Below, one piece after another: positions 1 to 64,000 of a DNA stretch of 64,000 nucleotides. The notes below the pieces were generated by a model. That model did not search any database and was not told the DNA's origin. It saw only the letters and a program-made list of their open reading frames with translations. Numbering within the stretch: position 1 is the stretch's first letter; every line of letters starts with the position of its first letter. Position numbers and translations under genes: made by a program. The DNA is from Planctomycetota bacterium (GTDB taxonomy: Bacteria > Planctomycetota > SZUA-567 > H5-PLA8). The DNA is taken from positions 15,390-79,389 of the forward strand of contig JACQFI010000044.1 in the NCBI GenBank assembly GCA_016200135.1, read 5' to 3'.

Positions 1-364
1 GCCGAATTGCCGATGTCCAGACCCCAAACCACCCTGTGTGCCATGGCGCTGTGGCTCCTTATACGGGAAGAGGAGAATTCCTCCGCTCGCTAGAAACGTC
101 GTACCGGAAGGGCGATCTGTTGAACAAAGTGGACCATTCATCCCGCATTGCGTGGTCGCAATGCCCAACGGGAGTTCCACCTCGTCCCCTACCGGAAAAG
201 CTGCTTTAACTGATTGGCGTAACTAGAGTTTAGCTACGCGCTGCGAGAGTCAAGACAAAAACGAATACCGACTTCAAATCCTCCTAATTCAGCAATGGCT
301 CTGATTTAATATCAACAGCACCTAATTGGCGGATATCTCCACCCCGCTTCTTCCTCCCAAAGCA

Positions 365-396
365 AACCGGGGTGGCCTGTTAGGGCCACCCCGGTT
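365..396 (-). terminator. Perfect GC-rich hairpin (aaccggggtggcc-tgtta-ggccaccccggtt) immediately downstream of mglB; putative terminator with a weak U-tract
   Basis: 13-bp perfect inverted repeat with 5-nt loop read directly from the sequence, 29 bp downstream of the mglB stop (425). The trailing T-run is weak. Confidence 0.45.
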
Positions 397-424
397 GGGG
401 AATCACCAAGTGTTTCGGGTTGCG

Positions 425-940
425 TTACTTCTTGTCGGAACCGAAGAAGTCGTCCAGGGCGGATTCGGCGGCCTGCTGGTACTCCTGGCTGACGCCGGAG
501 GCCTTATCCTTATTCCTCTCCATGCTGGCCAGCATGGTGTCGGTAAGCTTCTGGGTCAGTTCCTCGGCGTAGAGCCGGACCATGCCAAGAGTGGTTCGGT
601 CGTCAAAGATGACCACAACCAGGGCGCGCTCGGCCACCAGTCCGATATGGATGTTCTCGTTCTTACCCTGGTGAAAGAGGACGGAGAATTCGGTCTCGCC
701 CAGCAGCTTCGCGACTTCGCGCGTCGAAGCGAACGAACCCGCAACCAGGGCGGCGATGGAGTCGGTATTGAACGACTTGGTGAAGCCCTTCTTGGTGACC
801 AAGTGGCCTTCCTTGTCGATCAGGAGCGCGCACTTGGCCTGGGAGCGTTCGAGGAAGTGCTCGAGGATCTTGTTAATCTCTTCGATATCTTCTTCATAGA
901 AGACCAGACGCGCCTTGCGCATCTTTTCGCTGAATTCCAT
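425..940 (-). CDS. mglB: MglB-like Roadblock/LC7 GTPase-activating protein
   Basis: Translation (LLIDKEGHLVTKKG...VVVIFDDRTTLGMVRLYAEEL...DDFFGSDKK) aligns along its length with Myxococcus MglB as I remember it (Roadblock/LC7 fold, acidic C-terminus). I chose the internal ATG at 940 because a GAGGAGG RBS lies 7 nt upstream; the ORF extends to 976. Confidence 0.8.
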   Translation of the reverse strand: MEFSEKMRKARLVFYEEDIEEINKILEHFLERSQAKCALLIDKEGHLVTKKGFTKSFNTDSIAALVAGSFASTREVAKLLGETEFSVLFHQGKNENIHIGLVAERALVVVIFDDRTTLGMVRLYAEELTQKLTDTMLASMERNKDKASGVSQEYQQAAESALDDFFGSDKK

Positions 941-1086
941 CTCGTTTCCTCCTCGATCCCCACAACGCTCCGGCACATAACCGCCGCTGCCGGAGCCTGC
1001 ACAGGTCGATGATTAGGCTCTCCAGTAATACTCCCGTTTGCAGACTACGTCCAGCCTTTTGTGGACGGGCCGCATGCACACCTCTG

Positions 1087-2241
1087 CTACAGCTTGATGA
1101 ATCCTCCAAAATACGCCGCGGCGGCTGCCGCCACCAAAAGCAGCACGACGATGCCCACAATCAACCCTGCCTTGCTTCCGCCTTCAGACACGGGCTCAGG
1201 CGCGCTTTCTTCAGGGACCGCGGACGCTTCCTCCGCAGGCGCACTCACCTGCTGCTGCGCCGCCGCTTCGGCTTGGCGGCGCCGGGCGATCTCAAGCGAG
1301 ACCGGGTTCATCTTCATCGTGGATTGCACCGGCGACTCGGCAGGCGCCGATTCGGTCATCGGGGGCGGCGGCGGCGCGGGTGCGGGCGCTGGGGCCGGCG
1401 CGGGTGCAGACGCTCTAGGCGGTGGTGGCGGCGCAGGAGCCGGGGCGACGGCCACCGGAGCGGGCACAGGGGCCGGCGGCGGTGGCGCGGCGGGTCTGGG
1501 CGGCGGCGGCGGCGGAGGCGGCGGTGCGGCACGAGGCGGTGGAGGAGGCGGTGGCGCAGGCACGGAGGCAGGCGGCGGCGGCGGAGCCGCGGGCCTCGCC
1601 ATGGCCGATGAGCGCGCCGTAGCGCCGCCACGTTTGGCGCCGTCTTCGCTGTAGCCCTGTTCGCGATTGAGCTTGCGGATGACCTGCTGCGAAATGGCCT
1701 TTAATGTCTGGAAGACGCCGTCGCCGTTCACGGCCACCGCTTCGACCGTGGGCCAGTTGTTGCGGTTCATCTTGGCGTTGAGTTCTTCGGCGGGCACCGC
1801 ATTGGGAAGGTCGCGTTTGTTCCACTGCAGCACCAGCGGGATATCGTTGATGTCCAGCCCGTTCTCTTTCAGGTTCTTGGCCAGGTTCTCGAGAGACTCG
1901 ATGTTCTCGTTGATCATGTCCGGGTTCGAGTCCGCGACGAAAACGATGCCGTCGCAGCCCTGGAGCACCAGCTTGCGGGTCGCGTCGTAGTAGACCTGCC
2001 CGGGCACGGTGTAGAGCTGGAACTTGGTCCGCATGCCGGCCACGGTGCCGAGGTCCAGCGGCAGAAAGTCGAAGTAGAGGGTGCGGTCGGTCTCGGTGGC
2101 GATGGAGACGAGTTCGCCGGTCGAGTTCGCGGGCGCCTTGGCGTGAACCACCTGGAGGTTCGTCGTCTTGCCGCAGCGGCCGGGACCATAAAAGACGATC
2201 TTGCAGTTTACTTCTCGCGTCGCGAAATTGATCTGGACCAT
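1087..2241 (-). CDS. mglA: MglA-like Ras-superfamily small GTPase with ~110-aa polyproline/Ala-Pro linker and a C-terminal transmembrane tail anchor
   Basis: The N-terminal ~195 aa nearly match MglA motifs: P-loop GPGRCGKTT, switch I TETDRTLYFDFLP (intrinsic Arg finger and Thr), switch II TVPGQVYYDA, and NKRD. They are followed by PPPPPPPP/APAPAP low complexity, an acidic segment and a terminal hydrophobic helix GLIVGIVVLLLVAAAAAAYFGGFIKL. Confidence 0.85.
   Translation of the reverse strand: MVQINFATREVNCKIVFYGPGRCGKTTNLQVVHAKAPANSTGELVSIATETDRTLYFDFLPLDLGTVAGMRTKFQLYTVPGQVYYDATRKLVLQGCDGIVFVADSNPDMINENIESLENLAKNLKENGLDINDIPLVLQWNKRDLPNAVPAEELNAKMNRNNWPTVEAVAVNGDGVFQTLKAISQQVIRKLNREQGYSEDGAKRGGATARSSAMARPAAPPPPPASVPAPPPPPPPRAAPPPPPPPPPRPAAPPPPAPVPAPVAVAPAPAPPPPPRASAPAPAPAPAPAPPPPPMTESAPAESPVQSTMKMNPVSLEIARRRQAEAAAQQQVSAPAEEASAVPEESAPEPVSEGGSKAGLIVGIVVLLLVAAAAAAYFGGFIKL
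1380..1625. repeat. Extremely GC-rich (GGC/GCC/CCG)n low-complexity DNA encoding the polyproline linker of mglA
   Basis: Runs of ggcggcggc / gccggg seen directly. The opposite strand gives poly-Gly/Ala/Arg ORFs (1061..1654, 1009..1611), which are antisense artefacts. Confidence 0.6.
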
Positions 2242-2460
2242 GGGCGTTCGGGTCCCGCTCTGTTTAAACGAAAAGGTCCGGCCGCAGTCAAGTGTTTCGA
2301 AACATAGCGTCTACACGTTGTGCGTGGGTGTGTCAAGCGCGTATAGCGTATGTCATTGCGCCTCGCTAAAGATTGGCGTAGCCGAGCGCGTGCATTCGGT
2401 TTATACCTCTTTCGGGACGACGGTTACATTTCGTCCACTTTCCGCAGGAGGGAGCCCACC

Positions 2461-2721
2461 ATGGCCGGCGAACGCCTGGAAGAGCGTCTGAAACTGATGA
2501 TCGTCGAGCGCCTGATGCTTAAATTCAAGCCTGAGGAGATCGCCGACGAGGACGACCTGATCAAGAAGTGGGGGCTGGAATCGGTGCAGCTCATGGAGAT
2601 CGTGATCGGCCTCGAGGAAGTCTTCGGCATTCAGCTCGGCGACGACGAGTTCTCCGTCAAGAAGTTCCGCACAGTCAAGAATATCGCCGAGGTCGTGCGC
2701 GGGAAGAAGCCGGATGCGTGA
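2461..2721 (+). CDS. Acyl carrier protein (phosphopantetheine-binding)
   Basis: 86 aa, acidic, with the conserved Ser in the (G)LESVQLMEIV context typical of ACP helix II. A GGAGGGA RBS lies 7 nt upstream of ATG 2461. The ORF track starts at 2350, but the upstream part has no ACP-like sequence. Confidence 0.8.
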   Translation: MAGERLEERLKLMIVERLMLKFKPEEIADEDDLIKKWGLESVQLMEIVIGLEEVFGIQLGDDEFSVKKFRTVKNIAEVVRGKKPDA

Positions 2722-2736
2722 AGACTAACGCGTCAT

Positions 2737-2813
2737 ACGTAAAACGTAATTACAGCCGCCGTAACCCCCTGCTTCTCTATCTTCGGACCTTACGTTTTAC
2801 GTTTTACGTTTTA
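2737..2813. repeat. Inverted repeat tacgtaaaacgtaa ... (ttacgttt)x3 with ~40-nt spacer between the ACP and hydrolase genes
   Basis: Seen directly: the left arm at 2737-2750 is the reverse complement of the triplicated acgtttt units at 2790-2813. Confidence 0.4.
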
Positions 2814-2823
2814 GAATCCACGC

Positions 2824-3666
2824 ATGCCCGAGACCCCCGGCTACTTTCCCGCTTCCGACGGCACTCCTCTTTACGGCGTCTACCACGCGCCGGATGCGCC
2901 GGCCAAAATTCCCGTGCTCGTCGCGCCATCACTCTTTGAAGAACGCAAGTCCGCCTATGCGGCGCTCACGAGTCTCGCCCGCGCGCTGGCTACGGACGGC
3001 CACCCGGTGCTGCGCTTCGATTACCGCGGCAGCGGCGAGTCCGGCGGCGACTCTGGGGTTCGGCGCTGGCCGGACTTGGCGGCCGATCTCGCGGCTGCAC
3101 GCCAGGCACTGGCGAAGCAGTGCGGCGCCGATGCCGTCGCATTAGTGGGCCTGCGCTTAGGCGCGACGCTCTGCCTTTTGGAAGGCGCGAAGCTCAACGC
3201 GAAAGCCGTGGTGGCGCTCGCGCCCGTGATCAAAGGCGCGGCCCAGGCGCGCCTGTGGCGCTTGCGCTCCAAAATTCGCGCTGAGATGACGCAAGGCGAA
3301 GGGCAGCCATCATCCGGCGAATCTCAAGTGGCGTCGCGTCCAGCGTCCGCTCGGCAGAGCTCGCCGGAAGCCCTCGCCCCTCGTCCCGATGTTCTGGACT
3401 TCGAGGGCCTCGCCGTGGCGCCGGGTTTTTTTGACGAGGTCGCCGCCCTCGATCTCTCCACCGCGCCTGCAATCGCGGTTCCCTCGCTGCTCGTGCAGAT
3501 CTCCCACCGTACCGATGCCGCGCCGGAGAGCGAGCAACTCGCGAAGTCCCTGGGCGCGCAGTGCAAGCTCACGGCGCTGCGGCTGGAGCCCTTCTGGGAC
3601 CGCGTGGACGACGTGAACACGAAGGACCTGGAGCAGGCGGTAATAGGGTTCCTCAAAGCATTTTAG
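2824..3666 (+). CDS. Alpha/beta-hydrolase-fold protein (S33/exosortase-associated-hydrolase-like), non-canonical nucleophile elbow
   Basis: PVLRFDYRGSGESGGD matches the HG/oxyanion region of small alpha/beta hydrolases. The presumed nucleophile elbow reads VGLRLGAT (Arg where Ser is expected). There is no signal peptide. Confidence 0.65.
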   Translation: MPETPGYFPASDGTPLYGVYHAPDAPAKIPVLVAPSLFEERKSAYAALTSLARALATDGHPVLRFDYRGSGESGGDSGVRRWPDLAADLAAARQALAKQCGADAVALVGLRLGATLCLLEGAKLNAKAVVALAPVIKGAAQARLWRLRSKIRAEMTQGEGQPSSGESQVASRPASARQSSPEALAPRPDVLDFEGLAVAPGFFDEVAALDLSTAPAIAVPSLLVQISHRTDAAPESEQLAKSLGAQCKLTALRLEPFWDRVDDVNTKDLEQAVIGFLKAF

Positions 3667-3727
3667 ATTTTGGATTGAACGGCGGGCTTCGTAAGCCAGA
3701 ATCAAGCAGGCTAGAATTAAGGGAGGA

Positions 3728-4054
3728 TTGGCTTTGTCTTCCAATCCAAAATCCGAAATCAGAAATCCAAAATCGGACCGCACGCCCGAAGGGCTGCGTG
3801 AACTGCTCGGCCAGGTCGTCGTCGTAGACACCGACTCGCACTTTATTTATCTGGGTCGGATTGAATCCGCGGATCTCGAGTTCCTCAAACTGGCCGAAGT
3901 GGACGTGCACGAGCTGACCAAGTCCTCGCTCTCCAAGGAACGCTACGTCCACGAGGCGCGCGGCATCGGCGTGCGCAAGAACCGCCAGTTCACCTGGATC
4001 AACATGGCGCGGGTGGTCTCGATTTCGAGGCTCACCGATATCGATACGTTTTGA
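3728..4054 (+). CDS. Hypothetical small protein with N-terminal NPKSEI tandem repeat
   Basis: ORF with a TTG start directly after a GGGAGGA motif. I recognise no family. The start is uncertain because the RBS spacing is too short, so the real start may be downstream. Confidence 0.35.
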   Translation: MALSSNPKSEIRNPKSDRTPEGLRELLGQVVVVDTDSHFIYLGRIESADLEFLKLAEVDVHELTKSSLSKERYVHEARGIGVRKNRQFTWINMARVVSISRLTDIDTF

Positions 4055-4191
4055 AGCAGCTCGCGGCATTCTGGCTCGCGGCTCCGGGCATTGATCGAGC
4101 GTTTGGCTTCTGCTGTGAGCCGAGAGCTGCGAGCCAGATGCCCCACATTTCATGCCCTGTAATACCGGGCTCGTTCGTCTAAACTAACGCT

Positions 4192-6333
4192 ATGAAGCCG
4201 CGGTTCCTCAGCCTGCTCGCGCTTGCCGCGGCCCTCGCTGCCGCCGCGGAAGAACCGCCGCCCGCCGAGACCATCCCGCTGGAAGCTTCCGAGGACGGCA
4301 CGCCGCTCCCGCTGCCGGTACTGGACGGCGAGCCTGCGCTCGGGCGCTGGGTGGCGCTGCGCGCGGACCGGACCAAGGGTTCGCCCGAAGCCTACGCGTG
4401 GAAGCAGACCGGGGGGCCGCCGCTGAACCTGAGCGAAGCGGAGGCGTCTTCGCCGCGCGTCTGGCGCCTGCTCGAGAAGCCCGGCGACTACCGCATCGAA
4501 TTGAAGGCCAAGAACGCGAAGGGCTGGAGCCCGGCCGTCCCGCTGGCCTTCAGCGTGAAGGATGGCGAGCCCGCGCTGTCCATCGACCAGGCGTTGACGA
4601 TGACAGGCGCGGGCGAGGGCTACGCGGACGGCATCTTCCTTCCCGGCGAGAGCTGGAAGCAACTCCTGGGCCCGGAGGTCCGGCTCACCTACGACGAGAA
4701 AACGAAAACGACGCTCTTCCGCGCGCTGGTTCCGGGGTTGTATCTCTTCGAGGCCGAACACGCCGGGCGCGTGCCGGAGCGCCGGGCCTTCCGTGTACCG
4801 GCGGGCGCCGATGAACTGATGGGCGACCGGCGGCCCGAAGCGCGCCTGACGCTGCCGCAGGACGGCTTCGTGGGCCAGCGCGTGGAGCTGGACGGCTCGC
4901 TCTCCAACGACCGCGACGCGGAACCCCTGACGGCCAAGTGGATGAGCGTCGATGTCGTGCGCGGCGTGACCATCAAGGCACTGGACGGCCTGAAGGCGGA
5001 GTTCAGCGCGCAGCGCGAGGGCGTCTACCGCGTACGCCTGATCGTGAGCGACGGCAAGCTGGACAGCCGCCCCGTCGAGACTTTCGTGCGCGTGCTCAAG
5101 GCTGCCGATACGGTGGCCGATCCGGCCGGCGAGGACGTTCCGCCCGACACCGATCCGCTGAGCCGCCGCGTCTCCCTGCGCTGCTACGAGAGCAGTCTCG
5201 ACCGGGCCGTGCAGCGTTTCCCGCACGATTGCAACGTGACGCTGCGCGTCCGCCAGGAACTCTGCCCGACCGATCAGTTCGAGAAGGTGCCGCTGGACTT
5301 GGGCGTTGAGTACGCGCCCGTGGGCCTGCTGCTGGACTGGATCGCGCGGCAGTCCGGCGGCGCTTACCGCCGCGAGAGCAAGGCTTCGGTCTGGTTGGTG
5401 AAGCCCTCCGCCTGGGCCGCCGACGAGGAGCTGAAGAACGAGGTCGTCGCTATCGACGCGCTCTACCGCAACAAGGACGCCTCGGACCTGCTCGAGGTTC
5501 TGCGCCGGCCGTTCCGCGGCATCCTGACGGAGCGCGCCGACGCGCAGCTCCTGCTGCAGGCGGACAGCAACAAGGCCATCGCCTTTTTGCCGCTGCGCGC
5601 GTGCCAGCGTTTGAAGGAGATGGTGGCGTTCCTGCGCGCGCCCAAGGGCATCGGGATTCCGCCTACGCAGTGGCTCACCGCCGCCGAGTTCCTCCTGCGG
5701 CGCAAGCTCGCGGAGACCAAGCTCAAGCTCGACTGGCAGGGCCGGCGCATCGATTGGGCGCTGCGCGATCTCTCCGAGATGACCGGCGTGCCGGCGGGCT
5801 TCGATCCGGCCCAGTTCGCGAAGTTCCAGTACCTGAAGCCCGCCCGGAACCTGCTCAGCGACCCCAACCCGCTCGCGCCGCCCGATCCCCTGGACGCCTT
5901 GCCGCGGATCACGTTGAAGCTCGACGACGTGCCCTTCCGAGAAGCCGTGCGGGAGGTCGTCGCGGCCGCCGGGTTTGACGGCTGCCAGCCGCAGAACGGC
6001 GCGGGCCTCTGGTTCTATAAAGGCGGCGAACCGTACCCGTCGGGCGAACTCCTCTGGGATATCGCCTTCGTTCGCGCGTATCCACTGGATCAGGTGCTGG
6101 CGCGCACCCCGCTGCTGAGCGGCGAGGTGATCGCGCACGAGATCCGGCGCAAGGTCTACCCCGATTCCTGGAACGATCCCGCGACCTGCTGCGCGTATCA
6201 CGCGTCCACCGGCAAACTCCTGATCGTGCATGGCGAGGCCGCGCACGTCCGCATCATCAACTTTCTGAACGATCTGCTGGAACGCGGCGAGGACGCGCTG
6301 GGGCCGGTGCAGACGGCTCCGCAGGAGAAGTAA
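4192..6333 (+). CDS. Secreted hypothetical protein with Ig/PKD-like beta-sandwich segments
   Basis: N-terminal signal peptide MKPRFLSLLALAAALAAAAEE. Segments such as YRIELKAKNAKGWSPAVPLAFSV and YRVRLIVSDGKLDSRPVETFVRV resemble PKD/Ig-like strands. The antisense ORF 4150..6246 is Arg/Ala/Leu-rich junk. Confidence 0.7.
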   Translation: MKPRFLSLLALAAALAAAAEEPPPAETIPLEASEDGTPLPLPVLDGEPALGRWVALRADRTKGSPEAYAWKQTGGPPLNLSEAEASSPRVWRLLEKPGDYRIELKAKNAKGWSPAVPLAFSVKDGEPALSIDQALTMTGAGEGYADGIFLPGESWKQLLGPEVRLTYDEKTKTTLFRALVPGLYLFEAEHAGRVPERRAFRVPAGADELMGDRRPEARLTLPQDGFVGQRVELDGSLSNDRDAEPLTAKWMSVDVVRGVTIKALDGLKAEFSAQREGVYRVRLIVSDGKLDSRPVETFVRVLKAADTVADPAGEDVPPDTDPLSRRVSLRCYESSLDRAVQRFPHDCNVTLRVRQELCPTDQFEKVPLDLGVEYAPVGLLLDWIARQSGGAYRRESKASVWLVKPSAWAADEELKNEVVAIDALYRNKDASDLLEVLRRPFRGILTERADAQLLLQADSNKAIAFLPLRACQRLKEMVAFLRAPKGIGIPPTQWLTAAEFLLRRKLAETKLKLDWQGRRIDWALRDLSEMTGVPAGFDPAQFAKFQYLKPARNLLSDPNPLAPPDPLDALPRITLKLDDVPFREAVREVVAAAGFDGCQPQNGAGLWFYKGGEPYPSGELLWDIAFVRAYPLDQVLARTPLLSGEVIAHEIRRKVYPDSWNDPATCCAYHASTGKLLIVHGEAAHVRIINFLNDLLERGEDALGPVQTAPQEK

Positions 6334-6339
6334 GACCGC

Positions 6340-7572
6340 CTACCGTAGCGCGCGGCGCTTCATCCAGTCTTCGTATTCCTTGGATTTGAGGAATTCCGCG
6401 AAGGTCTTCTCCTGTTCCAGATTCAGCGTCGCCTGCGGCATGTGCTTCTCGAACTCGTCCAGCAGCCGCGTCGTTTCCACATAATCTTTTTCCGCGAGCG
6501 CGTAATCCATCAGCATGTAATACGCGTACTCGATGGTGGGGTCGGCTTCGAGGGCCTTGTGCGCGAAGGCCTTCGCCTTCGGCGTATCGTTGAGCTTCTT
6601 GTAGGCCTTGGCGCGGAAATGGTCGAGGAGCCCGTCGCCGCCTACGGCCTTGTCGAGCCGGTCAAGCGCTTCGAAGCCCTCCGGTTCGCGGCCTGCCGCA
6701 AAGAAGTACTTGATGAGCAGCAGGTCGGTGAGGCCCTTGCCCGCGAAGCGCGTGCGGAAGTCCTCGATCGCTTTCAAGTAATCGTCCGTGCCATGCTGGC
6801 GCGCGCAGGCAAAGCGCATCTGCGCCACCTCTGGATCGGATTTCACCGCGTCGGGCAGGCTTTCGTAGATCTTCAGGGCCTCGGTGTAATCCCCCGAGAG
6901 CATCTTCGTCTGCAGGTAGGACACGGCCGAGATGTTCTCGACAAACGCGCGTTCGGACGGCGTGAGCTGGTCCAACACCGCCTTGTCCTTCTCGACAGCC
7001 AGCGGCAGCAGGAAATGCCTAAGCGAGTCGCTCGCCTTGGTGCCGCTGAGGTACGAACAGGCGTCCACGATCTTGAGCGTGCGCGAGGCGTCGGGCGCGA
7101 GGTAGAGTTCGTGGTATTGCAGACCGTCGCGGCTGAGCATGCGCAGCATGGCGCGCCACTGGCCGTCCACTTCGCGCAGGCGCAGCAGCTTGACCGCCGC
7201 GCCGCGGCTGGTCTCCAGCGCCAGCGTCGCCGCCATGCCTGATTCCACGAACTTTTTCTCGATGCCTTCCAGGCTGGAGGGGGGCAGTTTCCAAGGTTCG
7301 GCGGCCGCCTTGAGCATGCCCGCGTAATCCATGTGCGCCTGCATGAAGCGCGCATCGCCGCGGTTGATCGACTTCTCCACCGTTTTGGCGAAGGCCGCCG
7401 CGGCGGCCTCCAGGGTCTGGTCCTTCTCCCACACCACCGGCGGTTCAACCGGCGCAACCGTAACCGGCAGGTCTGGCGTCGGCTCGGTCTTCTTTCCGCC
7501 CGAGCCGCAGCCCGCCGCCGCCAGCAGCACGGCCGCCAAACTCGCTCGAAAAACCAGATTATGTGTGCGCAC
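6340..7572 (-). CDS. TPR-like repeat lipoprotein
   Basis: Signal peptide plus lipobox LLAAAGC|GSGG. The rest is helical-repeat (TPR-like) composition. Confidence 0.7.
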   Translation of the reverse strand: MRTHNLVFRASLAAVLLAAAGCGSGGKKTEPTPDLPVTVAPVEPPVVWEKDQTLEAAAAAFAKTVEKSINRGDARFMQAHMDYAGMLKAAAEPWKLPPSSLEGIEKKFVESGMAATLALETSRGAAVKLLRLREVDGQWRAMLRMLSRDGLQYHELYLAPDASRTLKIVDACSYLSGTKASDSLRHFLLPLAVEKDKAVLDQLTPSERAFVENISAVSYLQTKMLSGDYTEALKIYESLPDAVKSDPEVAQMRFACARQHGTDDYLKAIEDFRTRFAGKGLTDLLLIKYFFAAGREPEGFEALDRLDKAVGGDGLLDHFRAKAYKKLNDTPKAKAFAHKALEADPTIEYAYYMLMDYALAEKDYVETTRLLDEFEKHMPQATLNLEQEKTFAEFLKSKEYEDWMKRRALR

Positions 7573-7623
7573 AAATACGCCCTCGATTGCCGCCTATAGT
7601 AGCGCGAGACTGCCGAGTTCGGA

Positions 7624-10600
7624 CTAATCCAGATCCTTTAAGGCCGCCTGCAGGCTCGCCACCTTGGCCCGGTACTCGGCCAGCCGGGCTTTCTCGGCGT
7701 CCACTTTATCCGGCGGCGCGTTCTTTACGAACTTATCGTCGCCCAGCTTCTTCTTGCCCTGGTTCACCGCATGCTGCGTGCGCTCGATCTCCTTCGCGAG
7801 CCGCTCGCGCTCCTTGGCGGGATCGATCAGTCCGGCCAGGGCCACGTACAACTCCGCGCCCGCGAACACTTCCGTTCCGGCTGGCTTAGGCTTCTGAACA
7901 TTTAGGCCGATCTCGATCTGCTTCACGTTCGCCATCTGCACCAGGATGTGCTTCTGCGCCAGGAGACGCTTCGCCGCCGCATCGTCCGTGGTCTTGATGA
8001 ACACGCTCAGCGCTTCCTTTGGCTGGATGCCGTTCTTCTGGCGGATGTTACGTACCGCGCGCACGGCTTCGAGCACACTAAGAAATTCATCTTCTAGATC
8101 GGTATTCAACAAGCCAAAGGTTGGATCCGGCCAGCACGAACCTGCGAGCATTTCACCCACGAATGGACGCTCCTTGCCCACGTCGTCGGTCGGCGGGTAA
8201 CCTAAGTTGCGCGAGGTTGGCGTAGGGGCTTTCCTCGCCAGTTCGGCCCACAGCACTTCGCTGATGAACGGGCAGAACGGATGCAGTAGACGTAGGCTCC
8301 GGTCGAGCACGTGCACAAGTACTGCAGTGGCCGCAGTCTTATCCGAAGAACCCGGCTGCAATCGCGACTTGCTCAATTCGATCGTCCAAGCGCAAAATTC
8401 ATCCCAGAAAAAGGTGTATAATTTGTTTGTGGCCCTGCTGAAATCAAAGTTATCCAAGGCTATTGTCACTTGGTTAATTGTTCCTGTTAGCCGCGAGAGA
8501 ATCCAGCGGTCCTCGTCGCGCAGCCCGGCTTCGATGGCCGCGTGGTCTTCCAAGCGCTTGGCCGTATCGGCGTCGATGCTCGTCAGGACAAACCGCGCGG
8601 CGTTCCACACCTTATTGGTGAAGTTGCGGCCCTTCTCGAAGCGCTTGCTGTCGAGCGCGCCCATCTTCGGTTCGGCGAGCGTCGGCTCGTTGGGCACGGG
8701 CTGCTGGAAGTCCTGCTTGCATTTCGCGCACTTCATCACCGGCTCGGTGCGCTTGCGCGGGAGTTCCTGCATCTCGTCGCAGTGCGGGCAGACGATCTGC
8801 ACCGGGAACTTGATGTCCTGGCCCTCGGTGGCCATGTCGAAGATGGTAAAGCGCATCGCGTCGGCGCCGTAGCGCTGGATGATGTCCAGCGGGTCGATGC
8901 CGTTGCCCTTGCTCTTGGACATCACCGCGCCGTCGCCATCCAGCACCGTGCCATGGATCACCACGTCGCGGTAGGGCTCCTTGCCGAGCAGGTGCTCGCC
9001 CATCATCACCATGCGCGCCACCCAGAAGTAGATGATCCCGCGCGAGGTCACCAGGGTGTCGGTGGGGTAGTAGTATTCGAGTTCCTTGGTCTTCTCCGGC
9101 CAGCCGAGCGTGCTGAACGGCCAGAGGGCGCTCGAGAACCACGTGTCGAGCACGTCCGGGTCGCGCACCAGCGTCTTGCCCTGGTACTGCGGCAGCTTCG
9201 AAGGGTCTTCGCTGGCCACGATCGGCTTGGCGTGCTCGCCGATCAGATAACGGTAGCGCTTACCGTTCTCCACGATCTCGAACGGCTCGTCGGGACCGGC
9301 CTCGATCTTTTCGATCGTGCCGGCGTTGTCTTCCAGGCAGTACCACGCGGGAACCTGGTGGCCCCACCAGATCTGGCGCGAGATCGGCCAGTCGCGCACG
9401 TCCTCGAACCAATTGAGGTACACCTTCGTCCAGCGCTCGGGGTGGAACTTCACGCGGCCCGAAGCGGTCGCGGCCACGGCCAGCTTGCTGAGCGGCTTCA
9501 TGTTCACGAACCACTGCGAGGTGAGGAACGGTTCGATCATCGTGTGGCAGCGGTAACAGTGGCCCACCTGCTGCTTGTGGTCCTTGATCTCGCCCGTCAG
9601 GCCCAGCGCCTTGAGCGCCTCCATCACCGCCTTGCGCGCCTTGTAACGGTCCATCCCGCGGAACTCGGGCGGGCATTCTTCGTTCAGCCGGCCGTCCTCG
9701 GTGAGGATATTCAAGATCTGCAGCTTGTGGCGCAGTCCGATCTGGTAGTCCACCGGATCGTGCGCGGGCGTCACCTTTAGACAGCCGGTGCCGAACTCAC
9801 GATCGAGCGCCGCGTCGCCGATGATGGGGATTTCGCGGCCCGTCAGCGGCAACTTTACCTTCTGGCCGATGAGATGCTTGTAGCGCTCGTCGTCCGGGTG
9901 CACGGCCACGGCGGTGTCGCCGAGCATGGTCTCGGGACGCGTCGTCGCCACGGTCAGATACGGCAGTGCCGAGTTCTGAGTCCTGCTTGCTGAGTCGGCA
10001 AACGGATAATGCAGCTCATAGAGCCGCCCGTTCACTTCCTCGTGCTCCACTTCGTCGTCGCTCAGAGTGGTCCGGCAGCGCGGGCACCAGTTCACCAGGT
10101 ACTTGCCGCGATAGAGCAGGCCGTCTTTAAACAGTTTCACGAAGGCCTCGCGCACGGCGCTGTTCAGGCCCTCGTCGAGCGTGAAGCGCTTGCGCTGCCA
10201 GTCGCAGCTCGCGCCGAGTTTGCGGAGTTGCTTCAGGATCGTGTCGCCGGACTGGTTGGTGAAGTCCCAGATGCGCTTGATCAGTTCCTCGCGGCCGATC
10301 TCGTAGCGGCTCTTGTTCTCGTTCTTTGCGATCTGTTTCTCCACCACGTTCTGCGTGGCGATGCCGGCGTGATCGGTGCCGGGCAGCCAGAGCGTCTCGC
10401 GGCCCTGCATGCGGCGGAAGCGGACCAGGAGGTCCTGCAGCGAGTTGTTCAGCGCGTGGCCGATGTGCAGGACGCCCGTCACGTTCGGCGGCGGGATCAT
10501 GATGGTGTAGGGCTTGCGGCCCGCTTTGGGCTCGGAATGAAAGACGCCGGACTTCTCCCAGCGTTCATACGTGGCGTCTTCGAACTGCTTCGGGTCGTAC

Positions 10601-10659
10601 TGTGTGGGCATCTCGCCCGGCTGCGGTGCGGTGGACATGGCTTCCCCAGACGAATTCAA
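7624..10659 (-). CDS. valS: Valine--tRNA ligase
   Basis: HIGH motif region PPNVTGVLHIGHALN and KMSKS region VMSKSKGNGIDP, class-I editing and anticodon-binding architecture, ~1,000 aa, C-terminal coiled coil. A 4-Cys insertion (CPHCDEMQ...CAKCKQ) follows KMSKS. The start may be at 10659 or at ATG 10638. Confidence 0.95.
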   Translation of the reverse strand: MNSSGEAMSTAPQPGEMPTQYDPKQFEDATYERWEKSGVFHSEPKAGRKPYTIMIPPPNVTGVLHIGHALNNSLQDLLVRFRRMQGRETLWLPGTDHAGIATQNVVEKQIAKNENKSRYEIGREELIKRIWDFTNQSGDTILKQLRKLGASCDWQRKRFTLDEGLNSAVREAFVKLFKDGLLYRGKYLVNWCPRCRTTLSDDEVEHEEVNGRLYELHYPFADSASRTQNSALPYLTVATTRPETMLGDTAVAVHPDDERYKHLIGQKVKLPLTGREIPIIGDAALDREFGTGCLKVTPAHDPVDYQIGLRHKLQILNILTEDGRLNEECPPEFRGMDRYKARKAVMEALKALGLTGEIKDHKQQVGHCYRCHTMIEPFLTSQWFVNMKPLSKLAVAATASGRVKFHPERWTKVYLNWFEDVRDWPISRQIWWGHQVPAWYCLEDNAGTIEKIEAGPDEPFEIVENGKRYRYLIGEHAKPIVASEDPSKLPQYQGKTLVRDPDVLDTWFSSALWPFSTLGWPEKTKELEYYYPTDTLVTSRGIIYFWVARMVMMGEHLLGKEPYRDVVIHGTVLDGDGAVMSKSKGNGIDPLDIIQRYGADAMRFTIFDMATEGQDIKFPVQIVCPHCDEMQELPRKRTEPVMKCAKCKQDFQQPVPNEPTLAEPKMGALDSKRFEKGRNFTNKVWNAARFVLTSIDADTAKRLEDHAAIEAGLRDEDRWILSRLTGTINQVTIALDNFDFSRATNKLYTFFWDEFCAWTIELSKSRLQPGSSDKTAATAVLVHVLDRSLRLLHPFCPFISEVLWAELARKAPTPTSRNLGYPPTDDVGKERPFVGEMLAGSCWPDPTFGLLNTDLEDEFLSVLEAVRAVRNIRQKNGIQPKEALSVFIKTTDDAAAKRLLAQKHILVQMANVKQIEIGLNVQKPKPAGTEVFAGAELYVALAGLIDPAKERERLAKEIERTQHAVNQGKKKLGDDKFVKNAPPDKVDAEKARLAEYRAKVASLQAALKDLD

Positions 10660-10916
10660 ACGGCGGCGCGTGGCGGCTCGAACGTTTCGAAGCGCTCTTG
10701 TAACGGTTAGGGACGTTTCCGGCTAGTAAACGGTTGGGATTAACACACGACGAAGCAGCCGCGCGTGGAAGCCATGCGCGGCCGTGAGAACTCCCATTCC
10801 GCGGCGAAGCGCGGAGAGAACATAGGGTTGCGGCGGTGCGGCATCATGGGTGGGACTATACCGCATGAACTTGGAGGAAGCAAATCGCATCAAAGTGGAT
10901 TGAAGGCAGCGGACAT

Positions 10917-11153
10917 TCAGGGCTTGGAGGTACCGTGTTCCTTTTGGCTCTTCTTCCAGCGTTCCAGGACCTCGTTGGGGTCGGGGATGGGCACCTGGTC
11001 GGCAGGGATTTTTACGACCTTGCCGTCACGCCAAGTGGTTAGAGGCATTCCCAAACGGCGATGTTCAGCTACGACACCGGCATACGCTTCGACGGCCGCC
11101 ATTTCATAAAGAACGTGGTCGGGAATATTCGGCAATTCAAGCTTTTTGATCAT
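10917..11153 (-). CDS. Small protein translationally coupled to the zeta-toxin-like gene (putative antitoxin/partner)
   Basis: 78-aa ORF whose ATG overlaps the upstream gene's TGA (ATGA at 11150-11153). It has lower GC than its surroundings. I recognise no family. Confidence 0.5.
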   Translation of the reverse strand: MIKKLELPNIPDHVLYEMAAVEAYAGVVAEHRRLGMPLTTWRDGKVVKIPADQVPIPDPNEVLERWKKSQKEHGTSKP

Positions 11154-11725
11154 GCCACACCTCCCGACTTCTTGATCTGCGAGTATATCGCGGCATCAAT
11201 GACAATCAACTGTGAGCATTCCCAGTAAGCAATGAGTCTGCTGCGGTCCGTATTGTCAAAAAGCATCCAGTGATCCATTAGCTGACCGTAGACTTGGAGA
11301 AGATTCTGGATGCTCTTTGAATGTCTCCTGCGCACGTCTTCCGGCGGAATGTGATGGCCGCCTTTGGCAACCCTGTCAGCTACCCGTTCAATAGCGGTCG
11401 ATGGGTTGGGCACCCAGAGGAAAAATAGGCGCAAGATGTAGCCTCTTGTTTTCAGATCACGAAGAAAGGGTAAGTAGCTCCGCCCTGCTAGCGTGGTTTC
11501 AAATGCAAAATCGAGGCCCTTTTCCGCCAACTCGCGCAGCCTTCGCAACATGACTTTTCCGGCTTGCAAGGACACGCCTTCTGAATTGAAGGGCGAGAGA
11601 CCCTTGGCAATCAGGTCCGCATTTACGAACTCCGCGCAGCCGGCGTATTGAGGCAAGAGCGTGTTCGCAAAGGTGGTCTTACCCGCGCCGTTGCACCCTG
11701 CGATAATGTAGACAGTCGGCACCAA
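11150..11725 (-). CDS. Zeta-toxin/AAA_33-like P-loop kinase
   Basis: N-terminal Walker A IIAGCNGAGKTT, ~190 aa. Its length and motif layout match the zeta toxin / UDP-GlcNAc kinase family. The gene is about 53% GC against ~67% around it. Confidence 0.75.
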   Translation of the reverse strand: MVPTVYIIAGCNGAGKTTFANTLLPQYAGCAEFVNADLIAKGLSPFNSEGVSLQAGKVMLRRLRELAEKGLDFAFETTLAGRSYLPFLRDLKTRGYILRLFFLWVPNPSTAIERVADRVAKGGHHIPPEDVRRRHSKSIQNLLQVYGQLMDHWMLFDNTDRSRLIAYWECSQLIVIDAAIYSQIKKSGGVA

Positions 11726-11746
11726 TAGATTCCTCAGCCGATCAAT

Positions 11747-14059
11747 TTAAGACGCGTGGGGAACGGGCGTGGGACTCGCGCCGCCGCCCCCGCCGTTCTT
11801 ATCGTCCCCGTCCTTCGGCCGCTTGCGGTCCTTCAAATCTTCCATGCAACTCGGCGGCGGCTCGATGCCGAGCATCTTCGCAATCTCGGCCATGGCCTTG
11901 TCGGAGGCTCGGGCGACCTCTTCGCGCGAGGCATCCTCGGGAATCTTGAACGGTTCGCCGACGAGAATCGTGACCTTGCTGGGCTTTGGGAACTTGGCCG
12001 ACCGTGGAAAGGCTTCGGTATTGCCCCTGATCGCGCAGGGGACCACCGTGGCGCCGGCCCGCTGCGCCAGGAACATCGCGCCCATCTTCGGCTTGCTCAT
12101 TTGGCCTGTGCGCGTGACCGTGCCTTCGGGGAACATCCCGATGCAGATGCCCTGCGCGAGCGCTTTCGAACCTTCTTTCAAGGCACGGATCTGGCTCGCC
12201 TCGTCCACCGGGATGCAGATCATGAAGCGGAAGAACGGATGCGCCCACGAGTAGTAGTAGCTCGAATGCATGATGTACTGCACCCGGCGTTTCATGCAGA
12301 TGCCAAGCCAGACCGGGTCGAGGAAACTGCCGTGGTTTCCAACGAGCATCACCGGGCCCGATTCAGGCACCTTGTCGCGGCCTTCGATGTGGATGCGGAA
12401 GTAAACCTTCGCGATGCACCAGGCAATGAAGCGCGCGGTGTAAAACGTAAAACGCTCGAGGGGCCCGCCCATGTTGAGCTTCTTGGGATTCGCGTAGATG
12501 CCGACATCGAGCATCCAAGCGAGCGGCAGGACCGCGAAGAAACCGAGCATCATGGCCGGCGGCATGAAATGGGCCGTGTTCCAGCGCACGTCGAAATGAG
12601 AATAGAAGCCGAATACGAACAGCGGGCCCATTAAGGCGGACGTAAAGATGAAGCCCTTGATCGAGAAGACGCGCCCGCGCATGGTCTCGTCGGTGATGGC
12701 GAGCATGTCGGCGTCGATCCGCCCGAGCAGCAGGCCGCCGCCGAGTCCCAGCAGGAACATAAAGGGAAAGAGACCCTTCGCGAGGGCCATGTTCTCGGCG
12801 TCGAGCTTCTCGATCCGGGCCCGATCGAAGGACTTCGTATCGCCGGCGATGCGTTCGGCCAGCGCCCGAATGCCCGCCCGTTCGGCCTCGGGGACTTCCC
12901 TTAAGACCTCTTCCGTCTGGTAGCGCTCCGAGAACTCCAGCAGTGCGCGCTCGGGATTGGCCGCGCCCTGCGCGCCAAAATGGGTGTGCATCGCCAGGCC
13001 GATGAGCACGTAGGCGATCGGGTAGGTAAAAAGCGGGCTTATGCGCGCGCTGAATTTGCCGATGGTGAGCGCGCCCAAGAAGAGCCCCAACCCGGCGCAG
13101 CCCAAGCCCACGCTGAAGAAGAAGATCCGGCCGCTCTCCGCCAGATGCAGCACCAGCGACGAATGCCAGGTGATTAACGTATAGAACGCGACGGCCGTGA
13201 TCCAGAATGACGCCTCGAAGACGATCAGCGCCGCGACGCCTTTCTTGCTGAGGCAGTACTTGAGGCCTGCCCAGTTGTTCCGGAAGAACTGGAGGACCTT
13301 GCCGCCTTCGGCAGGAGGAGCCGCAGTGCTGCCGCCGCGACTGGTATCCACGGCCGCTGCGGCGGACGCCCCGTTTGCCGCTTTCCGTTTCATCCCGGGC
13401 ACCGCCACCGCGTCCGGCAGCGCGCGCAGCATGAGCGTGGCGATGATGTAGAATCCGCTGGCCATGGGGATAATCGAGTAGGGCTTGTACTTGTCGGCCA
13501 GCGTACCGCCGATGTAGGTGCCGAGCAGGATGCTCACGAGCCCCGTCACCGCCAACAGGCTGGCCGCGATGCCCGTCTCTTCTTCCGGCACGACGTCCGG
13601 GATCGAACTGGCCCGCGCCGGTCCGAACGGGACCGTGAAAAGGCTGAGCAGGAAGATCACCGGCAACAGGATGAACCAATGCGTGCGGAAGTAGTCCGAC
13701 TTCAGATCGCCCAGCAGCAGGAACATCATGGCCCAGACGGTGGGCGCTTTGAGCAGGCAGACACCCCAAAGCAGACGCCTGCGGTCCATGCCGTCTACGA
13801 CCGAGCCGATCATGGGATAGAAAAAGAACTGCGGCACGACGCCGGCCAGCGTGATCAGCGCGACCTGGGAACTGGGATCCGGAAAGGCCAGCATCACCGC
13901 CGCAATGGTGGCCATCTGGTAAAAACGGTCTCCCAGCGTACCCACCAGCGATCCGAAAAACAGGCGCGTGAACCCGCCGTACGAGAAGACCCAACGCTGC
14001 TCGCCCTCGGAAGGGGCACTCGCTCCAGCATTTTCTGAGGTTGGATGCGTTTCAGCCAT
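11747..14059 (-). CDS. MFS transporter (LplT-like) fused to C-terminal 1-acyl-glycerol-3-phosphate acyltransferase (PlsC/LPLAT) domain
   Basis: The N-terminal ~500 aa contain multiple TM helices with MFS motifs (GSLVGTLGDRF). The C-terminal domain has the acyltransferase HX4D motif VGNHGSFLDP and FPEGTVTRTG. This is an Aas/LplT-type lysophospholipid re-acylation architecture. The ORF extends to 14137; I chose MAETHPT at 14059. Confidence 0.8.
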   Translation of the reverse strand: MAETHPTSENAGASAPSEGEQRWVFSYGGFTRLFFGSLVGTLGDRFYQMATIAAVMLAFPDPSSQVALITLAGVVPQFFFYPMIGSVVDGMDRRRLLWGVCLLKAPTVWAMMFLLLGDLKSDYFRTHWFILLPVIFLLSLFTVPFGPARASSIPDVVPEEETGIAASLLAVTGLVSILLGTYIGGTLADKYKPYSIIPMASGFYIIATLMLRALPDAVAVPGMKRKAANGASAAAAVDTSRGGSTAAPPAEGGKVLQFFRNNWAGLKYCLSKKGVAALIVFEASFWITAVAFYTLITWHSSLVLHLAESGRIFFFSVGLGCAGLGLFLGALTIGKFSARISPLFTYPIAYVLIGLAMHTHFGAQGAANPERALLEFSERYQTEEVLREVPEAERAGIRALAERIAGDTKSFDRARIEKLDAENMALAKGLFPFMFLLGLGGGLLLGRIDADMLAITDETMRGRVFSIKGFIFTSALMGPLFVFGFYSHFDVRWNTAHFMPPAMMLGFFAVLPLAWMLDVGIYANPKKLNMGGPLERFTFYTARFIAWCIAKVYFRIHIEGRDKVPESGPVMLVGNHGSFLDPVWLGICMKRRVQYIMHSSYYYSWAHPFFRFMICIPVDEASQIRALKEGSKALAQGICIGMFPEGTVTRTGQMSKPKMGAMFLAQRAGATVVPCAIRGNTEAFPRSAKFPKPSKVTILVGEPFKIPEDASREEVARASDKAMAEIAKMLGIEPPPSCMEDLKDRKRPKDGDDKNGGGGGASPTPVPHAS

Positions 14060-14261
14060 AGGCGAGGCACTTATCCTAAAATTCCGCTCGGGCGCAAGCG
14101 CCAGGGAATTCCGAACGACTTTCTTGACCAACTGCACGATGTGTAGTATTCTATAAGTTGAAGGAAGATATGTTGTTATATCGCGCTATATTTTCGCGTT
14201 ATCTTTCGGCAAGGACATAGGTTGCAGGAGTTTCAACTGGGTAACGCAGCAGGGAGAACAC

Positions 14262-15347
14262 GTGGGATTAGAATCGCTTACCGAGTCTCAACTCGTTGCC
14301 TACGGCTATTTCGAGAAGCTGCCCGATGGCCGTTGGGCCGTGGACCCCAAGCATCCTGAATGCGGATGTGTTGAAGGTCCGGCGGCCATCCAAGATCCCG
14401 CGATCTCGAAGGCCAAAGCCATTGGCAACTGCCAGCTCTGTTCAAACTGGAACCCGCGCGTCGGCTGCGTGCTGGGAAGCAATCTCGCACTCAGCGAAAG
14501 CCGTTGCAACCAATCGCCCATGCAGTTTGTGACGGAACAGGCCCATGCCTGGGTGGAGATCGGCCGCTTCGACCGGGCGATCTCGCGGCTGGAGACCTAC
14601 CTGAAGGCTCACAGCGACAGCCCCGACGCCTACTTGGCATTGGCCAAGGTGTACGACCATCCCGGATACCACGGCAAGGACAAGCGTCGCGCGATTGTGC
14701 TCTATGGGCGCTACATGGAGCTAAGAGGAAAGAACGCCCAATATCATCCTGAGTTCAAAAGAGCGGCGGTGCGCGTTCAGGTGCTGAGCCGGCAGGCGGT
14801 TCCGTCTTCCGCGGCAGCCGAAGAGGCGCCGCCTTTGGCCACGTTCAATTGCTTCCACCGCAGCGGGGGCCTCACCCACTTCTATGCCTGCGCGCTTACG
14901 TATGACGTGCTGGTGATGGCGTACGTGGGCGACGCCGACCCCGACTCGGGCATATCCTCGCTAGAGGTGGGCGAAACGTTCGAGAAAGCGACCTTTCTTT
15001 GGCGCAAGCTGATGGGCGAGAAAGACCTTAAACAGGAGATCGCGCTGACGGCTAAGGAGATCGAACACGTCAGTGGGCTTAATCCCGTGGCCATGGCCAA
15101 AGATCACCGTTCCAATCTCTGGATTCACCTCAACTCTGTCAAGAAGACCGCTGTCGAGGACGATGCCAAACGCGGTATCCGCAGGGTCACTATCTGGAGC
15201 GGCACGTCCGCCTATGAACTTCTCTTTCCCATGGCTCAAGCGAACCGAGCCGATCACGTCACGGCGCTGGTGCGCTTCCTTTCAAGCGAGGCCTCTCTAT
15301 CGTCCGTCACGCATCCCAAGACCAAATCTTCTTCGGTTGGCGCCTAG
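14262..15347 (+). CDS. Stand-alone paralog of the kinase C-terminal domain (unknown-function Cys-motif domain)
   Basis: GTG start with an AGGGAG RBS. Its 361 aa align end to end with residues ~470-813 of the downstream kinase. Shared blocks include YFxKxxDGRWxxD, CxLCxNWNxRxGC, GRFDxAIxxLE, YxxLAxxYxxPxYxGKDxxRAIxLYGRxxEL, FxCFxRSxG and DPDxGxS. Confidence 0.7.
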   Translation: MGLESLTESQLVAYGYFEKLPDGRWAVDPKHPECGCVEGPAAIQDPAISKAKAIGNCQLCSNWNPRVGCVLGSNLALSESRCNQSPMQFVTEQAHAWVEIGRFDRAISRLETYLKAHSDSPDAYLALAKVYDHPGYHGKDKRRAIVLYGRYMELRGKNAQYHPEFKRAAVRVQVLSRQAVPSSAAAEEAPPLATFNCFHRSGGLTHFYACALTYDVLVMAYVGDADPDSGISSLEVGETFEKATFLWRKLMGEKDLKQEIALTAKEIEHVSGLNPVAMAKDHRSNLWIHLNSVKKTAVEDDAKRGIRRVTIWSGTSAYELLFPMAQANRADHVTALVRFLSSEASLSSVTHPKTKSSSVGA

Positions 15348-15541
15348 GCACCAAATACCAACGCGAGACACTCAAGCCTCGTTAAGCCTGCCGTAACGAT
15401 GTGTTTTCGTCCTGCCTGACTTACCATCAGGCGGAAGCCTTTCTACTTGCACGAATGCTCTTGCTCTATCCCTGATTGCACGTAAAAAGATTCTACGCAA
15501 GGTGCAGTAATCGCTTTTAAGATGGATGATGTATCATTTCT

Positions 15542-17983
15542 TTGCGGCTCTTGGGTGCGGGCATGGCTGGCGTATATCAAATCGGCGAATTCGTTCTAGA
15601 ATCGAAGCTCGGCGAGGGCGGGATGGGTGTTGTATTTCGAGCGCGTCAGGTCGCGCTGGACCGCTGGGTCGCCTTGAAACTGCTCGCCCGGCCCGCCACG
15701 GGCGGTTCGACGTTCTACGAACGCTTTCATCGCGAAGCGCGCGCCGCAGCGCAGCTCGTGCATCCCAACATCATTCAGATCTACACGATCGGCGAACACA
15801 AGGGCGCGCCGTTTTACGCCATGGAGTACGTCGAGGGCGAGGACCTCGCGCATCTGCTTCGCGATACCGGCAAGTTGACGCTCGATGAGGCCGTCGAGAT
15901 CATTCGCGCCGTTGCGAAGGCGCTGGCGCTCGCGGGGGACTCCGGGATCGTCCATCGCGACATCAAGCCCGCGAATATCATGGTCTCGATGGGCGGTCTG
16001 GTAAAGGTGATGGACTTCGGCCTCGCCAAAGCGACGGCCTCGGACCATACCTTGACGCAAGACGGCCAGATCATGGGCACGCCCACGTACCTCTCGCCCG
16101 AGCAAGGCATGAGTAAAGAAGTGGACACACGCTCCGACCTGTATTCGCTCGGTTGTGTTTTCTACGAGTGCCTGTCTGGCAACCCTCCGTTCCAAGGCGA
16201 CAACCTGCCCTCGCTGATCTTCAAGCATCTCTACGAACCGGTGAAGTCGCTGCGCGAGGTCGATTCCGCGATCCCGGAGGCCCTCGAAGGCATCTGCAAC
16301 AAGCTCCTGGCGAAGAAATCGGAGGATCGCTACCAGTCCGGACTGGAACTGCTCGAGGCCCTGGCCGCCGTGAATACCAATCAGGCCCTGGCGGAGATCT
16401 CGCTCTCCAAGCGCGTGCGCAAGGTCAAAGCGGAGCGGAAAGCGAAGATGCCTGCGCAGGCCGAAGAAGACGCCACGGCCGAGGCCAGCGCCGCCGCGGA
16501 GGCGACCACGCGGGTTCTCGACACGCCTGCCACGGAAGCGCCGGCCGTTCCTCCTCCCGATGCCATGAACCTGACGCCCAACCCGGAAGCGGCCGCGGAG
16601 CCCGCGCTGCCGAGGCCCGCTGCGGCCGATTCCAAGCGCCACATGGTCTTCGACAAAGATCTTACCCTGACCGGGGACGATTACAGCCCCGCGGATGGGT
16701 CTTCCGGCGATGCGCAGAAGCCGCCTGCGAACGAAGCCGCTCTTCGTTTGGAGGATTATCGTGTTCCGCCGCCGAACTTAAAGGTGCCGCCTCCACCCCG
16801 TCCGGGCGGCAGCAGAGCAAATCTTGCGCAAGTGCCCGCACCGCCCCCTCCGCCCCAACCCACGGAGAGTTCCTCGCGCGCAGAAGCTCAGACCGAAGAA
16901 GAAATACAGCCGAAACCTCCCTCCGGCCTGTTCATGCGCCCCACCTCGGGGATGCTCATTCGCAAGAGCGGCGTCTCGAGCTACTTCCACAAGCAGGCGG
17001 ACGGGCGCTGGGGCTACGACATTTCGCAAGGGCATTGTAAGTTCGCGGAAGGCATGGCGGTCGAGGCGCTGCCCGGCGCCGATATCAACATCGGCAAGCA
17101 CGCCGATTGTCTCCTGTGCACCAACTGGAACCGCCGCAGCGGCTGCGCCATCGCGACCATTCAATACATCGAGTCCACCAGCCGGGCCAAGGGCGTGGAC
17201 CTGCTCGAAGAGGTGGCCGCGGTCTGGTGCGTGACCGGGCGTTTCGACAAGGCCATCGGCGTCCTTGAAGAACAGATTCGCAATAACCCCGGGAATCCCG
17301 ACGGCTACCGGGCCCTCGCGCGGATCTACGAACGCCCCGACTACACCGGCAAGGACCGCAACCGCGCCATCATCCTCTATGGCCGCTTCGTCGAGTTGGC
17401 CATGAAAAAGGGCGGGTACAGCAACCTGGAGATCGAGCGCGCGCAGGGCCGCGTAGCGCAGCTTCAAGTCACAGGCAACCAGCCCAAGGAAGCCCACAAA
17501 CCCGGAGCCTTCTCCGGCACCATGATTCATACGTTCCCATGCTTCTACCGTTCCAACGGGACCGTCTTCTTCGGACTGGGCGGCGTCAACCGCGATACCG
17601 TGGTGGTGGCGCGCGCAGGCGAGGTGGATCCCGATACCGGCGTGAGCGCCTCCGAGATGGGCAACCCGTTCATGCGCGCGACCACTCTGATCCGGCGCAT
17701 CAAGAGCGAGAAGGCCAAGGCCGAAGAACGCGAAGCCGTAAAGAAAGAGATCGACCGCATCTCCAAGACTTCGGTGGATCTGCTGCTCCATGAGACCGGC
17801 AAAGTCCACCTCATTCCGCTTAAGGATATCCAGGCGTTCGACTACTCGCGGGACGACGCCACCGAACAGCGCACCGTCAAACTGCGCGCGGGCGGCCATC
17901 TGCACGAACTGATCTTTTCTTCCGCCGCCGATCATGACGCCGACAAATGCGCGCTCATGATCCGCAGGCTCACGGGCAAGTGA
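15542..17983 (+). CDS. Hanks-type Ser/Thr protein kinase with Pro-rich linker and C-terminal unknown-function domain
   Basis: Kinase subdomains GEGGMGVV...ALK, HRDIKPANIM, DFGLA and GTPTYLSPE. The middle is Pro/Ala-rich disorder, and the C-terminal ~340 aa are homologous to the upstream ORF. The start may be TTG 15542 or ATG 15563. Confidence 0.9.
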   Translation: MRLLGAGMAGVYQIGEFVLESKLGEGGMGVVFRARQVALDRWVALKLLARPATGGSTFYERFHREARAAAQLVHPNIIQIYTIGEHKGAPFYAMEYVEGEDLAHLLRDTGKLTLDEAVEIIRAVAKALALAGDSGIVHRDIKPANIMVSMGGLVKVMDFGLAKATASDHTLTQDGQIMGTPTYLSPEQGMSKEVDTRSDLYSLGCVFYECLSGNPPFQGDNLPSLIFKHLYEPVKSLREVDSAIPEALEGICNKLLAKKSEDRYQSGLELLEALAAVNTNQALAEISLSKRVRKVKAERKAKMPAQAEEDATAEASAAAEATTRVLDTPATEAPAVPPPDAMNLTPNPEAAAEPALPRPAAADSKRHMVFDKDLTLTGDDYSPADGSSGDAQKPPANEAALRLEDYRVPPPNLKVPPPPRPGGSRANLAQVPAPPPPPQPTESSSRAEAQTEEEIQPKPPSGLFMRPTSGMLIRKSGVSSYFHKQADGRWGYDISQGHCKFAEGMAVEALPGADINIGKHADCLLCTNWNRRSGCAIATIQYIESTSRAKGVDLLEEVAAVWCVTGRFDKAIGVLEEQIRNNPGNPDGYRALARIYERPDYTGKDRNRAIILYGRFVELAMKKGGYSNLEIERAQGRVAQLQVTGNQPKEAHKPGAFSGTMIHTFPCFYRSNGTVFFGLGGVNRDTVVVARAGEVDPDTGVSASEMGNPFMRATTLIRRIKSEKAKAEEREAVKKEIDRISKTSVDLLLHETGKVHLIPLKDIQAFDYSRDDATEQRTVKLRAGGHLHELIFSSAADHDADKCALMIRRLTGK

Positions 17984-18014
17984 TCGCCGGCGCCGAGCTT
18001 CCGGGAGCCTTCCA

Positions 18015-18812
18015 ATGCCCTTGTCGATTGAGGCGCGCCGCGATTTTATCGAAGGCGTCGTCCCGCTCTCGTTCTGGCTGGCCCGCAAGCTGAAGCGCGA
18101 AGGCATGCCGCTCTTCGAGGCCCTGACCGTTCGCACGAATCTCTATCGCATGACCGTCCTTTTCGACGGCATGAACCATCCGGCCTCGGGCTTTCAAGAC
18201 GCGCGCTGGAATGCGCTCGTCGCCGCGCTTCAGGCGCTCTTCGACCGGCATAAGGACGATGCCGACTCAGGCGCGCTGGAACGCGCGGCTTTGGAGCACA
18301 TGCGTCCATTCATAGAACCGCGCATCGAAGACGACGCGCGCGCCTGGCCAAAGCCGGAAGAGCGGCCATTCGGGTTCTTCACCTACGAGCTCGCACGGCT
18401 GAAGGACGGGCGTTCGCGGATCGACCTGCATCTCGCAAATCCCTTCGTGCCCGAGTCGCCGTTCGCCGCTCCCGCGGCCCGAGCGGCGGAATTGCTCCGG
18501 TTGCTCGCGGACGCGAAAGCCCGGCAGCCCGAGGCCGATTCGGTTCACTGCGGGAGCTGGCTGAATGCGCTCAAGCCGTTCCAGGAGCTCTTTCCGCCCG
18601 AGTGGGCCGCGAGCATGACCGCGCCATCCGAATTGCGCTATCACTACGGCTGGTGGGGGCAGTTCATCGACCGGACCGGCGGATTCAACCGCCGCAACGG
18701 AGAAAAGTTGCGGACCACGGGCCAATTCCCTTTTCCGTGCGTGGGCTGCCAGTGCTCTGCGGCCTCGCTGCGAACGCATCTGCTAACGCGCTTTGGCGCA
18801 GGCAATTCCTGA
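18015..18812 (+). CDS. Hypothetical protein, possibly co-transcribed with the kinase
   Basis: The ATG is preceded by GGGAG and lies 32 bp after the kinase stop. Composition is consistent with local coding. It has a Cys cluster CVGCQC near the C-terminus. I recognise no family. Confidence 0.5.
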   Translation: MPLSIEARRDFIEGVVPLSFWLARKLKREGMPLFEALTVRTNLYRMTVLFDGMNHPASGFQDARWNALVAALQALFDRHKDDADSGALERAALEHMRPFIEPRIEDDARAWPKPEERPFGFFTYELARLKDGRSRIDLHLANPFVPESPFAAPAARAAELLRLLADAKARQPEADSVHCGSWLNALKPFQELFPPEWAASMTAPSELRYHYGWWGQFIDRTGGFNRRNGEKLRTTGQFPFPCVGCQCSAASLRTHLLTRFGAGNS

Positions 18813-18821
18813 ACCTTCGCG

Positions 18822-20927
18822 CTACTTCGGTCCAATGCAGTACAACGTGGACTCCGCGTGGAGATACATCCGGTCGCCTTCAAAGATCGGCGCGGACATG
18901 ATGACGTCCTGATGCGCGGGCCAGAAGTTCGTGAAACATTCCAGGCGCAGCTTCGCGACCTGCTTGTAGGTCCGGCCCGGTTCCAGCACGAGGCACGTTC
19001 CCTGATTGCCCCAGATGTACATGTACTTTCCCGCCAGCGCCGGGCTGGCCGAGGCGCCGCCTTTCAGCAGGCCGGCCTGGTTGTAGGGCATGAAAATCTC
19101 GAGATCGAGCAGGCGCTGGTAGAGCACTTCACCCTTCACCATGTCCACGACAGTCAGCAGGCCGAAATCGTCGAGCGTATACAAAAGGCCGTCGTGAACC
19201 AGCGGCGAGGCCATCGTGGCGGGATCGTAGTAGTAGGGATGGTTGTCCAGGTTGAACGGGACGTCGCGGATGATTTCCGGATCGATCTTGTCGCCTTGCG
19301 GCGCGGCGAGTTTGAAGGCCACGGCGCCTCCAAACGAGTTGGAACTGAGCGGCCCAACCGACCCCAGCTTATAGGCCACTCCGTTTTCAAGCACCGGCGT
19401 CGCGCAGCGGTTCAAGGGGCCCAGCATGGAAAACTTCTTCTCGTCGTAGGTCAGCGTCTTGCCGTCGGAGAGGCGCACGAATTCGCCGTTCGGGTAATAC
19501 AGCACTCTCTCGTTGCCCGCCTGCAGGACCACTCCCGTGCCGTGCATGTGCGTGTACCAGGTATACGGTTTGCCGGACGGCAGGTAGTGCGGACGCTCGA
19601 GGATGACCTCGCCGTTCTTCGCATTGAGGACCGTGAAATTGTTGAAGTAGACCACCAACTTGCCATCCACCAAGACCGGCGAAGTCGTGTAGCCGTGTTC
19701 CACGGGATCGTGGTTCAGCAAGCGCTTCCACTGGAGGTTTCCGTCGCGGTCGTAGCACGCGACGATGCCGGTGCCGAAGAGCGCGTAGACGAATCTGCCG
19801 TCCGTCACCGGATTGCAGGCCGTGTAGCCGGCTTCGCAATAGCTCGCCATGCTGTTGTATTTCTTGGGGGCGATCTTGGATATTTTCTGAATCATCTGCG
19901 TCTCTATGCACGCCCGCGTGTCCGGCCAGTTCGGAATCTTGAACGGCGTGACCAGTTCGACCTTGTCGATCTCCTTCAGCTTCGCCGCCAGCGGGTCCAG
20001 TTCTTTAAAGGCGTCCGCGTTCGCCTTGCGTTCTTCATCGGTCACGAAGTCGTAGCACGTAAGCCCGTGCATCCACAGCAATTTGCCGTCAGCCTTGTTA
20101 GCGCAGACCACGACCCCGGTCTCCGCCGTGAAGAAGAGCCGGTCGCCCATCATGACCGGAGCGCTGGCGCCCGGCGAAGGCAGGGGCGTCGTCCAGACGA
20201 TGCCGCGCATCTCGTAGTCGTTCGTCTTCTCGCCGTAGAGACTGCCGTTCGTCCACCAGGTCTTGCGATAGTTATTGACGGTCTTGGTATTCAGAATCAT
20301 CAGGTGGTTCCAGCCCTTCAGCAGGTTCAGCACCAACCGGCCGCCCTGCGGGATATCGATATTCTTCGGACTGGAAAAGAGCGCCGCTCCGTTGAGCCAC
20401 GCGCGGTTGGTGCCCTGCCCCTGGAACATCAACTGGTACGCGACAGGCCCGCCGGACGGAGAATAGATGTAGGTGTGCGCGTACGCGGCCATGCCTTTCT
20501 TTTCTGGCGGCACGTTGAAAATGGCGCAGAGGTCTATGCAACTGGTTTCGAGGGTGACGGACTTCCACGCCAATTCGCCGGCTTTCTCATTCTCGTCGGG
20601 CGAGAGCGTCTCCGCGCTGGGCAGCAGGTCGTCGGCGCTCGCCCCTTCCGCGATCATGAAGGGTCCCAGCACCAGCCACTGGCGGATCACGCCGTCCGGG
20701 ATCGCGGCCTCCTTGGCCGGAAGCGCGCCGTCCTTCGGCTTGCGCGCCTGCGCGGAGAGTTCTTTTACGCTCTTGGCCACGCGCCCCCAGTCGAGCGGCG
20801 GATTCGCGGTGGGATACTTACCGGTACCGTCGCCGCGCCAGCCGTTGGGCCCGGTCTCGGCCGCGAAGGCCGAGCCGCACAGAGCCAGGAGCAGCAAAAC
20901 GAAGCGCGTGTTGTTGAAAGAGCTCAT
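18822..20927 (-). CDS. Secreted PQQ-like beta-propeller repeat protein
   Basis: Signal peptide MSSFNNTRFVLLLLALCGSAFA. It has repeated motifs of the PQQ/BamB-type propeller blades (DGKLLWMHG..., YALFGTGIVACYDRDGNLQWK). The antisense ORF 18858..20972 is rejected. Confidence 0.7.
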   Translation of the reverse strand: MSSFNNTRFVLLLLALCGSAFAAETGPNGWRGDGTGKYPTANPPLDWGRVAKSVKELSAQARKPKDGALPAKEAAIPDGVIRQWLVLGPFMIAEGASADDLLPSAETLSPDENEKAGELAWKSVTLETSCIDLCAIFNVPPEKKGMAAYAHTYIYSPSGGPVAYQLMFQGQGTNRAWLNGAALFSSPKNIDIPQGGRLVLNLLKGWNHLMILNTKTVNNYRKTWWTNGSLYGEKTNDYEMRGIVWTTPLPSPGASAPVMMGDRLFFTAETGVVVCANKADGKLLWMHGLTCYDFVTDEERKANADAFKELDPLAAKLKEIDKVELVTPFKIPNWPDTRACIETQMIQKISKIAPKKYNSMASYCEAGYTACNPVTDGRFVYALFGTGIVACYDRDGNLQWKRLLNHDPVEHGYTTSPVLVDGKLVVYFNNFTVLNAKNGEVILERPHYLPSGKPYTWYTHMHGTGVVLQAGNERVLYYPNGEFVRLSDGKTLTYDEKKFSMLGPLNRCATPVLENGVAYKLGSVGPLSSNSFGGAVAFKLAAPQGDKIDPEIIRDVPFNLDNHPYYYDPATMASPLVHDGLLYTLDDFGLLTVVDMVKGEVLYQRLLDLEIFMPYNQAGLLKGGASASPALAGKYMYIWGNQGTCLVLEPGRTYKQVAKLRLECFTNFWPAHQDVIMSAPIFEGDRMYLHAESTLYCIGPK

Positions 20928-20957
20928 GCCGGGTTCCTTTTCATGCGTTCAATTCGA

Positions 20958-22097
20958 CTAAACCGCTTTTGACCTTTCCGTCTTAACCGCCGGTGCGCCC
21001 GTGGACGCGCGCACGATCCATTCCGGCTCGTAGACGATCCGCTGCGTGGGCGCTTCCGGTTCCTGGATGCGGAGCAGCAGTGTCTCGATCGCAGAACGGC
21101 CCATTTGTTCCATGGGAATCCGCGCCGTGGAGAGCGCGGGCACGCAGAAGAGCCCGATGTCGCCAAAGCCGGCGATGCTCACGTCGCCCGGCACCGCCAG
21201 ACCAAGGTCCCGGGCCGCCGCGATGGCGCCGATGGCGAACTCGTCGATCGTGCAGAAGATGGCCGTGCAGCGCTTCTCGCGCCCCAGCAAGGCCAGCGTG
21301 GCGTTGTACGCCGCCTGGCTGGTCGGATGCGTCTGGACCACCAGCTTCGGGTCCGGCTTGATGCTCGCCTCTTCCAGCGCCCGCCGGTAGCCGTTGTACC
21401 TCTGCTGAAAAAAGTAGGCGCTCTTCACAATCAGGATGATACCGATGCGCTCGTGCCCGAGCTGCACCAGCTCGTTGACGGCCGCGTACGCCGCGTTTTC
21501 GTCGCAGTGATTGACCTCGTCGAACGCGGGGCCCGTTTTGGGCGGCGCGGTGTCGAGCAGGACGGTGGGAATCTGCTGGGCGCGGAGGGCTTTCAGCACG
21601 GGTTCGCTCACGCCGCCCATCGCGACGACGCCGGCCAAGTCTTGCGCTTTGAGCGCCGCCGCGAATTCCGCGTGGGGTTCTGTGATCTTCTTGATCGAGA
21701 GGTAGGCGTTGTTTGCGTCCGCGACCTGGTGCATGCCCTGCAGGATGCGGTGATAGAAAGCCGTCTCGCGCAGGCTCGCACTGTCGGAGTGGCAGACCAC
21801 GCCAATGCAGGTGTGTGTCGCTTTCTTCACCTTCGCTTCGCGGGGCGCGACAAAGGTCCCCCGGCCGCGGATGCGTTGCAGGCAGCCTTCATCGGTCAGT
21901 TCGATCAGCGCGCGGCGCACGGTCATGTCGCTCACGCCCAGCGTCTTCGCCAGGTTTTCTTTGCTGGGGATGAGCGCGTTTTCGCGCCAAGTTCCCTTCT
22001 CGATCTGCTGGCGCAGCAAGTCCTTAACGCGGTCGTATAGGGGGCGGATGTCGTTCGGCGGCAGGCGCATACTCAAAGGTACACCAAAGGTATTCAA
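20958..22097 (-). CDS. Transcriptional regulator: GntR-type wHTH fused to LacI/PBP1-type sugar-binding domain (AraR-like)
   Basis: N-terminus LPSKENLAKTLGVSDMTVRRALIELTDEGCLQRIRGRGTFV matches the GntR HTH. The C-terminal ~280 aa are a periplasmic-binding-protein type I fold as in LacI/GalR effector domains. Confidence 0.75.
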   Translation of the reverse strand: MNTFGVPLSMRLPPNDIRPLYDRVKDLLRQQIEKGTWRENALIPSKENLAKTLGVSDMTVRRALIELTDEGCLQRIRGRGTFVAPREAKVKKATHTCIGVVCHSDSASLRETAFYHRILQGMHQVADANNAYLSIKKITEPHAEFAAALKAQDLAGVVAMGGVSEPVLKALRAQQIPTVLLDTAPPKTGPAFDEVNHCDENAAYAAVNELVQLGHERIGIILIVKSAYFFQQRYNGYRRALEEASIKPDPKLVVQTHPTSQAAYNATLALLGREKRCTAIFCTIDEFAIGAIAAARDLGLAVPGDVSIAGFGDIGLFCVPALSTARIPMEQMGRSAIETLLLRIQEPEAPTQRIVYEPEWIVRASTGAPAVKTERSKAV

Positions 22098-22159
22098 AGT
22101 GTACTACAAAACAGAGTAAATAATACCCAGGGCCGCGGGCATTTGTGCTTCGAATAAAG

Positions 22160-23422
22160 TTATGGAAGGTAGGGAATGGTCATCGGGCCTTCGGGCAGCA
22201 CGGCCACGGGCGCGTCGCGGCCGATGCGCTTGAGTTCCTCGTCCAGCCGCGCGCCGAGGTCGCGCACGGGTTCGAGGTGCGCGCGGCGGATCTCGTCGTC
22301 CGGAATTTTGCTATAGAACCCCACGCGCGCCTTCAAGCGGATGATCGCGAGCAACTGCGCCTCCCACTGGTCGTAGACGCTGAAGCCCGGCGAGTGGATC
22401 TTGTCCAGCAGCGCCTGCGGCGAAGCATGGTCGAAGAGCAGCGTGCGGAAGTTGCCGTGCGCGGGAAACCCGTCGCGGCATTCCGAGGCCTCGAGGATGT
22501 ACCCGCCTTCGGTCACGATCTTGGCCGCCGCCGACATGCCCTTTACGGCTTGGTAGAGATTTTGGTCGAGCGGGTAGCCGCTATTGGTGGTGACGACGAG
22601 CGGGAAGGGCTTCTCGCACTTCACCATCACGGTGGCCTTCGAAAACGCGCAGCCCTGCTGATGCGCCTGCATGACATCGCCGCAGAAGAACTTCGTGATC
22701 TGGCGCTTCTTGTTCTGCGTCACGTTGATCAGGAAATCGACAGGCAGCGCCGAACCGAGTTGGCACACGATGGCCTGCGTGGGATTGCCTTCGAGCACGC
22801 CCCACGTGCTGAGCGGGTTGCCGATCACGGTCGCGCCGTGGTAACGCATGATCGAGGAAATGTCCGCCACCGCGGGAAAGACGCCTTTGAACCCGCCGCT
22901 GAAACCCGCCATGAAGTGCGGCTCGATAAAGCCCATTACGATTCGCTTGTCGGCCTCGACGTACGCGCGGTTCAGCATCAACGCCTGGCCGTCGGACCAC
23001 GCCCCGGCGCGCAAAAGCGTCTGCGGGTCGTGGCTGTTGTGGTTCACAATCCGGTACTTGGCCGCGATATCCGCGCCGACCATCTCGTTGAGTTCGTCCG
23101 GCGTATTAACGCGGTGCGACCCCGTCCCGTTGATGATAACGAACCGGTCCGCGGGCACGTGGTCCAGCTCCGCGAAGAGCCAGCGCAGAATGCGGCCGGT
23201 GGGCAGCGGGCGCGTGATGTCGGGGATCACCACCGCGACACGGTCGCCGGACTTGATGAGTTCTTTAAGTGGTTTCGTCCCGAGCGGCGCGCGCACGGCT
23301 TCTTTGAAGCCCGCGCCTTCGTCGGGCAGGCCGTCGAGATACTTCGGCGCGAGCACGGTCACGTTCGTGCCGGGAACTTCGGCCTCGATGCCGTCGTTGC
23401 CGTATTGGAGATGAACTTTCAT
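22160..23422 (-). CDS. LarA-family (nickel-pincer nucleotide-dependent) racemase/epimerase homolog
   Basis: ~420 aa with the LarA N-terminal domain (DUF2088) pattern ...RVAVVIPDITRPLP...FIEPHFMAGFSGG... and conserved His/Lys positions. Substrate is unknown. Confidence 0.75.
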   Translation of the reverse strand: MKVHLQYGNDGIEAEVPGTNVTVLAPKYLDGLPDEGAGFKEAVRAPLGTKPLKELIKSGDRVAVVIPDITRPLPTGRILRWLFAELDHVPADRFVIINGTGSHRVNTPDELNEMVGADIAAKYRIVNHNSHDPQTLLRAGAWSDGQALMLNRAYVEADKRIVMGFIEPHFMAGFSGGFKGVFPAVADISSIMRYHGATVIGNPLSTWGVLEGNPTQAIVCQLGSALPVDFLINVTQNKKRQITKFFCGDVMQAHQQGCAFSKATVMVKCEKPFPLVVTTNSGYPLDQNLYQAVKGMSAAAKIVTEGGYILEASECRDGFPAHGNFRTLLFDHASPQALLDKIHSPGFSVYDQWEAQLLAIIRLKARVGFYSKIPDDEIRRAHLEPVRDLGARLDEELKRIGRDAPVAVLPEGPMTIPYLP

Positions 23423-23473
23423 GCGCGCGGTTGTAGCCGAAGGCGCGGAGGAATCAAAGCACGCGCGCGAGCG

Positions 23474-23950
23474 CTACGCCTGCGGTTCATCGGTGCGCAG
23501 CGTATTGAGCTTCTCGCGCAGCTCCGAGACCTTTTGGCGCAGGTCCTTCACGCGGTTGATCTCTTCCTCCACCTCGCGGTCGCCGGCGCGCACGCTGGCC
23601 GTGGGGGAATCGTCCCACAGCTCCACAATCCGCTTGCCGAGCGCCGCGTAGGCGCTGTTCAGCGCGAGCTTCTCGCGTTCCAGATCGGCCTTGGTGATGC
23701 CCATCTTGCCGTACTTCTCGACCTTAGCGACGCCGATCTTGCCTAGGCGCTTGGCCTCGGAGCCGATGTCCAGCAGCGCGTCGCCGAGTTGGTCGAGGAG
23801 CCGCGTCTTGGACTCGGGCTGCCCGCCCGAGACCGATGCACCGCCGGAACTCGCGGCGCCCGATTGCGGATCTGCGGACGGAGCTTCCGGCTCGGCGGCC
23901 GGTTTGCGTTCGCTCTTGGACTTGCGGCTGCTCTTCGGGGACTTCGCCAT
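23474..23950 (-). CDS. Hypothetical protein with disordered basic N-terminus and coiled-coil C-terminus
   Basis: ORF with coding-like composition. Segments are heptad-like (LEREKLALNSAYAALGKRIVEL..., EEINRVKDLRQKVSELREKLNTL). Confidence 0.5.
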   Translation of the reverse strand: MAKSPKSSRKSKSERKPAAEPEAPSADPQSGAASSGGASVSGGQPESKTRLLDQLGDALLDIGSEAKRLGKIGVAKVEKYGKMGITKADLEREKLALNSAYAALGKRIVELWDDSPTASVRAGDREVEEEINRVKDLRQKVSELREKLNTLRTDEPQA

Positions 23951-24249
23951 GACGCGAGCGCTCCTAACTTGAGGTACAGGCGCTAAAAGGGGCAGTCAGT
24001 GAAGCAAGGAATGGAAACAGCTTAACAAAATCGCCGACCGAGGCAAGGAGCCCGCGCCGGCCACCTTGCGTAGTGGCCCTATTACGCTCCGCGCACCGGC
24101 TCTTTCACGATAAATTTCGCACCTTGGCGCAGTGCCTCAAGGACGGCATTTCACATCGGCTTCAATTCAGCCGTGCTTTGTGCCTTGACCTCTTTGCGCG
24201 AGCCCGATTACGCACGCGAAATCCCGGAGAGCCGCGGTAAACTTCGCGC

Positions 24250-25641
24250 ATGAACCCCATCGACCCGCGCTTCAAGACGATCATCGAGCCCTTCAAGCTC
24301 AAGATTGTCGAGCCGATCCCGTTCACGACGCGCGAGGAGCGCAAGGATCTGCTCGAACGCGCCGGCTACAATCTCTTCAATATCCCCGCCGAGAAAGTCA
24401 CCATCGACCTGCTCACCGACAGCGGCACCGGCGCGATGTCCGTCGAACAGTGGGCGGCGATGTTCCGCGGCGACGAATCCTACGCGGGCGCGTCGAGCTT
24501 CTACCGGCTCGAAAAAGTCGTGCGCGACCTGACGGGCTTTCCCCATTTCCTGCCCGTGCACCAGGGCCGCGCGGCCGAGAAACTGCTCTTCCAGGTCTTC
24601 GGCGGCACAGGCAAGATCATCCCCAACAACAGCCACTTCGATACCACGCGCGCGCACGTGGAGTTCAGCGGCGCGGAGGCCGTCGATCTGCTCGCGCCGG
24701 AATCCAAGGACACGCAGGTTAGCCATCCGTTTAAAGGCAACATGGACTTGGCGGCACTCGCGGATTTGCTTGCCAAAGAGCACGCGCGCATCCCGCTCGT
24801 CTGCCTGACCATCACCAACAATTCCGCGGGCGGGCAGCCGGTGAGCATGGCGAACATCCGCGGCGTCCGTGCGCTCTGCGACCAGTACAAGAAGCCTTTC
24901 TTCCTGGATGGCGCGCGCTTCGCCGAGAACGCCTACTTTATCCAGACGCGGGAGCCCGGTTACGCGGACCGTTCGGTGCGCTCCATCGCCGAAGAGGCCT
25001 TTCGTCTCGCCGATGGCTGCTGGATCAGCGCCAAGAAGGACGGCTTGGTGAACATCGGCGGCCTGCTCGCCTTCAAGGACGACGGCATCTACGAGCCGCT
25101 GCGCAATCTGCTCATCCTTCAGGAAGGTTTCCCGACCTATGGCGGGCTCGCCGGGCGTGACTTGGAAGCCCTCGCGGTTGGCCTGATGGAAGTCACCCAA
25201 GAAGATTATCTCCGCTACCGCGCCGCGACGGTGCAGTACCTCGGGCGCGGGTTCGAGGCCGCCGGCATCCCGGTCCTCAAGCCGTTCGGCGGGCATGCCG
25301 TGTACGTGGATGCCAAGAGCTTCTTGCCGCATATCCCGCCGCAGCAGTTCCCGGCGCAGGCATTCGCGGTGGCGCTCTATCTGGAAGGAGCAGTCCGTTC
25401 CGTCGAGATCGGCACGCTCATGTTCGGGCGCAAGGACCCCGCCACGGGGCAGGAACTTCCCGCGCCGCGTGAACTCGTGCGTCTCGCGCTGCCGCGCCGC
25501 GTCTATACGCAGGCGCACGTGGATTACTGCATCGAGGTCGCCCAGATTCTGGCGCGCGACAAGCACCTCATCCGGCCGCTGAAGATCGTCTCCGCGGCCC
25601 CCATCTTGAGGCATTTCACGGCGCGGCTTGCTCCTTTATAG
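24250..25641 (+). CDS. tnaA: Beta-eliminating lyase: tryptophanase / tyrosine phenol-lyase family (PLP-dependent)
   Basis: Nearly collinear with E. coli TnaA as I remember it: FKLKIVEPI, TIDLLTDSGTGAMS, FDTTRAHVE, SAKKDGLVNIGG (PLP-Lys region), QEGFPTYGGLAGRD, FPAQAF, RHFTARL. I cannot decide between indole-forming and phenol-forming activity. Confidence 0.85.
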   Translation: MNPIDPRFKTIIEPFKLKIVEPIPFTTREERKDLLERAGYNLFNIPAEKVTIDLLTDSGTGAMSVEQWAAMFRGDESYAGASSFYRLEKVVRDLTGFPHFLPVHQGRAAEKLLFQVFGGTGKIIPNNSHFDTTRAHVEFSGAEAVDLLAPESKDTQVSHPFKGNMDLAALADLLAKEHARIPLVCLTITNNSAGGQPVSMANIRGVRALCDQYKKPFFLDGARFAENAYFIQTREPGYADRSVRSIAEEAFRLADGCWISAKKDGLVNIGGLLAFKDDGIYEPLRNLLILQEGFPTYGGLAGRDLEALAVGLMEVTQEDYLRYRAATVQYLGRGFEAAGIPVLKPFGGHAVYVDAKSFLPHIPPQQFPAQAFAVALYLEGAVRSVEIGTLMFGRKDPATGQELPAPRELVRLALPRRVYTQAHVDYCIEVAQILARDKHLIRPLKIVSAAPILRHFTARLAPL

Positions 25642-25843
25642 AACCGCCGGTCACAAAATAGCGCATCCATGAAGCGCACACCCACGCTTGAGCCTGCCCC
25701 CGTAGGGTTTACGCTTCTTGAGCACCCCGTATGGATACTGCTATGTGCTGGCAGGCGCAAGAATTCGGACGCTTTAAGTCGAAAGGGTTTTGAAAAAGCG
25801 CACAATATAAGAAACTAGGACTTTCTAGTTCGTATGATAGGGT

Positions 25844-28834
25844 ATGCGCGTGCATTTCGGCGGGCGCGGAAGCTCCCAAATCGTGGGCAAACGTATGGTT
25901 CGTCGTATTCATAGTTGGGCCGTTCAGATCCGGACCTTCACGCTCGCCGCGTGCCTGCTCCTGGGCGGTGCCTTCGCCTTATCGAGAGGCGCCGCCGGCG
26001 AGGACCAGACCAAGAGCGACTCTGCGGACGCCGAAAAAAAGAAGAAGGAAGAAAAATCGAAGGAGCCGGAATTCAAGTTCGACGCCTGGTGCGCCTTCCG
26101 CGACTTCTCCAGCGCGCAACTGCCCCCGCCCGAACCCAACGCCGATCCCATGCGCCGGGACCACTCCCGCCCCGGTGCCAGCCAATGGCGCGGCTTCGCT
26201 CGGCACGGGAAGTGGGTCAACCTGGTCGTGGAACTTCAGAACACAGCCGAAAAAGACCCGTACACCGGCGCGATCCGCGTGCGGCTCGATCCTACGCAGG
26301 AGTCCACCGAGACAGGCGAGAAGCCCTACACCACGCGCTACCGCCAGGACTACGATCTGCCGCCTCAGACCACCAAGCGCTTCACGTTCAGCGTGCTTGC
26401 CCCGGAGTACACCTTCAACCAGATCGAGATCAACATCTCGGCCAATGGGCAGACCAAGACCCGCGTCCTGGTGCTCTCGGACCTCGACCAGAACGTGAAG
26501 AAGCCCGGCGAACTCGTCGTCGCGGTCTCCGACGAAGCCGGCGCATTCAAGTTCCTCACCTCGCGTTCAAAGAGCAACCCCGACGGCCTGGACGACGAAG
26601 GCATCAACCGCCAGGTCGCGGTGGTGCGCCCGGTCGATCTCCCCAGCCGCTGGTACGACCTGACGATGGCCAATCTGATCGTGATCGACAACCCGCCCCG
26701 CGAGGGCTTCACCGACGAACAGCTCGAGGCGCTCGAGGCCTACTGCCAGGCGGGCGGCCATCTCTTGATCGGCGCGGGCAAGGATCCCTCGCGCCTGGGT
26801 CCCAAAGAAGGCCAGTACCGCAGCCTCGCCGACCTTGCGGGCGTGCGCGTCAACGGCAGCGCGGCCGTCGCGCAACTCGACCTCTATCCGCCGGCCTTTA
26901 AAGGCACTGGCGAAGACTGGAAGCTCCCGATCGTGGACGTCTCGGTCAAGCCGGACCTCGAACACGTCTACGTCGTCAAGAACCAGGGCAAGGAAGGGTA
27001 CATCGAGGAAGTCGAGCGCGTCGTGGGCCTGGGTTCGGTGACGTTCCTTACCTTCTCGCTCAGCGACGAACAGCTTCAGGCCTGGGCCGGCCGGCAGCAG
27101 TTGCCGCTCTACCTGCTGGAAAACGCCGTGCGCCCGCCGCTCTTCGGGCTGGAAGACCCGCACCTCGAGAATAAGCAGGGCACCAATCAGTGGGGCTGGC
27201 CCACGGAAGATGCGGCCACGGGCCCCGACCGCGGCACGCTCTTCAAGCTGCGTAAGGACGTGGACGAGTCTTACACCAAAGATACCCCCGTCGAGACGCA
27301 GAAGAAGCCCTTCGTGGCCTCGTTCCTGCTGCTCTTCCTGCTCTTCGCGGTGCCGGGGAATTACATGATCTTCGGCTGGTTCAAGCGCCGCGAGATCGCG
27401 TGGCTCGCGGTGCCGCTCTGGGCCATGGGCTTCAGCGTTGCGGCGTACTTTATTGGCTATTACGGCCGCGTCGGCAAGCTGACCGTCAACGAGCTGTCCG
27501 TCGTCGAGGCCGGGCCAGGGCAGCAGTACGGCATCGGCCGCACATTTGTAGGCATCTATTCGCCCCGCCGCGGCGAGTACAAACTCGAGTTTAAGAGCGA
27601 TCAGGAGTGGGCTTCGCGCGTGCAGGCGGGGCCCGGGCACTTGATCCGCGACCTGCGCACGCGCGGCATCACCGACGTGCTGCCGGAACTCGACATCGTC
27701 ACCGAGGGCGGTGGAATGTCCGTCGAAAACCTCCTCGTCCAGGCCCGCGCCACGCGCCGCCTAGAGCTCAACCATCGCGTCGATCTCGGCGACGGCATCC
27801 GCGCGCGCATGAAGAGCAAGAACGCCTCGGGCGCTTCCGTCTACGAGATTTCCGTCCAGAACCAGACCTCGAACCAGATCATCGGCGCGGCGCTGATCCA
27901 TCGCGGACCGCAGGGCCTGCGCGGTTTCGAGATCGGCAACCTCGATCCCAAGATGGCCGAGGCCAAGGTGCTCGAAGCGCCCATCACGGACGGCGCGCCG
28001 TGGAAAGACGTCAGCGAAGCCTTCTTCAAGGATCCGCCGAAGTTCCGCTACGCCCGCGGCTCCGACGCCACCGACCGCGGCCGCGCGGTGCTGGAGTTCC
28101 TGCGCGCGCGAATCGAACTCTACGGCGAGTCCGTGCTCGTGGGCTGGATCGACGGCGGCATTCTGCCGGTGAAGGTCGACGGCGAAGATCCCGGCAGCTC
28201 GCGCGGCATGACGCTCCTGATCGTGCCGTTCCCGGAAGAACTCGGCCGCGGCAGCGCGCGGATCGCCCGCGGGCGCCGCATCCAGGTCTCGCCGGATTAC
28301 GACGTCATCCCCGCCAACAACAACTGGAAGGCGCTCAAGGCCGACGGCGGCTCAGCGCGTCTTTCCGTGCGCGGCCAGGACGAAGGCACGCTCGTCTATC
28401 GCACCACGCTGCCCCAGGACGAACTCAAGACGCTCGCCAACAAAACGCTCACGGTGGAGTTCAAGCTCCGCGCGCTCGGCGACCAGGAACTCGGCCCGCA
28501 GCGCGGCGGGCACAACGGCTTCCAGGGCCACCTCGTGGTCGAGGTCCAGGAGCGCGTGGGCAACCAGACGCGCTGGACGCAGATTCCTTCCGTCCAAGTT
28601 AAGAACATCCCGATCCCGTTCAATCTGAGTCCCGGGATGGCGTCCAAACCCATCGCCTTCGAGTGCCCCTTCACCCCTGCGCTGGCATTGAACCGGAATG
28701 TGACCATTAAGGTGACTACTCGGAAACTGGTCACGACGGGCATAGAGGAGGACAACGCCACCGAGTGGACGCTGGCCGTGGAAGCCTTCAAGCTCGACAT
28801 CGTGGACAAGACGAAACCGAAAGAAAAGCCGTAG
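25844..28834 (+). CDS. Large (996 aa) membrane protein, possible ABC-transporter auxiliary component (GldG/ABC_transp_aux-like)
   Basis: N-terminal hydrophobic signal/anchor, Lys/Glu-rich stretch, a central TM hairpin (FVASFLLLFLLFAVPGNYMIFGWF...WLAVPLWAMGFSVAAYFIGYY) and large extracytoplasmic domains on either side. It sits immediately upstream of the ABC ATPase and ABC-2 permease. The family assignment is inference. Confidence 0.65.
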   Translation: MRVHFGGRGSSQIVGKRMVRRIHSWAVQIRTFTLAACLLLGGAFALSRGAAGEDQTKSDSADAEKKKKEEKSKEPEFKFDAWCAFRDFSSAQLPPPEPNADPMRRDHSRPGASQWRGFARHGKWVNLVVELQNTAEKDPYTGAIRVRLDPTQESTETGEKPYTTRYRQDYDLPPQTTKRFTFSVLAPEYTFNQIEINISANGQTKTRVLVLSDLDQNVKKPGELVVAVSDEAGAFKFLTSRSKSNPDGLDDEGINRQVAVVRPVDLPSRWYDLTMANLIVIDNPPREGFTDEQLEALEAYCQAGGHLLIGAGKDPSRLGPKEGQYRSLADLAGVRVNGSAAVAQLDLYPPAFKGTGEDWKLPIVDVSVKPDLEHVYVVKNQGKEGYIEEVERVVGLGSVTFLTFSLSDEQLQAWAGRQQLPLYLLENAVRPPLFGLEDPHLENKQGTNQWGWPTEDAATGPDRGTLFKLRKDVDESYTKDTPVETQKKPFVASFLLLFLLFAVPGNYMIFGWFKRREIAWLAVPLWAMGFSVAAYFIGYYGRVGKLTVNELSVVEAGPGQQYGIGRTFVGIYSPRRGEYKLEFKSDQEWASRVQAGPGHLIRDLRTRGITDVLPELDIVTEGGGMSVENLLVQARATRRLELNHRVDLGDGIRARMKSKNASGASVYEISVQNQTSNQIIGAALIHRGPQGLRGFEIGNLDPKMAEAKVLEAPITDGAPWKDVSEAFFKDPPKFRYARGSDATDRGRAVLEFLRARIELYGESVLVGWIDGGILPVKVDGEDPGSSRGMTLLIVPFPEELGRGSARIARGRRIQVSPDYDVIPANNNWKALKADGGSARLSVRGQDEGTLVYRTTLPQDELKTLANKTLTVEFKLRALGDQELGPQRGGHNGFQGHLVVEVQERVGNQTRWTQIPSVQVKNIPIPFNLSPGMASKPIAFECPFTPALALNRNVTIKVTTRKLVTTGIEEDNATEWTLAVEAFKLDIVDKTKPKEKP

Positions 28835-28847
28835 AAAGGACCGAGCC

Positions 28848-29774
28848 GTGATCAAGATTCGCGGATTCACCAAGCGTTACGAGAGCTTCATCGCCGTGGA
28901 CGGCCTGGACCTGGACATCGACCAGGGCGACGTCTTCGGGTTCATCGGCCCCAACGGCGCGGGCAAGACGACCACCATCCGCTTCCTCACCACGCTGCTC
29001 AAGCCGTCCACGGGCCAAGCCTGGATCAACGGGCACTCGGTCACGCAGCAGGTGGACCAGGTGAAGCGCTCCATTGGGTTCATGCCCGATATGTTCGGCG
29101 TATACGACGGCATGAAGGTCTGGGAGTTCCTCGACTTCTTCGCCACGGCCTACGGCCTGCCGCGCGGCAAGCGCCGCGCGCTCATCGACGACGTGCTCGA
29201 CCTCGTAGACCTGACCCACAAGCGCGACACGCTGGTGAACGGGCTCTCGCGCGGCATGCAGCAGCGCTTGTGCCTGGCCAAGACGCTCGTCCACGACCCG
29301 CCCGTGCTGATCCTCGACGAGCCCGCCAGCGGGCTGGACCCGCGTGCGCGCGTCGAGATGAAAGCCTTGTTGCGCGAACTGCAGAAGATGGGCAAGACGA
29401 TCCTGATCAGCTCGCACATCCTTCCGGAGCTCGCCGACTTCTGCAATAAGATCGGCATCATCGAGCGCGGCAAGCTGCTCGCGGCCGGGCCGGTGAAGGA
29501 CGTGATCCGTTCGATCCGCCAGAACCGCGTGATCAAGATCATGCTCTCGCATCCGTCGGAGGCCTGCGAAGTGATGCTCGCGCACCACCCGCAGGTCCGC
29601 AACCTGAGCTCCGCCGAGATGGAGTTCAAGTTCGAGTTCAGCGGCAACGACGAGGACGTCCAGAAGCTGCACCACGACCTGATGACGGCCAACCTGCCCA
29701 TCGTCTGGTTCGCCGAAGTCGAGGCCGACTTGGAAGAGGCGTTCATGAAGATTACCAAGGGCTTGGTGGCGTAA
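28848..29774 (+). CDS. ABC transporter ATP-binding protein
   Basis: Walker A GPNGAGKTTT, signature LSRGMQQRL, Walker B LILDEPASGLD, H-loop SSHIL. Confidence 0.9.
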   Translation: MIKIRGFTKRYESFIAVDGLDLDIDQGDVFGFIGPNGAGKTTTIRFLTTLLKPSTGQAWINGHSVTQQVDQVKRSIGFMPDMFGVYDGMKVWEFLDFFATAYGLPRGKRRALIDDVLDLVDLTHKRDTLVNGLSRGMQQRLCLAKTLVHDPPVLILDEPASGLDPRARVEMKALLRELQKMGKTILISSHILPELADFCNKIGIIERGKLLAAGPVKDVIRSIRQNRVIKIMLSHPSEACEVMLAHHPQVRNLSSAEMEFKFEFSGNDEDVQKLHHDLMTANLPIVWFAEVEADLEEAFMKITKGLVA

Positions 29775-29808
29775 ACGCGCAAAGAAGAAGAGAAGACTCG
29801 ATACGAGC

Positions 29809-31707
29809 ATGGCTGAACCGACCGAAGTGACCCCGATCGAATTGCCGCCCAGCGGTTCCGGCGGAAGCGCCGCGTCGTCGGCCGGCAGAGCCGCCGCGCA
29901 AGCGGTTACGCCGCCGGGCGCCGCGCCATCGCCTGTGCAGATCGCCGCACAAGCTCAAGCCGCTGCAAGGTCAGCGGGCGCCGCCGGTTCGCCGCCCGCG
30001 CCCGGCGTAGCCGCGGACACCACGCAGCGCCGCCGCGCGGGCATCGCCAAGAAAGAGCCGCTCGGCTTCGGCGAACGCATCTTCCTCGCCATCGACAACC
30101 CCGTGCTGCGCCGCGAACTGCTCACCGCGCTGCGCTCGCAGAAGTCCTTCATCCTGCACTTCTTCTTCCTGCTGATCCTCGGCACGGTGATCTTCTTCGC
30201 CTGGCCCGAAGGCGAAGTGAGCATCGCCGATCTGCGCGCGCGCACCCTCTTCTTCATCTTCGGCGTCAGCCAGCTCATCATGATCTGTGTGCTCTCGCCG
30301 GCGTTCTCGGCGAGTTGCATGACTATCGAAAAAGAGCAGCGCTGCATCGACCTGCTCCTCACCTCCCCCATCCATCCCAATACGATTTTGATGGGCAAGT
30401 ACCTTAGTTCGGTGCTCTACATCTTCCTGCTCGTCATCAGCACCGCGCCCATCGCCTCGGTGATCGGCCTGTGGATGCCGGGCATCGACCCGTACCAGGT
30501 CGCGGGCCTCTACGTGTTGCTGCTCTCCGTCGCGGCGTGCTTCGGCATGATCGGCCTGACCTGCTCGACGTTCTTCCACCGCACGCAGACCTCGCTCTCG
30601 ATCACGTACCTGATCGTGCTCCCGATGGCGCTCGTCTTCCTGGTGATGGCGCGCACGTTCGACAACTTCTTCTCGCTCAACGTCTCCATCTGGCCCTCGG
30701 GGATGCTGCTGGTCGCATCGGCGGTGATGTACCAGTCCAGCGCGCGCCGCCTGCGCCAGCCGTTCGATCCGGTCTTCAAGGCCGCCGAGGAAGAGGACAT
30801 CTCGACGCAGACCGGCCTGGTGCTCGTGCGCGACCGCTTCCCCGATAGTTGGCTCGCGCCGCCCAAGAACGACGAACTTCTGCCCGACGGGACGAACCCG
30901 ATCTATCAAAAAGAGATCCGCAGCGAGATCTTTGGGCGCGGCACGCTCTTCCTGCGCCTCATCATCCAGATCAGCATGTTCCTCTCGGTCGTCTTCCTCA
31001 CGTTCCTGTACCTGCAAAAAGAGCACGTCTTCGTGGATTACCTGATCGTCTTCACGATGCTGGTCGCGCCGGCGTTCGCGAGCAACACCTTCACGCAGGA
31101 ACGCGAGCGCGGCACGCTGGATCTGCTCATGACCACCCTCATCCGCCCGGGCCAGATCATCGCGGGCAAGTTCGTCTCCTGCTGCCGGCTCTCGTTCTTC
31201 CTCACCGGCCTCATCGGCGTGACGCTCTTCTTCTATCTCCTCGTCGGCTACAGCCAGGCGCAGGGCGCGGCAGGCTTTATGGAGCGTATTGTCTATTTCG
31301 GCGTCTACCTGCTCATTCTCGCCGTCACGATCCTGCTCGAGACCTCGCTGGGCATGTTCCTCTCCATGATCTCGGGCTCGACCATGCAGAGCATGATCCT
31401 CACGTACACGGCGGTGCTGCTGATCTTCGGCGCGCCGGTGGCCGGCAAGGCGCTGATGCTGCTCACGATGCCGCAGAACACGTTCGAACTGTACCGCGCG
31501 CAGGTGGATTGGGCCTGCTTCACCAGTCCGTTCCAGGCGGTCTATTCCGTGACCGCCAAGACGCTGGGCAACACGCAGATGGTCGAGCAGCAGGTGATGA
31601 TCTGGCCCGCCTACGTCGCTTTCGCGCTCGGCACTACTGCGCTGCTGATGGGCTATATCTATTTTTCATTCGAACGTTGGGCCACTCACACGCAGAAGCC
31701 ACGATAA
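29809..31707 (+). CDS. Tandemly duplicated ABC-2 family permease with ~100-aa disordered Ala/Pro-rich N-terminus
   Basis: Two successive ~6-TM modules, each followed by an ABC-2 signature (EKEQRCIDLLLTSP; TQERERGTLDLLMTT). The disordered N-terminus suggests the real start may be downstream. Confidence 0.8.
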   Translation: MAEPTEVTPIELPPSGSGGSAASSAGRAAAQAVTPPGAAPSPVQIAAQAQAAARSAGAAGSPPAPGVAADTTQRRRAGIAKKEPLGFGERIFLAIDNPVLRRELLTALRSQKSFILHFFFLLILGTVIFFAWPEGEVSIADLRARTLFFIFGVSQLIMICVLSPAFSASCMTIEKEQRCIDLLLTSPIHPNTILMGKYLSSVLYIFLLVISTAPIASVIGLWMPGIDPYQVAGLYVLLLSVAACFGMIGLTCSTFFHRTQTSLSITYLIVLPMALVFLVMARTFDNFFSLNVSIWPSGMLLVASAVMYQSSARRLRQPFDPVFKAAEEEDISTQTGLVLVRDRFPDSWLAPPKNDELLPDGTNPIYQKEIRSEIFGRGTLFLRLIIQISMFLSVVFLTFLYLQKEHVFVDYLIVFTMLVAPAFASNTFTQERERGTLDLLMTTLIRPGQIIAGKFVSCCRLSFFLTGLIGVTLFFYLLVGYSQAQGAAGFMERIVYFGVYLLILAVTILLETSLGMFLSMISGSTMQSMILTYTAVLLIFGAPVAGKALMLLTMPQNTFELYRAQVDWACFTSPFQAVYSVTAKTLGNTQMVEQQVMIWPAYVAFALGTTALLMGYIYFSFERWATHTQKPR

Positions 31708-31740
31708 AAGATTGAATAGCTAAGGTTGAAGTTGCCGAAT

Positions 31741-32124
31741 ATGGAATCATGGTTACCGATCGTCGCTTTGATTGTCTTTGCAATAACCGGAAATCTCGTT
31801 TTCTGGTATTTTCATAGCCGCTGGAACCGACCGCTATACGCAATCATGTTAAGCAATTGGGCTAGCAAACAAGATTTTGAAATCGTTCAAACGAATGAAT
31901 CTGTATTCAGGCACGCACCATGTTTCGAGTGGCGTCGTTCAATTATTCAGATGGATGTGAGAATTCAAATTCGAGATAAGAAAGGCTGGACGCGGAAGGG
32001 ATGGGTTCGGCTCGGACATTGGCTCTACGGACCCAAGGTCGAAAAAGTGGAAGTCATCTGGGACCCTGCGCCTCACCTTGATTGGGAGAACGAGCACGGC
32101 CATGATGGCGGCTCCAAGCAATAA
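31741..32124 (+). CDS. Hypothetical small membrane protein encoded by a low-GC (~45%) patch
   Basis: One N-terminal TM helix (WLPIVALIVFAITGNLVFWYF). GC drops sharply relative to the flanks. I recognise no family. Confidence 0.45.
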   Translation: MESWLPIVALIVFAITGNLVFWYFHSRWNRPLYAIMLSNWASKQDFEIVQTNESVFRHAPCFEWRRSIIQMDVRIQIRDKKGWTRKGWVRLGHWLYGPKVEKVEVIWDPAPHLDWENEHGHDGGSKQ

Positions 32125-32150
32125 GGATCATGCAACCTGGAGCCTCGACC

Positions 32151-32966
32151 ATGAACTTCACCAAGCGCTATCGCGTTAAGCCGGGCTCCAAAGTTAAACT
32201 CAAAGAACGTGACCCGGACGACTCCGCGGGCTTCAAGAAGAAGGACCGCGAGGAGATCGAAGCGCTTGTCCGCAAGAACATCCAGCGCCTGGACGAACTC
32301 CAGTATCTGCTTTACGCCGAGAACAAGCGCTCCTTATTGATGGTGCTCCAGGCCATGGACGCCGCGGGCAAGGACGGCACCATCCGCCACGTGATGACCG
32401 GCGTCAATCCGCAGGGCTGCACCGTCACGTCGTTCAAAAAGCCCTCCGACGAGGAACTCGACCACGATTTCCTCTGGCGCATCCACAAGGCCGTGCCCAA
32501 CAAGGGCGACATCGGCATCTTCAACCGCTCGCACTACGAAGACGTGCTGGTGGTGCGCGTGCACGAGATCGTACCCGAAGAGGTCTGGGCCGAGCGCTAC
32601 GAGCAGATCAATCGCTTCGAGAAGCTTCTGGCCGACAACAATGTCGTGATCGCGAAGTTCTTCCTGCACATCGGCAAGGATGAACAGCTCCGCCGCTTCC
32701 AGGACCGCCTCCAGGACAAGAACAAGCACTGGAAGATCAGCCCGTACGATTTCGCCGAGCGGAAGTATTGGAACGAGTATCAGAAAGCCTACGAAGACGC
32801 GCTCTCGAAATGCAGCACCGCACACGCGCCGTGGTACGTCATCCCGGCCAATAAAAAATGGTTCCGCGACCTGGCGGTCTCGCAGATCCTCGTCGAGACG
32901 CTCGAGTCGCTCGACATGCGCTTCCCCGAGCCCAAGTTCGATATCTCAAAGATCAAAGTGGAGTAA
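32151..32966 (+). CDS. ppk2: Polyphosphate kinase 2 (PPK2) family nucleotide phosphotransferase
   Basis: Walker A-like MDAAGKDG, PPK2 blocks FNRSHYEDVLVVRVH and the lid region, ~270-aa single-domain form. I chose ATG 32151 (GGAG 8 nt upstream); the ORF starts at 32130. Confidence 0.85.
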   Translation: MNFTKRYRVKPGSKVKLKERDPDDSAGFKKKDREEIEALVRKNIQRLDELQYLLYAENKRSLLMVLQAMDAAGKDGTIRHVMTGVNPQGCTVTSFKKPSDEELDHDFLWRIHKAVPNKGDIGIFNRSHYEDVLVVRVHEIVPEEVWAERYEQINRFEKLLADNNVVIAKFFLHIGKDEQLRRFQDRLQDKNKHWKISPYDFAERKYWNEYQKAYEDALSKCSTAHAPWYVIPANKKWFRDLAVSQILVETLESLDMRFPEPKFDISKIKVE

Positions 32967-33046
32967 GCTTCGAAGAACCAAATGAAAAGAACCAAGAACC
33001 AAACGTTGTGGACTACGAACCACAAACCCTAAACCCATGAGCACTG

Positions 33047-33688
33047 ATGTTGCCTCCTGAACCCTACGCTCTGACCGTGGACGCCGCGGTGCCAATGCGC
33101 TGCCCGGCGTTCGCGCTCGAAGACCTGCGCGTGAAAGCCGGGGACGCTGCGCTCAAACTCGCCATCGAGCTTCTCAGCGATGAATACCACGCAAAGTTCG
33201 CGGGGCTTGAGATCGGCCAGGTGCCGGGCATTAGCGAAGTGCGCGCGAGCTACAAGGCGCTCGGCATCGACCCGACGAAGACGCGCCCGAGCTCGGAGGC
33301 CCTGCTGCGGCGCGTCCTGAAAGGACAGGGACTATACACCGTCAACACCCTTGTGGATGCGCTGAACTTCTGTTCGCTGCGCTATCTCGTCCCGTTCGGC
33401 CTGTACGACCTCGCGAAGGTGCAGCCGCCCGTGGCCGTGCGTGTGGGCCAGGAAGGAGAGGGCTACGAAGGCATTCGCAAGGACCGCGTGAACGTCGCCG
33501 GCCGCGCGTGCCTCGCCGACGCCGAGGGCCCCTTCGGCAATCCAACGTCGGACAGCGACCGCACCAAGATCACGCTCGAGACCACGCGCGCCTTGGTGGT
33601 CCCGTTCCTGCCGCTCTCGCTGAACGAAGCGCGTGTGAAGGAAATCATGGAAGGCACGGCGGTGACGCTGCGAAATTACTCGGCGTAA
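33047..33688 (+). CDS. B3/B4 tRNA-binding domain protein (PheT B3/4-like stand-alone)
   Basis: YKALGIDPTKTRPSSEALLRRVLKG...YTVNTLVDALNFCSLRYLVPFGLYD is the characteristic core of the B3/4 domain (PF03483). Confidence 0.7.
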   Translation: MLPPEPYALTVDAAVPMRCPAFALEDLRVKAGDAALKLAIELLSDEYHAKFAGLEIGQVPGISEVRASYKALGIDPTKTRPSSEALLRRVLKGQGLYTVNTLVDALNFCSLRYLVPFGLYDLAKVQPPVAVRVGQEGEGYEGIRKDRVNVAGRACLADAEGPFGNPTSDSDRTKITLETTRALVVPFLPLSLNEARVKEIMEGTAVTLRNYSA

Positions 33689-33703
33689 GAATACGAATTT
33701 AAA

Positions 33704-33789
33704 CCACAGAGCACACGGAGATCACAGAGAACAGCTTTAAAGAATTTAATGTAATTGAGGTTTCTCTGTGTGCTCTGTGATCTCTGTGG
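33704..33789. repeat. Long imperfect hairpin built from 9-mer CACAGAGNN / CTCTGTGNN repeats with AT-rich loop; likely bidirectional terminator or repeat element between convergent genes
   Basis: Left arm ccacagagcacacggagatcacagagaacag, loop ~25 nt AT-rich, right arm gtttctctgtgtgctctgtgatctctgtgg. The arms are module-permuted complements. Confidence 0.5.
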
Positions 33790-33804
33790 TGAATAGTCGC
33801 GCGC

Positions 33805-35145
33805 TCATTTCTCCGGCGCGGACTCCGCCTTCACGTTCTTCATCTCGTTCCCTTCCAGCTTCAGGCCCTTCACGTCCTTGCCGATCTTGAAGCCGGGCTT
33901 CTCCGCGGACTTTGAATACCCAATCGTATTCTTGCGGAAGACAAGGTCGTTCGTCTGGCCGAGGATGCGCACGGGCGCGGCATCGGGCTGCTCCAGGCCG
34001 TTGTCCACGATCTCGTTCTCTTCGAAGACGTTGCGGTGCGCGCCCATCGGCTCGTCCTCGTTGCGGAAGAGCACGCCGCTCTTGCCGTTGCCCGCAATGC
34101 GGTTCTTGCGGAAGACGTTGTCGGTGTCCTTGTGCCCGATCGAGATGCCCTGGCCTTTGTTGCCCTCGATCACGTTGTCCTCGAAAACGCCGTCCTTCAC
34201 GCGCCAGCAGACGAAGATTCCGTCGCTCCCGTTATTGAGCGAGCGGTTGCGGCGCAGCACCGGATCGCCCGAGCCGCTGCCGGGATGCAGCCCAAGCTGC
34301 GCGCAGTCTTCCACAAGACAGTCTTCAACCGTGACGTGGTTCGAGACCTGGAACGAGATCCCGTCGCCGTTGTAGCCGCGGACGGTGCTATGGAGAATCG
34401 CGATGCGCTCGCACTCGAAGAGGTAAATGCCGCCGCCACGGCAGCCGTTGAGCGGCTGCGCTTTCGCGCGATTGCCCTCGATGCTTAAGCCCTCGACGCT
34501 TGCATTCTTCACCTGGTATCCGGCGATGACCGGAAACGTCAGCCGCGCCGTGGCCTCCTGGGCGACCATGTAATCGTAGTACAGCGGCGTGGAGATGCGG
34601 AACGTGTTCGCGTCCACCTTGGCAAGCAGCGTCGCCGTGGTAACGCCGAACCCGCCGCCCATGTTCTTGTCCTGCACGCTGATGCCGTCGCCGCTGCGGA
34701 AAACCGAGGCGTCCGCCAGCGTTACTTGCCGCTCGTTGCAGTCGCCATCGAGCTTCAAACGCGTCTCCGCGCCGTCGCATGCGGAGAAAATAGTTTTGCC
34801 GTGCGTGCCGGTGACGTGGACGCCGTTTCTCAGGAACAGCGCGTTGCGCATCGTGTAACGGCCGGGTTCGACGCGCACCACGCCGCCGCCCAGGTTGGCG
34901 ACGTAATCCACCGCCGCCTGAAGCGCGCGGTGATCGTTGCCACGGATATCGCCTTCGTCCTGGCCGACGGTGATCTCGACGGGTGCATGCATGGCCTGGT
35001 CTCCTCGAACGGCAACGGCGTTCGCGTTGGAAGCGTTTGCGCCGTTCGTCCCATTCGCCTCGCGGTTCTTGTTGGCTTCTTCGGCCGCGCGCGCGGGTCC
35101 GAAGAGAAAGAACATCGCCAGCAGCGCAACGCACATCCTTCGCAT
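33805..35145 (-). CDS. Secreted right-handed parallel beta-helix repeat protein (pectate-lyase-fold)
   Basis: Signal peptide MRRMCVALLAMFFLFGPARA. It has repeated NxxxxN/GNxGxGI motifs typical of PbH1 repeats (NVIEGNKGQGISIGH, NRIAGNGKSGVLFRN). Confidence 0.75.
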   Translation of the reverse strand: MRRMCVALLAMFFLFGPARAAEEANKNREANGTNGANASNANAVAVRGDQAMHAPVEITVGQDEGDIRGNDHRALQAAVDYVANLGGGVVRVEPGRYTMRNALFLRNGVHVTGTHGKTIFSACDGAETRLKLDGDCNERQVTLADASVFRSGDGISVQDKNMGGGFGVTTATLLAKVDANTFRISTPLYYDYMVAQEATARLTFPVIAGYQVKNASVEGLSIEGNRAKAQPLNGCRGGGIYLFECERIAILHSTVRGYNGDGISFQVSNHVTVEDCLVEDCAQLGLHPGSGSGDPVLRRNRSLNNGSDGIFVCWRVKDGVFEDNVIEGNKGQGISIGHKDTDNVFRKNRIAGNGKSGVLFRNEDEPMGAHRNVFEENEIVDNGLEQPDAAPVRILGQTNDLVFRKNTIGYSKSAEKPGFKIGKDVKGLKLEGNEMKNVKAESAPEK

Positions 35146-35181
35146 GGGCCGTCTCCTTCCTGAAGAACGTATGGAACGGCG

Positions 35182-38100
35182 TCAGCTCTTCATGATGTCT
35201 TCGACGGCGAAGGGCGCGTCCGGTTTCTCCTTATTTGCCTGCTCGATCTTGGCCCGGCTGCTCACGACGCACACGCCGCCCCGGTCGAAGTTCCGCTCCA
35301 GCAGTTCCAGCACTGCGCGCTTCGCCGACTCCGGCGTGACCTGCATGTAGGCCGAGTGGCGCTGTTCGCGCAGTTCCGGCGTATCGCCATTCACGTGGCG
35401 CCAGAGGGCGTTATTGGTCGCCTCCGCGGGCCGGATGGGCCGTTCGCCGTGCTTGGCGGTGCCGATGATCGCGCGGCCGATGTCGGTCTGCGTCCACTTG
35501 GCGTTCTTGACGTGCTCGAGCAGCCCGCGGAACGTCGCGTACGTACGCGTGATCCACGGGTCGCGGTACGAGTAGAATTGCCAGGTGCGGTCGACGCCGT
35601 TGTACGCGGCGCCGCCGCCGTACGCGCCGCCCTTCACGCGCACTTCCTCCCACATGTAGCCCAGACTGAGCAGGCGGCTCGCCACGACCAGCACCGGCGA
35701 GTCCGGATGCGAGATGTGCGGCGCGGGCAGCACCTGCGTGCAGTAGGCGACTTCCATCGGCGCGGCCAGGCCCTCGCGACGGCCGGTGGGTTCGGGCTGG
35801 AAGGGCGCTTCTGCAGACGGTACGGCTTCGTCCCGCATCTGGCCGGTCCAGCCTTCCAGGGCCTTGCGGAACTTCGCGTAGACCGCGTCCGAGCCCGTAA
35901 ACGAGGCCGCGATGCGGCTGCGCGAGCGCATGAAATCGCGGATGCGCGTCAGGCTCTCCGTCAGCGCGGGCTGCTCCGTGTCGAACTTCTCGCACAGGCG
36001 TTCCACCAGCCGCGTCTGCGGCAGGCCGCCCAGCACTTCGGCCAGCCGCGCCTCGCGGCTGAACCCCCGAGCCGCATGCCGCACCGCCATGTCAAGGCCG
36101 CCCGAGACCAGCGAGCTGCGGTGCGCGGACTTCGTCTGCAAGAGCACGTCCTTCAGCCGCGCGGCGTCGCGCGGATCGACTTCCAGGAACAGGTCGCGGA
36201 AGACCGCGAGCGCATGGTCCGCCTTCTCGTCCAGGAACTTCATCGTAAAGCGGCCGCGGCGCATCGAACGCGACGGCTCCGAGACGTGCGAGTTCACGTA
36301 GGCGTAGAAGCGGATTCCGCCGGTGTGCGCCGCCGCGCGCTCCGAGATCTTCACCCAGTCCTGTCCCGCCGCGCCCATTTTGGCGACCGTGTCGCTGTAG
36401 AGCGACAGGTACGAGTAGAGTTCGTCCGGCAGGCCGGCCAGGTCCACGTCGAGGTGCAGATAGCTGACGCCGTTCGAGAAGACGTCGTTGCGCAGCACGG
36501 GCACGCCGTTCGGCAGCGGCTCGATGCTCGTTGGGATATGCCGCGGCTTCGCCGGCAGGTCGCTCACTTTAAGCTGCGGGAGCGTCGCCAGCGCCTCGGG
36601 CGAATTCGGCTTGCCCTGCAGCGCTTCCAGGGTCTTCGCGTCCTTCTCGATCCGCACCAGGTCCCGCTCTTTGAGTTTGGACTTCAGCTTCTTCATGCGC
36701 TGCGCGAACTTCGCGTCCTTGCGCGATTGCATCTTGCGGTCGGGCACGGCGGTCATGACCACGCGGTGCGGGTTCTCGATCAGCCGCTCGCGGATCAGCC
36801 GCCCGAAATAGTCCGGATCCGCCGCGTAACGCCGCTTCAGTTCGTCCAGCAGTTCGTCCGCGCGCAGGAAGGCCAGCGGGTCCGCGCCGTAGATCCACGT
36901 CGCGTACGCGCGGTCCATCTGCCAGAGCGGGAACATCGACTGGATCTCGAGGTATTTGTAGGAGATCTGCTGAAACGCCGATTCGATCGCATCCTTCGGC
37001 AGGCCGCCGCTCGCGAACTTCTCCAGCGTCGCGAAGACCAGCTTGCGGAACTTGCCCAGCCGCGAGGCCTCGCTGCCTTTCAGGCCCAGCGAGAAAGTGC
37101 TCTCCAGCATGCCCGCAGAAAAACCGCTCTCGGACAGGTCCTCGCCCAGTTTCGAGTCGATCAGCGCCTTGCGCAGCGGCGCGGCCGAGTTGCCCAACAT
37201 GGCGTAGTCGAGCACCGAGAGCGACAGCACATCCAGCGGTTCTGTGCCGCTGCCCACGATCCAGGCCATCGTCAGGAAGGTCTTGCCCTTCGTCGAGTCC
37301 TTGGGCCCCACGGGATAGGGCTTGCGGAGGGCCTTCTCTTTCTTCCAGCGTTTCTGCAGCGGGATCGCCGTGTCGATCTTGCGCCGTGAGTAGCCGTCGA
37401 GTTCCTTCTTCAGAAACGCGAGGTGCTCCTCGGTCGGGATGTCGCCGTAAAGAAAGATGAACGAGTTGCTCGGATGGTAGAGGTCCTTGTAGAAGCGCTT
37501 GAAGTCCCGGTAGGTCAGGTCGGGGATCTTTTCCGGATCGCCGCCGGAGTCCTTGCCGTAGGGCGTGTCGGGGAAGAGCGCCTTCTGCATCTGATTATCG
37601 ACGTAGGCGTCGGCTTCGGAGTACGCGCCTTTCATCTCGTTGTAGACGATGCCCTTCACCAGCGGCATGGACTTCTTCAGGTCGCTCGCGCCGATGTCCT
37701 TCTTCTGGCCGTTTCCGTTTTTGCCGTTCTTTCCGTTTTTGCCGTTCGGAACTTCGAGTTTCAGGTGGTGGCCTTCCTGCTTGAAGGTGTTCTCGGTCAG
37801 GCGCGGGTGGAAGACGGCGTCGCAGTAGACCGTGGCCAGGTTGTAGAAGTCCTTCTTCACGTTGCTGGAAACCGGGTAGACGGTCTTGTCCGAGTACGTC
37901 ATGGCGTTGATGAACGTCGCCATGCTCGACTTCACCAGTTCCACGAACGGGTCCTTCACCGGGAAGCGCTTTGAGCCCGCCAGCACCGAGTGTTCGAGGA
38001 TATGCGGCAGGCCCGTGTCGTCCCGCGGCGGCGTGCGGAAGCCGATGCAGAAGAGGTTCTCGGCATCGCTGTTGTGGACGTGCAGCAGCCGCGCGCCGGA

Positions 38101-38223
38101 CTTGAGATGTTCCAGTTCGTAGGCCACGGAGCGCAGGTTCTTCAGCGGCGTGACCTTCCGCACCGCGAAACCGAGTTTCGTCTCGCCGGGCTGAAGGGTG
38201 GTTTCGGGCAGCTTGTTCTGCAT
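35182..38223 (-). CDS. M16C-family zinc metallopeptidase (presequence-protease/PreP-like, ~1,000 aa)
   Basis: Inverted zinc motif HILEHSVLAG...E near the N-terminus, length ~1,013 aa. It has an internal NGKNGKNGKNGNG insertion. Confidence 0.85.
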   Translation of the reverse strand: MQNKLPETTLQPGETKLGFAVRKVTPLKNLRSVAYELEHLKSGARLLHVHNSDAENLFCIGFRTPPRDDTGLPHILEHSVLAGSKRFPVKDPFVELVKSSMATFINAMTYSDKTVYPVSSNVKKDFYNLATVYCDAVFHPRLTENTFKQEGHHLKLEVPNGKNGKNGKNGNGQKKDIGASDLKKSMPLVKGIVYNEMKGAYSEADAYVDNQMQKALFPDTPYGKDSGGDPEKIPDLTYRDFKRFYKDLYHPSNSFIFLYGDIPTEEHLAFLKKELDGYSRRKIDTAIPLQKRWKKEKALRKPYPVGPKDSTKGKTFLTMAWIVGSGTEPLDVLSLSVLDYAMLGNSAAPLRKALIDSKLGEDLSESGFSAGMLESTFSLGLKGSEASRLGKFRKLVFATLEKFASGGLPKDAIESAFQQISYKYLEIQSMFPLWQMDRAYATWIYGADPLAFLRADELLDELKRRYAADPDYFGRLIRERLIENPHRVVMTAVPDRKMQSRKDAKFAQRMKKLKSKLKERDLVRIEKDAKTLEALQGKPNSPEALATLPQLKVSDLPAKPRHIPTSIEPLPNGVPVLRNDVFSNGVSYLHLDVDLAGLPDELYSYLSLYSDTVAKMGAAGQDWVKISERAAAHTGGIRFYAYVNSHVSEPSRSMRRGRFTMKFLDEKADHALAVFRDLFLEVDPRDAARLKDVLLQTKSAHRSSLVSGGLDMAVRHAARGFSREARLAEVLGGLPQTRLVERLCEKFDTEQPALTESLTRIRDFMRSRSRIAASFTGSDAVYAKFRKALEGWTGQMRDEAVPSAEAPFQPEPTGRREGLAAPMEVAYCTQVLPAPHISHPDSPVLVVASRLLSLGYMWEEVRVKGGAYGGGAAYNGVDRTWQFYSYRDPWITRTYATFRGLLEHVKNAKWTQTDIGRAIIGTAKHGERPIRPAEATNNALWRHVNGDTPELREQRHSAYMQVTPESAKRAVLELLERNFDRGGVCVVSSRAKIEQANKEKPDAPFAVEDIMKS

Positions 38224-38432
38224 ATTGGGCGTTATCCTTTTCTTGGCCGTTGCGGCCGGGTGCAGAAGGGTTTATCCGCATCGCCCGCGCGCGCAAATGC
38301 ACATGACGGACGGCCACGGAGCGACATAATCGTACGGCAAATCCGAAATACGAATCTCGAAGCACGAAACCGTGCGGAGCTTTCGAGATGGTATCGGATT
38401 TCGAGTTTCGCTATTCGGGTTGGGAGTAAACG

Positions 38433-39125
38433 ATGAAGCTTCAGGCGTTCCTTTTCGATTTCGACGGCGTACTGGGCAAGAGCGAGGACCTGCACCACAA
38501 GGTCTACAACCGCGTCCTCAAGACGCTGGGCTTCTCGCTCTCCGTCGAAGACTACACCTCGCGCTACATCCACCACGACGACCCCGGCCTCTTCCGCACG
38601 CTCAACAAGGACCGCAAGTTCGGCTGGTCGGAGGAGAAGGTGCAGGAGCTCAGCGAGCAAGCCCGCCGCTGGTTCCTGGACGAGATGGGCTCCAAGGACA
38701 TCCTTTATCCGGGCATGAAGGACCTGGTCTTGAAACTTAGCGCCCGCATGCCCCTGGGCATCGTCAGCATGGGCGACCGGCGCATGATCGAGAAGGCCCT
38801 CGAGAACGCCAAGATCGCGGGGCTCTTTCAGGCCATCGTCTGCGCCGACGACGTCAAGTTCCCCAAGCCGCACCCCGAGCCCTACCGCCGCGGCCTCGAA
38901 CTGCTCAACGCGGCCGGCGCCAAGCTCGGCCTTGAGCCGGCCCTGCCGGAGCATTGTGCGGTCCTCGAAGACTCCGCCGGCGGCGTGCTCTCGGGCAAGG
39001 CCGCGGGCATGATGGTCTTCGCCCTCAAGCACAACCAGTCCGCCAAGGTCCTCCGTGAAGCCCGCGCCGACCATGTCCTCGATTCCATCGCCGCGCTGAA
39101 AACGTTTTTGGGCTTGGACAACTGA
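38433..39125 (+). CDS. HAD-superfamily hydrolase (subfamily IA, beta-phosphoglucomutase/phosphatase-like)
   Basis: Motif I FDFDGVL, motif II-like region, motif IV EDSAGGV. A GGGAG RBS lies upstream. Confidence 0.8.
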   Translation: MKLQAFLFDFDGVLGKSEDLHHKVYNRVLKTLGFSLSVEDYTSRYIHHDDPGLFRTLNKDRKFGWSEEKVQELSEQARRWFLDEMGSKDILYPGMKDLVLKLSARMPLGIVSMGDRRMIEKALENAKIAGLFQAIVCADDVKFPKPHPEPYRRGLELLNAAGAKLGLEPALPEHCAVLEDSAGGVLSGKAAGMMVFALKHNQSAKVLREARADHVLDSIAALKTFLGLDN

Positions 39126-39270
39126 CCGTTAGTCCGCCGCAACCTTTTAGACACCCTCAGTTTGCGTATGTCGAGCCGCTTGACGAGGCGTTGGGGAAAC
39201 CGTATCAATCAATACGTTATGATGCGGCCAAGCGTTTAGAAAACGTGGATGTCGAGGTCCTCCGAACGCG

Positions 39271-40215
39271 ATGAAGAATATCCCGCGCATCCTCCTCCTC
39301 GACAAGGACGCCAACACGCGCAAACTCCTGGCCGCGGTGCTTCAAGGCGCGGACGAAGCCGATATCCGCGAAGCCGCCACACACGCGGACGGCTTGGCGC
39401 TCGTAAAAGGCAGTCCCAGTACAGACCTCGTCATTCTCGACCCGGCCAGCATCTCTAAACGGGGCTCAGAAGCGATCGGAGACTTTCGCGCGGCCGGCCC
39501 CGGCGTGCCCGTGCTCGTGGTCTCGAAAGTCCAGAACGAGAAGTCCCTCGCCCGCGCGATGGAACTCGGCGCGGACGACTACCTGGTCAAGCCCGCGGAC
39601 ATTATCGAGTTCCGCAAGGCCGTCGCGCGCCTCTTGCAGGAACGCCGCGACATCCTGGCCGCCAGCAACGCCAACGATCCCGCGCGTTCCAGCCTCCTGA
39701 TCCGCTCCGAAGGCGAGGGCATGCTCGTCGAGGTCTCCGCGCCTTCGGGTTCCATGCACATCGCCCGCTTCGAACGCTTCGTGAACCGCCTGGTGGCCCT
39801 GAACCTGACCTCCGAGGAGAGTCTCAAGCTGCGCCTGGCGCTCGAAGAAGTCATCACCAACGCCAAGGAATGGGGCAACCGCGGCGATCTGAAGAAACTC
39901 ATCCGCATGTCCTACTGTCTCCTGCCCGACCGCCTCACCTTCCGCGTCGAAGACCAAGGCGAAGGCTTCGACCCAAGCACGATCCCCGATCCCACGCTGG
40001 ACCCGTTGAGCCACGTGCGCGACCGCCGGGCCAGCGGCAAGCGCGTCGGCGGCTGGGGCATCCTGCTCGCGCGAAAATCCGTGGATGAAGTAGCCTACAA
40101 TCGCAAAGGCAACGTCGTCTTTCTGACCAAGTACCTGCGCCGACCGGCGGACCCGAGTCAGACCGGCTCGGAGTCCGGCCATTCGGCCAAACCCAAGGCC
40201 GGGGCCGGCGCGTAA
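39271..40215 (+). CDS. Response-regulator receiver domain fused to GHKL/HATPase_c (RsbW-like anti-sigma-factor kinase) domain
   Basis: REC features (ILLLDKD, DLVILDPAS, LVVSKV, K-containing LGADDYLVKP) followed by an RsbW-like ATPase (EEVITNAKEWG...GGWGILLARKSVDEV). Confidence 0.75.
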   Translation: MKNIPRILLLDKDANTRKLLAAVLQGADEADIREAATHADGLALVKGSPSTDLVILDPASISKRGSEAIGDFRAAGPGVPVLVVSKVQNEKSLARAMELGADDYLVKPADIIEFRKAVARLLQERRDILAASNANDPARSSLLIRSEGEGMLVEVSAPSGSMHIARFERFVNRLVALNLTSEESLKLRLALEEVITNAKEWGNRGDLKKLIRMSYCLLPDRLTFRVEDQGEGFDPSTIPDPTLDPLSHVRDRRASGKRVGGWGILLARKSVDEVAYNRKGNVVFLTKYLRRPADPSQTGSESGHSAKPKAGAGA

Positions 40216-40255
40216 GCCAGTGGAGCTGGGAAATCCCTGCAACAGGAGGTTCGAG

Positions 40256-41227
40256 ATGCCGGACGTGGTAGCCGTGGACCTGGGCGGGACGAACATCCGC
40301 GCCGCACGCGTCGATGCCGCGGGCAAGGTGCTCGGGCGCGATAAGATCTCCACCTTGGCCGAAGAAGGCATGGGCGCCGTCGTCAAACGCATGGCCGACC
40401 TCGTCAACCGCGTGCGCGGCCCCGAGACCGTCGCCATCGGCATCGGCACGCCCGGCACGCCCGATCCCGATACCGGCGTAATGAAGTCCCGCGCGGTCAA
40501 CATCCCCGACAGCCAGGGCTTTCCCCTCTGCCCGGAACTCAAGAAGATTACCGGCCTCACCGCCGGCGCCGACAACGACGGCAACCTCGCCGCGCTGGGC
40601 GAATACTGGCTCGGCGCGGCCCGCGGCGAGCACATTGTCCTGCTCTTCACGCTCGGCACGGGCATCGGCGGCGCCTGTGTCATCGACGGCCTCGTCTATC
40701 ACGGACACTCCAATCTCGGCACCGAGTTCGGCCACGTCACCATCGACCTGAACGGCCGCAAGTGCCCCTGCGGCTGCGTCGGCTGCCTCGAACAGTACGC
40801 CTCCGCCGCCGCCGTCGGCCGCGACGCCCGCGAGGCCCTCGCCAAAGGCGGCAAGGACGCCCAGGCCAGCCTGCTCTGGAAACTCTGCAGCGGCGATCCG
40901 CAAAAGGCCGATGCGAAGATGGTTTGCGACGCCGCCCGCGACGGCGACGCCTTCGCTTCGCGCCTGCTCGACACCGGCTGCGACTATCTCGCCGCGGGCG
41001 TAGGCTCACTCATGAACGCCTTCAATCCGAGTTGCGTCATTCTCGGCGGCGGCATGGCCCTCGCGGGAGACGTAGTGCTCGGCCGCGTGCGCAAGCGCCT
41101 GGACGCGGGCCGCGCCTACGCGCCCATCGCCCGTGACGCTAAGCTTGTGGCGGCGACGCTCGGTGACGATGCGGGCCTGATCGGCGCGGCACGCTTTGCG
41201 TTCCAAAAGGCGGGCGTGCGCGTTTGA
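40256..41227 (+). CDS. ROK-family sugar kinase (glucokinase-like)
   Basis: Perfect AGGAGG RBS. N-terminal VAVDLGGTNIRAA, DNDGNLAALGE, and the ROK zinc motif GHxxxxxxCPCGCVGCLE. Confidence 0.85.
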   Translation: MPDVVAVDLGGTNIRAARVDAAGKVLGRDKISTLAEEGMGAVVKRMADLVNRVRGPETVAIGIGTPGTPDPDTGVMKSRAVNIPDSQGFPLCPELKKITGLTAGADNDGNLAALGEYWLGAARGEHIVLLFTLGTGIGGACVIDGLVYHGHSNLGTEFGHVTIDLNGRKCPCGCVGCLEQYASAAAVGRDAREALAKGGKDAQASLLWKLCSGDPQKADAKMVCDAARDGDAFASRLLDTGCDYLAAGVGSLMNAFNPSCVILGGGMALAGDVVLGRVRKRLDAGRAYAPIARDAKLVAATLGDDAGLIGAARFAFQKAGVRV

Positions 41228-41338
41228 CCTTCTTCGAGGTATACAAAAGTAGTTTGAATTGTGCATTTCTGCGGTAGGTTCAACCGTCAGTGCCCATAAA
41301 CGTTGCGTTATCAGGGTGTCCTTTTAGGGGGGGACCCC

Positions 41339-44300
41339 ATGAGCAGTATGATCGTCATATGCGCAGGGTGCGGCAAGAAGTACAAGGGCGCGCCCAGCCA
41401 GAAGAAGTTCAAGTGCGGCCAATGCGCCAATCTCTACACGTTTCCGGTCGGCGCGCAGTCGCCCGGACCCGGCAAGCTTCTCTGTTCCTGCTGTTGGATG
41501 CAGCACGCCAATACGCCGGCCCTCAAAGAGTGCTCTCAATGCAAGCAAAAGATCTCCTCCAAGTTTGTGGGCAAGGCCCTCTGGATTGCGTCGCTTCCGG
41601 CCAATGAAGTCGAAGGCGACGAGAGCGGCGGCGGTACGGCGCCCAAGTCTCCGGCGAAGCCCAGTTCCGTCTTCCTCAAGCAATCGCCCTTGGCGGCCGG
41701 CGGCGCGAAGCTCTCCAACCCCGGCTTGAAGGTAGCGCCGCCCGCGGGCCCCAAACCCTCAACCCCGGGCGTTAAGGCCGCGCCTGCAGCGCCCGCAACC
41801 GCTTCGCGTGTGGGACCTGCCACGGGGCCTGCCCCTGCAGCCGTCACGCCGTCTTCGGCAGCGCTCAAGAGCGCTCCGGCTCCGGCAGGCGCCTCGCGCG
41901 TCGGCGCGGCGGCTCCCGCGCCCCGGCCGTCTTCCGCGGGGTTCAGGGCCACGCCCACGCCTGCGAGTGGCACTCGAGTTGTTCCAAGCGCGCCCAAGGC
42001 CAACACGGGACTGGACATCTTTCCCAAGCCCGCGCCGGCTCCGGTCAGGATCTCCAGCGCGGGCCTGAACGCGGTGCCGCCCAAGGCGCCTGCGCAGGCT
42101 CAAAATGTAGATGCCGATATATCCTCGATCTCTTCCTTCTTCGACGACGCCGACAAGGGTCCCATGAAGCCCTTGGCCGAGCCTAAGAAGGAGGAATCCT
42201 CGGCGGCCATCGATCCCACTCTCGCCGCCGCGGTGCTCAAAGAAGAACTCAAGGCGACCAAGTCGTCGGCCTCCAAGTCGGCCGTGCCTGCGGTAAAGAT
42301 GCCGGCGTCGGCCAAGTCCTTCGCCGGCGGCCTGCTCGGCCAGCTCTCCGCGCCTTCCACCACTTCCAATCGCGCCCCTGTGCCCAGCACCGATCTCGAA
42401 ACGCGCCTGATGCACGAGATCAAGCATGCCGAGCAGCTCTGGCGCGACCTTGAAGCCGCGCGCAAGGCTCTAAAGGAAAAAGGCGGCCCGTCCGCGGGCA
42501 TCGCCGAGTTCCAGGAGCGCCTCCTCGCCAAGGATCGCGAGCTCTCGCAGGCCCGCGCGGCGCTCGACGAGAACCGCAAGAAGCTCGCCACGCTCCCCAA
42601 GCTGGAAGCGAAGCTTGCCGCCGAGACCGAGGCGCGCGAGGTCGCCCACCAGGCGCTCGAAGAATCCGAGAAGGCGATGCAGCAGTTCGAGACGCGCATC
42701 GCCGAGCTCGAAGCGCAGCTCAAGAGCGCCCCTGCCGCGCCGGCAGCCGATCCCGCAGAACTCGCGCAGGCGCGCGCGGACCTCGAGGAGAAGGCGGCCC
42801 AAGCCGCCGATCTCGAAGGGCAGCTCGCCGCCGACCGCCAGGCGCTCGACGTGGCCATGCAGGAGAAAGAGACCGCCGAGGACGCGCGCTTCAAGCTTGA
42901 AGTCCGCCTTGCGGAGACCGAGAAGAAGCTCGCCGAAATCCAGAATCAGGCCGCCGCGTCCAGCCAAGCCGGAGAGGCCGCGAAGCAGCTCGAGGACGAA
43001 CTGAGCCGCGCGAGCAAGGCCGCCGAGGAAAACGCCGCCGCCGCCGAACAGGCCCGCCAGGAACAGGAAGCCGCCTTCAAGGAACTCGAGGCCGCGCAGA
43101 AGGCCCTCGAAGACGCGCGCGCGGCCGCGGCCTTGGCCGCGGAAGAGTTCGAACGCAAGCTCGACGACGAGCGCCGCGCCAAAGCGGGCGTCGAGATCGC
43201 GCTCAAGGCCGCCGAAGAGGGACGCGCCGGCGAAGAGACGGGCCGCAAAGGCCTCGAAGCCCGCGTCACCGAGCTCGAACAGCAGCTCGCGTCCGCCCAA
43301 GAACACCTGGAGTCCGTGCGGCGCGCCGCGGAGTCTTCCCAGGCCGCCACCGTGGAGCTCGAGAAAGCCCAGAAGGACATCGAGGCCTTCCAGTCCACGG
43401 TCTCCGCGCTTACGACGCAGTTCGAGGAGGAAAAGCGGGCCCGCGAGGCCTCCGAGAAACTGCAAGCCGCGGCCGAAAACGCGCGCGAAGCGGCCGAGTC
43501 GCGCCTGAAGGACCAGCAGACCCGGCTCACCGAGACCCAGAGCCAGCTTGCGGGCATGCAGCGCTTCGAGGAAGAGCTTGCGCAGGTCCGTCTCGAGCGC
43601 GACAAGCTCCAGGCCAAGGCCGATGAGCTCGACCAGCGCCTCGCCGAGGAACTCAAGTCCGGCGAGACCTTCCGCCTGGAATGGAACAAGCAGTCGCAGC
43701 TCCGCAAGACGCAGGACGCCAAGCTCGAAGAACTCAAGGACCAGTTCGACGCCGAGAAGCAGGCCAAGGACGCGGCCGTAGCTCAGCGCTACGAGTTCGA
43801 GACCAAGATCAAGCAGCTCGAAGGCGACCTCAACGAGCTTCAGAAAACCTACGCCGAAGACCGCAAAACGCTCGAAGAGCAGCAGCACCAGCTCGACACT
43901 GCCTCCGCCTCAAAGGACGAACTGGAACGCAAGCTCGCTGAGGCCGAAAAGGCCCTGGCCGAGGCCCGCGCGGCGCAGGAGGCCACCGGCAAGGCCCAGG
44001 CCGGCGCCGACCAGGCCCGCCAGGAGTTCGAGCAGAAGGCCGCCGAACTTCAGCAGTCGCTAGGCGCCGCGCAAAAGGAATGCGACGACGCCAAAGGCGA
44101 GATCGAGAAGCTCACGAAATTCCGCGAGGGCCTGGAAGCGCAAGTCAAGGAACTGCGCGCCGCCGCTCAGGCAGCCCCGGCAGGCGCGGCAGGCTCGCCT
44201 CCGGCCGCCACGGCCGGCGGCTCCGTCGAAGTTGAGGAACTCCGCAAGCAGATCGACATCCAGCAGGCCGAGGCCATCCAGGCCAAGGGGCTGCTCGCCG

Positions 44301-45091
44301 CCAAGGAAGAAGAACTCGATCTCATCAAGAAGATGCTCATCGAGTCGCTCTCGCCGCTGGTGCCCGCGTTCCGGCAGGCCCTTGAAACCGTGCGCAGCGA
44401 GGCCGAGCAGCTCGTCACGATCGTGACGCAGGTCCGCCAGACGCTCGACGCCTCCGCCGGCGATCCGGAGAAACTTCGGGAAGTCGCGCAGGAAGTCGTG
44501 CAGATCGAATCCAACGCGGTGGGACTTCAGGGAAAGATCGCGCTCACCAACCGGCAGGTGATCGGCCAGCTCGCCAACGTGATCGGCGTGCCCACGGAGG
44601 AAGGCGAGGCCGAGACGGCCCGCGCTTCCGGAGCCGCACCGGCCGTATCCACCGAAGCGCCTCCGCCCGAGCCCGCAGCGCAGGCCGAAGTCGTCGAGGC
44701 CGGCGAAGTGGAGGCCGAAGAATCCCCCGCTCCGGTGGAAGCGCCCGCCGAAATCCCCGCGGAGCAGGTCGAGGCCGAAGCGGCGCCCGTGGAAGAGCCC
44801 GATCCGCCCAACACGCCCGCGGAAGTCGAAGCCATCCAAGCCGAACTGGCCCAGGACGACGACGATGAAGAGGCGGATGAGGCCCCGAATTCCGCGGCTT
44901 CCAAGCCGATCTCTTCCAAAAAGCCGTCGGCCTTCACTTCCGCCCATCGCCTGAAGATGCAGGCCAAGGCCAAGCCCGCGGCTTCAAACGATGGCGCAGA
45001 AGAAGGCGAGGCCCCCGCCGGCGACGAGTCCGCCGACGCCCAGAAAAAAGGCGGCTTCTTCAACCGCTTCTTCGGCGGGAAGAAGAAATAG
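41339..45091 (+). CDS. Giant (1,251 aa) protein: N-terminal tandem zinc ribbons + Pro/Ala-rich repeat linker + ~900-aa coiled coil + acidic segment + basic C-terminal tail
   Basis: ATG with a G7 RBS-like run upstream. Zinc ribbons CAGCGKKY...CGQC and CSCCWMQH...CSQC. The linker carries repeated S(S/A)AGxxAxP...ASRVG motifs. Then comes a long heptad Ala/Glu/Lys/Gln/Leu-rich region, an EAEA/PAP acidic region, and the end ...KKGGFFNRFFGGKKK. The antisense ORFs are artefacts. Confidence 0.8.
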   Translation: MSSMIVICAGCGKKYKGAPSQKKFKCGQCANLYTFPVGAQSPGPGKLLCSCCWMQHANTPALKECSQCKQKISSKFVGKALWIASLPANEVEGDESGGGTAPKSPAKPSSVFLKQSPLAAGGAKLSNPGLKVAPPAGPKPSTPGVKAAPAAPATASRVGPATGPAPAAVTPSSAALKSAPAPAGASRVGAAAPAPRPSSAGFRATPTPASGTRVVPSAPKANTGLDIFPKPAPAPVRISSAGLNAVPPKAPAQAQNVDADISSISSFFDDADKGPMKPLAEPKKEESSAAIDPTLAAAVLKEELKATKSSASKSAVPAVKMPASAKSFAGGLLGQLSAPSTTSNRAPVPSTDLETRLMHEIKHAEQLWRDLEAARKALKEKGGPSAGIAEFQERLLAKDRELSQARAALDENRKKLATLPKLEAKLAAETEAREVAHQALEESEKAMQQFETRIAELEAQLKSAPAAPAADPAELAQARADLEEKAAQAADLEGQLAADRQALDVAMQEKETAEDARFKLEVRLAETEKKLAEIQNQAAASSQAGEAAKQLEDELSRASKAAEENAAAAEQARQEQEAAFKELEAAQKALEDARAAAALAAEEFERKLDDERRAKAGVEIALKAAEEGRAGEETGRKGLEARVTELEQQLASAQEHLESVRRAAESSQAATVELEKAQKDIEAFQSTVSALTTQFEEEKRAREASEKLQAAAENAREAAESRLKDQQTRLTETQSQLAGMQRFEEELAQVRLERDKLQAKADELDQRLAEELKSGETFRLEWNKQSQLRKTQDAKLEELKDQFDAEKQAKDAAVAQRYEFETKIKQLEGDLNELQKTYAEDRKTLEEQQHQLDTASASKDELERKLAEAEKALAEARAAQEATGKAQAGADQARQEFEQKAAELQQSLGAAQKECDDAKGEIEKLTKFREGLEAQVKELRAAAQAAPAGAAGSPPAATAGGSVEVEELRKQIDIQQAEAIQAKGLLAAKEEELDLIKKMLIESLSPLVPAFRQALETVRSEAEQLVTIVTQVRQTLDASAGDPEKLREVAQEVVQIESNAVGLQGKIALTNRQVIGQLANVIGVPTEEGEAETARASGAAPAVSTEAPPPEPAAQAEVVEAGEVEAEESPAPVEAPAEIPAEQVEAEAAPVEEPDPPNTPAEVEAIQAELAQDDDDEEADEAPNSAASKPISSKKPSAFTSAHRLKMQAKAKPAASNDGAEEGEAPAGDESADAQKKGGFFNRFFGGKKK

Positions 45092-45184
45092 CCCTTCCTG
45101 GAAATAGCTTGTTTTGAGCGATGCTGACGAGCTATTCGCGCCCTCGGCAGGATTCGTGCGGCGGCAGCCTTTTACACCGGGTAG

Positions 45185-45337
45185 TTACGTCGCGGCGGGA
45201 ACCGGCTTCACGGCCTTCGGCTTCTTCGCTTTTGGTTCGGGCTTCTTGTCCACCTTATCTTTGCATACGATGCAGAACTTGGCGTTCATGTTGTGCTCGC
45301 ACCAGTTGATGCCTTTGTACGGTGTCTCGGCACTCAT
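45185..45337 (-). CDS. Small (50 aa) hypothetical protein with C-x-H...C-x2-C knuckle and Lys/Pro-rich tail
   Basis: AAGGAGA RBS 7 nt upstream of ATG 45337. Sequence MSAETPYKGINWCEHNMNAKFCIVCKDK... followed by KPEPKAKKPKAVKP. Confidence 0.45.
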   Translation of the reverse strand: MSAETPYKGINWCEHNMNAKFCIVCKDKVDKKPEPKAKKPKAVKPVPAAT

Positions 45338-45431
45338 CGTCTGTCTCCTTAAACCGCCCTTAGAACGGCCATGCCTCACCTCACAAAGCGTAACCGCAAG
45401 AAGACCGATTAGATAGCCGCTTTAAGCCGTC

Positions 45432-46733
45432 TCACTTCCCGCCCAAGATCTCCTCCGGATTCTTCAGCAAGATCCGCTCCGCGAGCGCCAGCGCGTCTTC
45501 CACGCGCAGCGGTTCGAGCGTCTCCACACCGCCGATGCGGCTCTCCTCGATCTTCTCCGCCAGCACGATCGCGAGCTGCAGCCGGAACGTGTTGAACTTC
45601 GGCAGCACGAACTCCAGCGAGTACCCGTCGCTGTGGAACCCGATGAACTTGTTGCGCGGGAGCACGTCCAGCCGCCGCCGCAGCTCGCGCCGGATGTCCT
45701 CCGGGTTGTTCGCGTACCACCAGTGCGAGAACGGATACACGTTGTGCCGGATCCAGCCTTCGGTCACGAGTTCCAAGCCGGCGGTATCGCTCACCACCAT
45801 CATGGGGAAGCGGACGTCCGGGTGCGTGTTCAAAAGGTTGTCGTAGCCGCGCAGGTTGCCGTCGCAACTGAAGAGGTCCTGCCCCGCCGGCACGCCTTGC
45901 GCGTACGCCCCGCGGTCCGCGCCGACCATCAGGCAGAACGGCACGTTCACGCGCGCGCACTGCTTGGCGATGCGCCCGATCGCGAAGCTCGCCCAGGCGA
46001 ATTTCTGTTCCTGGTCGAACTTCTTGCCCTCGGCCAGCCGCGCGAGCAGCTTCGCCGCCGTCTTGTCCTTCACATCTTCAACGGCAAAGCTCGGCGGCGC
46101 GCCCACCGCCGCGTAGCCCATCTTCCACGAGGCGAAGCGGTCGAAGACCTTGCTCAGCGCCAAGTCGAAATTCTTGATGCTCTTGCCCGCCTTGAGCTTC
46201 GTGCATTTATCCAGCCGCTCGACCATCTTCGCCGTCGAAGCGTTGAAGACCAGGTCGTCGGTGCGCAGGCACGGGACCAACCGGCCGTCCTTCAGCCGGG
46301 AGAGGTCCTCGTCGAACTGGTTGGTGAGGTACACCTTCGTCACCTGCGAGCGCTCGAAGACGCGCTGGATGTAGCTGCCGTCCTGGATCGCCTTCTGCGC
46401 GCGCGCCACGATCTCGCTCTTGGGCTTGCTCCACCAGTCGCCGCGCGGGATCTCGAAGAAGACCTCGCTGATGCCCATCATCCAGTCGAACTGCACGGTC
46501 CCGCGCAGCTTCGGCAGGTGCGGCCAGACGTACTCGATGCGCTCGCCCGGATCGTCCGGCAGCGGCACCGGCGCGCCGCGCGAACTGTTCGCGAGCTCCG
46601 TGTAATAGTGGTAGCCGAGCAATTCCCCGAGATGGATCGCGCAGGGCTTGTCCCACGGCACGTGCGTGTGCGGATCGCAGATCGGCATCTTGCGCAGTTC
46701 GCGAAAGAGCGTGGACACGAGGTCGTGGTTCAT
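45432..46733 (-). CDS. uxaC: Glucuronate (uronate) isomerase family amidohydrolase-fold enzyme
   Basis: N-terminal metal-binding HxH context (PICDPHTHV). The C-terminal YPFSHWWYANNPEDIRRELRRRLDVL resembles the UxaC signature [20 protein letters not shown]. Length ~433 aa. This is a moderate-confidence family call. Confidence 0.6.
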   Translation of the reverse strand: MNHDLVSTLFRELRKMPICDPHTHVPWDKPCAIHLGELLGYHYYTELANSSRGAPVPLPDDPGERIEYVWPHLPKLRGTVQFDWMMGISEVFFEIPRGDWWSKPKSEIVARAQKAIQDGSYIQRVFERSQVTKVYLTNQFDEDLSRLKDGRLVPCLRTDDLVFNASTAKMVERLDKCTKLKAGKSIKNFDLALSKVFDRFASWKMGYAAVGAPPSFAVEDVKDKTAAKLLARLAEGKKFDQEQKFAWASFAIGRIAKQCARVNVPFCLMVGADRGAYAQGVPAGQDLFSCDGNLRGYDNLLNTHPDVRFPMMVVSDTAGLELVTEGWIRHNVYPFSHWWYANNPEDIRRELRRRLDVLPRNKFIGFHSDGYSLEFVLPKFNTFRLQLAIVLAEKIEESRIGGVETLEPLRVEDALALAERILLKNPEEILGGK

Positions 46734-46850
46734 GGCGGCATCCTTTTATGCTGGAGTGGAGCGCGCGAGGATAACCGCGCAGGCGCGGGAGGCAAGTTGG
46801 CGCGTAGCGCAGGCAGGCTGCCTGCGGTACGGGCAGGCTGGAAGCCTGCG

Positions 46851-47993
46851 CTACGAGGGCCGCATTTCGGCGTAGAAGACCTCCCCGCAGTTGCTCTCGT
46901 CGTCGAAGACCGTCGCGAACGAACTCCCGTTGCACTCGAACTTCAGGCGCAGGCTCGCGCCGGGTTCGGCCATCGTCCAGCCGAAGAGCGCCAGGCCCTC
47001 GGGGTGCACCGCGAGCGGCTTCAGTTCCAGGGTCCGCTTGCCGTCCTGCAGTTCCAAGTGTGGCCGCGCCGCATCCAGGGGATCGAAGCGGAGAATCGCA
47101 ATCGAGCGGCGCAGCGGTTCGAGCGCACCCGGGCCTTCGCGCGCCAGGATAGCCTTGGGCGACTCCGCCACGCCCGCGCGCAGGAACGCGCCCACCGGGC
47201 TCGCCGCGGTTGCGCCGCGCTTCTTGCGCAGGTGATGGATGATGCCCTTCGGCCCATGGTGCCGGTAGCCCGAGAACGGCACGAAGACGCGCTCGTCGAA
47301 CCGGCGCGGCGCGACGCCTGGCTTGAGAAAGACCGGGTTCGGGTTGGTGAAAATCGCGGGCACGACCCCGTCGGACTCTCGGCCGCCGGCGATCCAGGAC
47401 ATGGCCGTGCGCCGGCCGGTCAAGCCCGCAAGGGACACCGTCTCGGGCCAGAATTCCTGCTGGATCAGCTCGGCGTGCGCGAGGTCCCAGAGGAACGGGT
47501 TGGGCGCGGACATCTGGCGCGCCAGCGCCGTCCCGGGCACCAGGCCCAGCTTGATCGCCGCGCGGCTGATTCCCATCAGGTGGACGCCATGCCGCGGGCT
47601 CGCGCACTCGATCAGGCGTTCCACCGGCGGGCGCTTCTTCTTCGAGGCATAATGCCGCCAGATCCACGTGCGCGCGACGAGCCCGCCCATGCTGTGGCAG
47701 ACGACGACCATCGGCGCGTCGAGGTTCTGCGGGACCTTCGCCGCGCGCAGCGCGTCTTCCAGTTCGTCGGCCAGGTCTTCGAGCGTCTTGCGGCGGGGGC
47801 GCGAGTTGTACGCGCGGAAGACCGGCAGCACGCGGTGCCCGTCCGCTTCGAGCAACTCCGGCAGCGCGCCGAAACTGTCCGGCCGCCCGAGCCAGCCATG
47901 AAGGAGAAGTACGGGTTTACCCACGAACGGCCTCACAGCGCCACAAAGACACGAAGTACATAAAGGTCCACAAGGCGGAACGTATCTTGTCAC
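46851..47993 (-). CDS. Alpha/beta hydrolase, lipase/esterase-like (PGAP1/DUF676-type)
   Basis: HG(W) oxyanion region PVLLLHGWLG and nucleophile elbow VVCHSMGGLV. The start is uncertain. Confidence 0.65.
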   Translation of the reverse strand: MTRYVPPCGPLCTSCLCGAVRPFVGKPVLLLHGWLGRPDSFGALPELLEADGHRVLPVFRAYNSRPRRKTLEDLADELEDALRAAKVPQNLDAPMVVVCHSMGGLVARTWIWRHYASKKKRPPVERLIECASPRHGVHLMGISRAAIKLGLVPGTALARQMSAPNPFLWDLAHAELIQQEFWPETVSLAGLTGRRTAMSWIAGGRESDGVVPAIFTNPNPVFLKPGVAPRRFDERVFVPFSGYRHHGPKGIIHHLRKKRGATAASPVGAFLRAGVAESPKAILAREGPGALEPLRRSIAILRFDPLDAARPHLELQDGKRTLELKPLAVHPEGLALFGWTMAEPGASLRLKFECNGSSFATVFDDESNCGEVFYAEMRPS

Positions 47994-48086
47994 TCGAGCA
48001 TACGCACGCTCAGGAAGGTTCCAGGCTGTTTGTTAGTAATTCTGTTCTTCGTGAAACTTCGTGTTCTTGGTGTCTTCGTGGTGCCG

Positions 48087-48668
48087 TTACGGCTCAATCT
48101 TCGTCCCCAGCACCTTCAGGAACTTGGCGAGCCATTCCGGATGCGCGGGCCACGCGGGCGCGGTGACCAGGTTGCCGTCCTCGTAGGCGCGGTCCACGGG
48201 CATGGCAACGAACTTGCCCCCCGCGCCCTTGATATCCGGCCCGACCGCCGGGTAGGCCGTGCACTTCCGGCCCTTCAGCGCGTCGGCCGCGGCGAGCACC
48301 TGCAATCCGTGGCAGATGGAGGCGATGGGCTTGTTCGCATCCGCGAAGTGCCGGACGATATGCAGGACGTCCTCGTTGAGGCGGATGTATTCCGGCGCGC
48401 GCCCGCCGGGAATCACCAGCGCGTCGTATTTCTCGGGCTTGATCCTGTCGAAATCCGCATTCAGCGCGAAGTCGTGCCCGCGCTTCTCGCTGTAGGTCTG
48501 GTCGCCCTCGAAGTCGTGCACCACCGTGCGGACCTTCTCGCCCGCCTTCTTGCCGGGACAGACCGCGTGGACCGTGTGTCCGACCATTAGCAGTGCCTGG
48601 AACGGCACCATCGCCTCGTAGTCCTCCACGTAGTCGCCGACGAGCATCAGGATTTTTTTCGCGGGCAT
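48087..48668 (-). CDS. DJ-1/PfpI family protein (class-I glutamine amidotransferase-like)
   Basis: [14 protein letters not shown], nucleophile elbow [13 protein letters not shown], ~190 aa. Confidence 0.85.
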
Positions 48669-48758
48669 AGCGAGTTCCTTTCTATTGGTCATTGGTCGTT
48701 GGTCATTTTACATGGGTCATTTAACTGCAAAACAGCCAAGGGCCAAATGACAAATGAG

Positions 48759-48890
48759 TGCTCTGTTGAAAACCCGCGGCCGCAGCGGGAATTCCCCCCT
48801 TAAGTAAGGGGGGATACAGGGGGGTAACCCCTTCGCGGCCTTAACCTCCCCTTACCCCTCCTTACATAAGGAGGGGAATTCAACAGAGCA
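48759..48890. repeat. Complex nested palindromic intergenic element (~130 bp): outer 12-bp inverted repeats enclosing three consecutive GC-rich hairpins with TTA(N)TAA loops
   Basis: Outer repeats are tgctctgttgaa (48759-70) and ttcaacagagca (48879-90). Internal hairpins are cccgc-ggccgca-gcggg, cccccc-ttaagtaa-gggggg (48794-48813), gggg-gtaa-cccc and cccctcc-ttacataa-ggagggg (48855-48876). gggaattc is repeated at both inner ends. An upstream run of four ggtcatt units lies at 48685-48720. Confidence 0.5.
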
Positions 48891-48908
48891 ACAAATGACC
48901 AATTGAAT

Positions 48909-49709
48909 TCACGCCTTGAACCGCGCCTGATAGAGAAACACTGCCGCCGCCGCGGAGACATTCAGCGAGTCCTGTCCGCCCGCGAGCGGGATCGCGACGA
49001 ACTCGTCGCATGCCGCACGGACCTCCGCCGAGAGCCCCGTGAACTCGGTGCCGAAGACCAGGCAGCAGTGCTCGGGAAAACGGTAGGCGTTCAGCGCCGT
49101 GGCGCCGCCGGGATCGGCTCCGACGATCCGCGCGCCGAACTCGCCGCGCAACCGCCGCAGCATCTCGGCCAGATGCGGTGCATGCAGGATCGGCAGCGCG
49201 AAGACGCCGCCCATCGAGTTCCGCACGGCGCGGCGCAGCCAGGGGCTGCACGAGGTCTCGCCCGAGAGCAGCGCCGTGGCGCCGAGCGCCGCGCAGCTCC
49301 GCACGATCACGCCCACGTTGTCGGCCTCGACCAGGCCGTCGAGCGCCACCAGCCGGCGCGGCGGCTTCGCGGCGGCCAGCACCGCTTTAAGGTCCGGCTC
49401 GGGCGGGCACTCGCCCAGCGCCATCACGCCGTGGTGGTACTCGACGCCCAGCACCTTCTCGATCGCTTTGCGTTCGGCGACGTGGACCACGATCTCGCTG
49501 CGTATTTCCAATGCCGGGCGGAAACGCTCAAACTGATCGGGCGTGCAGAGCACCGCACGGACCTTGAGTGCCGTTTGCAGCAGCCGCTCGATCACTAGCG
49601 GCCCTTCGGCCACGAAGAGCCCCTGATCGAACGGGAATTTGGGACGCCGCAGCGTCAGGAACGGTTTCAGGTCCGGCGCGTCGAGGTCCAGGACATGCGT
49701 AACGGTCAT
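48909..49709 (-). CDS. SpoU/TrmH-family (SPOUT) RNA 2'-O-methyltransferase
   Basis: LVALDGLVEADNVGVIVRSCAALGATALL and ...NSMGGVFALPI..., C-terminal SLNVSAAAAVFLYQ; typical TrmH motifs. Confidence 0.85.
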   Translation of the reverse strand: MTVTHVLDLDAPDLKPFLTLRRPKFPFDQGLFVAEGPLVIERLLQTALKVRAVLCTPDQFERFRPALEIRSEIVVHVAERKAIEKVLGVEYHHGVMALGECPPEPDLKAVLAAAKPPRRLVALDGLVEADNVGVIVRSCAALGATALLSGETSCSPWLRRAVRNSMGGVFALPILHAPHLAEMLRRLRGEFGARIVGADPGGATALNAYRFPEHCCLVFGTEFTGLSAEVRAACDEFVAIPLAGGQDSLNVSAAAAVFLYQARFKA

Positions 49710-49909
49710 GCGGTCTTTTTAGCGGAGGGCAGGTCTCGCGCAAAGCCGCAAAGGCGCTAAGAACTTCAGCGCACACCTAATAAATCAGGTACTTCTGGCC
49801 GTTCTTTGCGCCTTAGCGTCTTGGCGCGAGATTAAAGGAGTTTCCCTTGTCTTGCCCGCCAGCGACGGGAAGATGAAGCCGCGATGCGATCGCGGACCAG
49901 GCGGCGCCG

Positions 49910-52399
49910 ATGAAATGGGACCCACGCACCTTTATAGTGCTCGCGCTGGCCCTTGCGGCCGGCCCGCGCGCTCAGGGCGAAGACCCCGCGCCCGTTTCAC
50001 CTAAAGACGTTCCACCTAAAGAGGAGAGCCCCGTGAAAGCCACCGAGGGCGGCAAGCCCAAATACACCAACCGCCTCGCCAAGGAGACCAGCCCCTATCT
50101 GCTCCAGCACCAGCACAACCCGGTGGACTGGTACGCGTGGGGTGAAGAAGCTTTCGAGAAGGCGCGCAAGGAGGACAAACCGGTCTTCCTCTCGATCGGC
50201 TACAGCGCCTGCCACTGGTGCCACGTGATGGAGCGCGAGTGCTTCGAGGACGAAGAGGTCGCGAAGCTGCTCAACGAGAAGTTCGTCTCCATCAAGGTCG
50301 ATCGCGAGGAACGCCCCGACGTCGACGACATCTACATGCGCTACGTCCACCTCACCAAGCAGAGCGGCGGGTGGCCGATGTCGATTGTGATGACGCCGCA
50401 GGGCGCGCCGTACTTCGGCGGGACGTACTTCCCCAAGCCGGCTTTCATGCAGGTGCTGAACCAGGTCGCCGCGGCCTGGCAGGACCGCAAGGATAAGATC
50501 GTCGCGCACACTCAGCAGGTCGTGGAGATCCTCAACGAGGAAGCCAACGCGCGCTACAAAGAACCCGAGCGCCCGCTCACCCGCGATACCGTGCGCACGG
50601 TGACGAAGCTGCTCGAACGCTTCTTCGACTATCAGAACGGCGGCCTGCAGTCGCAGCGCAAGTTTCCGCCGCACATGACCATGGAGATGCTCGTCGAACT
50701 CGTCGCGAAAGACCCCAAGAACGCCCCCGCCCGCGACATGCTCACCCTGACCCTCGACAAGATGCAACTCGGCGGCATCCACGACCATCTCGGCGGCGGC
50801 TTCCACCGTTACGCGACCGATCCCATCTGGTTCCTGCCCCACTTCGAGAAGATGCTTTACGACAACGCCCAAGCCGCGCGCTACTACGCCCGCGCCAGTG
50901 CGGTGCTCAAGAATGAGGAGTACGCCCGCACCGCCCGCGGCATTTATGAATGGGTATTGCGCGAGATGCGCGCGCCCGAGGGCGTCTTCTACTCCGCCTA
51001 CGATGCCGACAGCGAGGGCGAGGAGGGCAAGTTCTACGTCTGGGACAAGCGCGAGATCGACGAAGTTCTCGGCGAAGACGCCAAGCTCTTTGAAACGGTC
51101 TACCGCATCAAGCCGGACGGGAACTTCAACGAGGAAGCCACCGGCCACCCGACCGGGCTGAACATTCCCCACCTGGACGAACCCCTCGCGGATACCGCTA
51201 TCCGCCTGAAGATGGCCGAGGGCGAACTCCGCGCCAAGCTCGACGCGCTCCGCAAGAAGCTCCTCGCCGTGCGCGTGAAGCGCGTCTGGCCGCACCTCGA
51301 CGACAAAATCCTCACCTCGTGGAATGCGCTGATGCTCGGGAGCCTCGCGCAGGGCAGCATCCACTTAAAGGAGCCGCGCTACCGCGAGGCGGCCGTGTCC
51401 GCCGCCGAGTGGCTCCTCAAGAACCATCGCACGAAAGACGGCCGCTGGCTCGCCACCAGCCGCAAGAGCGACGCGCGTCTCGACGCCTACCTCGACGACC
51501 ACGCCTGCCTCGCCAACGCTTTCATGGACCTCTTCGACACCACCGGCGAGGCCCGCTGGAAGGACGAAGCCGCCGCCGTGGTCAAGATCCTCAACGCGCA
51601 CTTCTGGGACGAGAAGAACGGCGGCTACTTCTTCGTCTCCGACGACCACGAGAAGTTGCTCGTGCGAGTGAAGAACCCCTCGGACAACGCGACGCCCTCG
51701 GGCAACGGCATCGCCGCGCAGGCGCTGGTGCGCTTGGCCAAGGCTACAGGGGACAAGGCGTATGCCGACCGGGCCGGCCGGATCTTCGCCACCTTCCATA
51801 CGTTGCTCGATCTGGCGCCCGTGCAGGTCGAGTCTCTGCTGCTTGGGTTCGAATGGCATCTCGACAACGGCGCGCAGCCCGATGCCGCTGTGGCCGCCAA
51901 ACCCAAGGACCAGCCCAAGGTCCAACGCGGGCCGGTCATCGCCGAACTCTTCGTGGGCCTCGACAAACTGCCCGTGGGCTCCAAGGTCCCCATCGCCATA
52001 CGGCTTACGCTGGACAAGGGCTATCACATCCAGGCGCACAAGCCGGCGCAAGAGGGCCTGATCGGCACGGCCTTTCGAGTCACTGGAGAGGCCTGGGGCG
52101 CACTTATAAAGGAGCAGTATCCGGCCCCGGTCAAACTTCCCGCGCCGGAACTCGGCGGCGACCTGCTCGTCTACAGCGCCTCGGCCATGATGGGTGGCCT
52201 CTTGGAAGTCCCTCAAAACGCCAAGCCTGGAAATCAGGCGCTGGAGGTTGAAGTTGAGTTCCAAGCATGCAGTGAAAAAGCGTGTTTAGCGCCCGAAAAA
52301 GTAACGCTGCGAATCTCGGTTCAGGTCGTGGCCGCAGATTTAAAATGTAACCCATTATATGAAAATGAGTTAAGAGAACTTAACCTGGGAAGTAAGTAG
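49910..52399 (+). CDS. Secreted thioredoxin-domain (DUF255) / six-hairpin-glycosidase-like protein (YyaL family) with extra C-terminal domain
   Basis: Signal peptide. [48 protein letters not shown] is the DUF255 thioredoxin-like signature, followed by an (alpha/alpha)6 region. The last ~25 codons are anomalously AT-rich. Confidence 0.85.
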
Positions 52400-52580
52400 G
52401 CTACGCACGAAGAGCGCACAGGTGTTATTTTTTGAGGGTATGCGACGATTTTTGGTGGACTTTTTTCCGTGCAAACGTAGACTACGCCTGTTCTTCGAAA
52501 TGAGCACAAGTGCTTTGCAGGCAATCCCTAGGGGTTTGCCAATGCAGAGTTCAATCCTAGGGAAGGAGCGTATCCTCCAC

Positions 52581-54245
52581 ATGAGCATGAAGCGAGCGAT
52601 CGCGGGGCTGGTTTCGGTAGTCCTTCTAGTCTGTGTGGCTGGCGTGCAAAAGGCGCATGCAGAGTCGCGTGAAGACTTCGACAAGCTCAAGAAGGAAGTC
52701 GAAGAGCTGAAGAAGCTCGCCGATGAGCGCAAGCCGGGCGTCGCGCCGAACGTGGCCGACAAAGCCCAGAGCGCCACCGACGAGAAGTACGGACACAATC
52801 AGGTGGTCACCACGCGCCAGGGCAAGCTGACCATCGGCGGCCTGCTGCAGGTCTGGTACTACCACATCGCCAACGACAACAACTCTTGGGCCGCGAACGA
52901 TGGCTTTAGCAGGCCGGCCAGGGTGGGTTCGAACGAAGCGAACGACAATGACAGCTACCGTATTCGCCGCGCCGAACTCAAGTTCACGATGGATATCTCG
53001 GAGAACGTCACGGGCGTCATCATGATCGACCCGGCCCGCGAAGCGACGTCCTTCCCGAGCCTTCCCGCGACGCAGACCTCGACCATTTCCGGCGACGGCG
53101 TGGCCTTCTTTAACGATGCCGGGCTGGGCCTGAACAGCGTGCGCAACGGATCGGGCAACGCAAACCGCTTGCTCCAGGACGCGTACATCAATGTTCACGG
53201 CGTTCTTCCGCACCACGATGTGACCACCGGCCAGTTCAAGCGCCACTTGGGCGAAGAAGGCACGCGCGACAGCGCGCAGCTCGATTTCGTCGAGCGCGCC
53301 ATGATCACGCAGCTCGCCGATCTGCGCGACTTGGGCATGCAACTCCACGGCACCTGGTGGGATGACCGCTTCCAGTACTGGCTCGGCATGTTCGACGGCG
53401 CCGGGTCGGCCTTCCAGCAGCACCAAAACCGCGCCAACGACAACGACGCCAAGGACTATGTCGCCAGCCTCATGCTCCGCCCCTTGTGGAAAAACGAGAC
53501 CTGGGGCAGCATCGAACTCGGTTACAGCATCATGTACGGTAAGGGCGGTGAAGGCGGCGGACACTACACCGGCTCCTACAGCGGTCTGTTCGAGACCGAC
53601 GGTCTGAACCAGAACAAGACCATTCACTCATTGCAGTATGCGTACTTGGCCTACATGCCGGGCGGACCGGTCAAGGGTTTGTGGATTCGCGGCGAATGGG
53701 GCCAGTACCGCGACCGCTTCGCGCCGGGCGCCGTCTCCGTAGGCGTCAATTCGCTGACCGCTATCCCTTTCACGTCCACGAGCATTGTGAACAGCCCTGC
53801 GCCGTTTCAGATTTACGGCTGGACTGCGAGCACGGGCTACAAGCTCTCGGATAGCATCTGGTCCGATCACCTGAAGAACGGCAACATGGTCGAGAAGATC
53901 CTGGCCGACATGGAATTTGTCGCGCGCTACGAGGAAATGCAGAACCTCTTCTACCCCAAGCTGGTCCCGCAGGTCGATCCGGCTGCGCCGCTTCCATCGA
54001 TCGCCAACCTGCCCTTGATTCGCGACTCGGACGTCTTCAAGACTCAGATCGCGACGGTGGGCTTCAATTACTACTTCAAGGGCAACAACGTCAAGCTGCA
54101 GGTCAACTACAGCATCGTGAACGAGCAGAACGACGGCAAGAACCAGAACCGGTCGTTTACGGTGAACGGCATGAATACCAGCCGCCGTTTCGTCCGCGAG
54201 GTCGAGAACAACAATCTCGTCGTGAACTTCCAGGTTGCCTGGTAA
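52581..54245 (+). CDS. Putative outer-membrane beta-barrel porin with N-terminal coiled-coil (phosphate-selective porin O/P-like)
   Basis: Signal peptide [27 protein letters not shown], coiled coil [19 protein letters not shown], alternating amphipathic beta-strand pattern, C-terminal ...VVNFQVAW ending in an aromatic residue. I chose ATG 52581 (GGAAGGAG upstream); the ORF starts at 52422. Confidence 0.6.
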
Positions 54246-54394
54246 CACGGCGGTCAGAGGTTTCAGAAGCGCCGGGCGGCCTGCGGGCCGCCCGGTTCGT
54301 TTTCAGCCCCATGGGTTTGCTTGATTTGCCCGGTGGCTCTGGTAAGAAGGCGTGTCCTCGCAGCGCGACGCACGAGGCGTAAGGAGCAACGGTC

Positions 54395-54670
54395 ATGGCA
54401 CACAAGATGGGCGGCGGTTCGACCAAGAACGGCCGCGACAGCAATCCGAAGTACCTGGGGGTCAAGCTCTACGGCGGCCAGAAGGCCAAAACGGGCAGCA
54501 TCATCCTGCGCCAGCGCGGTACACAGTACCACCCGGGCCTGAACGTCGGCTGCGGCCGCGACTTCACGCTCTACGCGCTCGCCGATGGCGTGGTCAAATT
54601 CGACAAGACCGCCAAGCGCAAGGTTCACGTGCTGCAGGCCGAGAAAACCCCGGCGGCGGCGGGCAAATAG
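54395..54670 (+). CDS. rpmA: 50S ribosomal protein L27
   Basis: [29 protein letters not shown]...[21 protein letters not shown] is a near-universal L27 sequence. AAGGAG RBS. Confidence 0.95.
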
Positions 54671-54697
54671 CGCTTCCTTCGTTACCGGTTCTTCTTC

Positions 54698-54727
54698 GCC
54701 CCGGCCTTGCGCCGGGGCGTTTTGTTT
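54698..54727 (+). terminator. Rho-independent terminator after rpmA
   Basis: Hairpin cgccccggc-cttg-cgccggggcg followed by TTTTGTTT. Confidence 0.75.
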
Positions 54728-54786
54728 GAGGCCCGGCGAAGCCGGAAATGCGTCTGAGTCCGCGGCCGGAGGCGCGTCTCAATACC

Positions 54787-56337
54787 ATGGGCACGTTGCG
54801 CCTCCTCCCCTTCCACTTGTTCTTGTCCGTGCTCGCCCCGGCCTGCGATGCCGCGGAGGCCCCCGCCATTCCCATCCCGCTCGGTCCGCTGGGCGCTTCG
54901 GCCGAGAAGGCCGGCGAAGCCGCCGATTCCCGGCGCCTCAAGATCGTCTCCGTGGTAAACGGAGACTCGGCGCAGCGCGCGGGCTTGAAAGCCGGCGACG
55001 TGCTGGATGTCCCCGGCAGCGGAACGCCGCTTCAAGCCTTGATGCAGTTGCTAGCCACGGCGCAGGGCGCGCCGGAAGCGGTGAAGGCTCATGTCGCTTC
55101 GCTCAAATGGGATGTGCTGCGCGACGGCAAGCCCGTCAGTCTCGAATTCAAGCTGCCCGTGTTGGGCGCGCACGCGGCCACGTGCCCCGCCAACTGCCCC
55201 GCCTGCCAGGCGCAGCTCTCCAAGTCGCTCGACTGGCTGGCCGCGCAGGTCGCCAAAGGCTATCGGCCCTCGCGCACCTTCGACCTGCTCGACCGCGGGC
55301 CGTTCTACATCGGCAAGATGGTCAACGGGATGAAAGTCTCGCAGTCGCGCCCGTACACCGTGGCAGTGACGGCCATGGCCGGCCTCGCCCTCCTCGCCGC
55401 GGGCGAAGCGCCCCGCACCGGGCCGCACGCGGCTGCGCTTGCGGCTTGCCGCGATTACGTCGCCATGTCCGTGCAGACCTGGCAGCTTCCCGCGGCGCAG
55501 GCCGGCGGCGAAGTCGAACAGGACTACGACGACTGGGCGCTCGGCTACTCCGGGCTCTTCCTCGCCGAGTGCCTCGCGCAGGATCCCACGGACGCTGCGC
55601 AGAAGAAGTCCCTCGAGAAAACCCTCGAATGGCTCGCCAAGCGCCTCGGCGAGAACCAGGAGGACAACGGCGCCTGGGCCCACAAGGGCCACGCCGTGAA
55701 CCGCCTCGGCTACAAGGAATTCACCGCGCCCGCGCTGGTGATCCTGCCCGCGCTCGCCTCGATCAAGGCCCGCGGGATCGCCGTCCCCGAAGCCGCCATC
55801 GCCAAAGGTGTGAAGTATCTCAAGGACGTCCAGGACGAGAGCGGCGGCTACGCCTACAGCCCCGAACGCAAGGGCTACATCCAGATCGGCCGCGTCGGCG
55901 GAGCGCTCTGGGCGCTGGCGCTCTGCGGTGAAGCGCCCGGCGAGGCGAATTTCAAGCGCGGCGCGGACTTCTTCCTCGCCCATCCCGAGCACGCCCTGAA
56001 CGGCCACGGCTCGCAAATGATGAACCTGCTTTGGAGCGGCTTCGGCGCGGCGGCGCTCGGACCCGAGGCCTGGGGCAAAGTCTGGGAGGCCAACAAGCAC
56101 TGGGTCTTCGCGGCGCGGCAGAATGACGGCTCGTTCGCCCCGCTGCCGCGCCAGGAGTTCGGCTACTTCGAGGGCCGCGCCGACCTGTTGAACTCCTACG
56201 ACGCCGATACGGAGCAATACCTGGGCGCCGGCGAACCCAAAGCGATCGCCGTCTGGATCGCCGCCCACCAGCTCGTCTTCTGGCAGACGGGATCCCGTCA
56301 TTTAAGCTGGCTTAAACCATTGCTACCCAAGAAGTAA
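54787..56337 (+). CDS. Secreted PDZ-domain protein with prenyltransferase/squalene-oxidase-like (alpha-alpha toroid) repeats
   Basis: Signal peptide MGTLRLLPFHLFLSVLAPACDAA. PDZ-like KIVSVVNGDSAQRAGLKAGDVL. Repeated QxxDG(S/A)W-type motifs (ENQEDNGAWAH, DESGGYAYSP, RQNDGSFAP) typical of the PFTB/terpene-cyclase repeat. The ORF starts at 54748. Confidence 0.6.
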   Translation: MGTLRLLPFHLFLSVLAPACDAAEAPAIPIPLGPLGASAEKAGEAADSRRLKIVSVVNGDSAQRAGLKAGDVLDVPGSGTPLQALMQLLATAQGAPEAVKAHVASLKWDVLRDGKPVSLEFKLPVLGAHAATCPANCPACQAQLSKSLDWLAAQVAKGYRPSRTFDLLDRGPFYIGKMVNGMKVSQSRPYTVAVTAMAGLALLAAGEAPRTGPHAAALAACRDYVAMSVQTWQLPAAQAGGEVEQDYDDWALGYSGLFLAECLAQDPTDAAQKKSLEKTLEWLAKRLGENQEDNGAWAHKGHAVNRLGYKEFTAPALVILPALASIKARGIAVPEAAIAKGVKYLKDVQDESGGYAYSPERKGYIQIGRVGGALWALALCGEAPGEANFKRGADFFLAHPEHALNGHGSQMMNLLWSGFGAAALGPEAWGKVWEANKHWVFAARQNDGSFAPLPRQEFGYFEGRADLLNSYDADTEQYLGAGEPKAIAVWIAAHQLVFWQTGSRHLSWLKPLLPKK

Positions 56338-56435
56338 TATCCGAGTGGAATGCCGTTCCCCTGCATCAAATCCGCGCCTGAACACGTCTTTACTAAGAGC
56401 GGCACTGCGATTCACCTCCGGCCTGGAAAATTCCC

Positions 56436-59400
56436 GTGAGCGCGTCCGACCAGACGCTGTCCGACCTTCCGAGCACCCACGTGGTCCGCGGCTGTCTGGC
56501 GCGCGTGCGCCGGCGCTGGCTGGCGACGGATCTGGCCGCCGGAGCGCTGCGGCTGCTGGGCATTACGCTCGCGCTGCTGCTCGTCCTGGGCATCGTCGAG
56601 ATGCTCGCGCGACCTGGAGCAGCGTGGCGCATTGGGCTGATGCTGGTGGCCCTCGGGTTCTGGCTCGCGAGCGTCTGGCGCTGGCTCGTGCGGCCTGCGC
56701 GCGAACGCATCACCGACGCCCGCGCGGCGGTAAAAGTCGAATCCGCCTTTCCGCAACTTGAGAACGCGCTGATTAACGCGGTGCAACTGGCCGTCGCCGT
56801 GCGCTTGCCTGCTCCGGCGCTGGCCGCGGCGGCGATCGACCAGGCCGCGCTGCGCGTGCAGGCCCTGCCTGTCGAACGCGCGGTCTCCGTCACGCCCATC
56901 AAGCGCGCCGCAATGGTCCTAGGCGCGGCGGCGCTCTGCTTTGCGCTGATCGCAGGCGTCAAAGGCCCGGCCTTCGTCGCGGCGCTCCAGCAACTGCTCC
57001 GGCCCACGGCGTTCGTGCCTGCGGTCGGCGACCACCCCATCGTCTCGGTCAAGCCCGGCGACTGCTCGGTGCTCGCCGGCGGCGAATTGAACGTTGAAGT
57101 CGAAGTCGCGCCGTACGAAGGCGAGGCGCCCGAAGCCACGCTCTACGTCCGCGAAGAGGGCGCGCCCCGCGAGCAGGCCGTGAAGATGGAGATGGCCGAG
57201 CGCGTGCGCTTCCTGGCGCCGTTGCGTGAGATCCGTAAGGCGCTGGTCTATCGCGTCGAGATCGGCACGAGCCAGTCGGCGCTCTATAAGGTTTCCATCG
57301 TCGAGCGGCCCCGCGTGGACCGCATCGACCTGAGCATCACGCCGCCCGCGTACACGGGCCTCAAGTCTGAACGCTACCAGGACGTGCCCGGCGATATCCG
57401 CGCGCCGCAAGGCAGCAAGGTGGAACTCACGGCGCATTCGGACCGCGTGGTCACCGAGGGCGCGGTGGTGATCGAAGAGACCGACGCGGTTCCGCTGACG
57501 CTCGGCGGCGAAGGCCAATCTTTAACGGGCGCGTTCGAGATCAAGCGCAGCGGTTATTACACTATTCGCCTGAAGAACGCCGGCGGCCACACCAACGCCG
57601 AGGGCGCGCCGCACAAGATCGAGTGCATCCCCGACCGCCCGCCGGCGGTCAGGATTGCCGCGCCGGTGGAGAAGGAACTCACGCTTGGCGCAGGGGCGAG
57701 CGTGCCCATCGCGGTCGAAGCGACCGACGACTACGGGCTCGCGGAGGTCAGCGTGCGCTTCAAGCGCAACCGCGAGGGCGTCGAACAGGTGCTCAAGGTC
57801 TGGAAAGAGTTTCCGCCGCCGGGCCGCGCGGCCCGCGTGCAGGCGGTGCTGGCGCTCACGCCGGAGGCCGGCTTCGAGGCCGGCGACACGGTGTACTACC
57901 TCGCGGAAGCCAAGGACCGCGCGCAGTCCTCGCGCACCGTCGCGCAGGTAATCAAGGTCATCGATCCGAAGAAGGCCAAGGAAGAGAAGATCGAGGCGCT
58001 CGGCGATGTGCTCAAGCGCCTCGAGATGGTCCTGCAGTGGCAGAACGCCGCGCTGGCCGCCTCCGACCGCCACCGCGACCTGGCCTTAAAGGAAAAGAAG
58101 GCGGTGCCCGCGCCCGAAGCCGCGCGCGTGCTCGACGCCCAGGCGAAGATCCGCGCCGAGAGCGCAGAGGTCGCCAAGTCCATCACGCCCAGCGACAAGA
58201 CGCTCAGTTGGGTGCGCGAGGCCCTCGCGGGCCTGCTCGCCGATCCCATGCCCAAGGCGCTCGTGGCCGCCGAACGCGTCCTCAAGCTCGCCGCGCAGCC
58301 GGCGGACCTCGCCGGGCCGCTGAACGAACTCGGCGCCGAACAGCGCCGCATCGTCGCGGGACTCAAGTCGATCCTGGCCGTGCTCCCGAAGGTTGCCGAG
58401 GCCGTAAAGGAGGAAGTGGACCGCACCCAGGGCTACGACCTGCCGAACGACGTCAAGAAGGAACTCGAAGACCTGAAGGACAAGCTGAAGGAGTTCGCCG
58501 ACCAGCAGAAGAAGACGGTAAAGGCCTCGGAGGACCTCGCCAAGAAACCCGCCGAGGACCTCTCCGAAGAAGAGAAGAAGGAAATGAAGGCGCTCGAGGC
58601 CAACCAGGACGACTGGGCTAAGTTCATGCGCGAGGCATACAGCGACTTCAGCAAAATTCCGAAGCAGGACTTCACCGACCCGCGCCTGCTGCAGGAACTC
58701 TTACAGACCTACGAAGAAGTCGAGATGGCCAAGGACGCGCTGAGCAAGAAGGCCGCGGAGATCGCCGTCGCCGTCGAGGAGAGCGGCGTGGAGGACGCCA
58801 AGTCGCTCACGACCCATATCGAGAAGTGGCTGCCGGACAAGCCCGACCGCGAGAAGTGGAGCATGGAGGAGCCGATCGGCGACAACCAGACGCCCATGGC
58901 CGAGCTGCCCAAGGAGCTCGAAGACATCATGGGCGACCTGATGGAGAAGGAAGAGGACCTGATGGAGGAGGCCAACGACCTCACCAGCAAGTGGGCCGAC
59001 TCCATCGACAAGGGCGCGGGCTGGGACGCCGCCGACGGACCGATCTCGAACATGTCCGCGCAGGGCGTCACCGGCAACCAGTTGCCGAACACGTCCGAGA
59101 TCGGCGGGCGCTCGGGCGAAGGCCGCCAGGGCAAGGCCTCGGGCGAGATGGTCGGCGACACCGCGACGGGCAAGGGCGGGCGCAAGACGCCCACGCGCCT
59201 GAGCCCCGATCCGTTCCAGGCCGGGCAGATCAACGATACCTCGAAGGACCCCGCCGGCGGCGCGACGGGCGGCGGCAAGTCGGGCGCGCCCGGCGGCGAG
59301 GGCCTGGAAGGCCCGGTCCCGCCGAACTTGAAGCTCAGCATGGAGCGGCTCTCCGGCCGCCAGGCCGAACTGCGCAACCAGGCCGAGCGCCTCAACCTGA

Positions 59401-59735
59401 ACCTGAAGATGATGAACTACCCCAGCGCCGACCTGGAGAAGGCCATCAAAGAGATGAAGAAGTTCGAGACCGACACGAAGGACGGCCGCTATGAGAACAT
59501 CGCCCGCCAGCGCCCGGTGCTCCTGAAGAACCTGAAAGCCGCGCAGGGCTACACCGAAGGCGTCTCCCGCATCGCCCGCGACGGCTCGCCGAATCTGCCT
59601 CGCGGCGTCCAGGACGAGATCCTCGACGCCCTCTCCGGCGAGAACGCGCCGAAGGGCTATGAGGATTTGCTCAAGGGTTATTACGACGGGCTGATCAAGG
59701 GCGACGCGAAGCCGTCGCCCACGCCAAAGAAATAA
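56436..59735 (+). CDS. Large (1,099 aa) membrane protein with N-terminal TM helices, extracytoplasmic beta-rich region, coiled-coil segments and Gly-rich C-terminal region
   Basis: GTG start. Hydrophobic helices at ~35-60, 65-85 and 160-180. Long helical Lys/Glu-rich segments. The C-terminal segment is Gly/Ala-rich low complexity. I recognise no family with confidence. Confidence 0.65.
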   Translation: MSASDQTLSDLPSTHVVRGCLARVRRRWLATDLAAGALRLLGITLALLLVLGIVEMLARPGAAWRIGLMLVALGFWLASVWRWLVRPARERITDARAAVKVESAFPQLENALINAVQLAVAVRLPAPALAAAAIDQAALRVQALPVERAVSVTPIKRAAMVLGAAALCFALIAGVKGPAFVAALQQLLRPTAFVPAVGDHPIVSVKPGDCSVLAGGELNVEVEVAPYEGEAPEATLYVREEGAPREQAVKMEMAERVRFLAPLREIRKALVYRVEIGTSQSALYKVSIVERPRVDRIDLSITPPAYTGLKSERYQDVPGDIRAPQGSKVELTAHSDRVVTEGAVVIEETDAVPLTLGGEGQSLTGAFEIKRSGYYTIRLKNAGGHTNAEGAPHKIECIPDRPPAVRIAAPVEKELTLGAGASVPIAVEATDDYGLAEVSVRFKRNREGVEQVLKVWKEFPPPGRAARVQAVLALTPEAGFEAGDTVYYLAEAKDRAQSSRTVAQVIKVIDPKKAKEEKIEALGDVLKRLEMVLQWQNAALAASDRHRDLALKEKKAVPAPEAARVLDAQAKIRAESAEVAKSITPSDKTLSWVREALAGLLADPMPKALVAAERVLKLAAQPADLAGPLNELGAEQRRIVAGLKSILAVLPKVAEAVKEEVDRTQGYDLPNDVKKELEDLKDKLKEFADQQKKTVKASEDLAKKPAEDLSEEEKKEMKALEANQDDWAKFMREAYSDFSKIPKQDFTDPRLLQELLQTYEEVEMAKDALSKKAAEIAVAVEESGVEDAKSLTTHIEKWLPDKPDREKWSMEEPIGDNQTPMAELPKELEDIMGDLMEKEEDLMEEANDLTSKWADSIDKGAGWDAADGPISNMSAQGVTGNQLPNTSEIGGRSGEGRQGKASGEMVGDTATGKGGRKTPTRLSPDPFQAGQINDTSKDPAGGATGGGKSGAPGGEGLEGPVPPNLKLSMERLSGRQAELRNQAERLNLNLKMMNYPSADLEKAIKEMKKFETDTKDGRYENIARQRPVLLKNLKAAQGYTEGVSRIARDGSPNLPRGVQDEILDALSGENAPKGYEDLLKGYYDGLIKGDAKPSPTPKK

Positions 59736-59773
59736 AATATCCGCGCGAATCCACGTTTTTCTGCGGCCACAAA

Positions 59774-59803
59774 CAAAAAATCCCGGGTTGCCCCGGGCTT
59801 TTT
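59774..59803. terminator. Bidirectional rho-independent terminator between convergent genes
   Basis: AAAAAA-tcccggg-ttgc-cccggg-cTTTTT: perfect hairpin flanked by A- and T-runs. Confidence 0.8.
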
Positions 59804-59826
59804 GCGTTGCGGTGTAAGCGTTCGGT

Positions 59827-61992
59827 TCAGCGTTCTTTGCGGATCTTCTCGGCCTTTTCGGCCTTTTCCTTGTCGTCGCCCACGATGTCCTTGTACTTGT
59901 TCCGGGGAACCGGTTCGTAGCCGAAGGGTTCCATGGTGAACGTCGCGCGGCCCGACGAGAGCGAGCGGCTGACGTTCGAGTAGTTGAACATCTCGGAGAG
60001 CGGCACTTTGCAGCGGATCACCTTGAGGTGCCCGCGGTCGAGCATCTCGACGATCACCGCGCGGCGACTGTTCAAGTCGCCGATGACGTTGCCCATGTAC
60101 TCTTCGGGCGTCACCACTTCGACGTTCATGATCGGTTCGAGCAGGATCGGGCCGGCGAGCCGGGCCGCTTCCTTGTACGCGATCGAGCCCGCCATCTCGA
60201 AGGCCAGGTCCGACGAGTCGACTTCGTGGTACTTGCCGTCGAGCAGCGTGATCTTGATGTTGATCGTCTGGTAGCCGGCGATGATGCCGTTCTTGGCCGC
60301 GCCGCGCGCGCCGCGTTCCACCGACGGGATGAACTCCTTGGGAATCGAACCCGCGTAGATCTCTTCCTCGAACACGACACGGTCCTCTTCGTCGTTCGGG
60401 AAGTGTTCGACGCGCAGCTTGCAGACGCCGTACTGGCCGCGTCCGCCGGACTGCTGCACGAACTTGCCTTCGGCTTCCGCGCCCTGCGTGAAGGTCTCGC
60501 GGTAGCTGACGCGCGGGCTGCCGACGTTGGCTTCGACCTGGTGCTCGTTGAACATGCGCGACTTGATGATATCGAGGTGCAGCTCGCCCATGCCACTGAT
60601 GATGAGCTGGCCCGTTTCCGAGTCGAAGTGATGCCGGAAGGTCGGGTCTTCCTTGCTCATCTTGGCCAACGCGTGCGCGAGCTTGTCCTTGTCGTTGTTC
60701 GTCTTCGGCTCGATGGCCATCGAGATGACCGTGTCGGGGAAGCTCGGCGGTTCGAGCAGGATCGGGTGGTCTTCCTCGCAGAGCGTGTCGCCCGTGAAGG
60801 TGAACTTGAGGCCGCCGACGGCGCAGATGTCGCCCGCCGTCGCCTGGTCGATGGGCTCGCGGTCGTCCGCGTGCATGATGAAGAGGCGGTCGACCTTCTC
60901 CTTCTTGTCGCGGCGGACGTTGAGGAGCCGTTCGCCCTTCTTGATCGTGCCCGAGTAGATGCGGATGAAGGTAAGGTCGCCGAACTTGTCGTTGAGCGTC
61001 TTGAACGCCAGCGCCGCGATGGGCGCCTTGGCGGACGGCTTGCTCTCGATCTTCTTCTCGGCGTCCTCGGGGTCCTGCCCGATGGTCGGGCGGGCGTCGA
61101 GCGGCGAGGGAAGGTACGCGAGCACCGCGTCGAGCATGCGCTGCACGCCGATGTAGTGGTACGCCGAACCGAGCAGCACGGGGAAGCCCTTGCCCGCGAT
61201 GCAGACGCGGCGCAGGGCGGCCTCGATCTGTTCGATCGTGGGCTTCTGTTCGAGCAGGTAGACCTCGCCCACCTGTTCGTCCAGGTCGGCGAGTTCGTGG
61301 AAGAGTTCTTCGTGGCGGCGCGCGGCCTCTTCGGCGTACTGCGGCGCAATGTCGGACTCGGTGATCTTCGCGCCCTTGGACGCCTTGTCGAAGACGAACT
61401 GGCGCATCGTGATGAGGTTGATGACGCCGACGAAATCGTCTTCCTTGCCGACGGGCATCTGGATCGGAAGCGGGCGCGCGCCCAGCCGGTCGCGGATCTG
61501 GCCGACGACGTTCCAGAAGTCCGCGCCGACGCGGTCCATCTTGTTGACGAAACAGATGCGCGGCACGCCAAAGCGGTCGGCCTGGCGCCACACGGTCTCG
61601 GACTGGGCCTCGACGCCGTCCACGCCCGAGAAGACGACGCAGGCGCCGTCGAGCACGCGCAGCGAGCGCTGGACCTCGGCCGTAAAGTCGATGTGGCCGG
61701 GCGTGTCGATGATGTTGAGCGAATGTTCTTTCCACTGGCAGGAGACCGCGGCGGAGACGATCGTGATGCCGCGCTCGCGCTCTTCCTTCAGGTAGTCCGT
61801 GGTCGTGTTGCCTTCGTGGACGTCGCCCATCTTGTGCTGCTTGCCGGTGTAATAGAGCACGCGCTCGGTCGTCGTGGTCTTACCGGCATCGATGTGGGCG
61901 ATGATCCCGAAGTTGCGGACCTTTTGCAGGACCGAGTCGCCTCCGCCGGCTCCGGACATGGCGGTGGGGGCTGCAGGTTGCGCGGTCGACAT
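59827..61992 (-). CDS. fusA: Elongation factor G
   Basis: G1 AHIDAGKTTTTE, G2 RGITI, G3 DTPGH, G4 NKMD; full five-domain length (721 aa). An AGGGAGGAAGG RBS lies upstream of ATG 61992. Confidence 0.95.
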   Translation of the reverse strand: MSTAQPAAPTAMSGAGGGDSVLQKVRNFGIIAHIDAGKTTTTERVLYYTGKQHKMGDVHEGNTTTDYLKEERERGITIVSAAVSCQWKEHSLNIIDTPGHIDFTAEVQRSLRVLDGACVVFSGVDGVEAQSETVWRQADRFGVPRICFVNKMDRVGADFWNVVGQIRDRLGARPLPIQMPVGKEDDFVGVINLITMRQFVFDKASKGAKITESDIAPQYAEEAARRHEELFHELADLDEQVGEVYLLEQKPTIEQIEAALRRVCIAGKGFPVLLGSAYHYIGVQRMLDAVLAYLPSPLDARPTIGQDPEDAEKKIESKPSAKAPIAALAFKTLNDKFGDLTFIRIYSGTIKKGERLLNVRRDKKEKVDRLFIMHADDREPIDQATAGDICAVGGLKFTFTGDTLCEEDHPILLEPPSFPDTVISMAIEPKTNNDKDKLAHALAKMSKEDPTFRHHFDSETGQLIISGMGELHLDIIKSRMFNEHQVEANVGSPRVSYRETFTQGAEAEGKFVQQSGGRGQYGVCKLRVEHFPNDEEDRVVFEEEIYAGSIPKEFIPSVERGARGAAKNGIIAGYQTINIKITLLDGKYHEVDSSDLAFEMAGSIAYKEAARLAGPILLEPIMNVEVVTPEEYMGNVIGDLNSRRAVIVEMLDRGHLKVIRCKVPLSEMFNYSNVSRSLSSGRATFTMEPFGYEPVPRNKYKDIVGDDKEKAEKAEKIRKER

Positions 61993-62077
61993 GGTGTCTT
62001 CCTTCCTCCCTTGCTGCGTACCTTGGGTTGCGGACCTTAATTTTTCAACCAGACTTGTTCAGGCCAAATTTTCTTTG

Positions 62078-62115
62078 AGTTATAACGAAACCACCCCGGC
62101 ATCACGCGCCGGGGA
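62078..62115 (-). terminator. Putative intrinsic terminator inside the rpsG-fusA spacer
   Basis: On the minus strand: gctccccggc-gcgtgat-gccggggtg followed by GTTTCGTTAT. It lies ~260 nt downstream of the rpsG stop and ~90 nt upstream of the fusA start. Confidence 0.5.
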
Positions 62116-62372
62116 GCTATCCTACCTTCGTCCATTTTTACGGGAGACTTAAGCCGCGATTAGCGGCTGAAATCGAACGTGTTGCTGCGCGGGAAGAAGG
62201 TGGACGGCGCTATAAGCTTAGGCACCCATGTTCCAAAGAACCTCCTCAACCGTGGCCGGATTCGCTCCCCCCGGCAAAGGGGCAACAATTTAAAATCCTT
62301 AAGGCCATTTGGCAATAGGTATTTTCGTACTATTTGGATGGTGAAAGTCTAAGCAGCCGTTAAGAATGCGCT

Positions 62373-62894
62373 TTACCACGCAAAGTGCGCAAATGCCTTG
62401 TTCGCCTCGGCCATCTTATGCGTGTTCTCGCGCTTGGCGATCGCCGCGCCTTCCTTCTTGAAGGCGTCCACAAATTCGCCGGCGAGGCGCTCGGACATCG
62501 GGCGGCCCTTCTTGCCGCGGGCGGCCTCGAGGATCCAGCGGATCGCCAGGCTCTGCGCGCGCTTGCGGTTGACCTCGATGGGCACCTGCCACGTGGCGCC
62601 GCCGACGCGCCGCGACTTCACTTCGATCATGGGCTTCACGTTGTTGAGCGCGCCCAGGAAGACTTCGAGCGGGTTGCTGCCGGTGCGCTGGCCCACGATC
62701 TCCATGGCGCCGTAGAAGACGCCCTGGCTCGCGGTCTTCTGGCCCGCGTACATCATGCAGTTGATGAACTTGGCGACCAGGAGGTCGTTGAACTTAGCGT
62801 CGGGGCGCAGGCCGCGCCCGGTGACCCGGACCTTGGCGGGCAGCGCCTGCACCGGAACGGTCTCTTCGCGCTTCTTGGTGAATTTCTTACCCAT
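62373..62894 (-). CDS. rpsG: 30S ribosomal protein S7 (with ~17-aa N-terminal extension)
   Basis: ...EVKSRRVGGATWQVPIEV...RWILEAAR...HKMAEANKAFAHFAW matches the bacterial uS7 core and C-terminus. AGGAAGGGA RBS. Confidence 0.95.
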   Translation of the reverse strand: MGKKFTKKREETVPVQALPAKVRVTGRGLRPDAKFNDLLVAKFINCMMYAGQKTASQGVFYGAMEIVGQRTGSNPLEVFLGALNNVKPMIEVKSRRVGGATWQVPIEVNRKRAQSLAIRWILEAARGKKGRPMSERLAGEFVDAFKKEGAAIAKRENTHKMAEANKAFAHFAW

Positions 62895-62969
62895 GCCTGC
62901 TGCATCCCTTCCTGCTTATGTCTCGCGGTATCGAAGCGGCGCATCCCCCGTGGCGCGCCGCGGCGGCGG

Positions 62970-63341
<372 letters not shown>

Positions 63342-63705
63342 TGACCGTCTCGCGTTTACAAAACAAAAGCCCATCAGCCTCCGCCGCCCCGCGACGGATA
63401 CGATACTGAAGGACGAAGTATTCTTAGCCGAAGCCCCAGGCGGCGCAAGTCCATTTATGGAGCGCAGGTGCTTGCTCGTGCATAAAACTTTCGCTGAAAC
63501 ACGCCTGGTTCAATGGCATAACCCTTGCCATATAAGTAGGTAACGGGGGGGATGTCGCGGTTATAGACCGTGTTTCCCTGTAACCATGTGGCAGCTTGCG
63601 GCGAGGGACCGTTGCCCTTGTGCAAGCAGGCGCAAACTGCGCCGCAGCCGGGCACGGAGGATTTATATATTCCGCTTGCTCGAGGAAGGACCTGGGACCG
63701 CCTTT

Positions 63706-64000
63706 GATGAGAGTTAACGAAAACAAGGACTCGTCCAGGCATGGCGTGGGCGGGAGTTGCGAATACCATGCCGGGGTGTTGCGCGTGGCGGGGCATCTTC
63801 ACCGCAACCAGCTTGGCGCTTTTCGGGAATGCATCGAGGCCCTGGTGGCCGATAACCAGATGGATGTGCGGCTCGATTTTCTGCGCTGCCGCTACCTCAG
63901 TTCCATGTTTATCGGGCATCTGGTGGACGGGATCTTGCGGTCGCAGGAGAGTGGAAAACGGGTGGTGGTGGAAGTCTCGCCCGAGATCGGGCATTTCTTC
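63706..64000 (+). CDS. Partial (3'-truncated by the window end) STAS-domain protein, anti-sigma-factor-antagonist-like
   Basis: Translation from ATG 63706 (MRVNENKDSS...VLRVAGHLHRNQLGAFRECIEALVADNQMDVRLDFLRCRYLSSMFIGHLVDGILRSQESGKRVVVEVSPEIGHFF) has the SpoIIAA/STAS pattern. No stop before the window end. The overlapping minus-strand ORF 63455..63994 looks spurious. Confidence 0.45.

Follow-up and report, generated by a model that had tools for sequence, protein, structure and literature searches.

A putative membrane-anchored MglA GTPase paired with MglB in a planctomycete genome

The mglA-mglB locus

Two genes located at one end of the 64-kb stretch of DNA analysed here (referred to below as the window) form a genuine bicistronic module of a planctomycete chromosome. 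The first, mglA (positions 1087-2241, minus strand, stop codon included; designated mglA-TM), encodes a 384-aa protein and was identified from the list of open reading frames, matches to MglA structures in the PDB and 7103 homologues retrieved by database search. The second, mglB (positions 425-940, minus strand), encodes a 171-aa Roadblock/LC7 GTPase-activating protein, whose ATG at position 940 is preceded, 7 nt upstream, by the Shine-Dalgarno sequence GGAGGA. Positions of the open reading frames bear out the order given in the original prediction, mglA followed by mglB, which is the reverse of the Myxococcus mglB-mglA arrangement. A cognate mglB is indeed found downstream of mglA, but it does not lie immediately next to it, as had been supposed: mglB begins 146 nt 3' of the mglA stop codon.

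The G domain occupies residues 1-196 of MglA (positions 1654-2241, minus strand). Residues 3-196 align without a gap to residues 3-196 of M. xanthus MglA (5ymx, E 6e-75), and MglA of T. thermophilus also matches the domain (3t12, E 3.5e-69). The catalytic set is complete and consists of the P-loop GPGRCGKT (residues 19-26), TETDRT with R53 and T54, TVPGQ (78-82) and NKRD (141-144). In two homologue alignments (A1 and A2), columns corresponding to the P-loop, R53, T54, TVPGQ and NKRD showed no variation. The prediction of an N-terminal MglA with all catalytic features was thus upheld. In the Group 1 MglA class of Wuichet & Sogaard-Andersen 2014 (PMC4316618), an Arg finger adjoins the G2 Thr (here, R53-T54), the G3 motif is TVPGQ with a catalytic Gln (here, Q82) and an MglB homologue is encoded at most four genes away (here, on the same strand directly after the 146-nt gap). 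The same survey took in small single-domain proteins of 150-240 aa, a range that the window MglA exceeds. Its motifs, with R53 as the intrinsic Arg finger and Q82 as the catalytic Gln, mark the G domain as that of a catalytically complete Group-1 MglA.

The mglB product was recognized by Pfam as Robl_LC7 (41 bits against a cutoff of 23), and its residues 11-167 match M. xanthus MglB (6izw_B, E 7e-29). The NCBIfam model of Thermus-type MglB, NF052242, gave a score of 104 bits, short of the 200 bits of its equivalog cutoff. By these profile scores, the protein is an MglB homologue lying beyond the narrow Thermus-type equivalog. The pair shares with MglA/MglB of M. xanthus and T. thermophilus the gap-free G domain, the Arg finger, TVPGQ, NKRD and a full-length Roadblock MglB. 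It differs in that MglA of both species is 195 aa long, whereas the window protein extends to 384 aa with a linker, a basic helix and a transmembrane helix.

About 30 nt past the mglB stop codon there is a GC-rich, terminator-like 13-bp hairpin followed by a U-tract (positions 354-396, minus strand; -43.5 kcal/mol, z = -3.5, with none of 200 shuffled sequences reaching an equal value). A pilM/ftsA-like gene starts at the very edge of the window, which contains its first 14 codons and cuts off the rest (positions 1-44, minus strand); the peptide MAHRVVWGLDIGNS, read from the reverse complement of window positions 1-60, equals the first 14 residues of a 635-aa PilM_2 protein encoded downstream of mglB in a close relative, L081. 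The same succession, mglB and then a pilM-like gene, is present in relative L088. A pilM-like cluster follows mglB in the window lineage, an arrangement seen in the closest relatives only, and its linkage to mglB is weak because of the strong terminator-like hairpin that separates them. Scans of the window with Rfam and for tRNAs returned no matches, and a scan for σ70 promoters returned no candidate near the mglA-mglB locus. The neighborhood was also inspected for romR/romX, frz and gliding genes, as the original prediction had proposed: Pfam annotation of ca. 40 window genes revealed none of the rom, frz, gliding, pilus or flagellar type, another difference from Myxococcus.

The C-terminal tail and its recurrence

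Residues 196-312 of MglA are modeled as coil by AF2. Most of this region is a low-complexity linker (residues 216-308; positions 1318-1596, minus strand) composed of 54% Pro and 25% Ala, with Pro runs of 5, 7, 9, 4, 5 and 5 residues; at the DNA level, a CGG repeat of period 3 was detected by TRF at positions 1474-1584. The low-complexity polyproline/APAP stretch reported originally is real, but it spans about 93 rather than ~110 residues. Residues 309-357 comprise a basic helix, NPVSLEIARRRQ, followed by an acidic stretch. The helix itself, NPVSLEIARRRQAEAAAQQ (residues 312-330; positions 1252-1308, minus strand), is defined by an AF2 helix at 313-330 and by motif search, the motif NPxSxEIxRRK being found in 31 of 121 sequences with a strict regular expression. 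The acidic Ala/Glu stretch in front of the terminal helix was noticed in the original prediction, which had overlooked this conserved basic helix.

The protein ends with a predicted transmembrane helix, GLIVGIVVLLLVAAAAAAYFGG (residues 359-380; positions 1102-1167, minus strand), after which only the four residues FIKL remain. The highest Kyte-Doolittle value for a 19-residue segment is 2.78, at residues 360-378, compared with a maximum of 0.72 in residues 1-340, and AF2 predicts a helix at 358-378 (pLDDT of the block 78-87). As in tail-anchored proteins, the single hydrophobic helix is at the C-terminal extremity, and there is neither a signal peptide nor another transmembrane segment. The predicted tail-anchor-like hydrophobic helix is hence confirmed as a feature of the protein, though its own flanks show a weak positive-inside bias and are not clearly positive on the inner side. 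These data support the view that MglA is joined to the membrane through a long low-complexity linker and a C-terminal helix, insertion being predicted from hydropathy and the AF2 model.

The check proposed in the original prediction, a search for long MglAs with a C-terminal helix in related taxa, showed that the architecture recurs. A hydrophobic helix is present in the tails of 113 of the 120 closest homologues (the best 120 of 7103) and in 84 of 90 new matches retrieved by a second, profile-based search. When homologues were clustered at 50% identity, all of the best 150 representatives were 244-717 aa long. The tail is otherwise unconserved, so that the helix is kept as a feature and not as a sequence. 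In the transmembrane class (n = 187), linkers vary between 82 and 411 aa and contain from 4 to 42% Pro. The "rigid polyproline stalk" is thus lineage-specific, and the conserved trait is a long disordered spacer. The 12 residues preceding the helix carry a net positive charge in 83% of the 187 tails, which fits an N-in topology. Between about one fifth and one half of transmembrane-class members, depending on the match set, have from 26 to ~140 residues beyond the helix; these proteins are bitopic and not strictly tail-anchored.

Closely related loci show how the tail varies. L081, the nearest relative, has a G domain 99.5% identical and an MglB 99.4% identical to those of the window, yet its MglA is 367 rather than 384 aa long. 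In homologue P0001, which is 81% identical across 100% of the query, indels fall in the linker. The best of the matches listed in a search of genome contigs was 71% identical, and looking up the exact sequence of the window MglA in public assemblies gave no record. No named cultured species is present among the ~240 best matches, and the second profile search retrieved uncultured "Planctomycetota bacterium" entries only.

A different kind of C-terminus was found in homologues from Zixibacteria and Ignavibacteria, which end with KKKGFFKRLFGIK. The C-terminus of homologue L016 is GFLKRLFG, identical to a stretch of the E. coli MinD membrane-targeting sequence, KGFLKRLFGG (PMC5471200). The hydrophobic moment of such ends discriminates weakly (medians of 0.55 versus 0.35 for controls, whose 95th percentile is 0.62), and we therefore base the amphipathic-class assignment on near-identity to the MinD sequence. 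Motifs akin to the basic helix also stand before the anchor in this class. In a neighbor-joining tree built without support values, transmembrane, amphipathic and short MglAs form separate clades, with a few amphipathic-type ends nested within the transmembrane clade. On sequence grounds, the three-part design of G domain, linker and helix defines a whole planctomycete clade, and a MinD-like amphipathic helix takes the place of the transmembrane helix in the sister clade of Zixibacteria and Ignavibacteria. This swap indicates that C-terminal membrane attachment is the selected property.

Gene order follows the same division. Mgl loci with long MglAs and an mglB match have mglB downstream in nearly every case, whereas at loci of short soluble MglAs it is upstream in nearly every case (two exceptions among more than 45 loci). 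Long-MglA loci often adjoin genes for PATAN-TPR-propeller, TPR and small Roadblock proteins, the first being a ~1000-1100-aa fusion of PATAN (PatA_N, DUF4388) with TPR repeats and a beta-propeller. None of these partners was found in the 64-kb window.

Proposed mechanism and alternative readings

Taken together, the architecture and the paired genes make it probable that the module is a membrane-anchored MglA/MglB switch, in which MglA is resident in the membrane rather than soluble. The helix would insert as a tail anchor with its N-terminal side in and its C-terminus out, and a flexible tether, tens of nanometres long, would keep the G domain cytoplasmic. MglB may stimulate GTP hydrolysis, by analogy with Myxococcus and Thermus, while MglA-GTP would draw effectors to the cytoplasmic side of the membrane. 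Foremost among the candidate effectors are the PATAN-TPR-beta-propeller and TPR proteins, whose genes share an operon with mglA in most of the clade. Localisation could then be set by two-dimensional diffusion combined with localised GAP or effector activity, with no exchange through the cytosol. The output would most likely be spatial control of type IV pili or of a related envelope machine, since in Synechocystis PilB1 and PilC are binding partners of the PATAN domain (bioRxiv 10.1101/2021.06.11.447907) and a pilM-like cluster follows mglB in the window lineage. A pilus-related output is much less certain than the architecture, and we put it at somewhat below an even chance.

One can alternatively suppose that the anchor is real but that the module serves a membrane process specific to planctomycetes, for example budding or division without FtsZ, invagination of membranes, or SR-beta/Arf-like protein targeting, and not polarity, motility or pili. 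Many members are labeled "signal recognition particle receptor subunit beta" at JGI, the Pfam domain falls under Arf, and motility, rom and frz genes were not found in the window. One relative, L086, lies 6 kb from mreBCD, and another, L084, adjoins murJ and glycosyltransferase genes, but each of these neighbors was seen at a single locus. The G domain is far nearer to MglA than to Arf, whose matches have E-values of 1e-10 to 1e-8 compared with 1e-75 for MglA; moreover, it is always paired with MglB, and its conserved neighbors are proteins with a PATAN domain, for which the type IV pilus motor is the known partner. We consider this reading unlikely, though it is the strongest of the alternatives.

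It is very improbable that the tail is a neutral low-complexity expansion with an incidentally hydrophobic end and that MglA is soluble with a floppy tail. The linker is indeed unconserved in sequence, length and composition, and indels separate the tails of near-identical relatives. However, the helix is kept at or near the C-terminus throughout a clade in which the linkers have no sequence in common, the sister clade has an independent membrane-targeting helix of amphipathic type at the corresponding position, and the positive charge in front of the helix is a feature of most tails.

The refutation named in the original prediction was an assembly or sequencing frameshift that fused a normal 195-aa mglA in silico to GC-rich DNA downstream. 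The CGG repeat that encodes the tail is prone to slippage, and high-GC DNA gives long spurious open reading frames on both strands. Yet the same design of G domain, linker and helix recurs in hundreds of independent assemblies (JGI, ENA, NCBI, Logan), P0001 aligns with the protein from end to end, each of the two other frames contains five stops across the tail, and homologues conserve both the helix and the NPxSxEIxRRK motif in the same frame. Recurrence and the stops in alternative frames effectively refute a fusion artefact, which we regard as extremely improbable.

Planctomycetes possess numerous PEP-CTERM proteins, and in the query "PEP" occurs ~10 residues upstream of the helix, but a PEP-CTERM, GlyGly-CTERM or sortase-type sorting signal cleaved after export was rejected as having next to no probability, since the motif is missing from P0001 and P0002, no basic cluster follows the helix, no NCBIfam sorting domain matched, and the protein lacks a signal peptide and begins with a cytoplasmic GTPase domain.

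Comparison with other GTPases and implications

Small Arf-like GTPases attached to the membrane by a hydrophobic helix are also represented by SR-beta and Arf. The anchors of these proteins are N-terminal, whereas the window MglA has a C-terminal anchor and is paired with MglB; the position of the anchor and the weaker Arf scores rule out membership in the Arf/SR-beta family. The eukaryotic Ras, Rho and Rab proteins consist of a G domain, a hypervariable region and a C-terminal membrane anchor, and Miro is a tail-anchored GTPase. Their layout is the same as that of the window MglA, with its conserved G domain, fast-evolving flexible linker and C-terminal anchor, and a subset of long MglAs has a further Ras-like trait, a polybasic stretch and a Cys directly before the anchor. 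The anchor of long MglAs is a peptide helix and not a prenyl or acyl group, and a CAAX box is absent. Because their G domain is of the MglA family, the resemblance to Ras and Rab is convergent.

The ends of the sister-clade long MglAs (KKKGFFKRLFGIK or GFLKRLFG) resemble the amphipathic membrane-targeting sequences of MinD and FtsA and by this resemblance reveal the purpose of the C-terminal extension. The MinD-type helix is amphipathic and reversible, in contrast to the integral transmembrane helix of the window MglA. MinD itself is a ParA-type ATPase in which membrane binding is tied to the nucleotide state, and the likeness of long MglAs to it is one of C-terminal sequence alone.

Operons that combine Mgl and PATAN genes were described by Makarova et al. 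2006 (cited in PMC11580455), are noted in PMC4316618 and resemble the long-MglA loci across the clade, with their PatA_N/DUF4388 genes often accompanied by TPR and small Roadblock genes. The earlier reports concern occasional PATAN neighbors of short MglAs, while the long-MglA clade has the PATAN-TPR-propeller fusion and the window locus has no PATAN gene that we could find.

The main prokaryotic small-GTPase survey left out proteins longer than 240 aa, that is, 39 of its 488 MglA-clade sequences, 14 of them MglB-coupled (PMC4316618); the long MglA class therefore stands outside the classification used in the field. We found no description of an MglA anchored by a transmembrane or amphipathic helix in open-access papers and bioRxiv, in agreement with the original suggestion of an undescribed variant. 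A broader reading, which we offer tentatively and hold to be rather less probable than not, is that these proteins constitute a large, overlooked MglA branch of Ras/Rab-like build, with its own gene order and partner set, whose members act as switches confined to the two dimensions of the membrane and set the pattern of envelope machines. Such a branch would take in Planctomycetota, with a transmembrane helix, and Zixibacteria, Ignavibacteria and Fibrobacter-like lineages, with a MinD-type amphipathic helix.

If this is true, the mechanism would differ from that of Myxococcus, where MglA oscillates from pole to pole in the cytosol, and bacteria would provide a convergent precedent for anchoring small GTPases to the membrane by the C-terminus, which is usually deemed a eukaryotic invention. 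A 2024 study of Asgard archaea argued that the C-terminal anchoring extension of Rab arose in proto-eukaryotes (PMC10933270). The succession of a G domain, a hypervariable linker and a C-terminal anchor, which tends to be treated as a eukaryotic novelty linked to endomembranes (PMC10933270), has evolved repeatedly in bacteria. The transmembrane-anchored form is found in Planctomycetota, a phylum known for its elaborate membranes and for dividing in unusual ways. Among bacterial Ras-like polarity switches, MglA serves as the model, and current models require it to be small and soluble and to pass between the poles via the cytosol. A membrane-fixed MglA clade, which includes the most similar relatives of this protein in very large databases, would test which parts of the polarity model are general.

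The MglA core and tail of the query protein

The 384-amino-acid query MglA is encoded by an ORF at window positions 1087..2241 of the minus strand. Over its residues 3-196 there are no gaps in the alignment with M. xanthus MglA (the same residue numbers, 3-196; 5ymx/6h17, E about 1e-74) or in that with T. thermophilus MglA (3t12, E 3.5e-69); chains of the Arf family matched at E 1e-10 or weaker. The hallmarks of Group 1 MglA are complete: the P-loop GPGRCGKT, TETDRT (where the intrinsic Arg finger R53 adjoins T54), TVPGQ (with the catalytic Q82) and NKRD, and these columns are invariant in two homologue alignments. The gap-free match and the full set of motifs thus bear out the original prediction of a textbook MglA core with intact catalytic features. 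By its catalytic motifs and MglB coupling, the query is a Group 1 MglA that departs from the group in size alone. The reference survey of the family dropped MglA-clade sequences longer than 240 aa (39 of 488, 14 of them MglB-coupled), and Planctomycetes are absent from its list of Group 1 phyla (PMC4316618).

After residue 196 comes a short Gly/Ser/Ala segment, followed by a Pro/Ala linker (residues 216-308) in which Pro makes up 54% and Ala 25% of the sequence; its proline runs are 5, 7, 9, 4, 5 and 5 residues long. Next are a basic helix, NPVSLEIARRRQAEAAA (residues about 312-330), an acidic Ala/Glu/Ser/Pro stretch and a hydrophobic helix, GLIVGIVVLLLVAAAAAAYFGG (residues 359-380), after which FIKL alone remains. 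In a Kyte-Doolittle scan (19-residue window), the top score was 2.78 at residues 360-378, against a maximum of 0.72 within residues 1-340. AlphaFold2, run with a shallow alignment, produced the G domain, a coil at 196-312 and helices at 313-330 and 358-378. The polyproline spacer, acidic stretch and terminal hydrophobic helix described earlier were thus all recovered; the segment lengths needed small corrections, and the basic helix had been overlooked. The annotated frame of the tail has high third-position GC, and the remaining two frames contain five stop codons each. The polyproline runs are encoded by a period-3 CGG repeat of about 38 copies (window 1474-1584), and we infer that translation of the nine-proline run should depend on EF-P.

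Recurrence of long MglA and its predicted anchors

Searching 5.8 billion proteins by word index gave 7103 matches. A hydrophobic helix was found in the tails of 113 of the best 120, lying at the extreme C-terminus in 93 and followed by further tail in 20. A second, profile-based search added 90 proteins, 84 of them with a tail helix; no named cultured species appeared among about 240 best matches. The long MglA with a C-terminal helix therefore recurs, which answers a check proposed with the original prediction, and an assembly or frameshift artefact was rejected because the same design is present in independent JGI, ENA, NCBI and Logan assemblies. In the nearest relative (P0001, locus L081), the G domain is 99.5% and MglB 99.4% identical to those of the query. 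This protein is 367 aa long and its tail is 17 aa shorter, with indels within the proline runs; the difference suggests repeat slippage in the CGG tract. The linker is thus a genuinely hypervariable region between two conserved ends.

When the G domain alone was compared exhaustively by HMMER with 1.84 billion cluster representatives, 2299 matches were obtained at E <= 1e-30, and the 150 best were all 244-717 aa long. C-termini were classified in a sample of 291 sequences, with transmembrane calls based on hydropathy. A transmembrane helix was present in 187 (terminal in 153; more than 25 residues beyond it in 34), 52 lacked one and ended in a short basic-hydrophobic helix, 50 had another C-terminus or were fragments, and two, including at least one incomplete record (P0117), were 240 aa or shorter. 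The basic-hydrophobic ends, KKKGFFKRLFGIK, KKRSFFKKLFGIK or KPGFLKRLFGNK, resemble the E. coli MinD membrane-targeting sequence KGFLKRLFGG (PMC5471200) and are therefore likely MinD-type amphipathic anchors. That two different anchors occupy the same position on unrelated linkers is the best argument that selection acts on attachment to the membrane.

Some transmembrane-class proteins (P0030, P0075, P0079-P0083, P0087, P0089 and others, and L002) carry 50-137 Pro/Ala/Thr-rich residues past the helix. These residues would be periplasmic, so such proteins would be bitopic, not tail-anchored. A third type of long MglA (P0179, P0201, P0205, P0219, P0236, P0257 and L052), with neither a transmembrane nor an amphipathic helix, terminates with a conserved, strand-like motif, VPIxIxV...KLxIxLxLxI, which may be another, undescribed C-terminal module.

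Linker length in the transmembrane class ranges from 82 to 411 aa (median 160) and Pro content from 4 to 42% (median 22%). Given this variation, the rigid polyproline stalk of the original prediction is specific to the query's lineage; what is general is a long disordered spacer. The 12 residues before the helix are net positive in 83% of the class, which fits an N-in topology; the charge flanking the query's own helix is near neutral. In 27 homologues (P0005-P0044 and others) the helix is directly preceded by a polybasic KK..GC motif with Cys (KKKKGC), resembling the polybasic/Cys region of K-Ras. Many members also carry the motif NP(L/V)(S/A)xEI(R/A)(R/K)R(K/Q) 25-45 residues ahead of the helix (a strict pattern finds it in 31 of 121), and similar basic motifs precede the anchor in the amphipathic sister clade.

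Among the matches listed, 80 loci from GTDB species genomes were surveyed (best match 71% identical). Planctomycetota loci not cut by a contig end encode the long form, mostly of the transmembrane type; at the Brocadiia locus L022 the C-terminus is instead basic-hydrophobic. The amphipathic form occurs in Zixibacteria and Ignavibacteria, and the classical 192-209-aa form in nearly all Acidobacteriota, Gemmatimonadota and Myxococcota loci, the exception being the 380-aa protein of L052 (Thermoanaerobaculia). In a neighbour-joining tree of G domains, built without support values, the transmembrane, amphipathic and short forms fall into three separate clades, with a few amphipathic-type ends nested within the transmembrane clade.

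Gene order and neighbourhood

Gene order tracks MglA class. Where a long locus has an mglB match, this gene nearly always lies downstream on the same strand, as in the query, where the mglA-then-mglB order was first noticed; in nearly every short locus mglB is upstream (2 exceptions among more than 45). The query's mglB starts at an ATG at position 940, preceded by GGAGGA. Its 171-aa product has the predicted Roadblock/LC7 domain and resembles M. xanthus MglB across nearly its entire length (6izw_B, E 7e-29), both of which confirm the gene's identity; against the narrow Thermus-type NCBIfam equivalog it scored 104 bits, below the cutoff of 200. A terminator-like hairpin lies 3' of mglB (window 354-396, minus strand; 13 GC-rich pairs and a U-tract, -43.5 kcal/mol, z = -3.5). 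Beyond it, the opening 14 codons of a pilM/ftsA-like gene (window 44..1, minus strand) are cut by the left edge. Because this strong hairpin divides mglB from that gene, mglA and mglB look like a separate bicistronic unit.

Upstream of mglA are divergent acyl-carrier-protein and alpha/beta hydrolase genes (window 2461-3666, plus strand); the former is likewise upstream in L081 and L088, which are the closest relatives, and the latter in L081. In both relatives mglB is directly followed by a PilM_2 protein of 621-635 aa (E 7e-29) and then by two bitopic proteins that lack Pfam matches, so that the three form a pilMNO-like trio (L081:6921-11732; L088:5275-9979). In five slightly more distant loci (L082, L083, L087, L089 and L090), mglB is directly followed by a gene for a PatA_N(PATAN)-TPR-beta-propeller protein of 1103-1115 aa. 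Deeper members of the transmembrane clade, and the amphipathic clade, have all or most of a conserved five-gene module (L084:3224-9557, L086:3276-9685 and about 20 further loci). In order, its genes encode a PATAN(DUF4388)-TPR-beta-propeller protein of about 1000 aa, a TPR protein of about 370 aa, a small Roadblock protein of 116-121 aa (closest in the PDB to 7yh1, E 8e-6), long MglA and MglB. The order is identical in the amphipathic clade, where the PATAN protein is shorter. PATAN and TPR proteins are found together with SgmX in M. xanthus (PMC11580455).

The window itself contains no homologues of the PATAN, TPR-371 or small Roadblock proteins. Its gene content is that of an ordinary chromosome (ValRS, an S12-S7-EF-G operon, L27 and metabolic genes), and no rom, frz, gliding, pilus or flagellar genes were found in the 64 kb, where the original prediction had considered romR/romX, frz or gliding genes as neighbours. 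Three very large plus-strand products, which could be assigned to essentially no family, were also observed: 1262 aa (41303-45091; a weak coiled-coil 'Filament' match only), 1099 aa (56436-59735; no Pfam match) and 996 aa (25844-28834; a DUF4350 match below threshold).

Possible role of the anchored switch

Sequence comparison establishes that the MglA core is complete and has a cognate MglB, that a hypervariable linker leads to a conserved hydrophobic or amphipathic C-terminal anchor, and that PATAN, TPR and Roadblock genes are linked to the module across the clade. The helix would insert as a tail anchor and leave the G domain in the cytoplasm, with MglB as the putative GAP. At the membrane, MglA-GTP could gather PATAN/TPR effectors, whose most likely task would be to place or activate type IV pili or some related machine of the envelope. 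Two-dimensional diffusion and local activity of the GAP or effectors, instead of cytosolic exchange, would then provide the spatial control. The main alternative is a role for the anchored switch in a different membrane process, for example division or budding, remodelling of the membrane, or targeting.

We found no description in the open-access literature of an MglA anchored by a transmembrane or amphipathic helix, in agreement with the proposal of an undescribed variant; databases name these proteins 'SRP receptor subunit beta', 'ADP-ribosylation factor-like' or 'GTPase domain-containing'. The anchored form of MglA, with its putative switch function, is real and widespread, in a pattern much wider than the query alone. 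The layout of long MglA parallels the hypervariable region and anchor of eukaryotic Ras/Rab proteins, a feature that a recent Asgard study regards as an invention of proto-eukaryotes (PMC10933270).

What the first reader, a model, noticed from the sequence alone, without database searches (positions are those of the whole stretch)
10660..11746. Low-GC island carrying a zeta-toxin-like P-loop kinase with a translationally coupled downstream small partner (putative TA/defence module)
The two genes are ~53-55% GC in a ~67% GC context. They are wedged between the valS promoter region and a lipid-metabolism gene. The 191-aa protein has an N-terminal Walker A (GCNGAGKTT) and the length and layout of zeta toxin / AAA_33 UNAG-kinase toxins. 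Its stop overlaps the start of a 78-aa ORF (ATGA), which implies coupled translation. The order of large gene then small gene is the reverse of classical epsilon/zeta, where the antitoxin comes first. So this is either a reversed-order TA pair or a kinase plus an uncharacterised small effector or immunity factor.
Basis: partly seen in the sequence, partly recalled or inferred. Interest (0 to 1): 0.6.

Follow-up and report, generated by a model that had tools for sequence, protein, structure and literature searches.

The report
Zeta-like kinase with downstream small partner
This is a real two-gene cassette acquired from another organism: a compact zeta-toxin-type kinase followed by an overlapping small gene. 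The same pair recurs in hundreds of bacteria and on plasmids, and is most likely an uncharacterised toxin-antitoxin module in which the antitoxin comes second.

Summary
On the minus strand, a 190/191-aa P-loop kinase (11150-11722/11725; Walker A GCNGAGKTT) ends in an ATGA overlap with a 78-aa ORF (10917-11153). Both genes are about 53-54% GC.

- **Kinase identity:** it passes Pfam Zeta_toxin (49 bits, cut-off 22.3). Its AlphaFold model best matches AvrRxo1, zeta and PezT.
- **Conserved pairing:** the small ORF is not a local oddity. In 78 of 80 related loci from more than 10 phyla, a homologous 45-90-aa protein lies directly downstream, usually with the same 4-nt overlap, or is fused to the kinase C-terminus. 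A leave-out HMM scores the window ORF at E=4e-11 with no off-target hits.
- **Partner family:** it has about 4,000 cluster representatives, no Pfam model, no structural relative and no name.
- **Deletion in a relative:** a related Planctomycetota genome has, at the same site, an intact small gene beside a kinase gene reduced to its first 13 codons.
- **On plasmids:** the pair also occurs on plasmids, including Synechocystis pSYSG sll8004/ssl8003.

Best reading: a toxin-first type II TA or defence cassette with a new antitoxin family. Toxicity, neutralisation and the kinase substrate are all untested.

The parts
11150..11722 (-). Compact zeta-toxin-family P-loop kinase CDS. 190 aa from GTG at 11722; the ORF listing gives 191 aa from TTG at 11725.
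   Evidence: ORF. Pfam PF06414 Zeta_toxin E=6e-13, 49.1 bits (cut-off 22.3) and AAA_33 31.6 bits. At least 8000 homologues of about 190 aa. AF2 pLDDT 91. Foldseek top hits are AvrRxo1-ORF1, zeta and PezT. It retains every family-invariant residue.
11672..11698 (-). Walker A / P-loop GCNGAGKTT (residues 10-18 in 191-aa numbering; Lys16).
   Evidence: Read from the sequence. G10, N12, G13, G15, K16, T17 and T18 are invariant in 30 homologues.
11606..11623 (-). Invariant NADLIA motif. Asp37 lies 21 residues after the Walker lysine and is the presumed catalytic base, equivalent to zeta Asp67.
   Evidence: Invariant columns N35, A36, D37, L38, I39 and A40. The role of Asp67/Asp56 in zeta toxins comes from PMC5923241. 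The equivalence is an inference from spacing.
10917..11153 (-). 78-aa small partner CDS, the putative antitoxin. Predicted as a helix (12-34), a beta-hairpin (38-49) and a lineage-specific C-terminal helix (59-73).
   Evidence: ORF. Leave-out HMM E=3.7e-11. No Pfam, NCBIfam, PADLOC or PHROG match. AF2 pLDDT 87. No structural relative. 4002 cluster representatives in 1.84 billion proteins.
11150..11153 (-). ATGA stop/start overlap between the kinase and its partner (translational coupling).
   Evidence: Sequence. The same 4-nt overlap occurs in 40 of 64 related pairs.
11160..11165 (-). Shine-Dalgarno GGGAGG for the small gene, inside the kinase 3' end, 6 nt before the ATG.
   Evidence: Read.
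11730..11735 (-). Shine-Dalgarno GAGGAA for the kinase, 7 nt before GTG 11722. It lies in the 21-24-nt gap after the acyltransferase stop (11747-11749).
   Evidence: Read. There is no room for an upstream antitoxin gene.
11182..11209 (-). Sigma-70-like site TTGATT-16-TATACT inside the kinase 3' end. It could be an internal promoter for the small gene. Weak evidence.
   Evidence: 1 site found against 0.5 expected in shuffles, which is not significant.
10660..10916 (-). Spacer between the cassette and valS. Only 10660-10816 is homologous to the valS upstream region of the relative. In the relative, about 1 kb with two extra genes occupies the position of 10817-10916.
   Evidence: blastn window 10816-10431 = L001 3223-3600, 77% identity. 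L001 gene list.

Best explanation
The locus is a horizontally acquired, toxin-first, type II toxin-antitoxin-like cassette. It belongs to a large, uncharacterised clade.

**Shown**
- Gene 1 encodes a compact (190-aa) zeta-toxin-fold ATP-dependent phosphotransferase with an intact P-loop and all family-invariant residues.
- Gene 2 is translationally coupled to gene 1 (ATGA overlap, its own Shine-Dalgarno).
- Gene 2 encodes a small helix-plus-beta-hairpin protein that accompanies this kinase clade almost without exception. In some lineages it is fused to the kinase C-terminus.

**Inferred**
- The small protein binds the kinase and holds it inactive, probably by laying its conserved Ala-rich helix over the ATP or substrate cleft, as epsilon does to zeta and AvrRxo2 does to AvrRxo1.
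- When the partner is lost, degraded or displaced (plasmid or island loss, stress or phage infection), the free kinase phosphorylates an essential nucleotide-type metabolite. UDP-GlcNAc and NAD are the precedents in this fold; an RNA end is also possible. Growth then stops.
- In the window the cassette has no upstream region of its own, so it is probably read through from the acyltransferase gene. A possible weak internal promoter could also serve the small gene.
For: 1. **Kinase identity.** Pfam Zeta_toxin scores above its gathering cut-off. The fold is closest to AvrRxo1-ORF1 (TM 0.75-0.77), zeta and PezT. All invariant residues are kept.
2. **Conserved partnership.** Of 80 related loci from GTDB species genomes, 78 carry a homologue of the small protein directly downstream. 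It is a separate gene in 71 loci and fused in-frame in 7.
3. **HMM specificity.** Among 11,406 six-frame ORFs, every HMM hit lay at that position.
4. **Independent gene calls.** These show the same 50-52-aa gene downstream.
5. **Co-inheritance.** Pairwise identities of kinase and partner correlate (r=0.62; Mantel 0/2000). The partner evolves faster, with median identity 28% against 49%.
6. **Asymmetry of decay.**
   - The relative L001 has the kinase reduced to 'MPTVYIIAVRNGT' joined to its last ~20 nt. The small gene there is intact, at 77% aa identity, pN 0.148 and pS 0.76.
   - Three further loci have a split kinase with an intact partner (L044, L053, L063).
   - Only one locus may have an intact kinase without a partner (L005, 125 nt from a contig end).
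7. **Mobile, patchy, foreign.**
   - GC and GC3 are far below the flanks.
   - The nearest homologues come from unrelated phyla.
   - One identical kinase has three different left flanks.
   - Neighbours include integrases, transposases and Tn3.
8. **Plasmids and defence islands.** The pair occurs on plasmids and in TA/defence islands. Synechocystis pSYSG sll8004/ssl8003 lies between type I R-M genes, a PIN pair and DarT/DarG-like genes.
9. **Precedent.** AvrRxo2 is encoded downstream of AvrRxo1 and neutralises it (PMC5087710).
10. **Not a substrate.** The partner has no conserved Ser/Thr/Tyr column, so it is unlikely to be the kinase's substrate.
Against: - No toxicity, binding or neutralisation has been measured for any member that I could find.
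- The asymmetry of decay is weak statistically. The kinase gene is about 3 times longer than the partner gene, and the split kinases come from MAGs, where frameshifts may be assembly errors.
- The partner has no recognisable DNA-binding domain, so the usual antitoxin autoregulation is not evident.
- Both proteins are basic (median pI 9.7 and 10.2). This is unlike the common acidic-antitoxin/basic-toxin pairing.
- C-terminal fusions fit a cis-inhibitor but equally fit an obligate subunit.
- PADLOC has no model for either protein.
- The substrate is unknown. The sequence profile does not reach zeta or PezT in the PDB.
Confidence: 0.6

Rival explanations
1. The pair is a dedicated anti-phage (abortive-infection) system rather than an addiction module. 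The small protein would act as a phage-sensing inhibitor, and the kinase as the effector that shuts down the infected cell. The single-chain kinase-partner fusions would then act as self-contained sensors, like fused toxin-antitoxin defence proteins. This overlaps mechanistically with the best explanation but differs in biological role and trigger.
For: - Some members sit inside or beside restriction-modification and other defence or TA genes. In pSYSG the neighbours are hsdS, a PIN pair, DUF4433 and a macro-domain gene. L076 has an HsdS-like gene, L082 a methyltransferase, and L022 and L017 helicase-like genes upstream.
- Natural C-terminal fusions exist.
- N-terminal wHTH fusions also exist.
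Against: - No PADLOC model matches either protein.
- The window copy, and several others, sit next to housekeeping genes rather than in a defence island: valS and the acyltransferase here, MTHFR in L097.
- I did not quantify defence-island enrichment.
- No experimental test is known.
Confidence: 0.2
2. The pair is a non-toxic two-subunit enzyme. The small protein would be an obligate activator, specificity subunit or chaperone of a kinase that modifies a metabolite, antibiotic or nucleic acid for the cell's benefit. Resistance-type phosphotransferases and RNA-repair kinases share this fold.
For: - Strict co-occurrence, translational coupling and gene fusions are what an obligate heteromer would show.
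- The fold also resembles C. thermocellum polynucleotide kinase (TM 0.74 on the target).
- Both proteins are basic.
- The partner has no antitoxin-type DNA-binding domain.
Against: - An intact small gene, conserved at the protein level, persists beside a deleted kinase in L001. It also persists beside split kinases in three other loci. A cofactor without its enzyme has no obvious use.
- There are no associated ligase, phosphatase or Hen1 genes as in RNA-repair operons.
- Distribution is patchy and mobile, and includes plasmids.
Confidence: 0.15
3. The roles are inverted (type VII-like). The small protein would be the toxin, and the kinase an enzymatic antitoxin that inactivates it by phosphorylation.
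For: Enzymatic antitoxins that modify their toxin are known from established TA literature (for example kinase TakA acting on TglT; from my own knowledge, not checked here). The enzyme-first gene order would fit.
Against: - The small gene survives intact where the kinase is deleted or split (L001, L044, L053, L063). That would be lethal if it were a toxin.
- The small protein has no conserved Ser/Thr/Tyr acceptor; the highest S/T/Y fraction in any column is 0.48.
- It has no enzymatic or membrane-active features. It is a 50-aa helix plus hairpin.
Confidence: 0.03

Closest known systems
AvrRxo1-ORF1 / AvrRxo2 (Arc1) of Xanthomonas oryzae pv. oryzicola: a zeta-like NAD 3'-kinase with a downstream neutralising partner
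   Same: - It is the best structural match of the kinase model: 4z8q/4z8t, E=2.6e-9, TM 0.75-0.77, 20% identity.
- The gene order is the same: kinase first, then the small neutralising partner in a bicistronic operon (PMC5087710).
   Different: - AvrRxo1 is a 421-aa type III effector with a long N-terminal region. The window protein is a bare 190-aa kinase core.
- The substrate here is unknown.
Epsilon/zeta and PezAT (Streptococcus): UDP-GlcNAc 3'-kinase toxins
   Same: - Same Pfam family, PF06414.
- Same phosphotransferase fold: 1gvn, 3q8x, 2p5t, E about 1e-8.
- P-loop followed by an invariant Asp at the spacing of zeta Asp67.
- A small proteinaceous partner encoded in the same operon.
   Different: - Epsilon and PezA are encoded upstream and are three-helix bundles (PezA also has an HTH domain). 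Here nothing lies upstream and the partner is downstream, with a different fold and no sequence or structure match.
- Zeta and PezT are about 250-290 aa; this kinase is 190 aa.
- A profile of this clade does not reach zeta or PezT sequences in the PDB.
- I did not examine the UNAG-binding motif here.
Synechocystis sp. PCC 6803 pSYSG sll8004 / ssl8003
   Same: A true member of the same clade. The kinase is 49.7% identical over residues 5-159. The overlapping 59-aa downstream gene matches the partner HMM at E=8e-15.
   Different: - It is uncharacterised. Kopfmann et al. 2016 list these genes only as 'related to TA modules' that did not meet their criteria (PMC4963859).
- It sits in a plasmid defence/TA island, whereas the window copy lies between housekeeping genes.
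'Orphan' PezT/zeta toxins and antitoxin-first zeta-like pairs on plasmids (E. coli IncP-like, pTi-C58, Acinetobacter, Lactobacillus, Zymomonas)
   Same: These are distant homologues of the kinase: 27-34% identity with near full-length coverage. They too are paired with a small overlapping unannotated gene.
   Different: - In those plasmids the small gene is upstream, and the partner HMM does not match it.
- The 2023 PezAT survey looked for partners of orphan zeta toxins only among upstream genes (PMC10532202). It would therefore have missed the downstream partner described here.

Membership tests
Pfam PF06414 Zeta_toxin (P-loop phosphotransferase family) | Whole-protein HMM score above the curated gathering threshold | tested here: met
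   49.1 bits against a cut-off of 22.3, E=6.2e-13, covering residues 3-163. All listed homologues carry PF06414.
Pfam PF06414 Zeta_toxin (P-loop phosphotransferase family) | Walker A P-loop, plus a downstream catalytic Asp and lid arginines | tested here: met
   GCNGAGKTT (K16), the NADLIA motif with D37, E76, R114, R118 and R133/R134 are all invariant in 30 homologues and present in the window protein. Assigning D37 as the equivalent of zeta Asp67 is an inference from spacing.
Pfam PF06414 Zeta_toxin (P-loop phosphotransferase family) | Zeta-type phosphotransferase fold | tested here: met
   AF2 model pLDDT 91. The top 10 Foldseek PDB hits are AvrRxo1-ORF1, zeta and PezT at probability 1.00.
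Pfam PF06414 Zeta_toxin (P-loop phosphotransferase family) | Kinase activity on UDP-GlcNAc, UDP-MurNAc or NAD, and toxicity | not testable with these tools
   This needs enzymology and expression tests. AvrRxo1 shows that the fold does not fix the substrate.
Epsilon/zeta - PezAT toxin-antitoxin systems | Antitoxin (epsilon or PezA) encoded immediately upstream of the toxin | tested here: not met
   Only 21-24 nt separate the acyltransferase stop from the kinase start. Upstream ORFs in 80 related loci are heterogeneous.
Epsilon/zeta - PezAT toxin-antitoxin systems | Antitoxin with the epsilon three-helix-bundle fold, or sequence similarity to epsilon or PezA | tested here: not met
AvrRxo1 / AvrRxo2 (Arc1) module | Kinase first, small neutralising partner downstream in one operon | tested here: met
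   ATGA overlap. AvrRxo2 lies downstream of AvrRxo1 (PMC5087710).
AvrRxo1 / AvrRxo2 (Arc1) module | Partner homologous to AvrRxo2, and kinase carrying the type III effector N-terminal region | tested here: not met
   No structural match of the partner to the AvrRxo2 chains of 4z8q-4z8v. The kinase is 190 aa and is only the core domain. Kinase identity to AvrRxo1 is 20%.
Type II toxin-antitoxin module (generic) | Two small co-oriented, overlapping or adjacent genes whose pairing is conserved across unrelated genomes | tested here: met
   78 of 80 loci have the partner. 40 of 64 pairs have the 4-nt overlap. Mantel r=0.62, 0/2000 permutations.
Type II toxin-antitoxin module (generic) | Mobile and patchy distribution; presence on plasmids or islands; foreign composition | tested here: met
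   More than 10 phyla at 44-58% identity. Found on plasmids. Identical kinase with variable flanks. GC 0.53 against 0.63.
Type II toxin-antitoxin module (generic) | The antitoxin can persist without the toxin, but not the reverse | tested here: inconclusive
   Four loci have a deleted or split kinase with an intact partner (L001, L044, L053, L063). At most one locus has an intact kinase without a partner (L005, at a contig end). Numbers are small, target sizes differ 3-fold, and the data come from MAGs.
Type II toxin-antitoxin module (generic) | Toxin arrests growth; cognate antitoxin binds and neutralises it; antitoxin or complex autoregulates the operon | not testable with these tools
   No experimental report was found. 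No DNA-binding domain was detected in the partner. A wHTH domain is fused to some kinases instead.
The clade defined here: compact zeta-like kinase plus downstream helix-hairpin partner | Small protein matching the partner profile (A..A[LMF][KR].A[VA]..[VA][IV]..H...G.P...W..GK.V), encoded at or overlapping the kinase stop | tested here: met
   Leave-out HMM E=3.7e-11, 41.9 bits, for window 10917-11153. There were no off-target hits in 11,406 ORFs. Conservation pattern.

The most novel reading that the evidence does not exclude
The helix-hairpin small protein defines a very large, unnamed class of partners for compact zeta-fold kinases. If so, many zeta toxins now called 'orphan' are really toxin-first modules. 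In the most novel version, the partner is a phage- or stress-sensing inhibitor, acting in trans or, in the natural fusions, in cis. The strongly basic kinase would then phosphorylate a substrate not yet known for this fold, for example an RNA or tRNA end or another nucleotide, rather than UDP-GlcNAc or NAD.
Probability: 0.2. Interest if true: 0.7.

Novelty: new variant of a known kind. Interest (0 to 1): 0.45.

Why it matters
Zeta toxins are among the few TA toxins that act on small-molecule metabolism: cell-wall precursors and NAD. Surveys report many 'orphan' zeta toxins with no known antitoxin, but the survey read here looked only upstream.

This analysis shows that one abundant compact clade has a conserved partner on the other side. 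The kinase has at least 8,000 clusters at 90% identity. The partner has about 4,000 clusters at 50% identity. The pair occurs in at least ten phyla and on plasmids of Synechocystis, Legionella and Crocosphaera.

That yields a concrete hypothesis testable in tractable hosts (sll8004/ssl8003 of Synechocystis 6803, or the Legionella plasmid pair). It also yields a new candidate Pfam family for the partner and a new enzyme whose substrate is unknown.

For this particular genome the finding is modest: one small mobile cassette lodged between valS and a lipid-remodelling gene.

Tried and rejected
- **Sequence search of the PDB.** The kinase alone and the kinase profile gave only P-loop-level hits. 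The fold search was needed to place it.
- **Family libraries.** NCBIfam, PADLOC and PHROGs gave no meaningful match for either protein.
- **Partner against Pfam.** Scanning all 41 partner sequences gave only scattered single hits at E>0.004, including one Phd/YefM hit at 0.03. I treat these as noise.
- **Conserved upstream antitoxin.** Upstream ORFs in the 80 loci are unrelated to each other: housekeeping genes, R-M genes and spurious ORFs.
- **Insertion signatures.** I searched for flanking direct or inverted repeats and for tRNA-type insertion signatures around 10600-11900. Only short matches at chance level turned up.
- **Promoters and terminators.** One weak promoter-like site lies inside the kinase. 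There is no terminator after the small gene. Neither exceeds shuffled expectation.
- **Distant plasmid systems.** I asked whether the upstream small ORFs of distant plasmid zeta-like kinases belong to the partner family. The HMM says no (E>0.4), although a similar G-x-P-hairpin motif is visible by eye.
- **Phage origin.** Only 4 of 50,697 phage records hold even a distant homologue.
- **Literature.** Searches for COG4185, sll8004/ssl8003, zeta toxin with reversed order, and zeta toxin in phage defence found no characterisation of this pair.
Rejected. There is no equivalog match, distribution is patchy and mobile, and the composition is foreign.
Full report
**1. What is at the coordinates**

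Both genes are on the minus strand.
- The larger ORF runs 11150..11725 (TTG, 191 aa). The likelier start is GTG at 11722. It is preceded by GAGGAA at 11735-11730, gives the 190-aa protein MPTVY... that NCBI annotates (P0001), and is the start preserved in a relative.
- The Walker A motif GCNGAGKTT is encoded at 11672-11698.
- The 78-aa ORF runs 10917..11153. Its ATG overlaps the kinase TGA as ATGA (11150-11153), with GGGAGG 6 nt upstream.
- The neighbours are valS (7624..10659) and a 796-aa MFS_1/Acyltransferase fusion (11747..14137), on the same strand.
- Only 21-24 nt separate the acyltransferase stop from the kinase start, so no upstream gene can exist.

*Composition*
- GC is 0.531 for the kinase and 0.544 for the small ORF. 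The window mean is 0.632 and the flanking genes are 0.62.
- GC3 is 0.62 for the pair against 0.82-0.84 for the flanks.
- The block lies in the lowest 1.2% of equal-length sliding windows.

**2. The kinase**
- Pfam places it in PF06414 Zeta_toxin (49.1 bits, cut-off 22.3) and in AAA_33 (31.6 bits, cut-off 27).
- NCBIfam, PADLOC and PHROGs give nothing beyond P-loop noise.
- It belongs to a very large family of proteins of about 190 aa. At least 8,000 clusters were scored, and the best hits outside its own genome are 50-57% identical. They come from Omnitrophota, Elusimicrobia, Desulfobacterota, Bacteroidota and others, and are named 'zeta toxin family protein' or 'predicted ABC-type ATPase'.
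- An alignment of 30 members shows 43 invariant positions, all kept in the window protein. These include the P-loop, an NADLIA motif, FETT, R114, R118, a GGH triplet and RR at 133-134.
- Asp37 lies 21 residues after the Walker lysine. I infer it is the counterpart of the catalytic Asp67 of zeta and Asp56 of ng_zeta1 (PMC5923241).
- Sequence profiles do not reach any solved structure.
- The AlphaFold model (pLDDT 91) matches, in order, AvrRxo1-ORF1 (E=2.6e-9, TM 0.75-0.77), zeta (1gvn, 3q8x) and PezT (2p5t). Next comes the polynucleotide kinase of C. thermocellum.
- It is therefore a stripped-down zeta-fold phosphotransferase of unknown substrate.

**3. The small ORF is a conserved partner**

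Alone, the small ORF finds only itself and one 76%-identical protein in a word-indexed search, and has no family match. The neighbourhoods of kinase homologues settle the matter.
- I fetched 80 loci from species-representative genomes using the kinase alignment.
- In most of them a 46-91-aa ORF starts at the kinase stop. These ORFs share a clear pattern: A..A[LMF][KR].A[VA]..[VA][IV]..H...G.P...W..GK.V.
- I built an HMM without the window protein and without its close relative, then searched it against all 11,406 six-frame ORFs of the window and the loci.
  - It scores the window ORF at E=3.7e-11.
  - It hits nothing except ORFs directly downstream of a kinase, or the C-terminal part of longer kinases.
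- In total 78 of 80 loci have the partner: 71 as a separate gene and 7 fused in-frame, mostly in Verrucomicrobiota.
- The two exceptions are a locus whose contig ends 125 nt after the kinase, and one where an IS256-like transposase has truncated the kinase.
- Forty of 64 pairs have the same 4-nt overlap as the window.
- Kinase and partner identities co-vary (r=0.62; Mantel 0/2000). The partner diverges faster, with median identity 28% against 49%.
- Independent gene calls in metagenomes show the same unannotated 50-52-aa gene.
- A filter-free profile search of 1.84 billion representatives finds 4,002 partner clusters at E<=1e-3. None of those listed has a Pfam domain or a name.

**4. The site in a relative**

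The only close homologue of the small protein lies in another Planctomycetota MAG (GCA_026184295.1), at the same place between the acyltransferase and valS.
- No kinase is annotated there. However, 45 nt upstream of the small gene reads MPTVYIIAVRNGT, against MPTVYIIAGCNGA in the window. This is joined to a stretch resembling the last ~20 nt of the kinase gene.
- An internal deletion of about 520 bp has therefore removed the kinase and spared the partner.
- The partner remains under protein-level constraint: 77% aa identity, pN 0.148 and pS 0.76. Its dN of 0.165 is comparable to the flanking genes, where dN is 0.12-0.18 and dN/dS 0.20-0.24.
- The cassette was therefore already present in the common ancestor. 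It is not a recent private insertion.
- The site itself is plastic. The relative has three extra small genes there that the window lacks.
- Three more loci have a split kinase next to an intact partner (L044, L053, L063).

**5. Wider context**
- Members of the same clade sit on plasmids:
  - Synechocystis 6803 pSYSG, where sll8004/ssl8003 lie among hsdS, a PIN pair and DUF4433 and macro-domain genes;
  - Crocosphaera plasmid B, next to an integrase;
  - a Legionella pneumophila conjugative plasmid, next to Tn3.
- In each case the small gene matches the partner HMM.
- Kopfmann et al. listed sll8004 and ssl8003 only as TA-related genes that failed their criteria (PMC4963859).
- One identical kinase protein occurs with three different left flanks.
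- The family is nearly absent from phage genomes.
- More distant zeta-like kinases on E. coli, Agrobacterium, Acinetobacter, Lactobacillus and Zymomonas plasmids (27-34% identity) have a small gene upstream instead. The partner HMM does not match those genes.
- Some kinases of the clade carry an N-terminal winged-helix domain and still have the downstream partner.

**6. Interpretation**

*Shown:* this is a mobile, compositionally foreign two-gene unit. A catalytically intact zeta-fold kinase is strictly and co-evolutionarily tied to a translationally coupled small protein.

*Inferred:* the small protein is a proteinaceous inhibitor (antitoxin) of a growth-arresting kinase. The arguments are:
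- the family precedent of zeta, PezT and AvrRxo1;
- the AvrRxo1/AvrRxo2 precedent for a downstream neutraliser;
- the mobile, plasmid and island distribution;
- the faster evolution of the partner;
- the survival of partner genes beside dead kinases;
- the absence of a conserved phospho-acceptor in the partner.

*Weaknesses:*
- There are no experiments.
- The number of decayed loci is small, and the mutational target sizes differ 3-fold.
- No DNA-binding domain is present in the partner.
- Both proteins are basic.
- Fusions would equally fit an obligate subunit.

I put 0.6 on the TA-type inhibitor model. A dedicated anti-phage role gets 0.2 (it overlaps mechanistically), a benign two-subunit enzyme 0.15, and inverted roles 0.03.

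**7. Comparison and novelty**
- The kinase is a member of PF06414 by the family's own threshold.
- The system is not an epsilon/zeta or PezAT system. The antitoxin position and fold were tested and not met.
- It is not an AvrRxo1/AvrRxo2 homologue either. The partner is unrelated and there is no effector domain. It does work most like the latter in layout.
- The 2023 PezAT survey searched for partners of orphan zeta toxins only among upstream genes (PMC10532202), so it would not have seen this partner.
- I found no paper that names or tests the partner family.
- I class it as a new variant of a known kind: a zeta-type module with a new antitoxin candidate family in reversed order.
- For the genome in hand it is an ordinary small mobile cassette. 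The more general value lies in the partner family and the unknown substrate.

Noticed in passing
L001 1922-1976 (relative GCA_026184295.1), corresponding to window 11722-11150: A deletion scar of the kinase gene. The first 13 codons (MPTVYIIAVRNGT) are joined to the last ~20 nt, directly upstream of an intact small-partner gene.
   Followed up: yes
L001 1541-1900, 2282-2692 and 2762-3139; window 10817-10916: The acyltransferase|valS intergenic site is a hotspot. The relative carries two paralogous Zn-ribbon genes (weak PF13453) flanking the small gene, plus a 125-aa ORF. None of these has any trace in the window (tblastn E>0.2).
   Followed up: partly
L026, L032, L041, L052, L070 (Verrucomicrobiota/Opitutus); also L075 and L081: Natural single-chain fusions of the kinase with the small partner at the C-terminus (245-284 aa), joined by a linker of about 30 residues.
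   Followed up: partly
P0004, P0022, P0066; L013 3692-4570: Some kinases of the clade carry an N-terminal winged-helix domain (weak HTH_24 / HTH_5 hits) and still have the downstream partner (L013 4567-4755). This may be a built-in autoregulator.
   Followed up: partly
L083 (Synechocystis 6803 pSYSG, record 1378-6842): sll8004/ssl8003 lie in one co-oriented string: DUF433 - PIN - hsdS - a 96-aa nucleotidyltransferase (overlapping the kinase start) - kinase - partner - DUF4433 - macro domain. This is a dense TA/defence island.
   Followed up: partly
L086 1250-1501 (E. coli IncP-like plasmid) and L090 410-646 (Zymomonas plasmid): The upstream small ORFs of distant zeta-like kinases contain '...G[VF]P[IV]YY.E....PEG..IKEYPDG...'. 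By eye this resembles the G.P..VW.DGK.V hairpin of the downstream partners, but the HMM does not match. It could be very remote homology with permuted gene order.
   Followed up: no
window 11182-11209 (minus strand): A sigma-70-like TTGATT-16-TATACT site lies inside the 3' end of the kinase gene, upstream of the small gene. It is not above chance in shuffles.
   Followed up: no
64 kinase/partner pairs (L003-L082 and window): Both proteins are basic (median pI 9.7 and 10.2; window 9.3 and 8.0). This is unusual for a toxin/antitoxin pair and may hint at a nucleic-acid substrate.
   Followed up: no
window 31100-32350, 52200-53000, 13640-15640: Other low-GC stretches in the window (minima 0.511, 0.538 and 0.549 for 809-nt windows). 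The first covers a 132-aa ORF (31726-32124) and the start of a 278-aa ORF (32130-32966) that looks like a PPK2-type polyphosphate kinase (my reading of the sequence, not checked with a tool).
   Followed up: no
L060 4483-5760: An IS256-like transposase gene follows a C-terminally truncated kinase, and no partner gene remains. This cassette has been destroyed by an IS insertion.
   Followed up: partly
L097 4120-5728 and L098: As in the window, this module begins right at the end of a housekeeping gene (a 4-nt overlap with an MTHFR gene). This suggests a habit of lodging at operon ends and borrowing upstream transcription.
   Followed up: no

Follow-up and report, generated by a model that had tools for sequence, protein, structure and literature searches.

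Planctomycetota kinomes are very large, and to our knowledge the input domains and activation mechanisms of most bacterial Hanks kinases, particularly those of this phylum, are unknown. Among the closest described systems, PknG of Mycobacterium and Corynebacterium combines a rubredoxin-like domain, a kinase, and a C-terminal TPR domain, the last of which is a signal-coupling scaffold (PMC8546545). CheA-P5 and CheW are interacting, pseudo-symmetric paralogs that bind the same upstream partner (PMC7666581). The TPR/WD40 kinases of Planctomycetota and Myxobacteria resemble the locus described here in joining a kinase to a C-terminal repeat scaffold (PMC11032199; bioRxiv 10.1101/2025.01.12.632604), while GRK2, Btk, and Akt resemble it in tethering a PH-superfold domain to a Ser/Thr or Tyr kinase. 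In Btk, the likeness extends to the pairing of the PH domain (PH-TH) with a small Zn site, the Btk motif.

Within the window, the whole 64,000-nucleotide stretch of DNA that was analysed, we examined two consecutive + strand genes. The first, S (14262..15347), encodes a free-standing 361-aa copy of a domain module, belongs to what we call clade S, and is identical to public protein P0001. The second, K (15563..17983), encodes an 806-aa soluble Hanks-type Ser/Thr kinase of subfamily K1. Public data (P0013) start this kinase at ATG 15563 rather than at the alternative TTG 15542, which yields 813 aa, leaving a + strand spacer of about 215 nt (15348..15562) between S and the ATG. An earlier note on this DNA had claimed that the first product copies the C-terminal part of the kinase, and BLASTP bore this out with a single collinear alignment of 361-aa S and the 813-aa kinase (S 16-343, kinase 481-813; 34% identity over 337 aa, 50% positives, 13 gaps, E 5e-55). 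The same note had raised the concern that the similarity might be confined to TPR-like or low-complexity segments. It is not, because three sub-domains each matched significantly alone, namely the knuckle (40% over 60 aa, E 1e-11, 46.6 bits), the TPR unit (44% over 90 aa, E 2e-23), and the PH-like part (30% over 150 aa, E 2e-20), and residue-shuffled sub-domain queries stayed at or below 25 bits throughout. All family motifs were present in both window proteins, which scored 526 and 473 bits against the family HMM; S matched this profile over positions 4-355. That K and an upstream free paralog form a two-gene unit, limited to one small set of uncultured Planctomycetota, is well supported.

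At the level of folds, the module has three parts. A Cys4 knuckle comes first, a TPR unit of three repeats follows, and a PH-superfold sandwich carrying a helical insert comes last. The earlier note had read a knuckle signature, a TPR-like helical unit, and an alpha/beta sub-domain from the sequence, and we recovered this order in both copies. In S, a beta-hairpin (DGRW) and the knuckle (C34, C57, C60, C69) span aa 16-72 (14307..14477, + strand), followed by the TPR-like unit at aa 86-178 (14517..14795, +) with the family-invariant loop YDxPxYxGxDxxRAxxLYxRF, and by the PH-superfold domain at aa 190-345 (14829..15296, +), which has seven strands, a C-terminal helix, and the helical insert at about aa 233-280. 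The corresponding + strand parts of K are the hairpin and knuckle with its invariant Cys (16985..17146), the TPR-like unit (17147..17473), and the PH-superfold domain (17528..17974), which ends in the K1 signature ...RRLTGK. Structure prediction gave the fused module a single compact fold (pLDDT 85.8, pTM 0.77) whose elements follow one another as in the S model, and the hairpin and knuckle had pLDDT 81-84 in the kinase-module model mef2c424a57c3. The TPR unit formed a superhelix of helix-turn-helix repeats at the structure level, and the PH-like part a seven-stranded antiparallel beta-sandwich capped by a C-terminal alpha-helix. By sequence, S fell below every Pfam TPR gathering score considered (TPR_16, 22.4 against 32.7; TPR_14, 21.0 against 23.5; TPR_19, 20.1 against 25), and 22 of 25 family members matched TPR_14 at E<=1. 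Of the basic phosphoinositide-binding motif of the beta1-beta2 loop, which only the lipid-binding subclass requires, the alignment showed a single conserved basic position, R200 (within F-x-C-F-[YH]-R).

The domain had gone unrecognised in the earlier note, and our searches of Pfam, NCBIfam, and PDB sequences likewise found no described sequence family covering the module. Within it, sequence relatives were found for the TPR core only, and the whole composite had no match among solved structures, with Foldseek whole-module TM scores of at most 0.26. We define here an unannotated domain family, which merits a profile model. The four knuckle cysteines of S are invariant columns in the 25-sequence family alignment, and the motif C-x(21-25)-C-x2-C-x-N-W-x4-G-C was present in all 37 members checked. 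Further family motifs are the DGRW hairpin, Y-[DE]-x-P-x-Y-x-G-x-D-x-x-R-A-x-x-L-Y-x-R-F, and, in the PH-like part, F-x-C-F-[YH]-R and G-x-x-D-P-x-x-G. The Cys4 and other motifs are common to free and fused copies, and S keeps every family-invariant residue, although these residues may represent a structural core rather than a common binding site. The knuckle is probably a Zn site, whose role may be structural alone or may extend to sensing redox state or metal.

The catalytic domain of K (15563..16432, + strand) is intact in its motifs, with VAxK, HRDxKPxN, and DFG present, an activation loop (DFGLAKATASDHTLTQDGQIMGTPTYLSPE) ending in (A/S)PE, and a Pfam Pkinase (PF00069) match of 166.8 bits over residues 18-265 against a cut-off of 31.7. 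All 10 fused members examined were likewise kinases by Pfam. VAxK, HRD, and D[FS]G were present in each of the 15 fused members checked (P0024 being a DSG variant), and the activation-loop/(A/S)PE pattern in 14 of them, with P0039 unmatched. Between kinase and module lies a weakly conserved Pro/Ala-rich linker of about 177 aa (16433..16963, + strand), presumed to be a disordered tether, that ranges from 177 to 299 aa among orthologs at 26-41% identity. Most TPR-bearing Ser/Thr kinases of Planctomycetota cross the membrane once and hold their repeats in the periplasm (PMC11032199). By this pattern the kinase would be of receptor type, and the module its sensor in the periplasm or at the membrane. 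We rejected this as exceedingly improbable, since we found no transmembrane segment or signal peptide in S or the kinase and no hydrophobic segment in the linker either. Kyte-Doolittle maxima over 19 residues were only 1.26-1.29 across kinase, linker, and S (1.29 in S), and a reduced Cys4 knuckle also suggests the cytoplasm, where both proteins are probably located. Beyond the kinase, the earlier note had drawn attention to an ORF with a Cys cluster. This 265-aa ORF does exist and begins 31 nt beyond the kinase stop (18015..18812), but Pfam, NCBIfam, and PADLOC gave it no match and the related loci all lacked a homolog, and for the latter reason we place it outside the module.

The family is very rare. 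An exhaustive search of 1.84 billion representatives, which we take as the real census, gave about 31 full-length clusters, and a profile search of a 5.8-billion database gave at least 21 proteins. Wherever a source named the organism, it was an uncultured Planctomycetota bacterium. The family splits into three groups: the free clade S, the kinase-fused K1, and K2, whose members are kinase-fused and solo. Because free and fused copies fell into deep, separate clades in a distance tree computed in numpy (bootstrap 100 for the free clade), the duplication is ancient rather than local. We rejected stand-alone K-type entries as true free copies, as these database records were exposed as truncation or frameshift artefacts. 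In P0007, P0010, P0040, P0161, and P0164, the ORF ran to the contig end, a kinase fragment lay in another frame, or a nanopore contig was split. From their sequences and short contigs, we infer that P0011, P0016, P0019, and P0025 are also truncated.

To place the pair in context, we scanned related loci with alignment A2 and the S-only alignment A4. The pair recurred in related genomes. Of the 12 S loci that were informative, 8 had S directly upstream of K1 (the window, L001/L006, L003, L004, L020, L007, L009, and L015=L028/L029). As to whether homologs always occur both fused and as adjacent singletons, a survey the earlier note had proposed, the adjacent pair proved common but not universal. 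Every informative K1 locus examined had S upstream, but the K2 kinase loci examined had no free copy nearby, indicating that the module works without a free paralog, and the remaining four S genes (L016, L025, L026, L027) had no adjoining kinase. The S-K1 spacer was roughly 140-215 nt across loci. In the window it contained no + strand terminator-like site and gave no evidence of a conserved RNA element, only a 16-nt motif (GAATGCTCTTGCTCTA, 15453-15468) common to close relatives, and it shared no sequence with the spacers of L007 or L015. A spacer of ~200 nt counts against assuming co-transcription.

These loci could also be read as showing a functionally independent paralog whose adjacency to K1 is merely historical and free of cross-talk. 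S would then be a tandem duplicate of the kinase gene that lost its kinase half long ago and that, for example, binds the same ligand class for another output. The deep S and K clades, with the old duplication they imply, would fit this, as would the four solitary S genes and an evolutionary rate of S unlike that of the K module. A divergent MFS-acyltransferase gene is also syntenic in seven loci (absent from L015, L008, and L016). We rejected a functional link to that gene because ValRS is syntenic too, and attributed both to shared ancestry, which partly explains the S-K1 adjacency among these closely related genomes as well. Still, adjacency, orientation, and spacer hold even where S identity drops to about 40%, and the pair is kept in L015 despite different flanking genes. 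The presence of S at all informative K1 loci and at no K2 locus is not expected from chance linkage either, making full independence somewhat unlikely in our view.

S has evolved under purifying selection (dN/dS 0.137 against L020), yet its rate far exceeds that of the kinase and that of the fused module. Compared with L001, S was 55% identical and the kinase's own module 77%; compared with L020, the values were 77% and about 97%. Such rapid change is also compatible with a redundant duplicate that evolves under relaxed constraint. The rapid change could further be taken to suggest an anti-phage pair, in which a PD-T4-6-like or MADS-like kinase senses a phage cue through its C-terminal module and S serves as a fast-evolving decoy or sensor. 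The kinase did match the PADLOC PD-T4-6 and mad6 models strongly, with E down to 2e-97, and a zeta-toxin-like P-loop gene lies nearby (11150-11725). However, these PADLOC and NCBIfam matches fell mainly on the generic catalytic domain, the top one reaching into the linker (covering at most residues 7-447 or so), and NCBIfam antiphage_MADS6 scored 159.9 bits against a cut-off of 460, below the equivalog threshold. Moreover, S and the C-terminal module matched nothing in PADLOC, the zeta-like gene is missing from all related loci, and the surroundings of the locus are housekeeping genes (ValRS, LarA, MFS-acyltransferase) in conserved synteny rather than a variable island. We rejected a defence role as unsupported and very improbable.

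One part of S has no counterpart in the kinase copies. This is an N-terminal helix motif, [ST]-E-[ST]-[QE]-L-[IV]-x-x-G-x-F (aa 5-15; 14274..14306, + strand), in which E8, L11, and G15 are invariant or nearly so in clade S only and residues 8-13 form a helix in the model. It may serve as a phospho-acceptor or as an element of contact. In bacteria, Hanks kinases frequently target a Thr in the product of a neighbouring gene, within a short N-terminal peptide such as the GarA ETTS motif that PknG and PknB modify, and S could likewise be the dedicated substrate of K, with phosphorylation altering its binding properties. The kinase module would hold S by paralog-paralog contact or through a common partner, and the modified site would be in [ST]-E-[ST]-[QE]-L (T7/S9 in the window) or at an S-only residue such as T205. 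The intact kinase motifs, the adjoining genes in eight loci, the Ser/Thr-rich conserved extension missing from fused copies, and the conservation of T205 in S only are all consistent with this. However, Ser/Thr is not kept throughout at position 7 (D/S is shifted in P0031, and P0035 has R), four S genes have no kinase linked to them, and the window ORFs scanned yielded neither an FHA domain nor a PP2C phosphatase. The fit of the motif to the kinase's preference is putative, and we consider a substrate role unlikely.

We instead favor, tentatively, a role for S like that of CheW beside CheA-P5, in which S would be adaptor to the kinase's partner-binding module or its competitor. Both TPR and PH-like folds serve as scaffolds that bind proteins or ligands, and kinase-fused TPR domains such as that of PknG act as scaffolds for input or localisation, which suggests that the fused module would serve as the kinase's input or docking domain. 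Because the invariant knuckle, TPR-loop, and PH-loop residues are all kept in S, it would probably bind the same partner or ligand as the fused module, or else pair with the kinase's own module. Acting stoichiometrically as adaptor or competitor, S could set the amount of kinase that is recruited or clustered, and this level could in turn set the extent of kinase trans-autophosphorylation. In this adaptor-competitor scheme, any contact of S with K is putative, as are the kind of ligand and the direction in which S would regulate the kinase. It is rather doubtful, but conceivable, that the pair represents a new regulatory logic for Hanks kinases, in which a free, rapidly evolving paralog would bind the input module, a new Zn-knuckle/TPR/PH sensor domain, or its ligand in a stoichiometric manner and would switch clustering and trans-autophosphorylation on or off, possibly with redox or metal gating through the Cys4 site. 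Such a logic would be akin to a CheW/P5 or partner-switch mechanism within eukaryote-like kinase signalling. With one kinase, one orphan module, and one free paralog, the locus offers a compact soluble test system for paralog competition or adaptor pairing. As the family is so rare and limited to uncultured organisms, its general impact is likely to be modest unless an interaction mechanism is demonstrated.

The known systems each share only part of this architecture. In PknG, the rubredoxin domain has two CxxCG pairs, is N-terminal, and abuts the catalytic core, an arrangement missing from K, whose knuckle has a single CxxC and two lone Cys, follows a 180-aa linker, and is joined to the TPR unit. 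PknG lacks both a PH-like domain and a free paralog of its regulatory module, whereas the K-S pair has both. K and S showed no sequence similarity to PknG beyond the kinase and generic TPR regions, and the window ORFs scanned included neither the glnH-glnX neighbours nor the FHA-domain substrate that mark PknG. GRK2 and Btk PH chains were among the structural matches at 5-14% identity, a likeness of fold only. Unlike in GRK2, Btk, and Akt, a TPR unit here separates the knuckle from the PH domain, and common descent with these kinases is unsupported. The TPR/WD40-tailed kinases share a phylum with the K-S pair, but most span the membrane and carry long, Pfam-detectable periplasmic repeat arrays, whereas K is soluble, has one short TPR unit inside an orphan composite module, and has a free paralog. 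CheA and CheW differ in their SH3-like barrels, histidine kinase, and phylogenetic breadth, where we find a knuckle-TPR-PH module and a Hanks kinase. Yet there, too, a kinase's C-terminal regulatory domain is paralogous to a small free protein that is usually encoded nearby, just as S is homologous to the kinase's C-terminal domain and adjoins it in 8 of 12 informative S loci. By analogy, and as a likeness of logic only, CheA-P5 and CheW would be the best precedent for cooperation between S and the kinase module.

The C-terminal domain of the kinase K had been described in the earlier note as duplicated, end to end, in a free-standing protein encoded directly upstream, and this observation proved real and correctly described. 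The upstream gene S (14262..15347, + strand) is an ORF of 361 aa. The K ORF (15542..17983, + strand) spans 813 aa, or 806 aa from the publicly annotated ATG at 15563. By BLASTP, S residues 16-343 were collinear with K residues 481-813 (34% identity, 50% positives, E 5e-55). S was also divided in three, and the parts were compared with K one at a time. The knuckle part (40% over 60 aa, E 1e-11), the TPR part (44% over 90 aa, E 2e-23), and the C-terminal alpha/beta part (30% over 150 aa, E 2e-20) each matched the corresponding K region, and none of 100 residue shuffles of each part exceeded 25 bits. Because all three parts matched, similarity limited to TPR-like or low-complexity segments was ruled out and the duplication confirmed. 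Judged by these alignments, S and the K C-terminus are paralogs across the whole module.

The module had not been recognised on first reading, and indeed no described sequence family covers it. Pfam gave only sub-threshold TPR matches on S (residues 93-131), NCBIfam gave no meaningful match to the module, and PDB sequence and profile searches returned only generic or designed TPR proteins at profile positions of about 85-170. AlphaFold2 models reached pLDDT 75.9 and pTM 0.44 for S, and pLDDT 85.8 and pTM 0.77 for the kinase's copy, which the model indicates to be one compact unit. Both models run from a short helix through a beta-hairpin with an invariant DGRW turn to a Cys-rich knuckle, then through six or seven helices to a C-terminal alpha/beta part in which a helical insert separates three strands from four more, with a long helix at the C-terminus. 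With fold classes assigned to its sub-domains, and given the TPR-only sequence matches and this order of elements, the module is a new composite of known folds and a small orphan knuckle; the fold itself is not new. The pattern C-x(21-25)-C-x2-C-x-N-W-x4-G-C occurred in 37 of 37 family members examined, and the four Cys (C34, C57, C60, and C69 of S) were invariant in a 25-sequence family alignment. The obvious reading is a structural site presumed to bind Zn.

The family is small. Searched exhaustively by HMM, 1.84 billion representative proteins yielded only 36 matches below 1e-30, about 31 of them full length, and all remaining matches were TPR-only. About half of the full-length matches were 659-918 aa long with the module at the C-terminus, and every long member tested (10/10) had an N-terminal Pkinase domain; the others were 337-456 aa. 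Scanning one genome for each of 185,579 prokaryotic species identified nine module loci, all in Planctomycetota MAGs, and wherever a source organism was named the family was confined to uncultured Planctomycetota. When module sequences were placed in an NJ tree with bootstrapping, one clade (S, bootstrap 100) held free proteins only, including the S of the window, and kinase copies formed another (bootstrap 74) with subgroups K1 and K2. K1 (bootstrap 99) contains the window kinase and typically ends in ...R(L/I)TGK. Among the residues specific to one clade are E8, L11, G15, N74, R109, L114, E241, and R304 in S, and Y27, LGD ahead of C57, G86, L89, and R339 in the kinase copies. The tree puts S outside K1+K2 (bootstrap 74), which may be a long-branch artefact.

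Short proteins also appeared within the kinase clade, and we rejected them as true free copies, as they were artefacts at every locus that could be examined. Short K-type ORFs reached contig ends in L002/L010, L013, and L021/L022; in L005, a kinase fragment lay in another frame immediately upstream; and in two nanopore contigs (L023 and L024), kinase, linker, and module were called as consecutive separate ORFs. Stand-alone-looking K-type database entries are thus contig-end truncations or frameshift-split genes, and domain-architecture surveys using them would overcount free copies. Contig breaks recurred in the Pro-rich linker region or a short way upstream of it.

At eight loci, a true S gene immediately preceded a K1 kinase and shared its strand: the window, L001/L006, L003, L004, L020, L007, L009, and L015 (=L028/L029). 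Roughly 140-215 nt separated S stop from kinase start, and adjacency was kept down to about 40% S identity and, in L015, despite different flanking genes. Four S genes (L016, L025 of assembly GCA_025491055.1, L026, and L027) had no adjacent kinase, and no S gene was found beside any K2 kinase at 10 loci within the available flanks; L008 was uninformative, as its sequence ends too soon. Fused and adjacent free copies thus occurred together in these eight K1 loci but not always: the association is frequent and K1-specific, yet S need not lie next to a kinase.

S also evolves at its own pace. Between the window and L001, identity was 55% for S, 77% for the kinase's module, 85% for the catalytic domain, and 39% for the linker; for L007, the corresponding values were 41%, 45%, 69%, and 32%. 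In the nearest relative, L020, S was 77% identical and the catalytic domain matched at 133/137 residues. The S comparison with L020 (dN 0.141, dS 1.03, dN/dS 0.137) points to a functional gene under purifying selection, but one under far weaker constraint than the fused copy. Such a pattern would suit a modulatory or adaptor role and a partly redundant duplicate equally. Together with the four lone genes, it speaks for S being an independent paralog, a reading we regard as rather unlikely.

Neither S nor K had a signal peptide or a hydrophobic segment (maximum 19-residue Kyte-Doolittle about 1.3), pointing to a probable cytoplasmic location for both. These features contradict a periplasmic sensor, which is scarcely credible here. 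The VAxK, HRD, and DFG motifs of the window kinase are intact, its activation loop carries an LTQ threonine, and other fused members keep the same motifs, except that P0024 has DSG and that the activation-loop pattern was not matched in P0039. Going by its catalytic motifs, K is an intact kinase. A role in a defence system is very improbable, since PADLOC matches lie chiefly on the catalytic domain. The linker between kinase domain and module (177 aa) is Pro/Ala-rich, only 26-41% identical between orthologs, and variable in length (177 to 299 aa), and we treat it as a presumably disordered tether.

Most likely, the fused module would provide the kinase with an input or docking domain. No family-invariant residue is missing from S, which would most likely bind the same partner or ligand, or pair with the fused module. 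As an adaptor or competitor it would thereby set kinase recruitment and trans-autophosphorylation, a reading we hold tentatively. A motif present at the N-terminus of S alone, [ST]-E-[ST]-[QE]-L, might suggest that S is instead the kinase's substrate, but we consider this doubtful. Across the 64-kb window, neither an FHA nor a PP2C gene turned up when the main coding ORFs were scanned with Pfam, and searching all six frames with the window kinase revealed no other Hanks kinase.

The S-to-K spacer contains no + strand terminator-like site. Its 16-nt motif GAATGCTCTTGCTCTA (15453-15468) occurs nowhere else in the window (0 expected by chance) and is conserved in L001 and L003 but not in L007 or L015. 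No other sequence is shared between this spacer and those of the closest relatives, and the motif might act as a promoter or operator of the kinase gene.

Divergent from S is an MFS-acyltransferase fusion gene (11747-14137, − strand; 796 aa, LplT/Aas-like architecture), syntenic with S in seven loci (for instance, L003 2598-5003, L007 7695-9824, and L020 971-3259). Because ValRS is syntenic too, we judged this to reflect shared ancestry, not a functional link, although a lipid connection is conceivable given the PH-like domain. Between ValRS and the fusion gene lies a zeta-toxin/AAA_33-like P-loop protein gene (11150-11725, − strand, 191 aa) without a homolog in any syntenic related locus, and so possibly a recent insertion. 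Its GC3 is 0.62, below that of its neighbours.

Downstream of K is an orphan 265-aa ORF (18015..18812, + strand) with a C-terminal CxGCxC cluster. It had no Pfam, NCBIfam, or PADLOC match and no homolog in any related locus, which excludes it from the module. A PQQ/BamB-like beta-propeller protein (18822..20927), a GntR-HTH/periplasmic-binding-protein regulator (20958..22097), and LarA (22160..23422) follow, all on the − strand. In L001 and L003, LarA comes directly after the kinase on the opposite strand, so the roughly 4-kb intervening block (18015-22097) looks like an insertion or lineage-specific gain.

Farther away, a Roadblock/LC7-domain protein (428..1012, − strand) and a 407-aa protein with an Arf/Rag-like small-GTPase domain (1090..2310, − strand) resemble an MglB/MglA-like GTPase-plus-regulator pair. 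Nine large ORFs (409-1263 aa; 4153-6339, 6343-7593, 24211-25635, 25841-28831, 39469-40695, 41300-45088, 45426-47960, 52374-54242, and 56397-59732) have coding-like GC3 and no Pfam match at E<=1e-5, typical planctomycete dark matter. B3/4-domain proteins are encoded in the window (33041-33685) and also near the lone S of L025 (2153-2710), probably by coincidence.

Many kinases, in Planctomycetota too, carry a TPR scaffold at the C-terminus, but those of Planctomycetota mostly span the membrane and carry periplasmic arrays (PMC11032199; bioRxiv 10.1101/2025.01.12.632604), whereas the window kinase is soluble. PknG was rejected as an equivalent because its Cys motif differs in type and position and its glnH-glnX context is absent at this locus. 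The best precedent for the logic of S and K is CheW and its paralog, the CheA P5 domain (PMC7666581), a likeness in logic only, without relatedness. What is new is the composite knuckle-TPR-PH module, a family that lacks annotation, the fact that it associates with Hanks kinases alone, and its K1-specific free paralog: an undescribed, rare module built from familiar folds.
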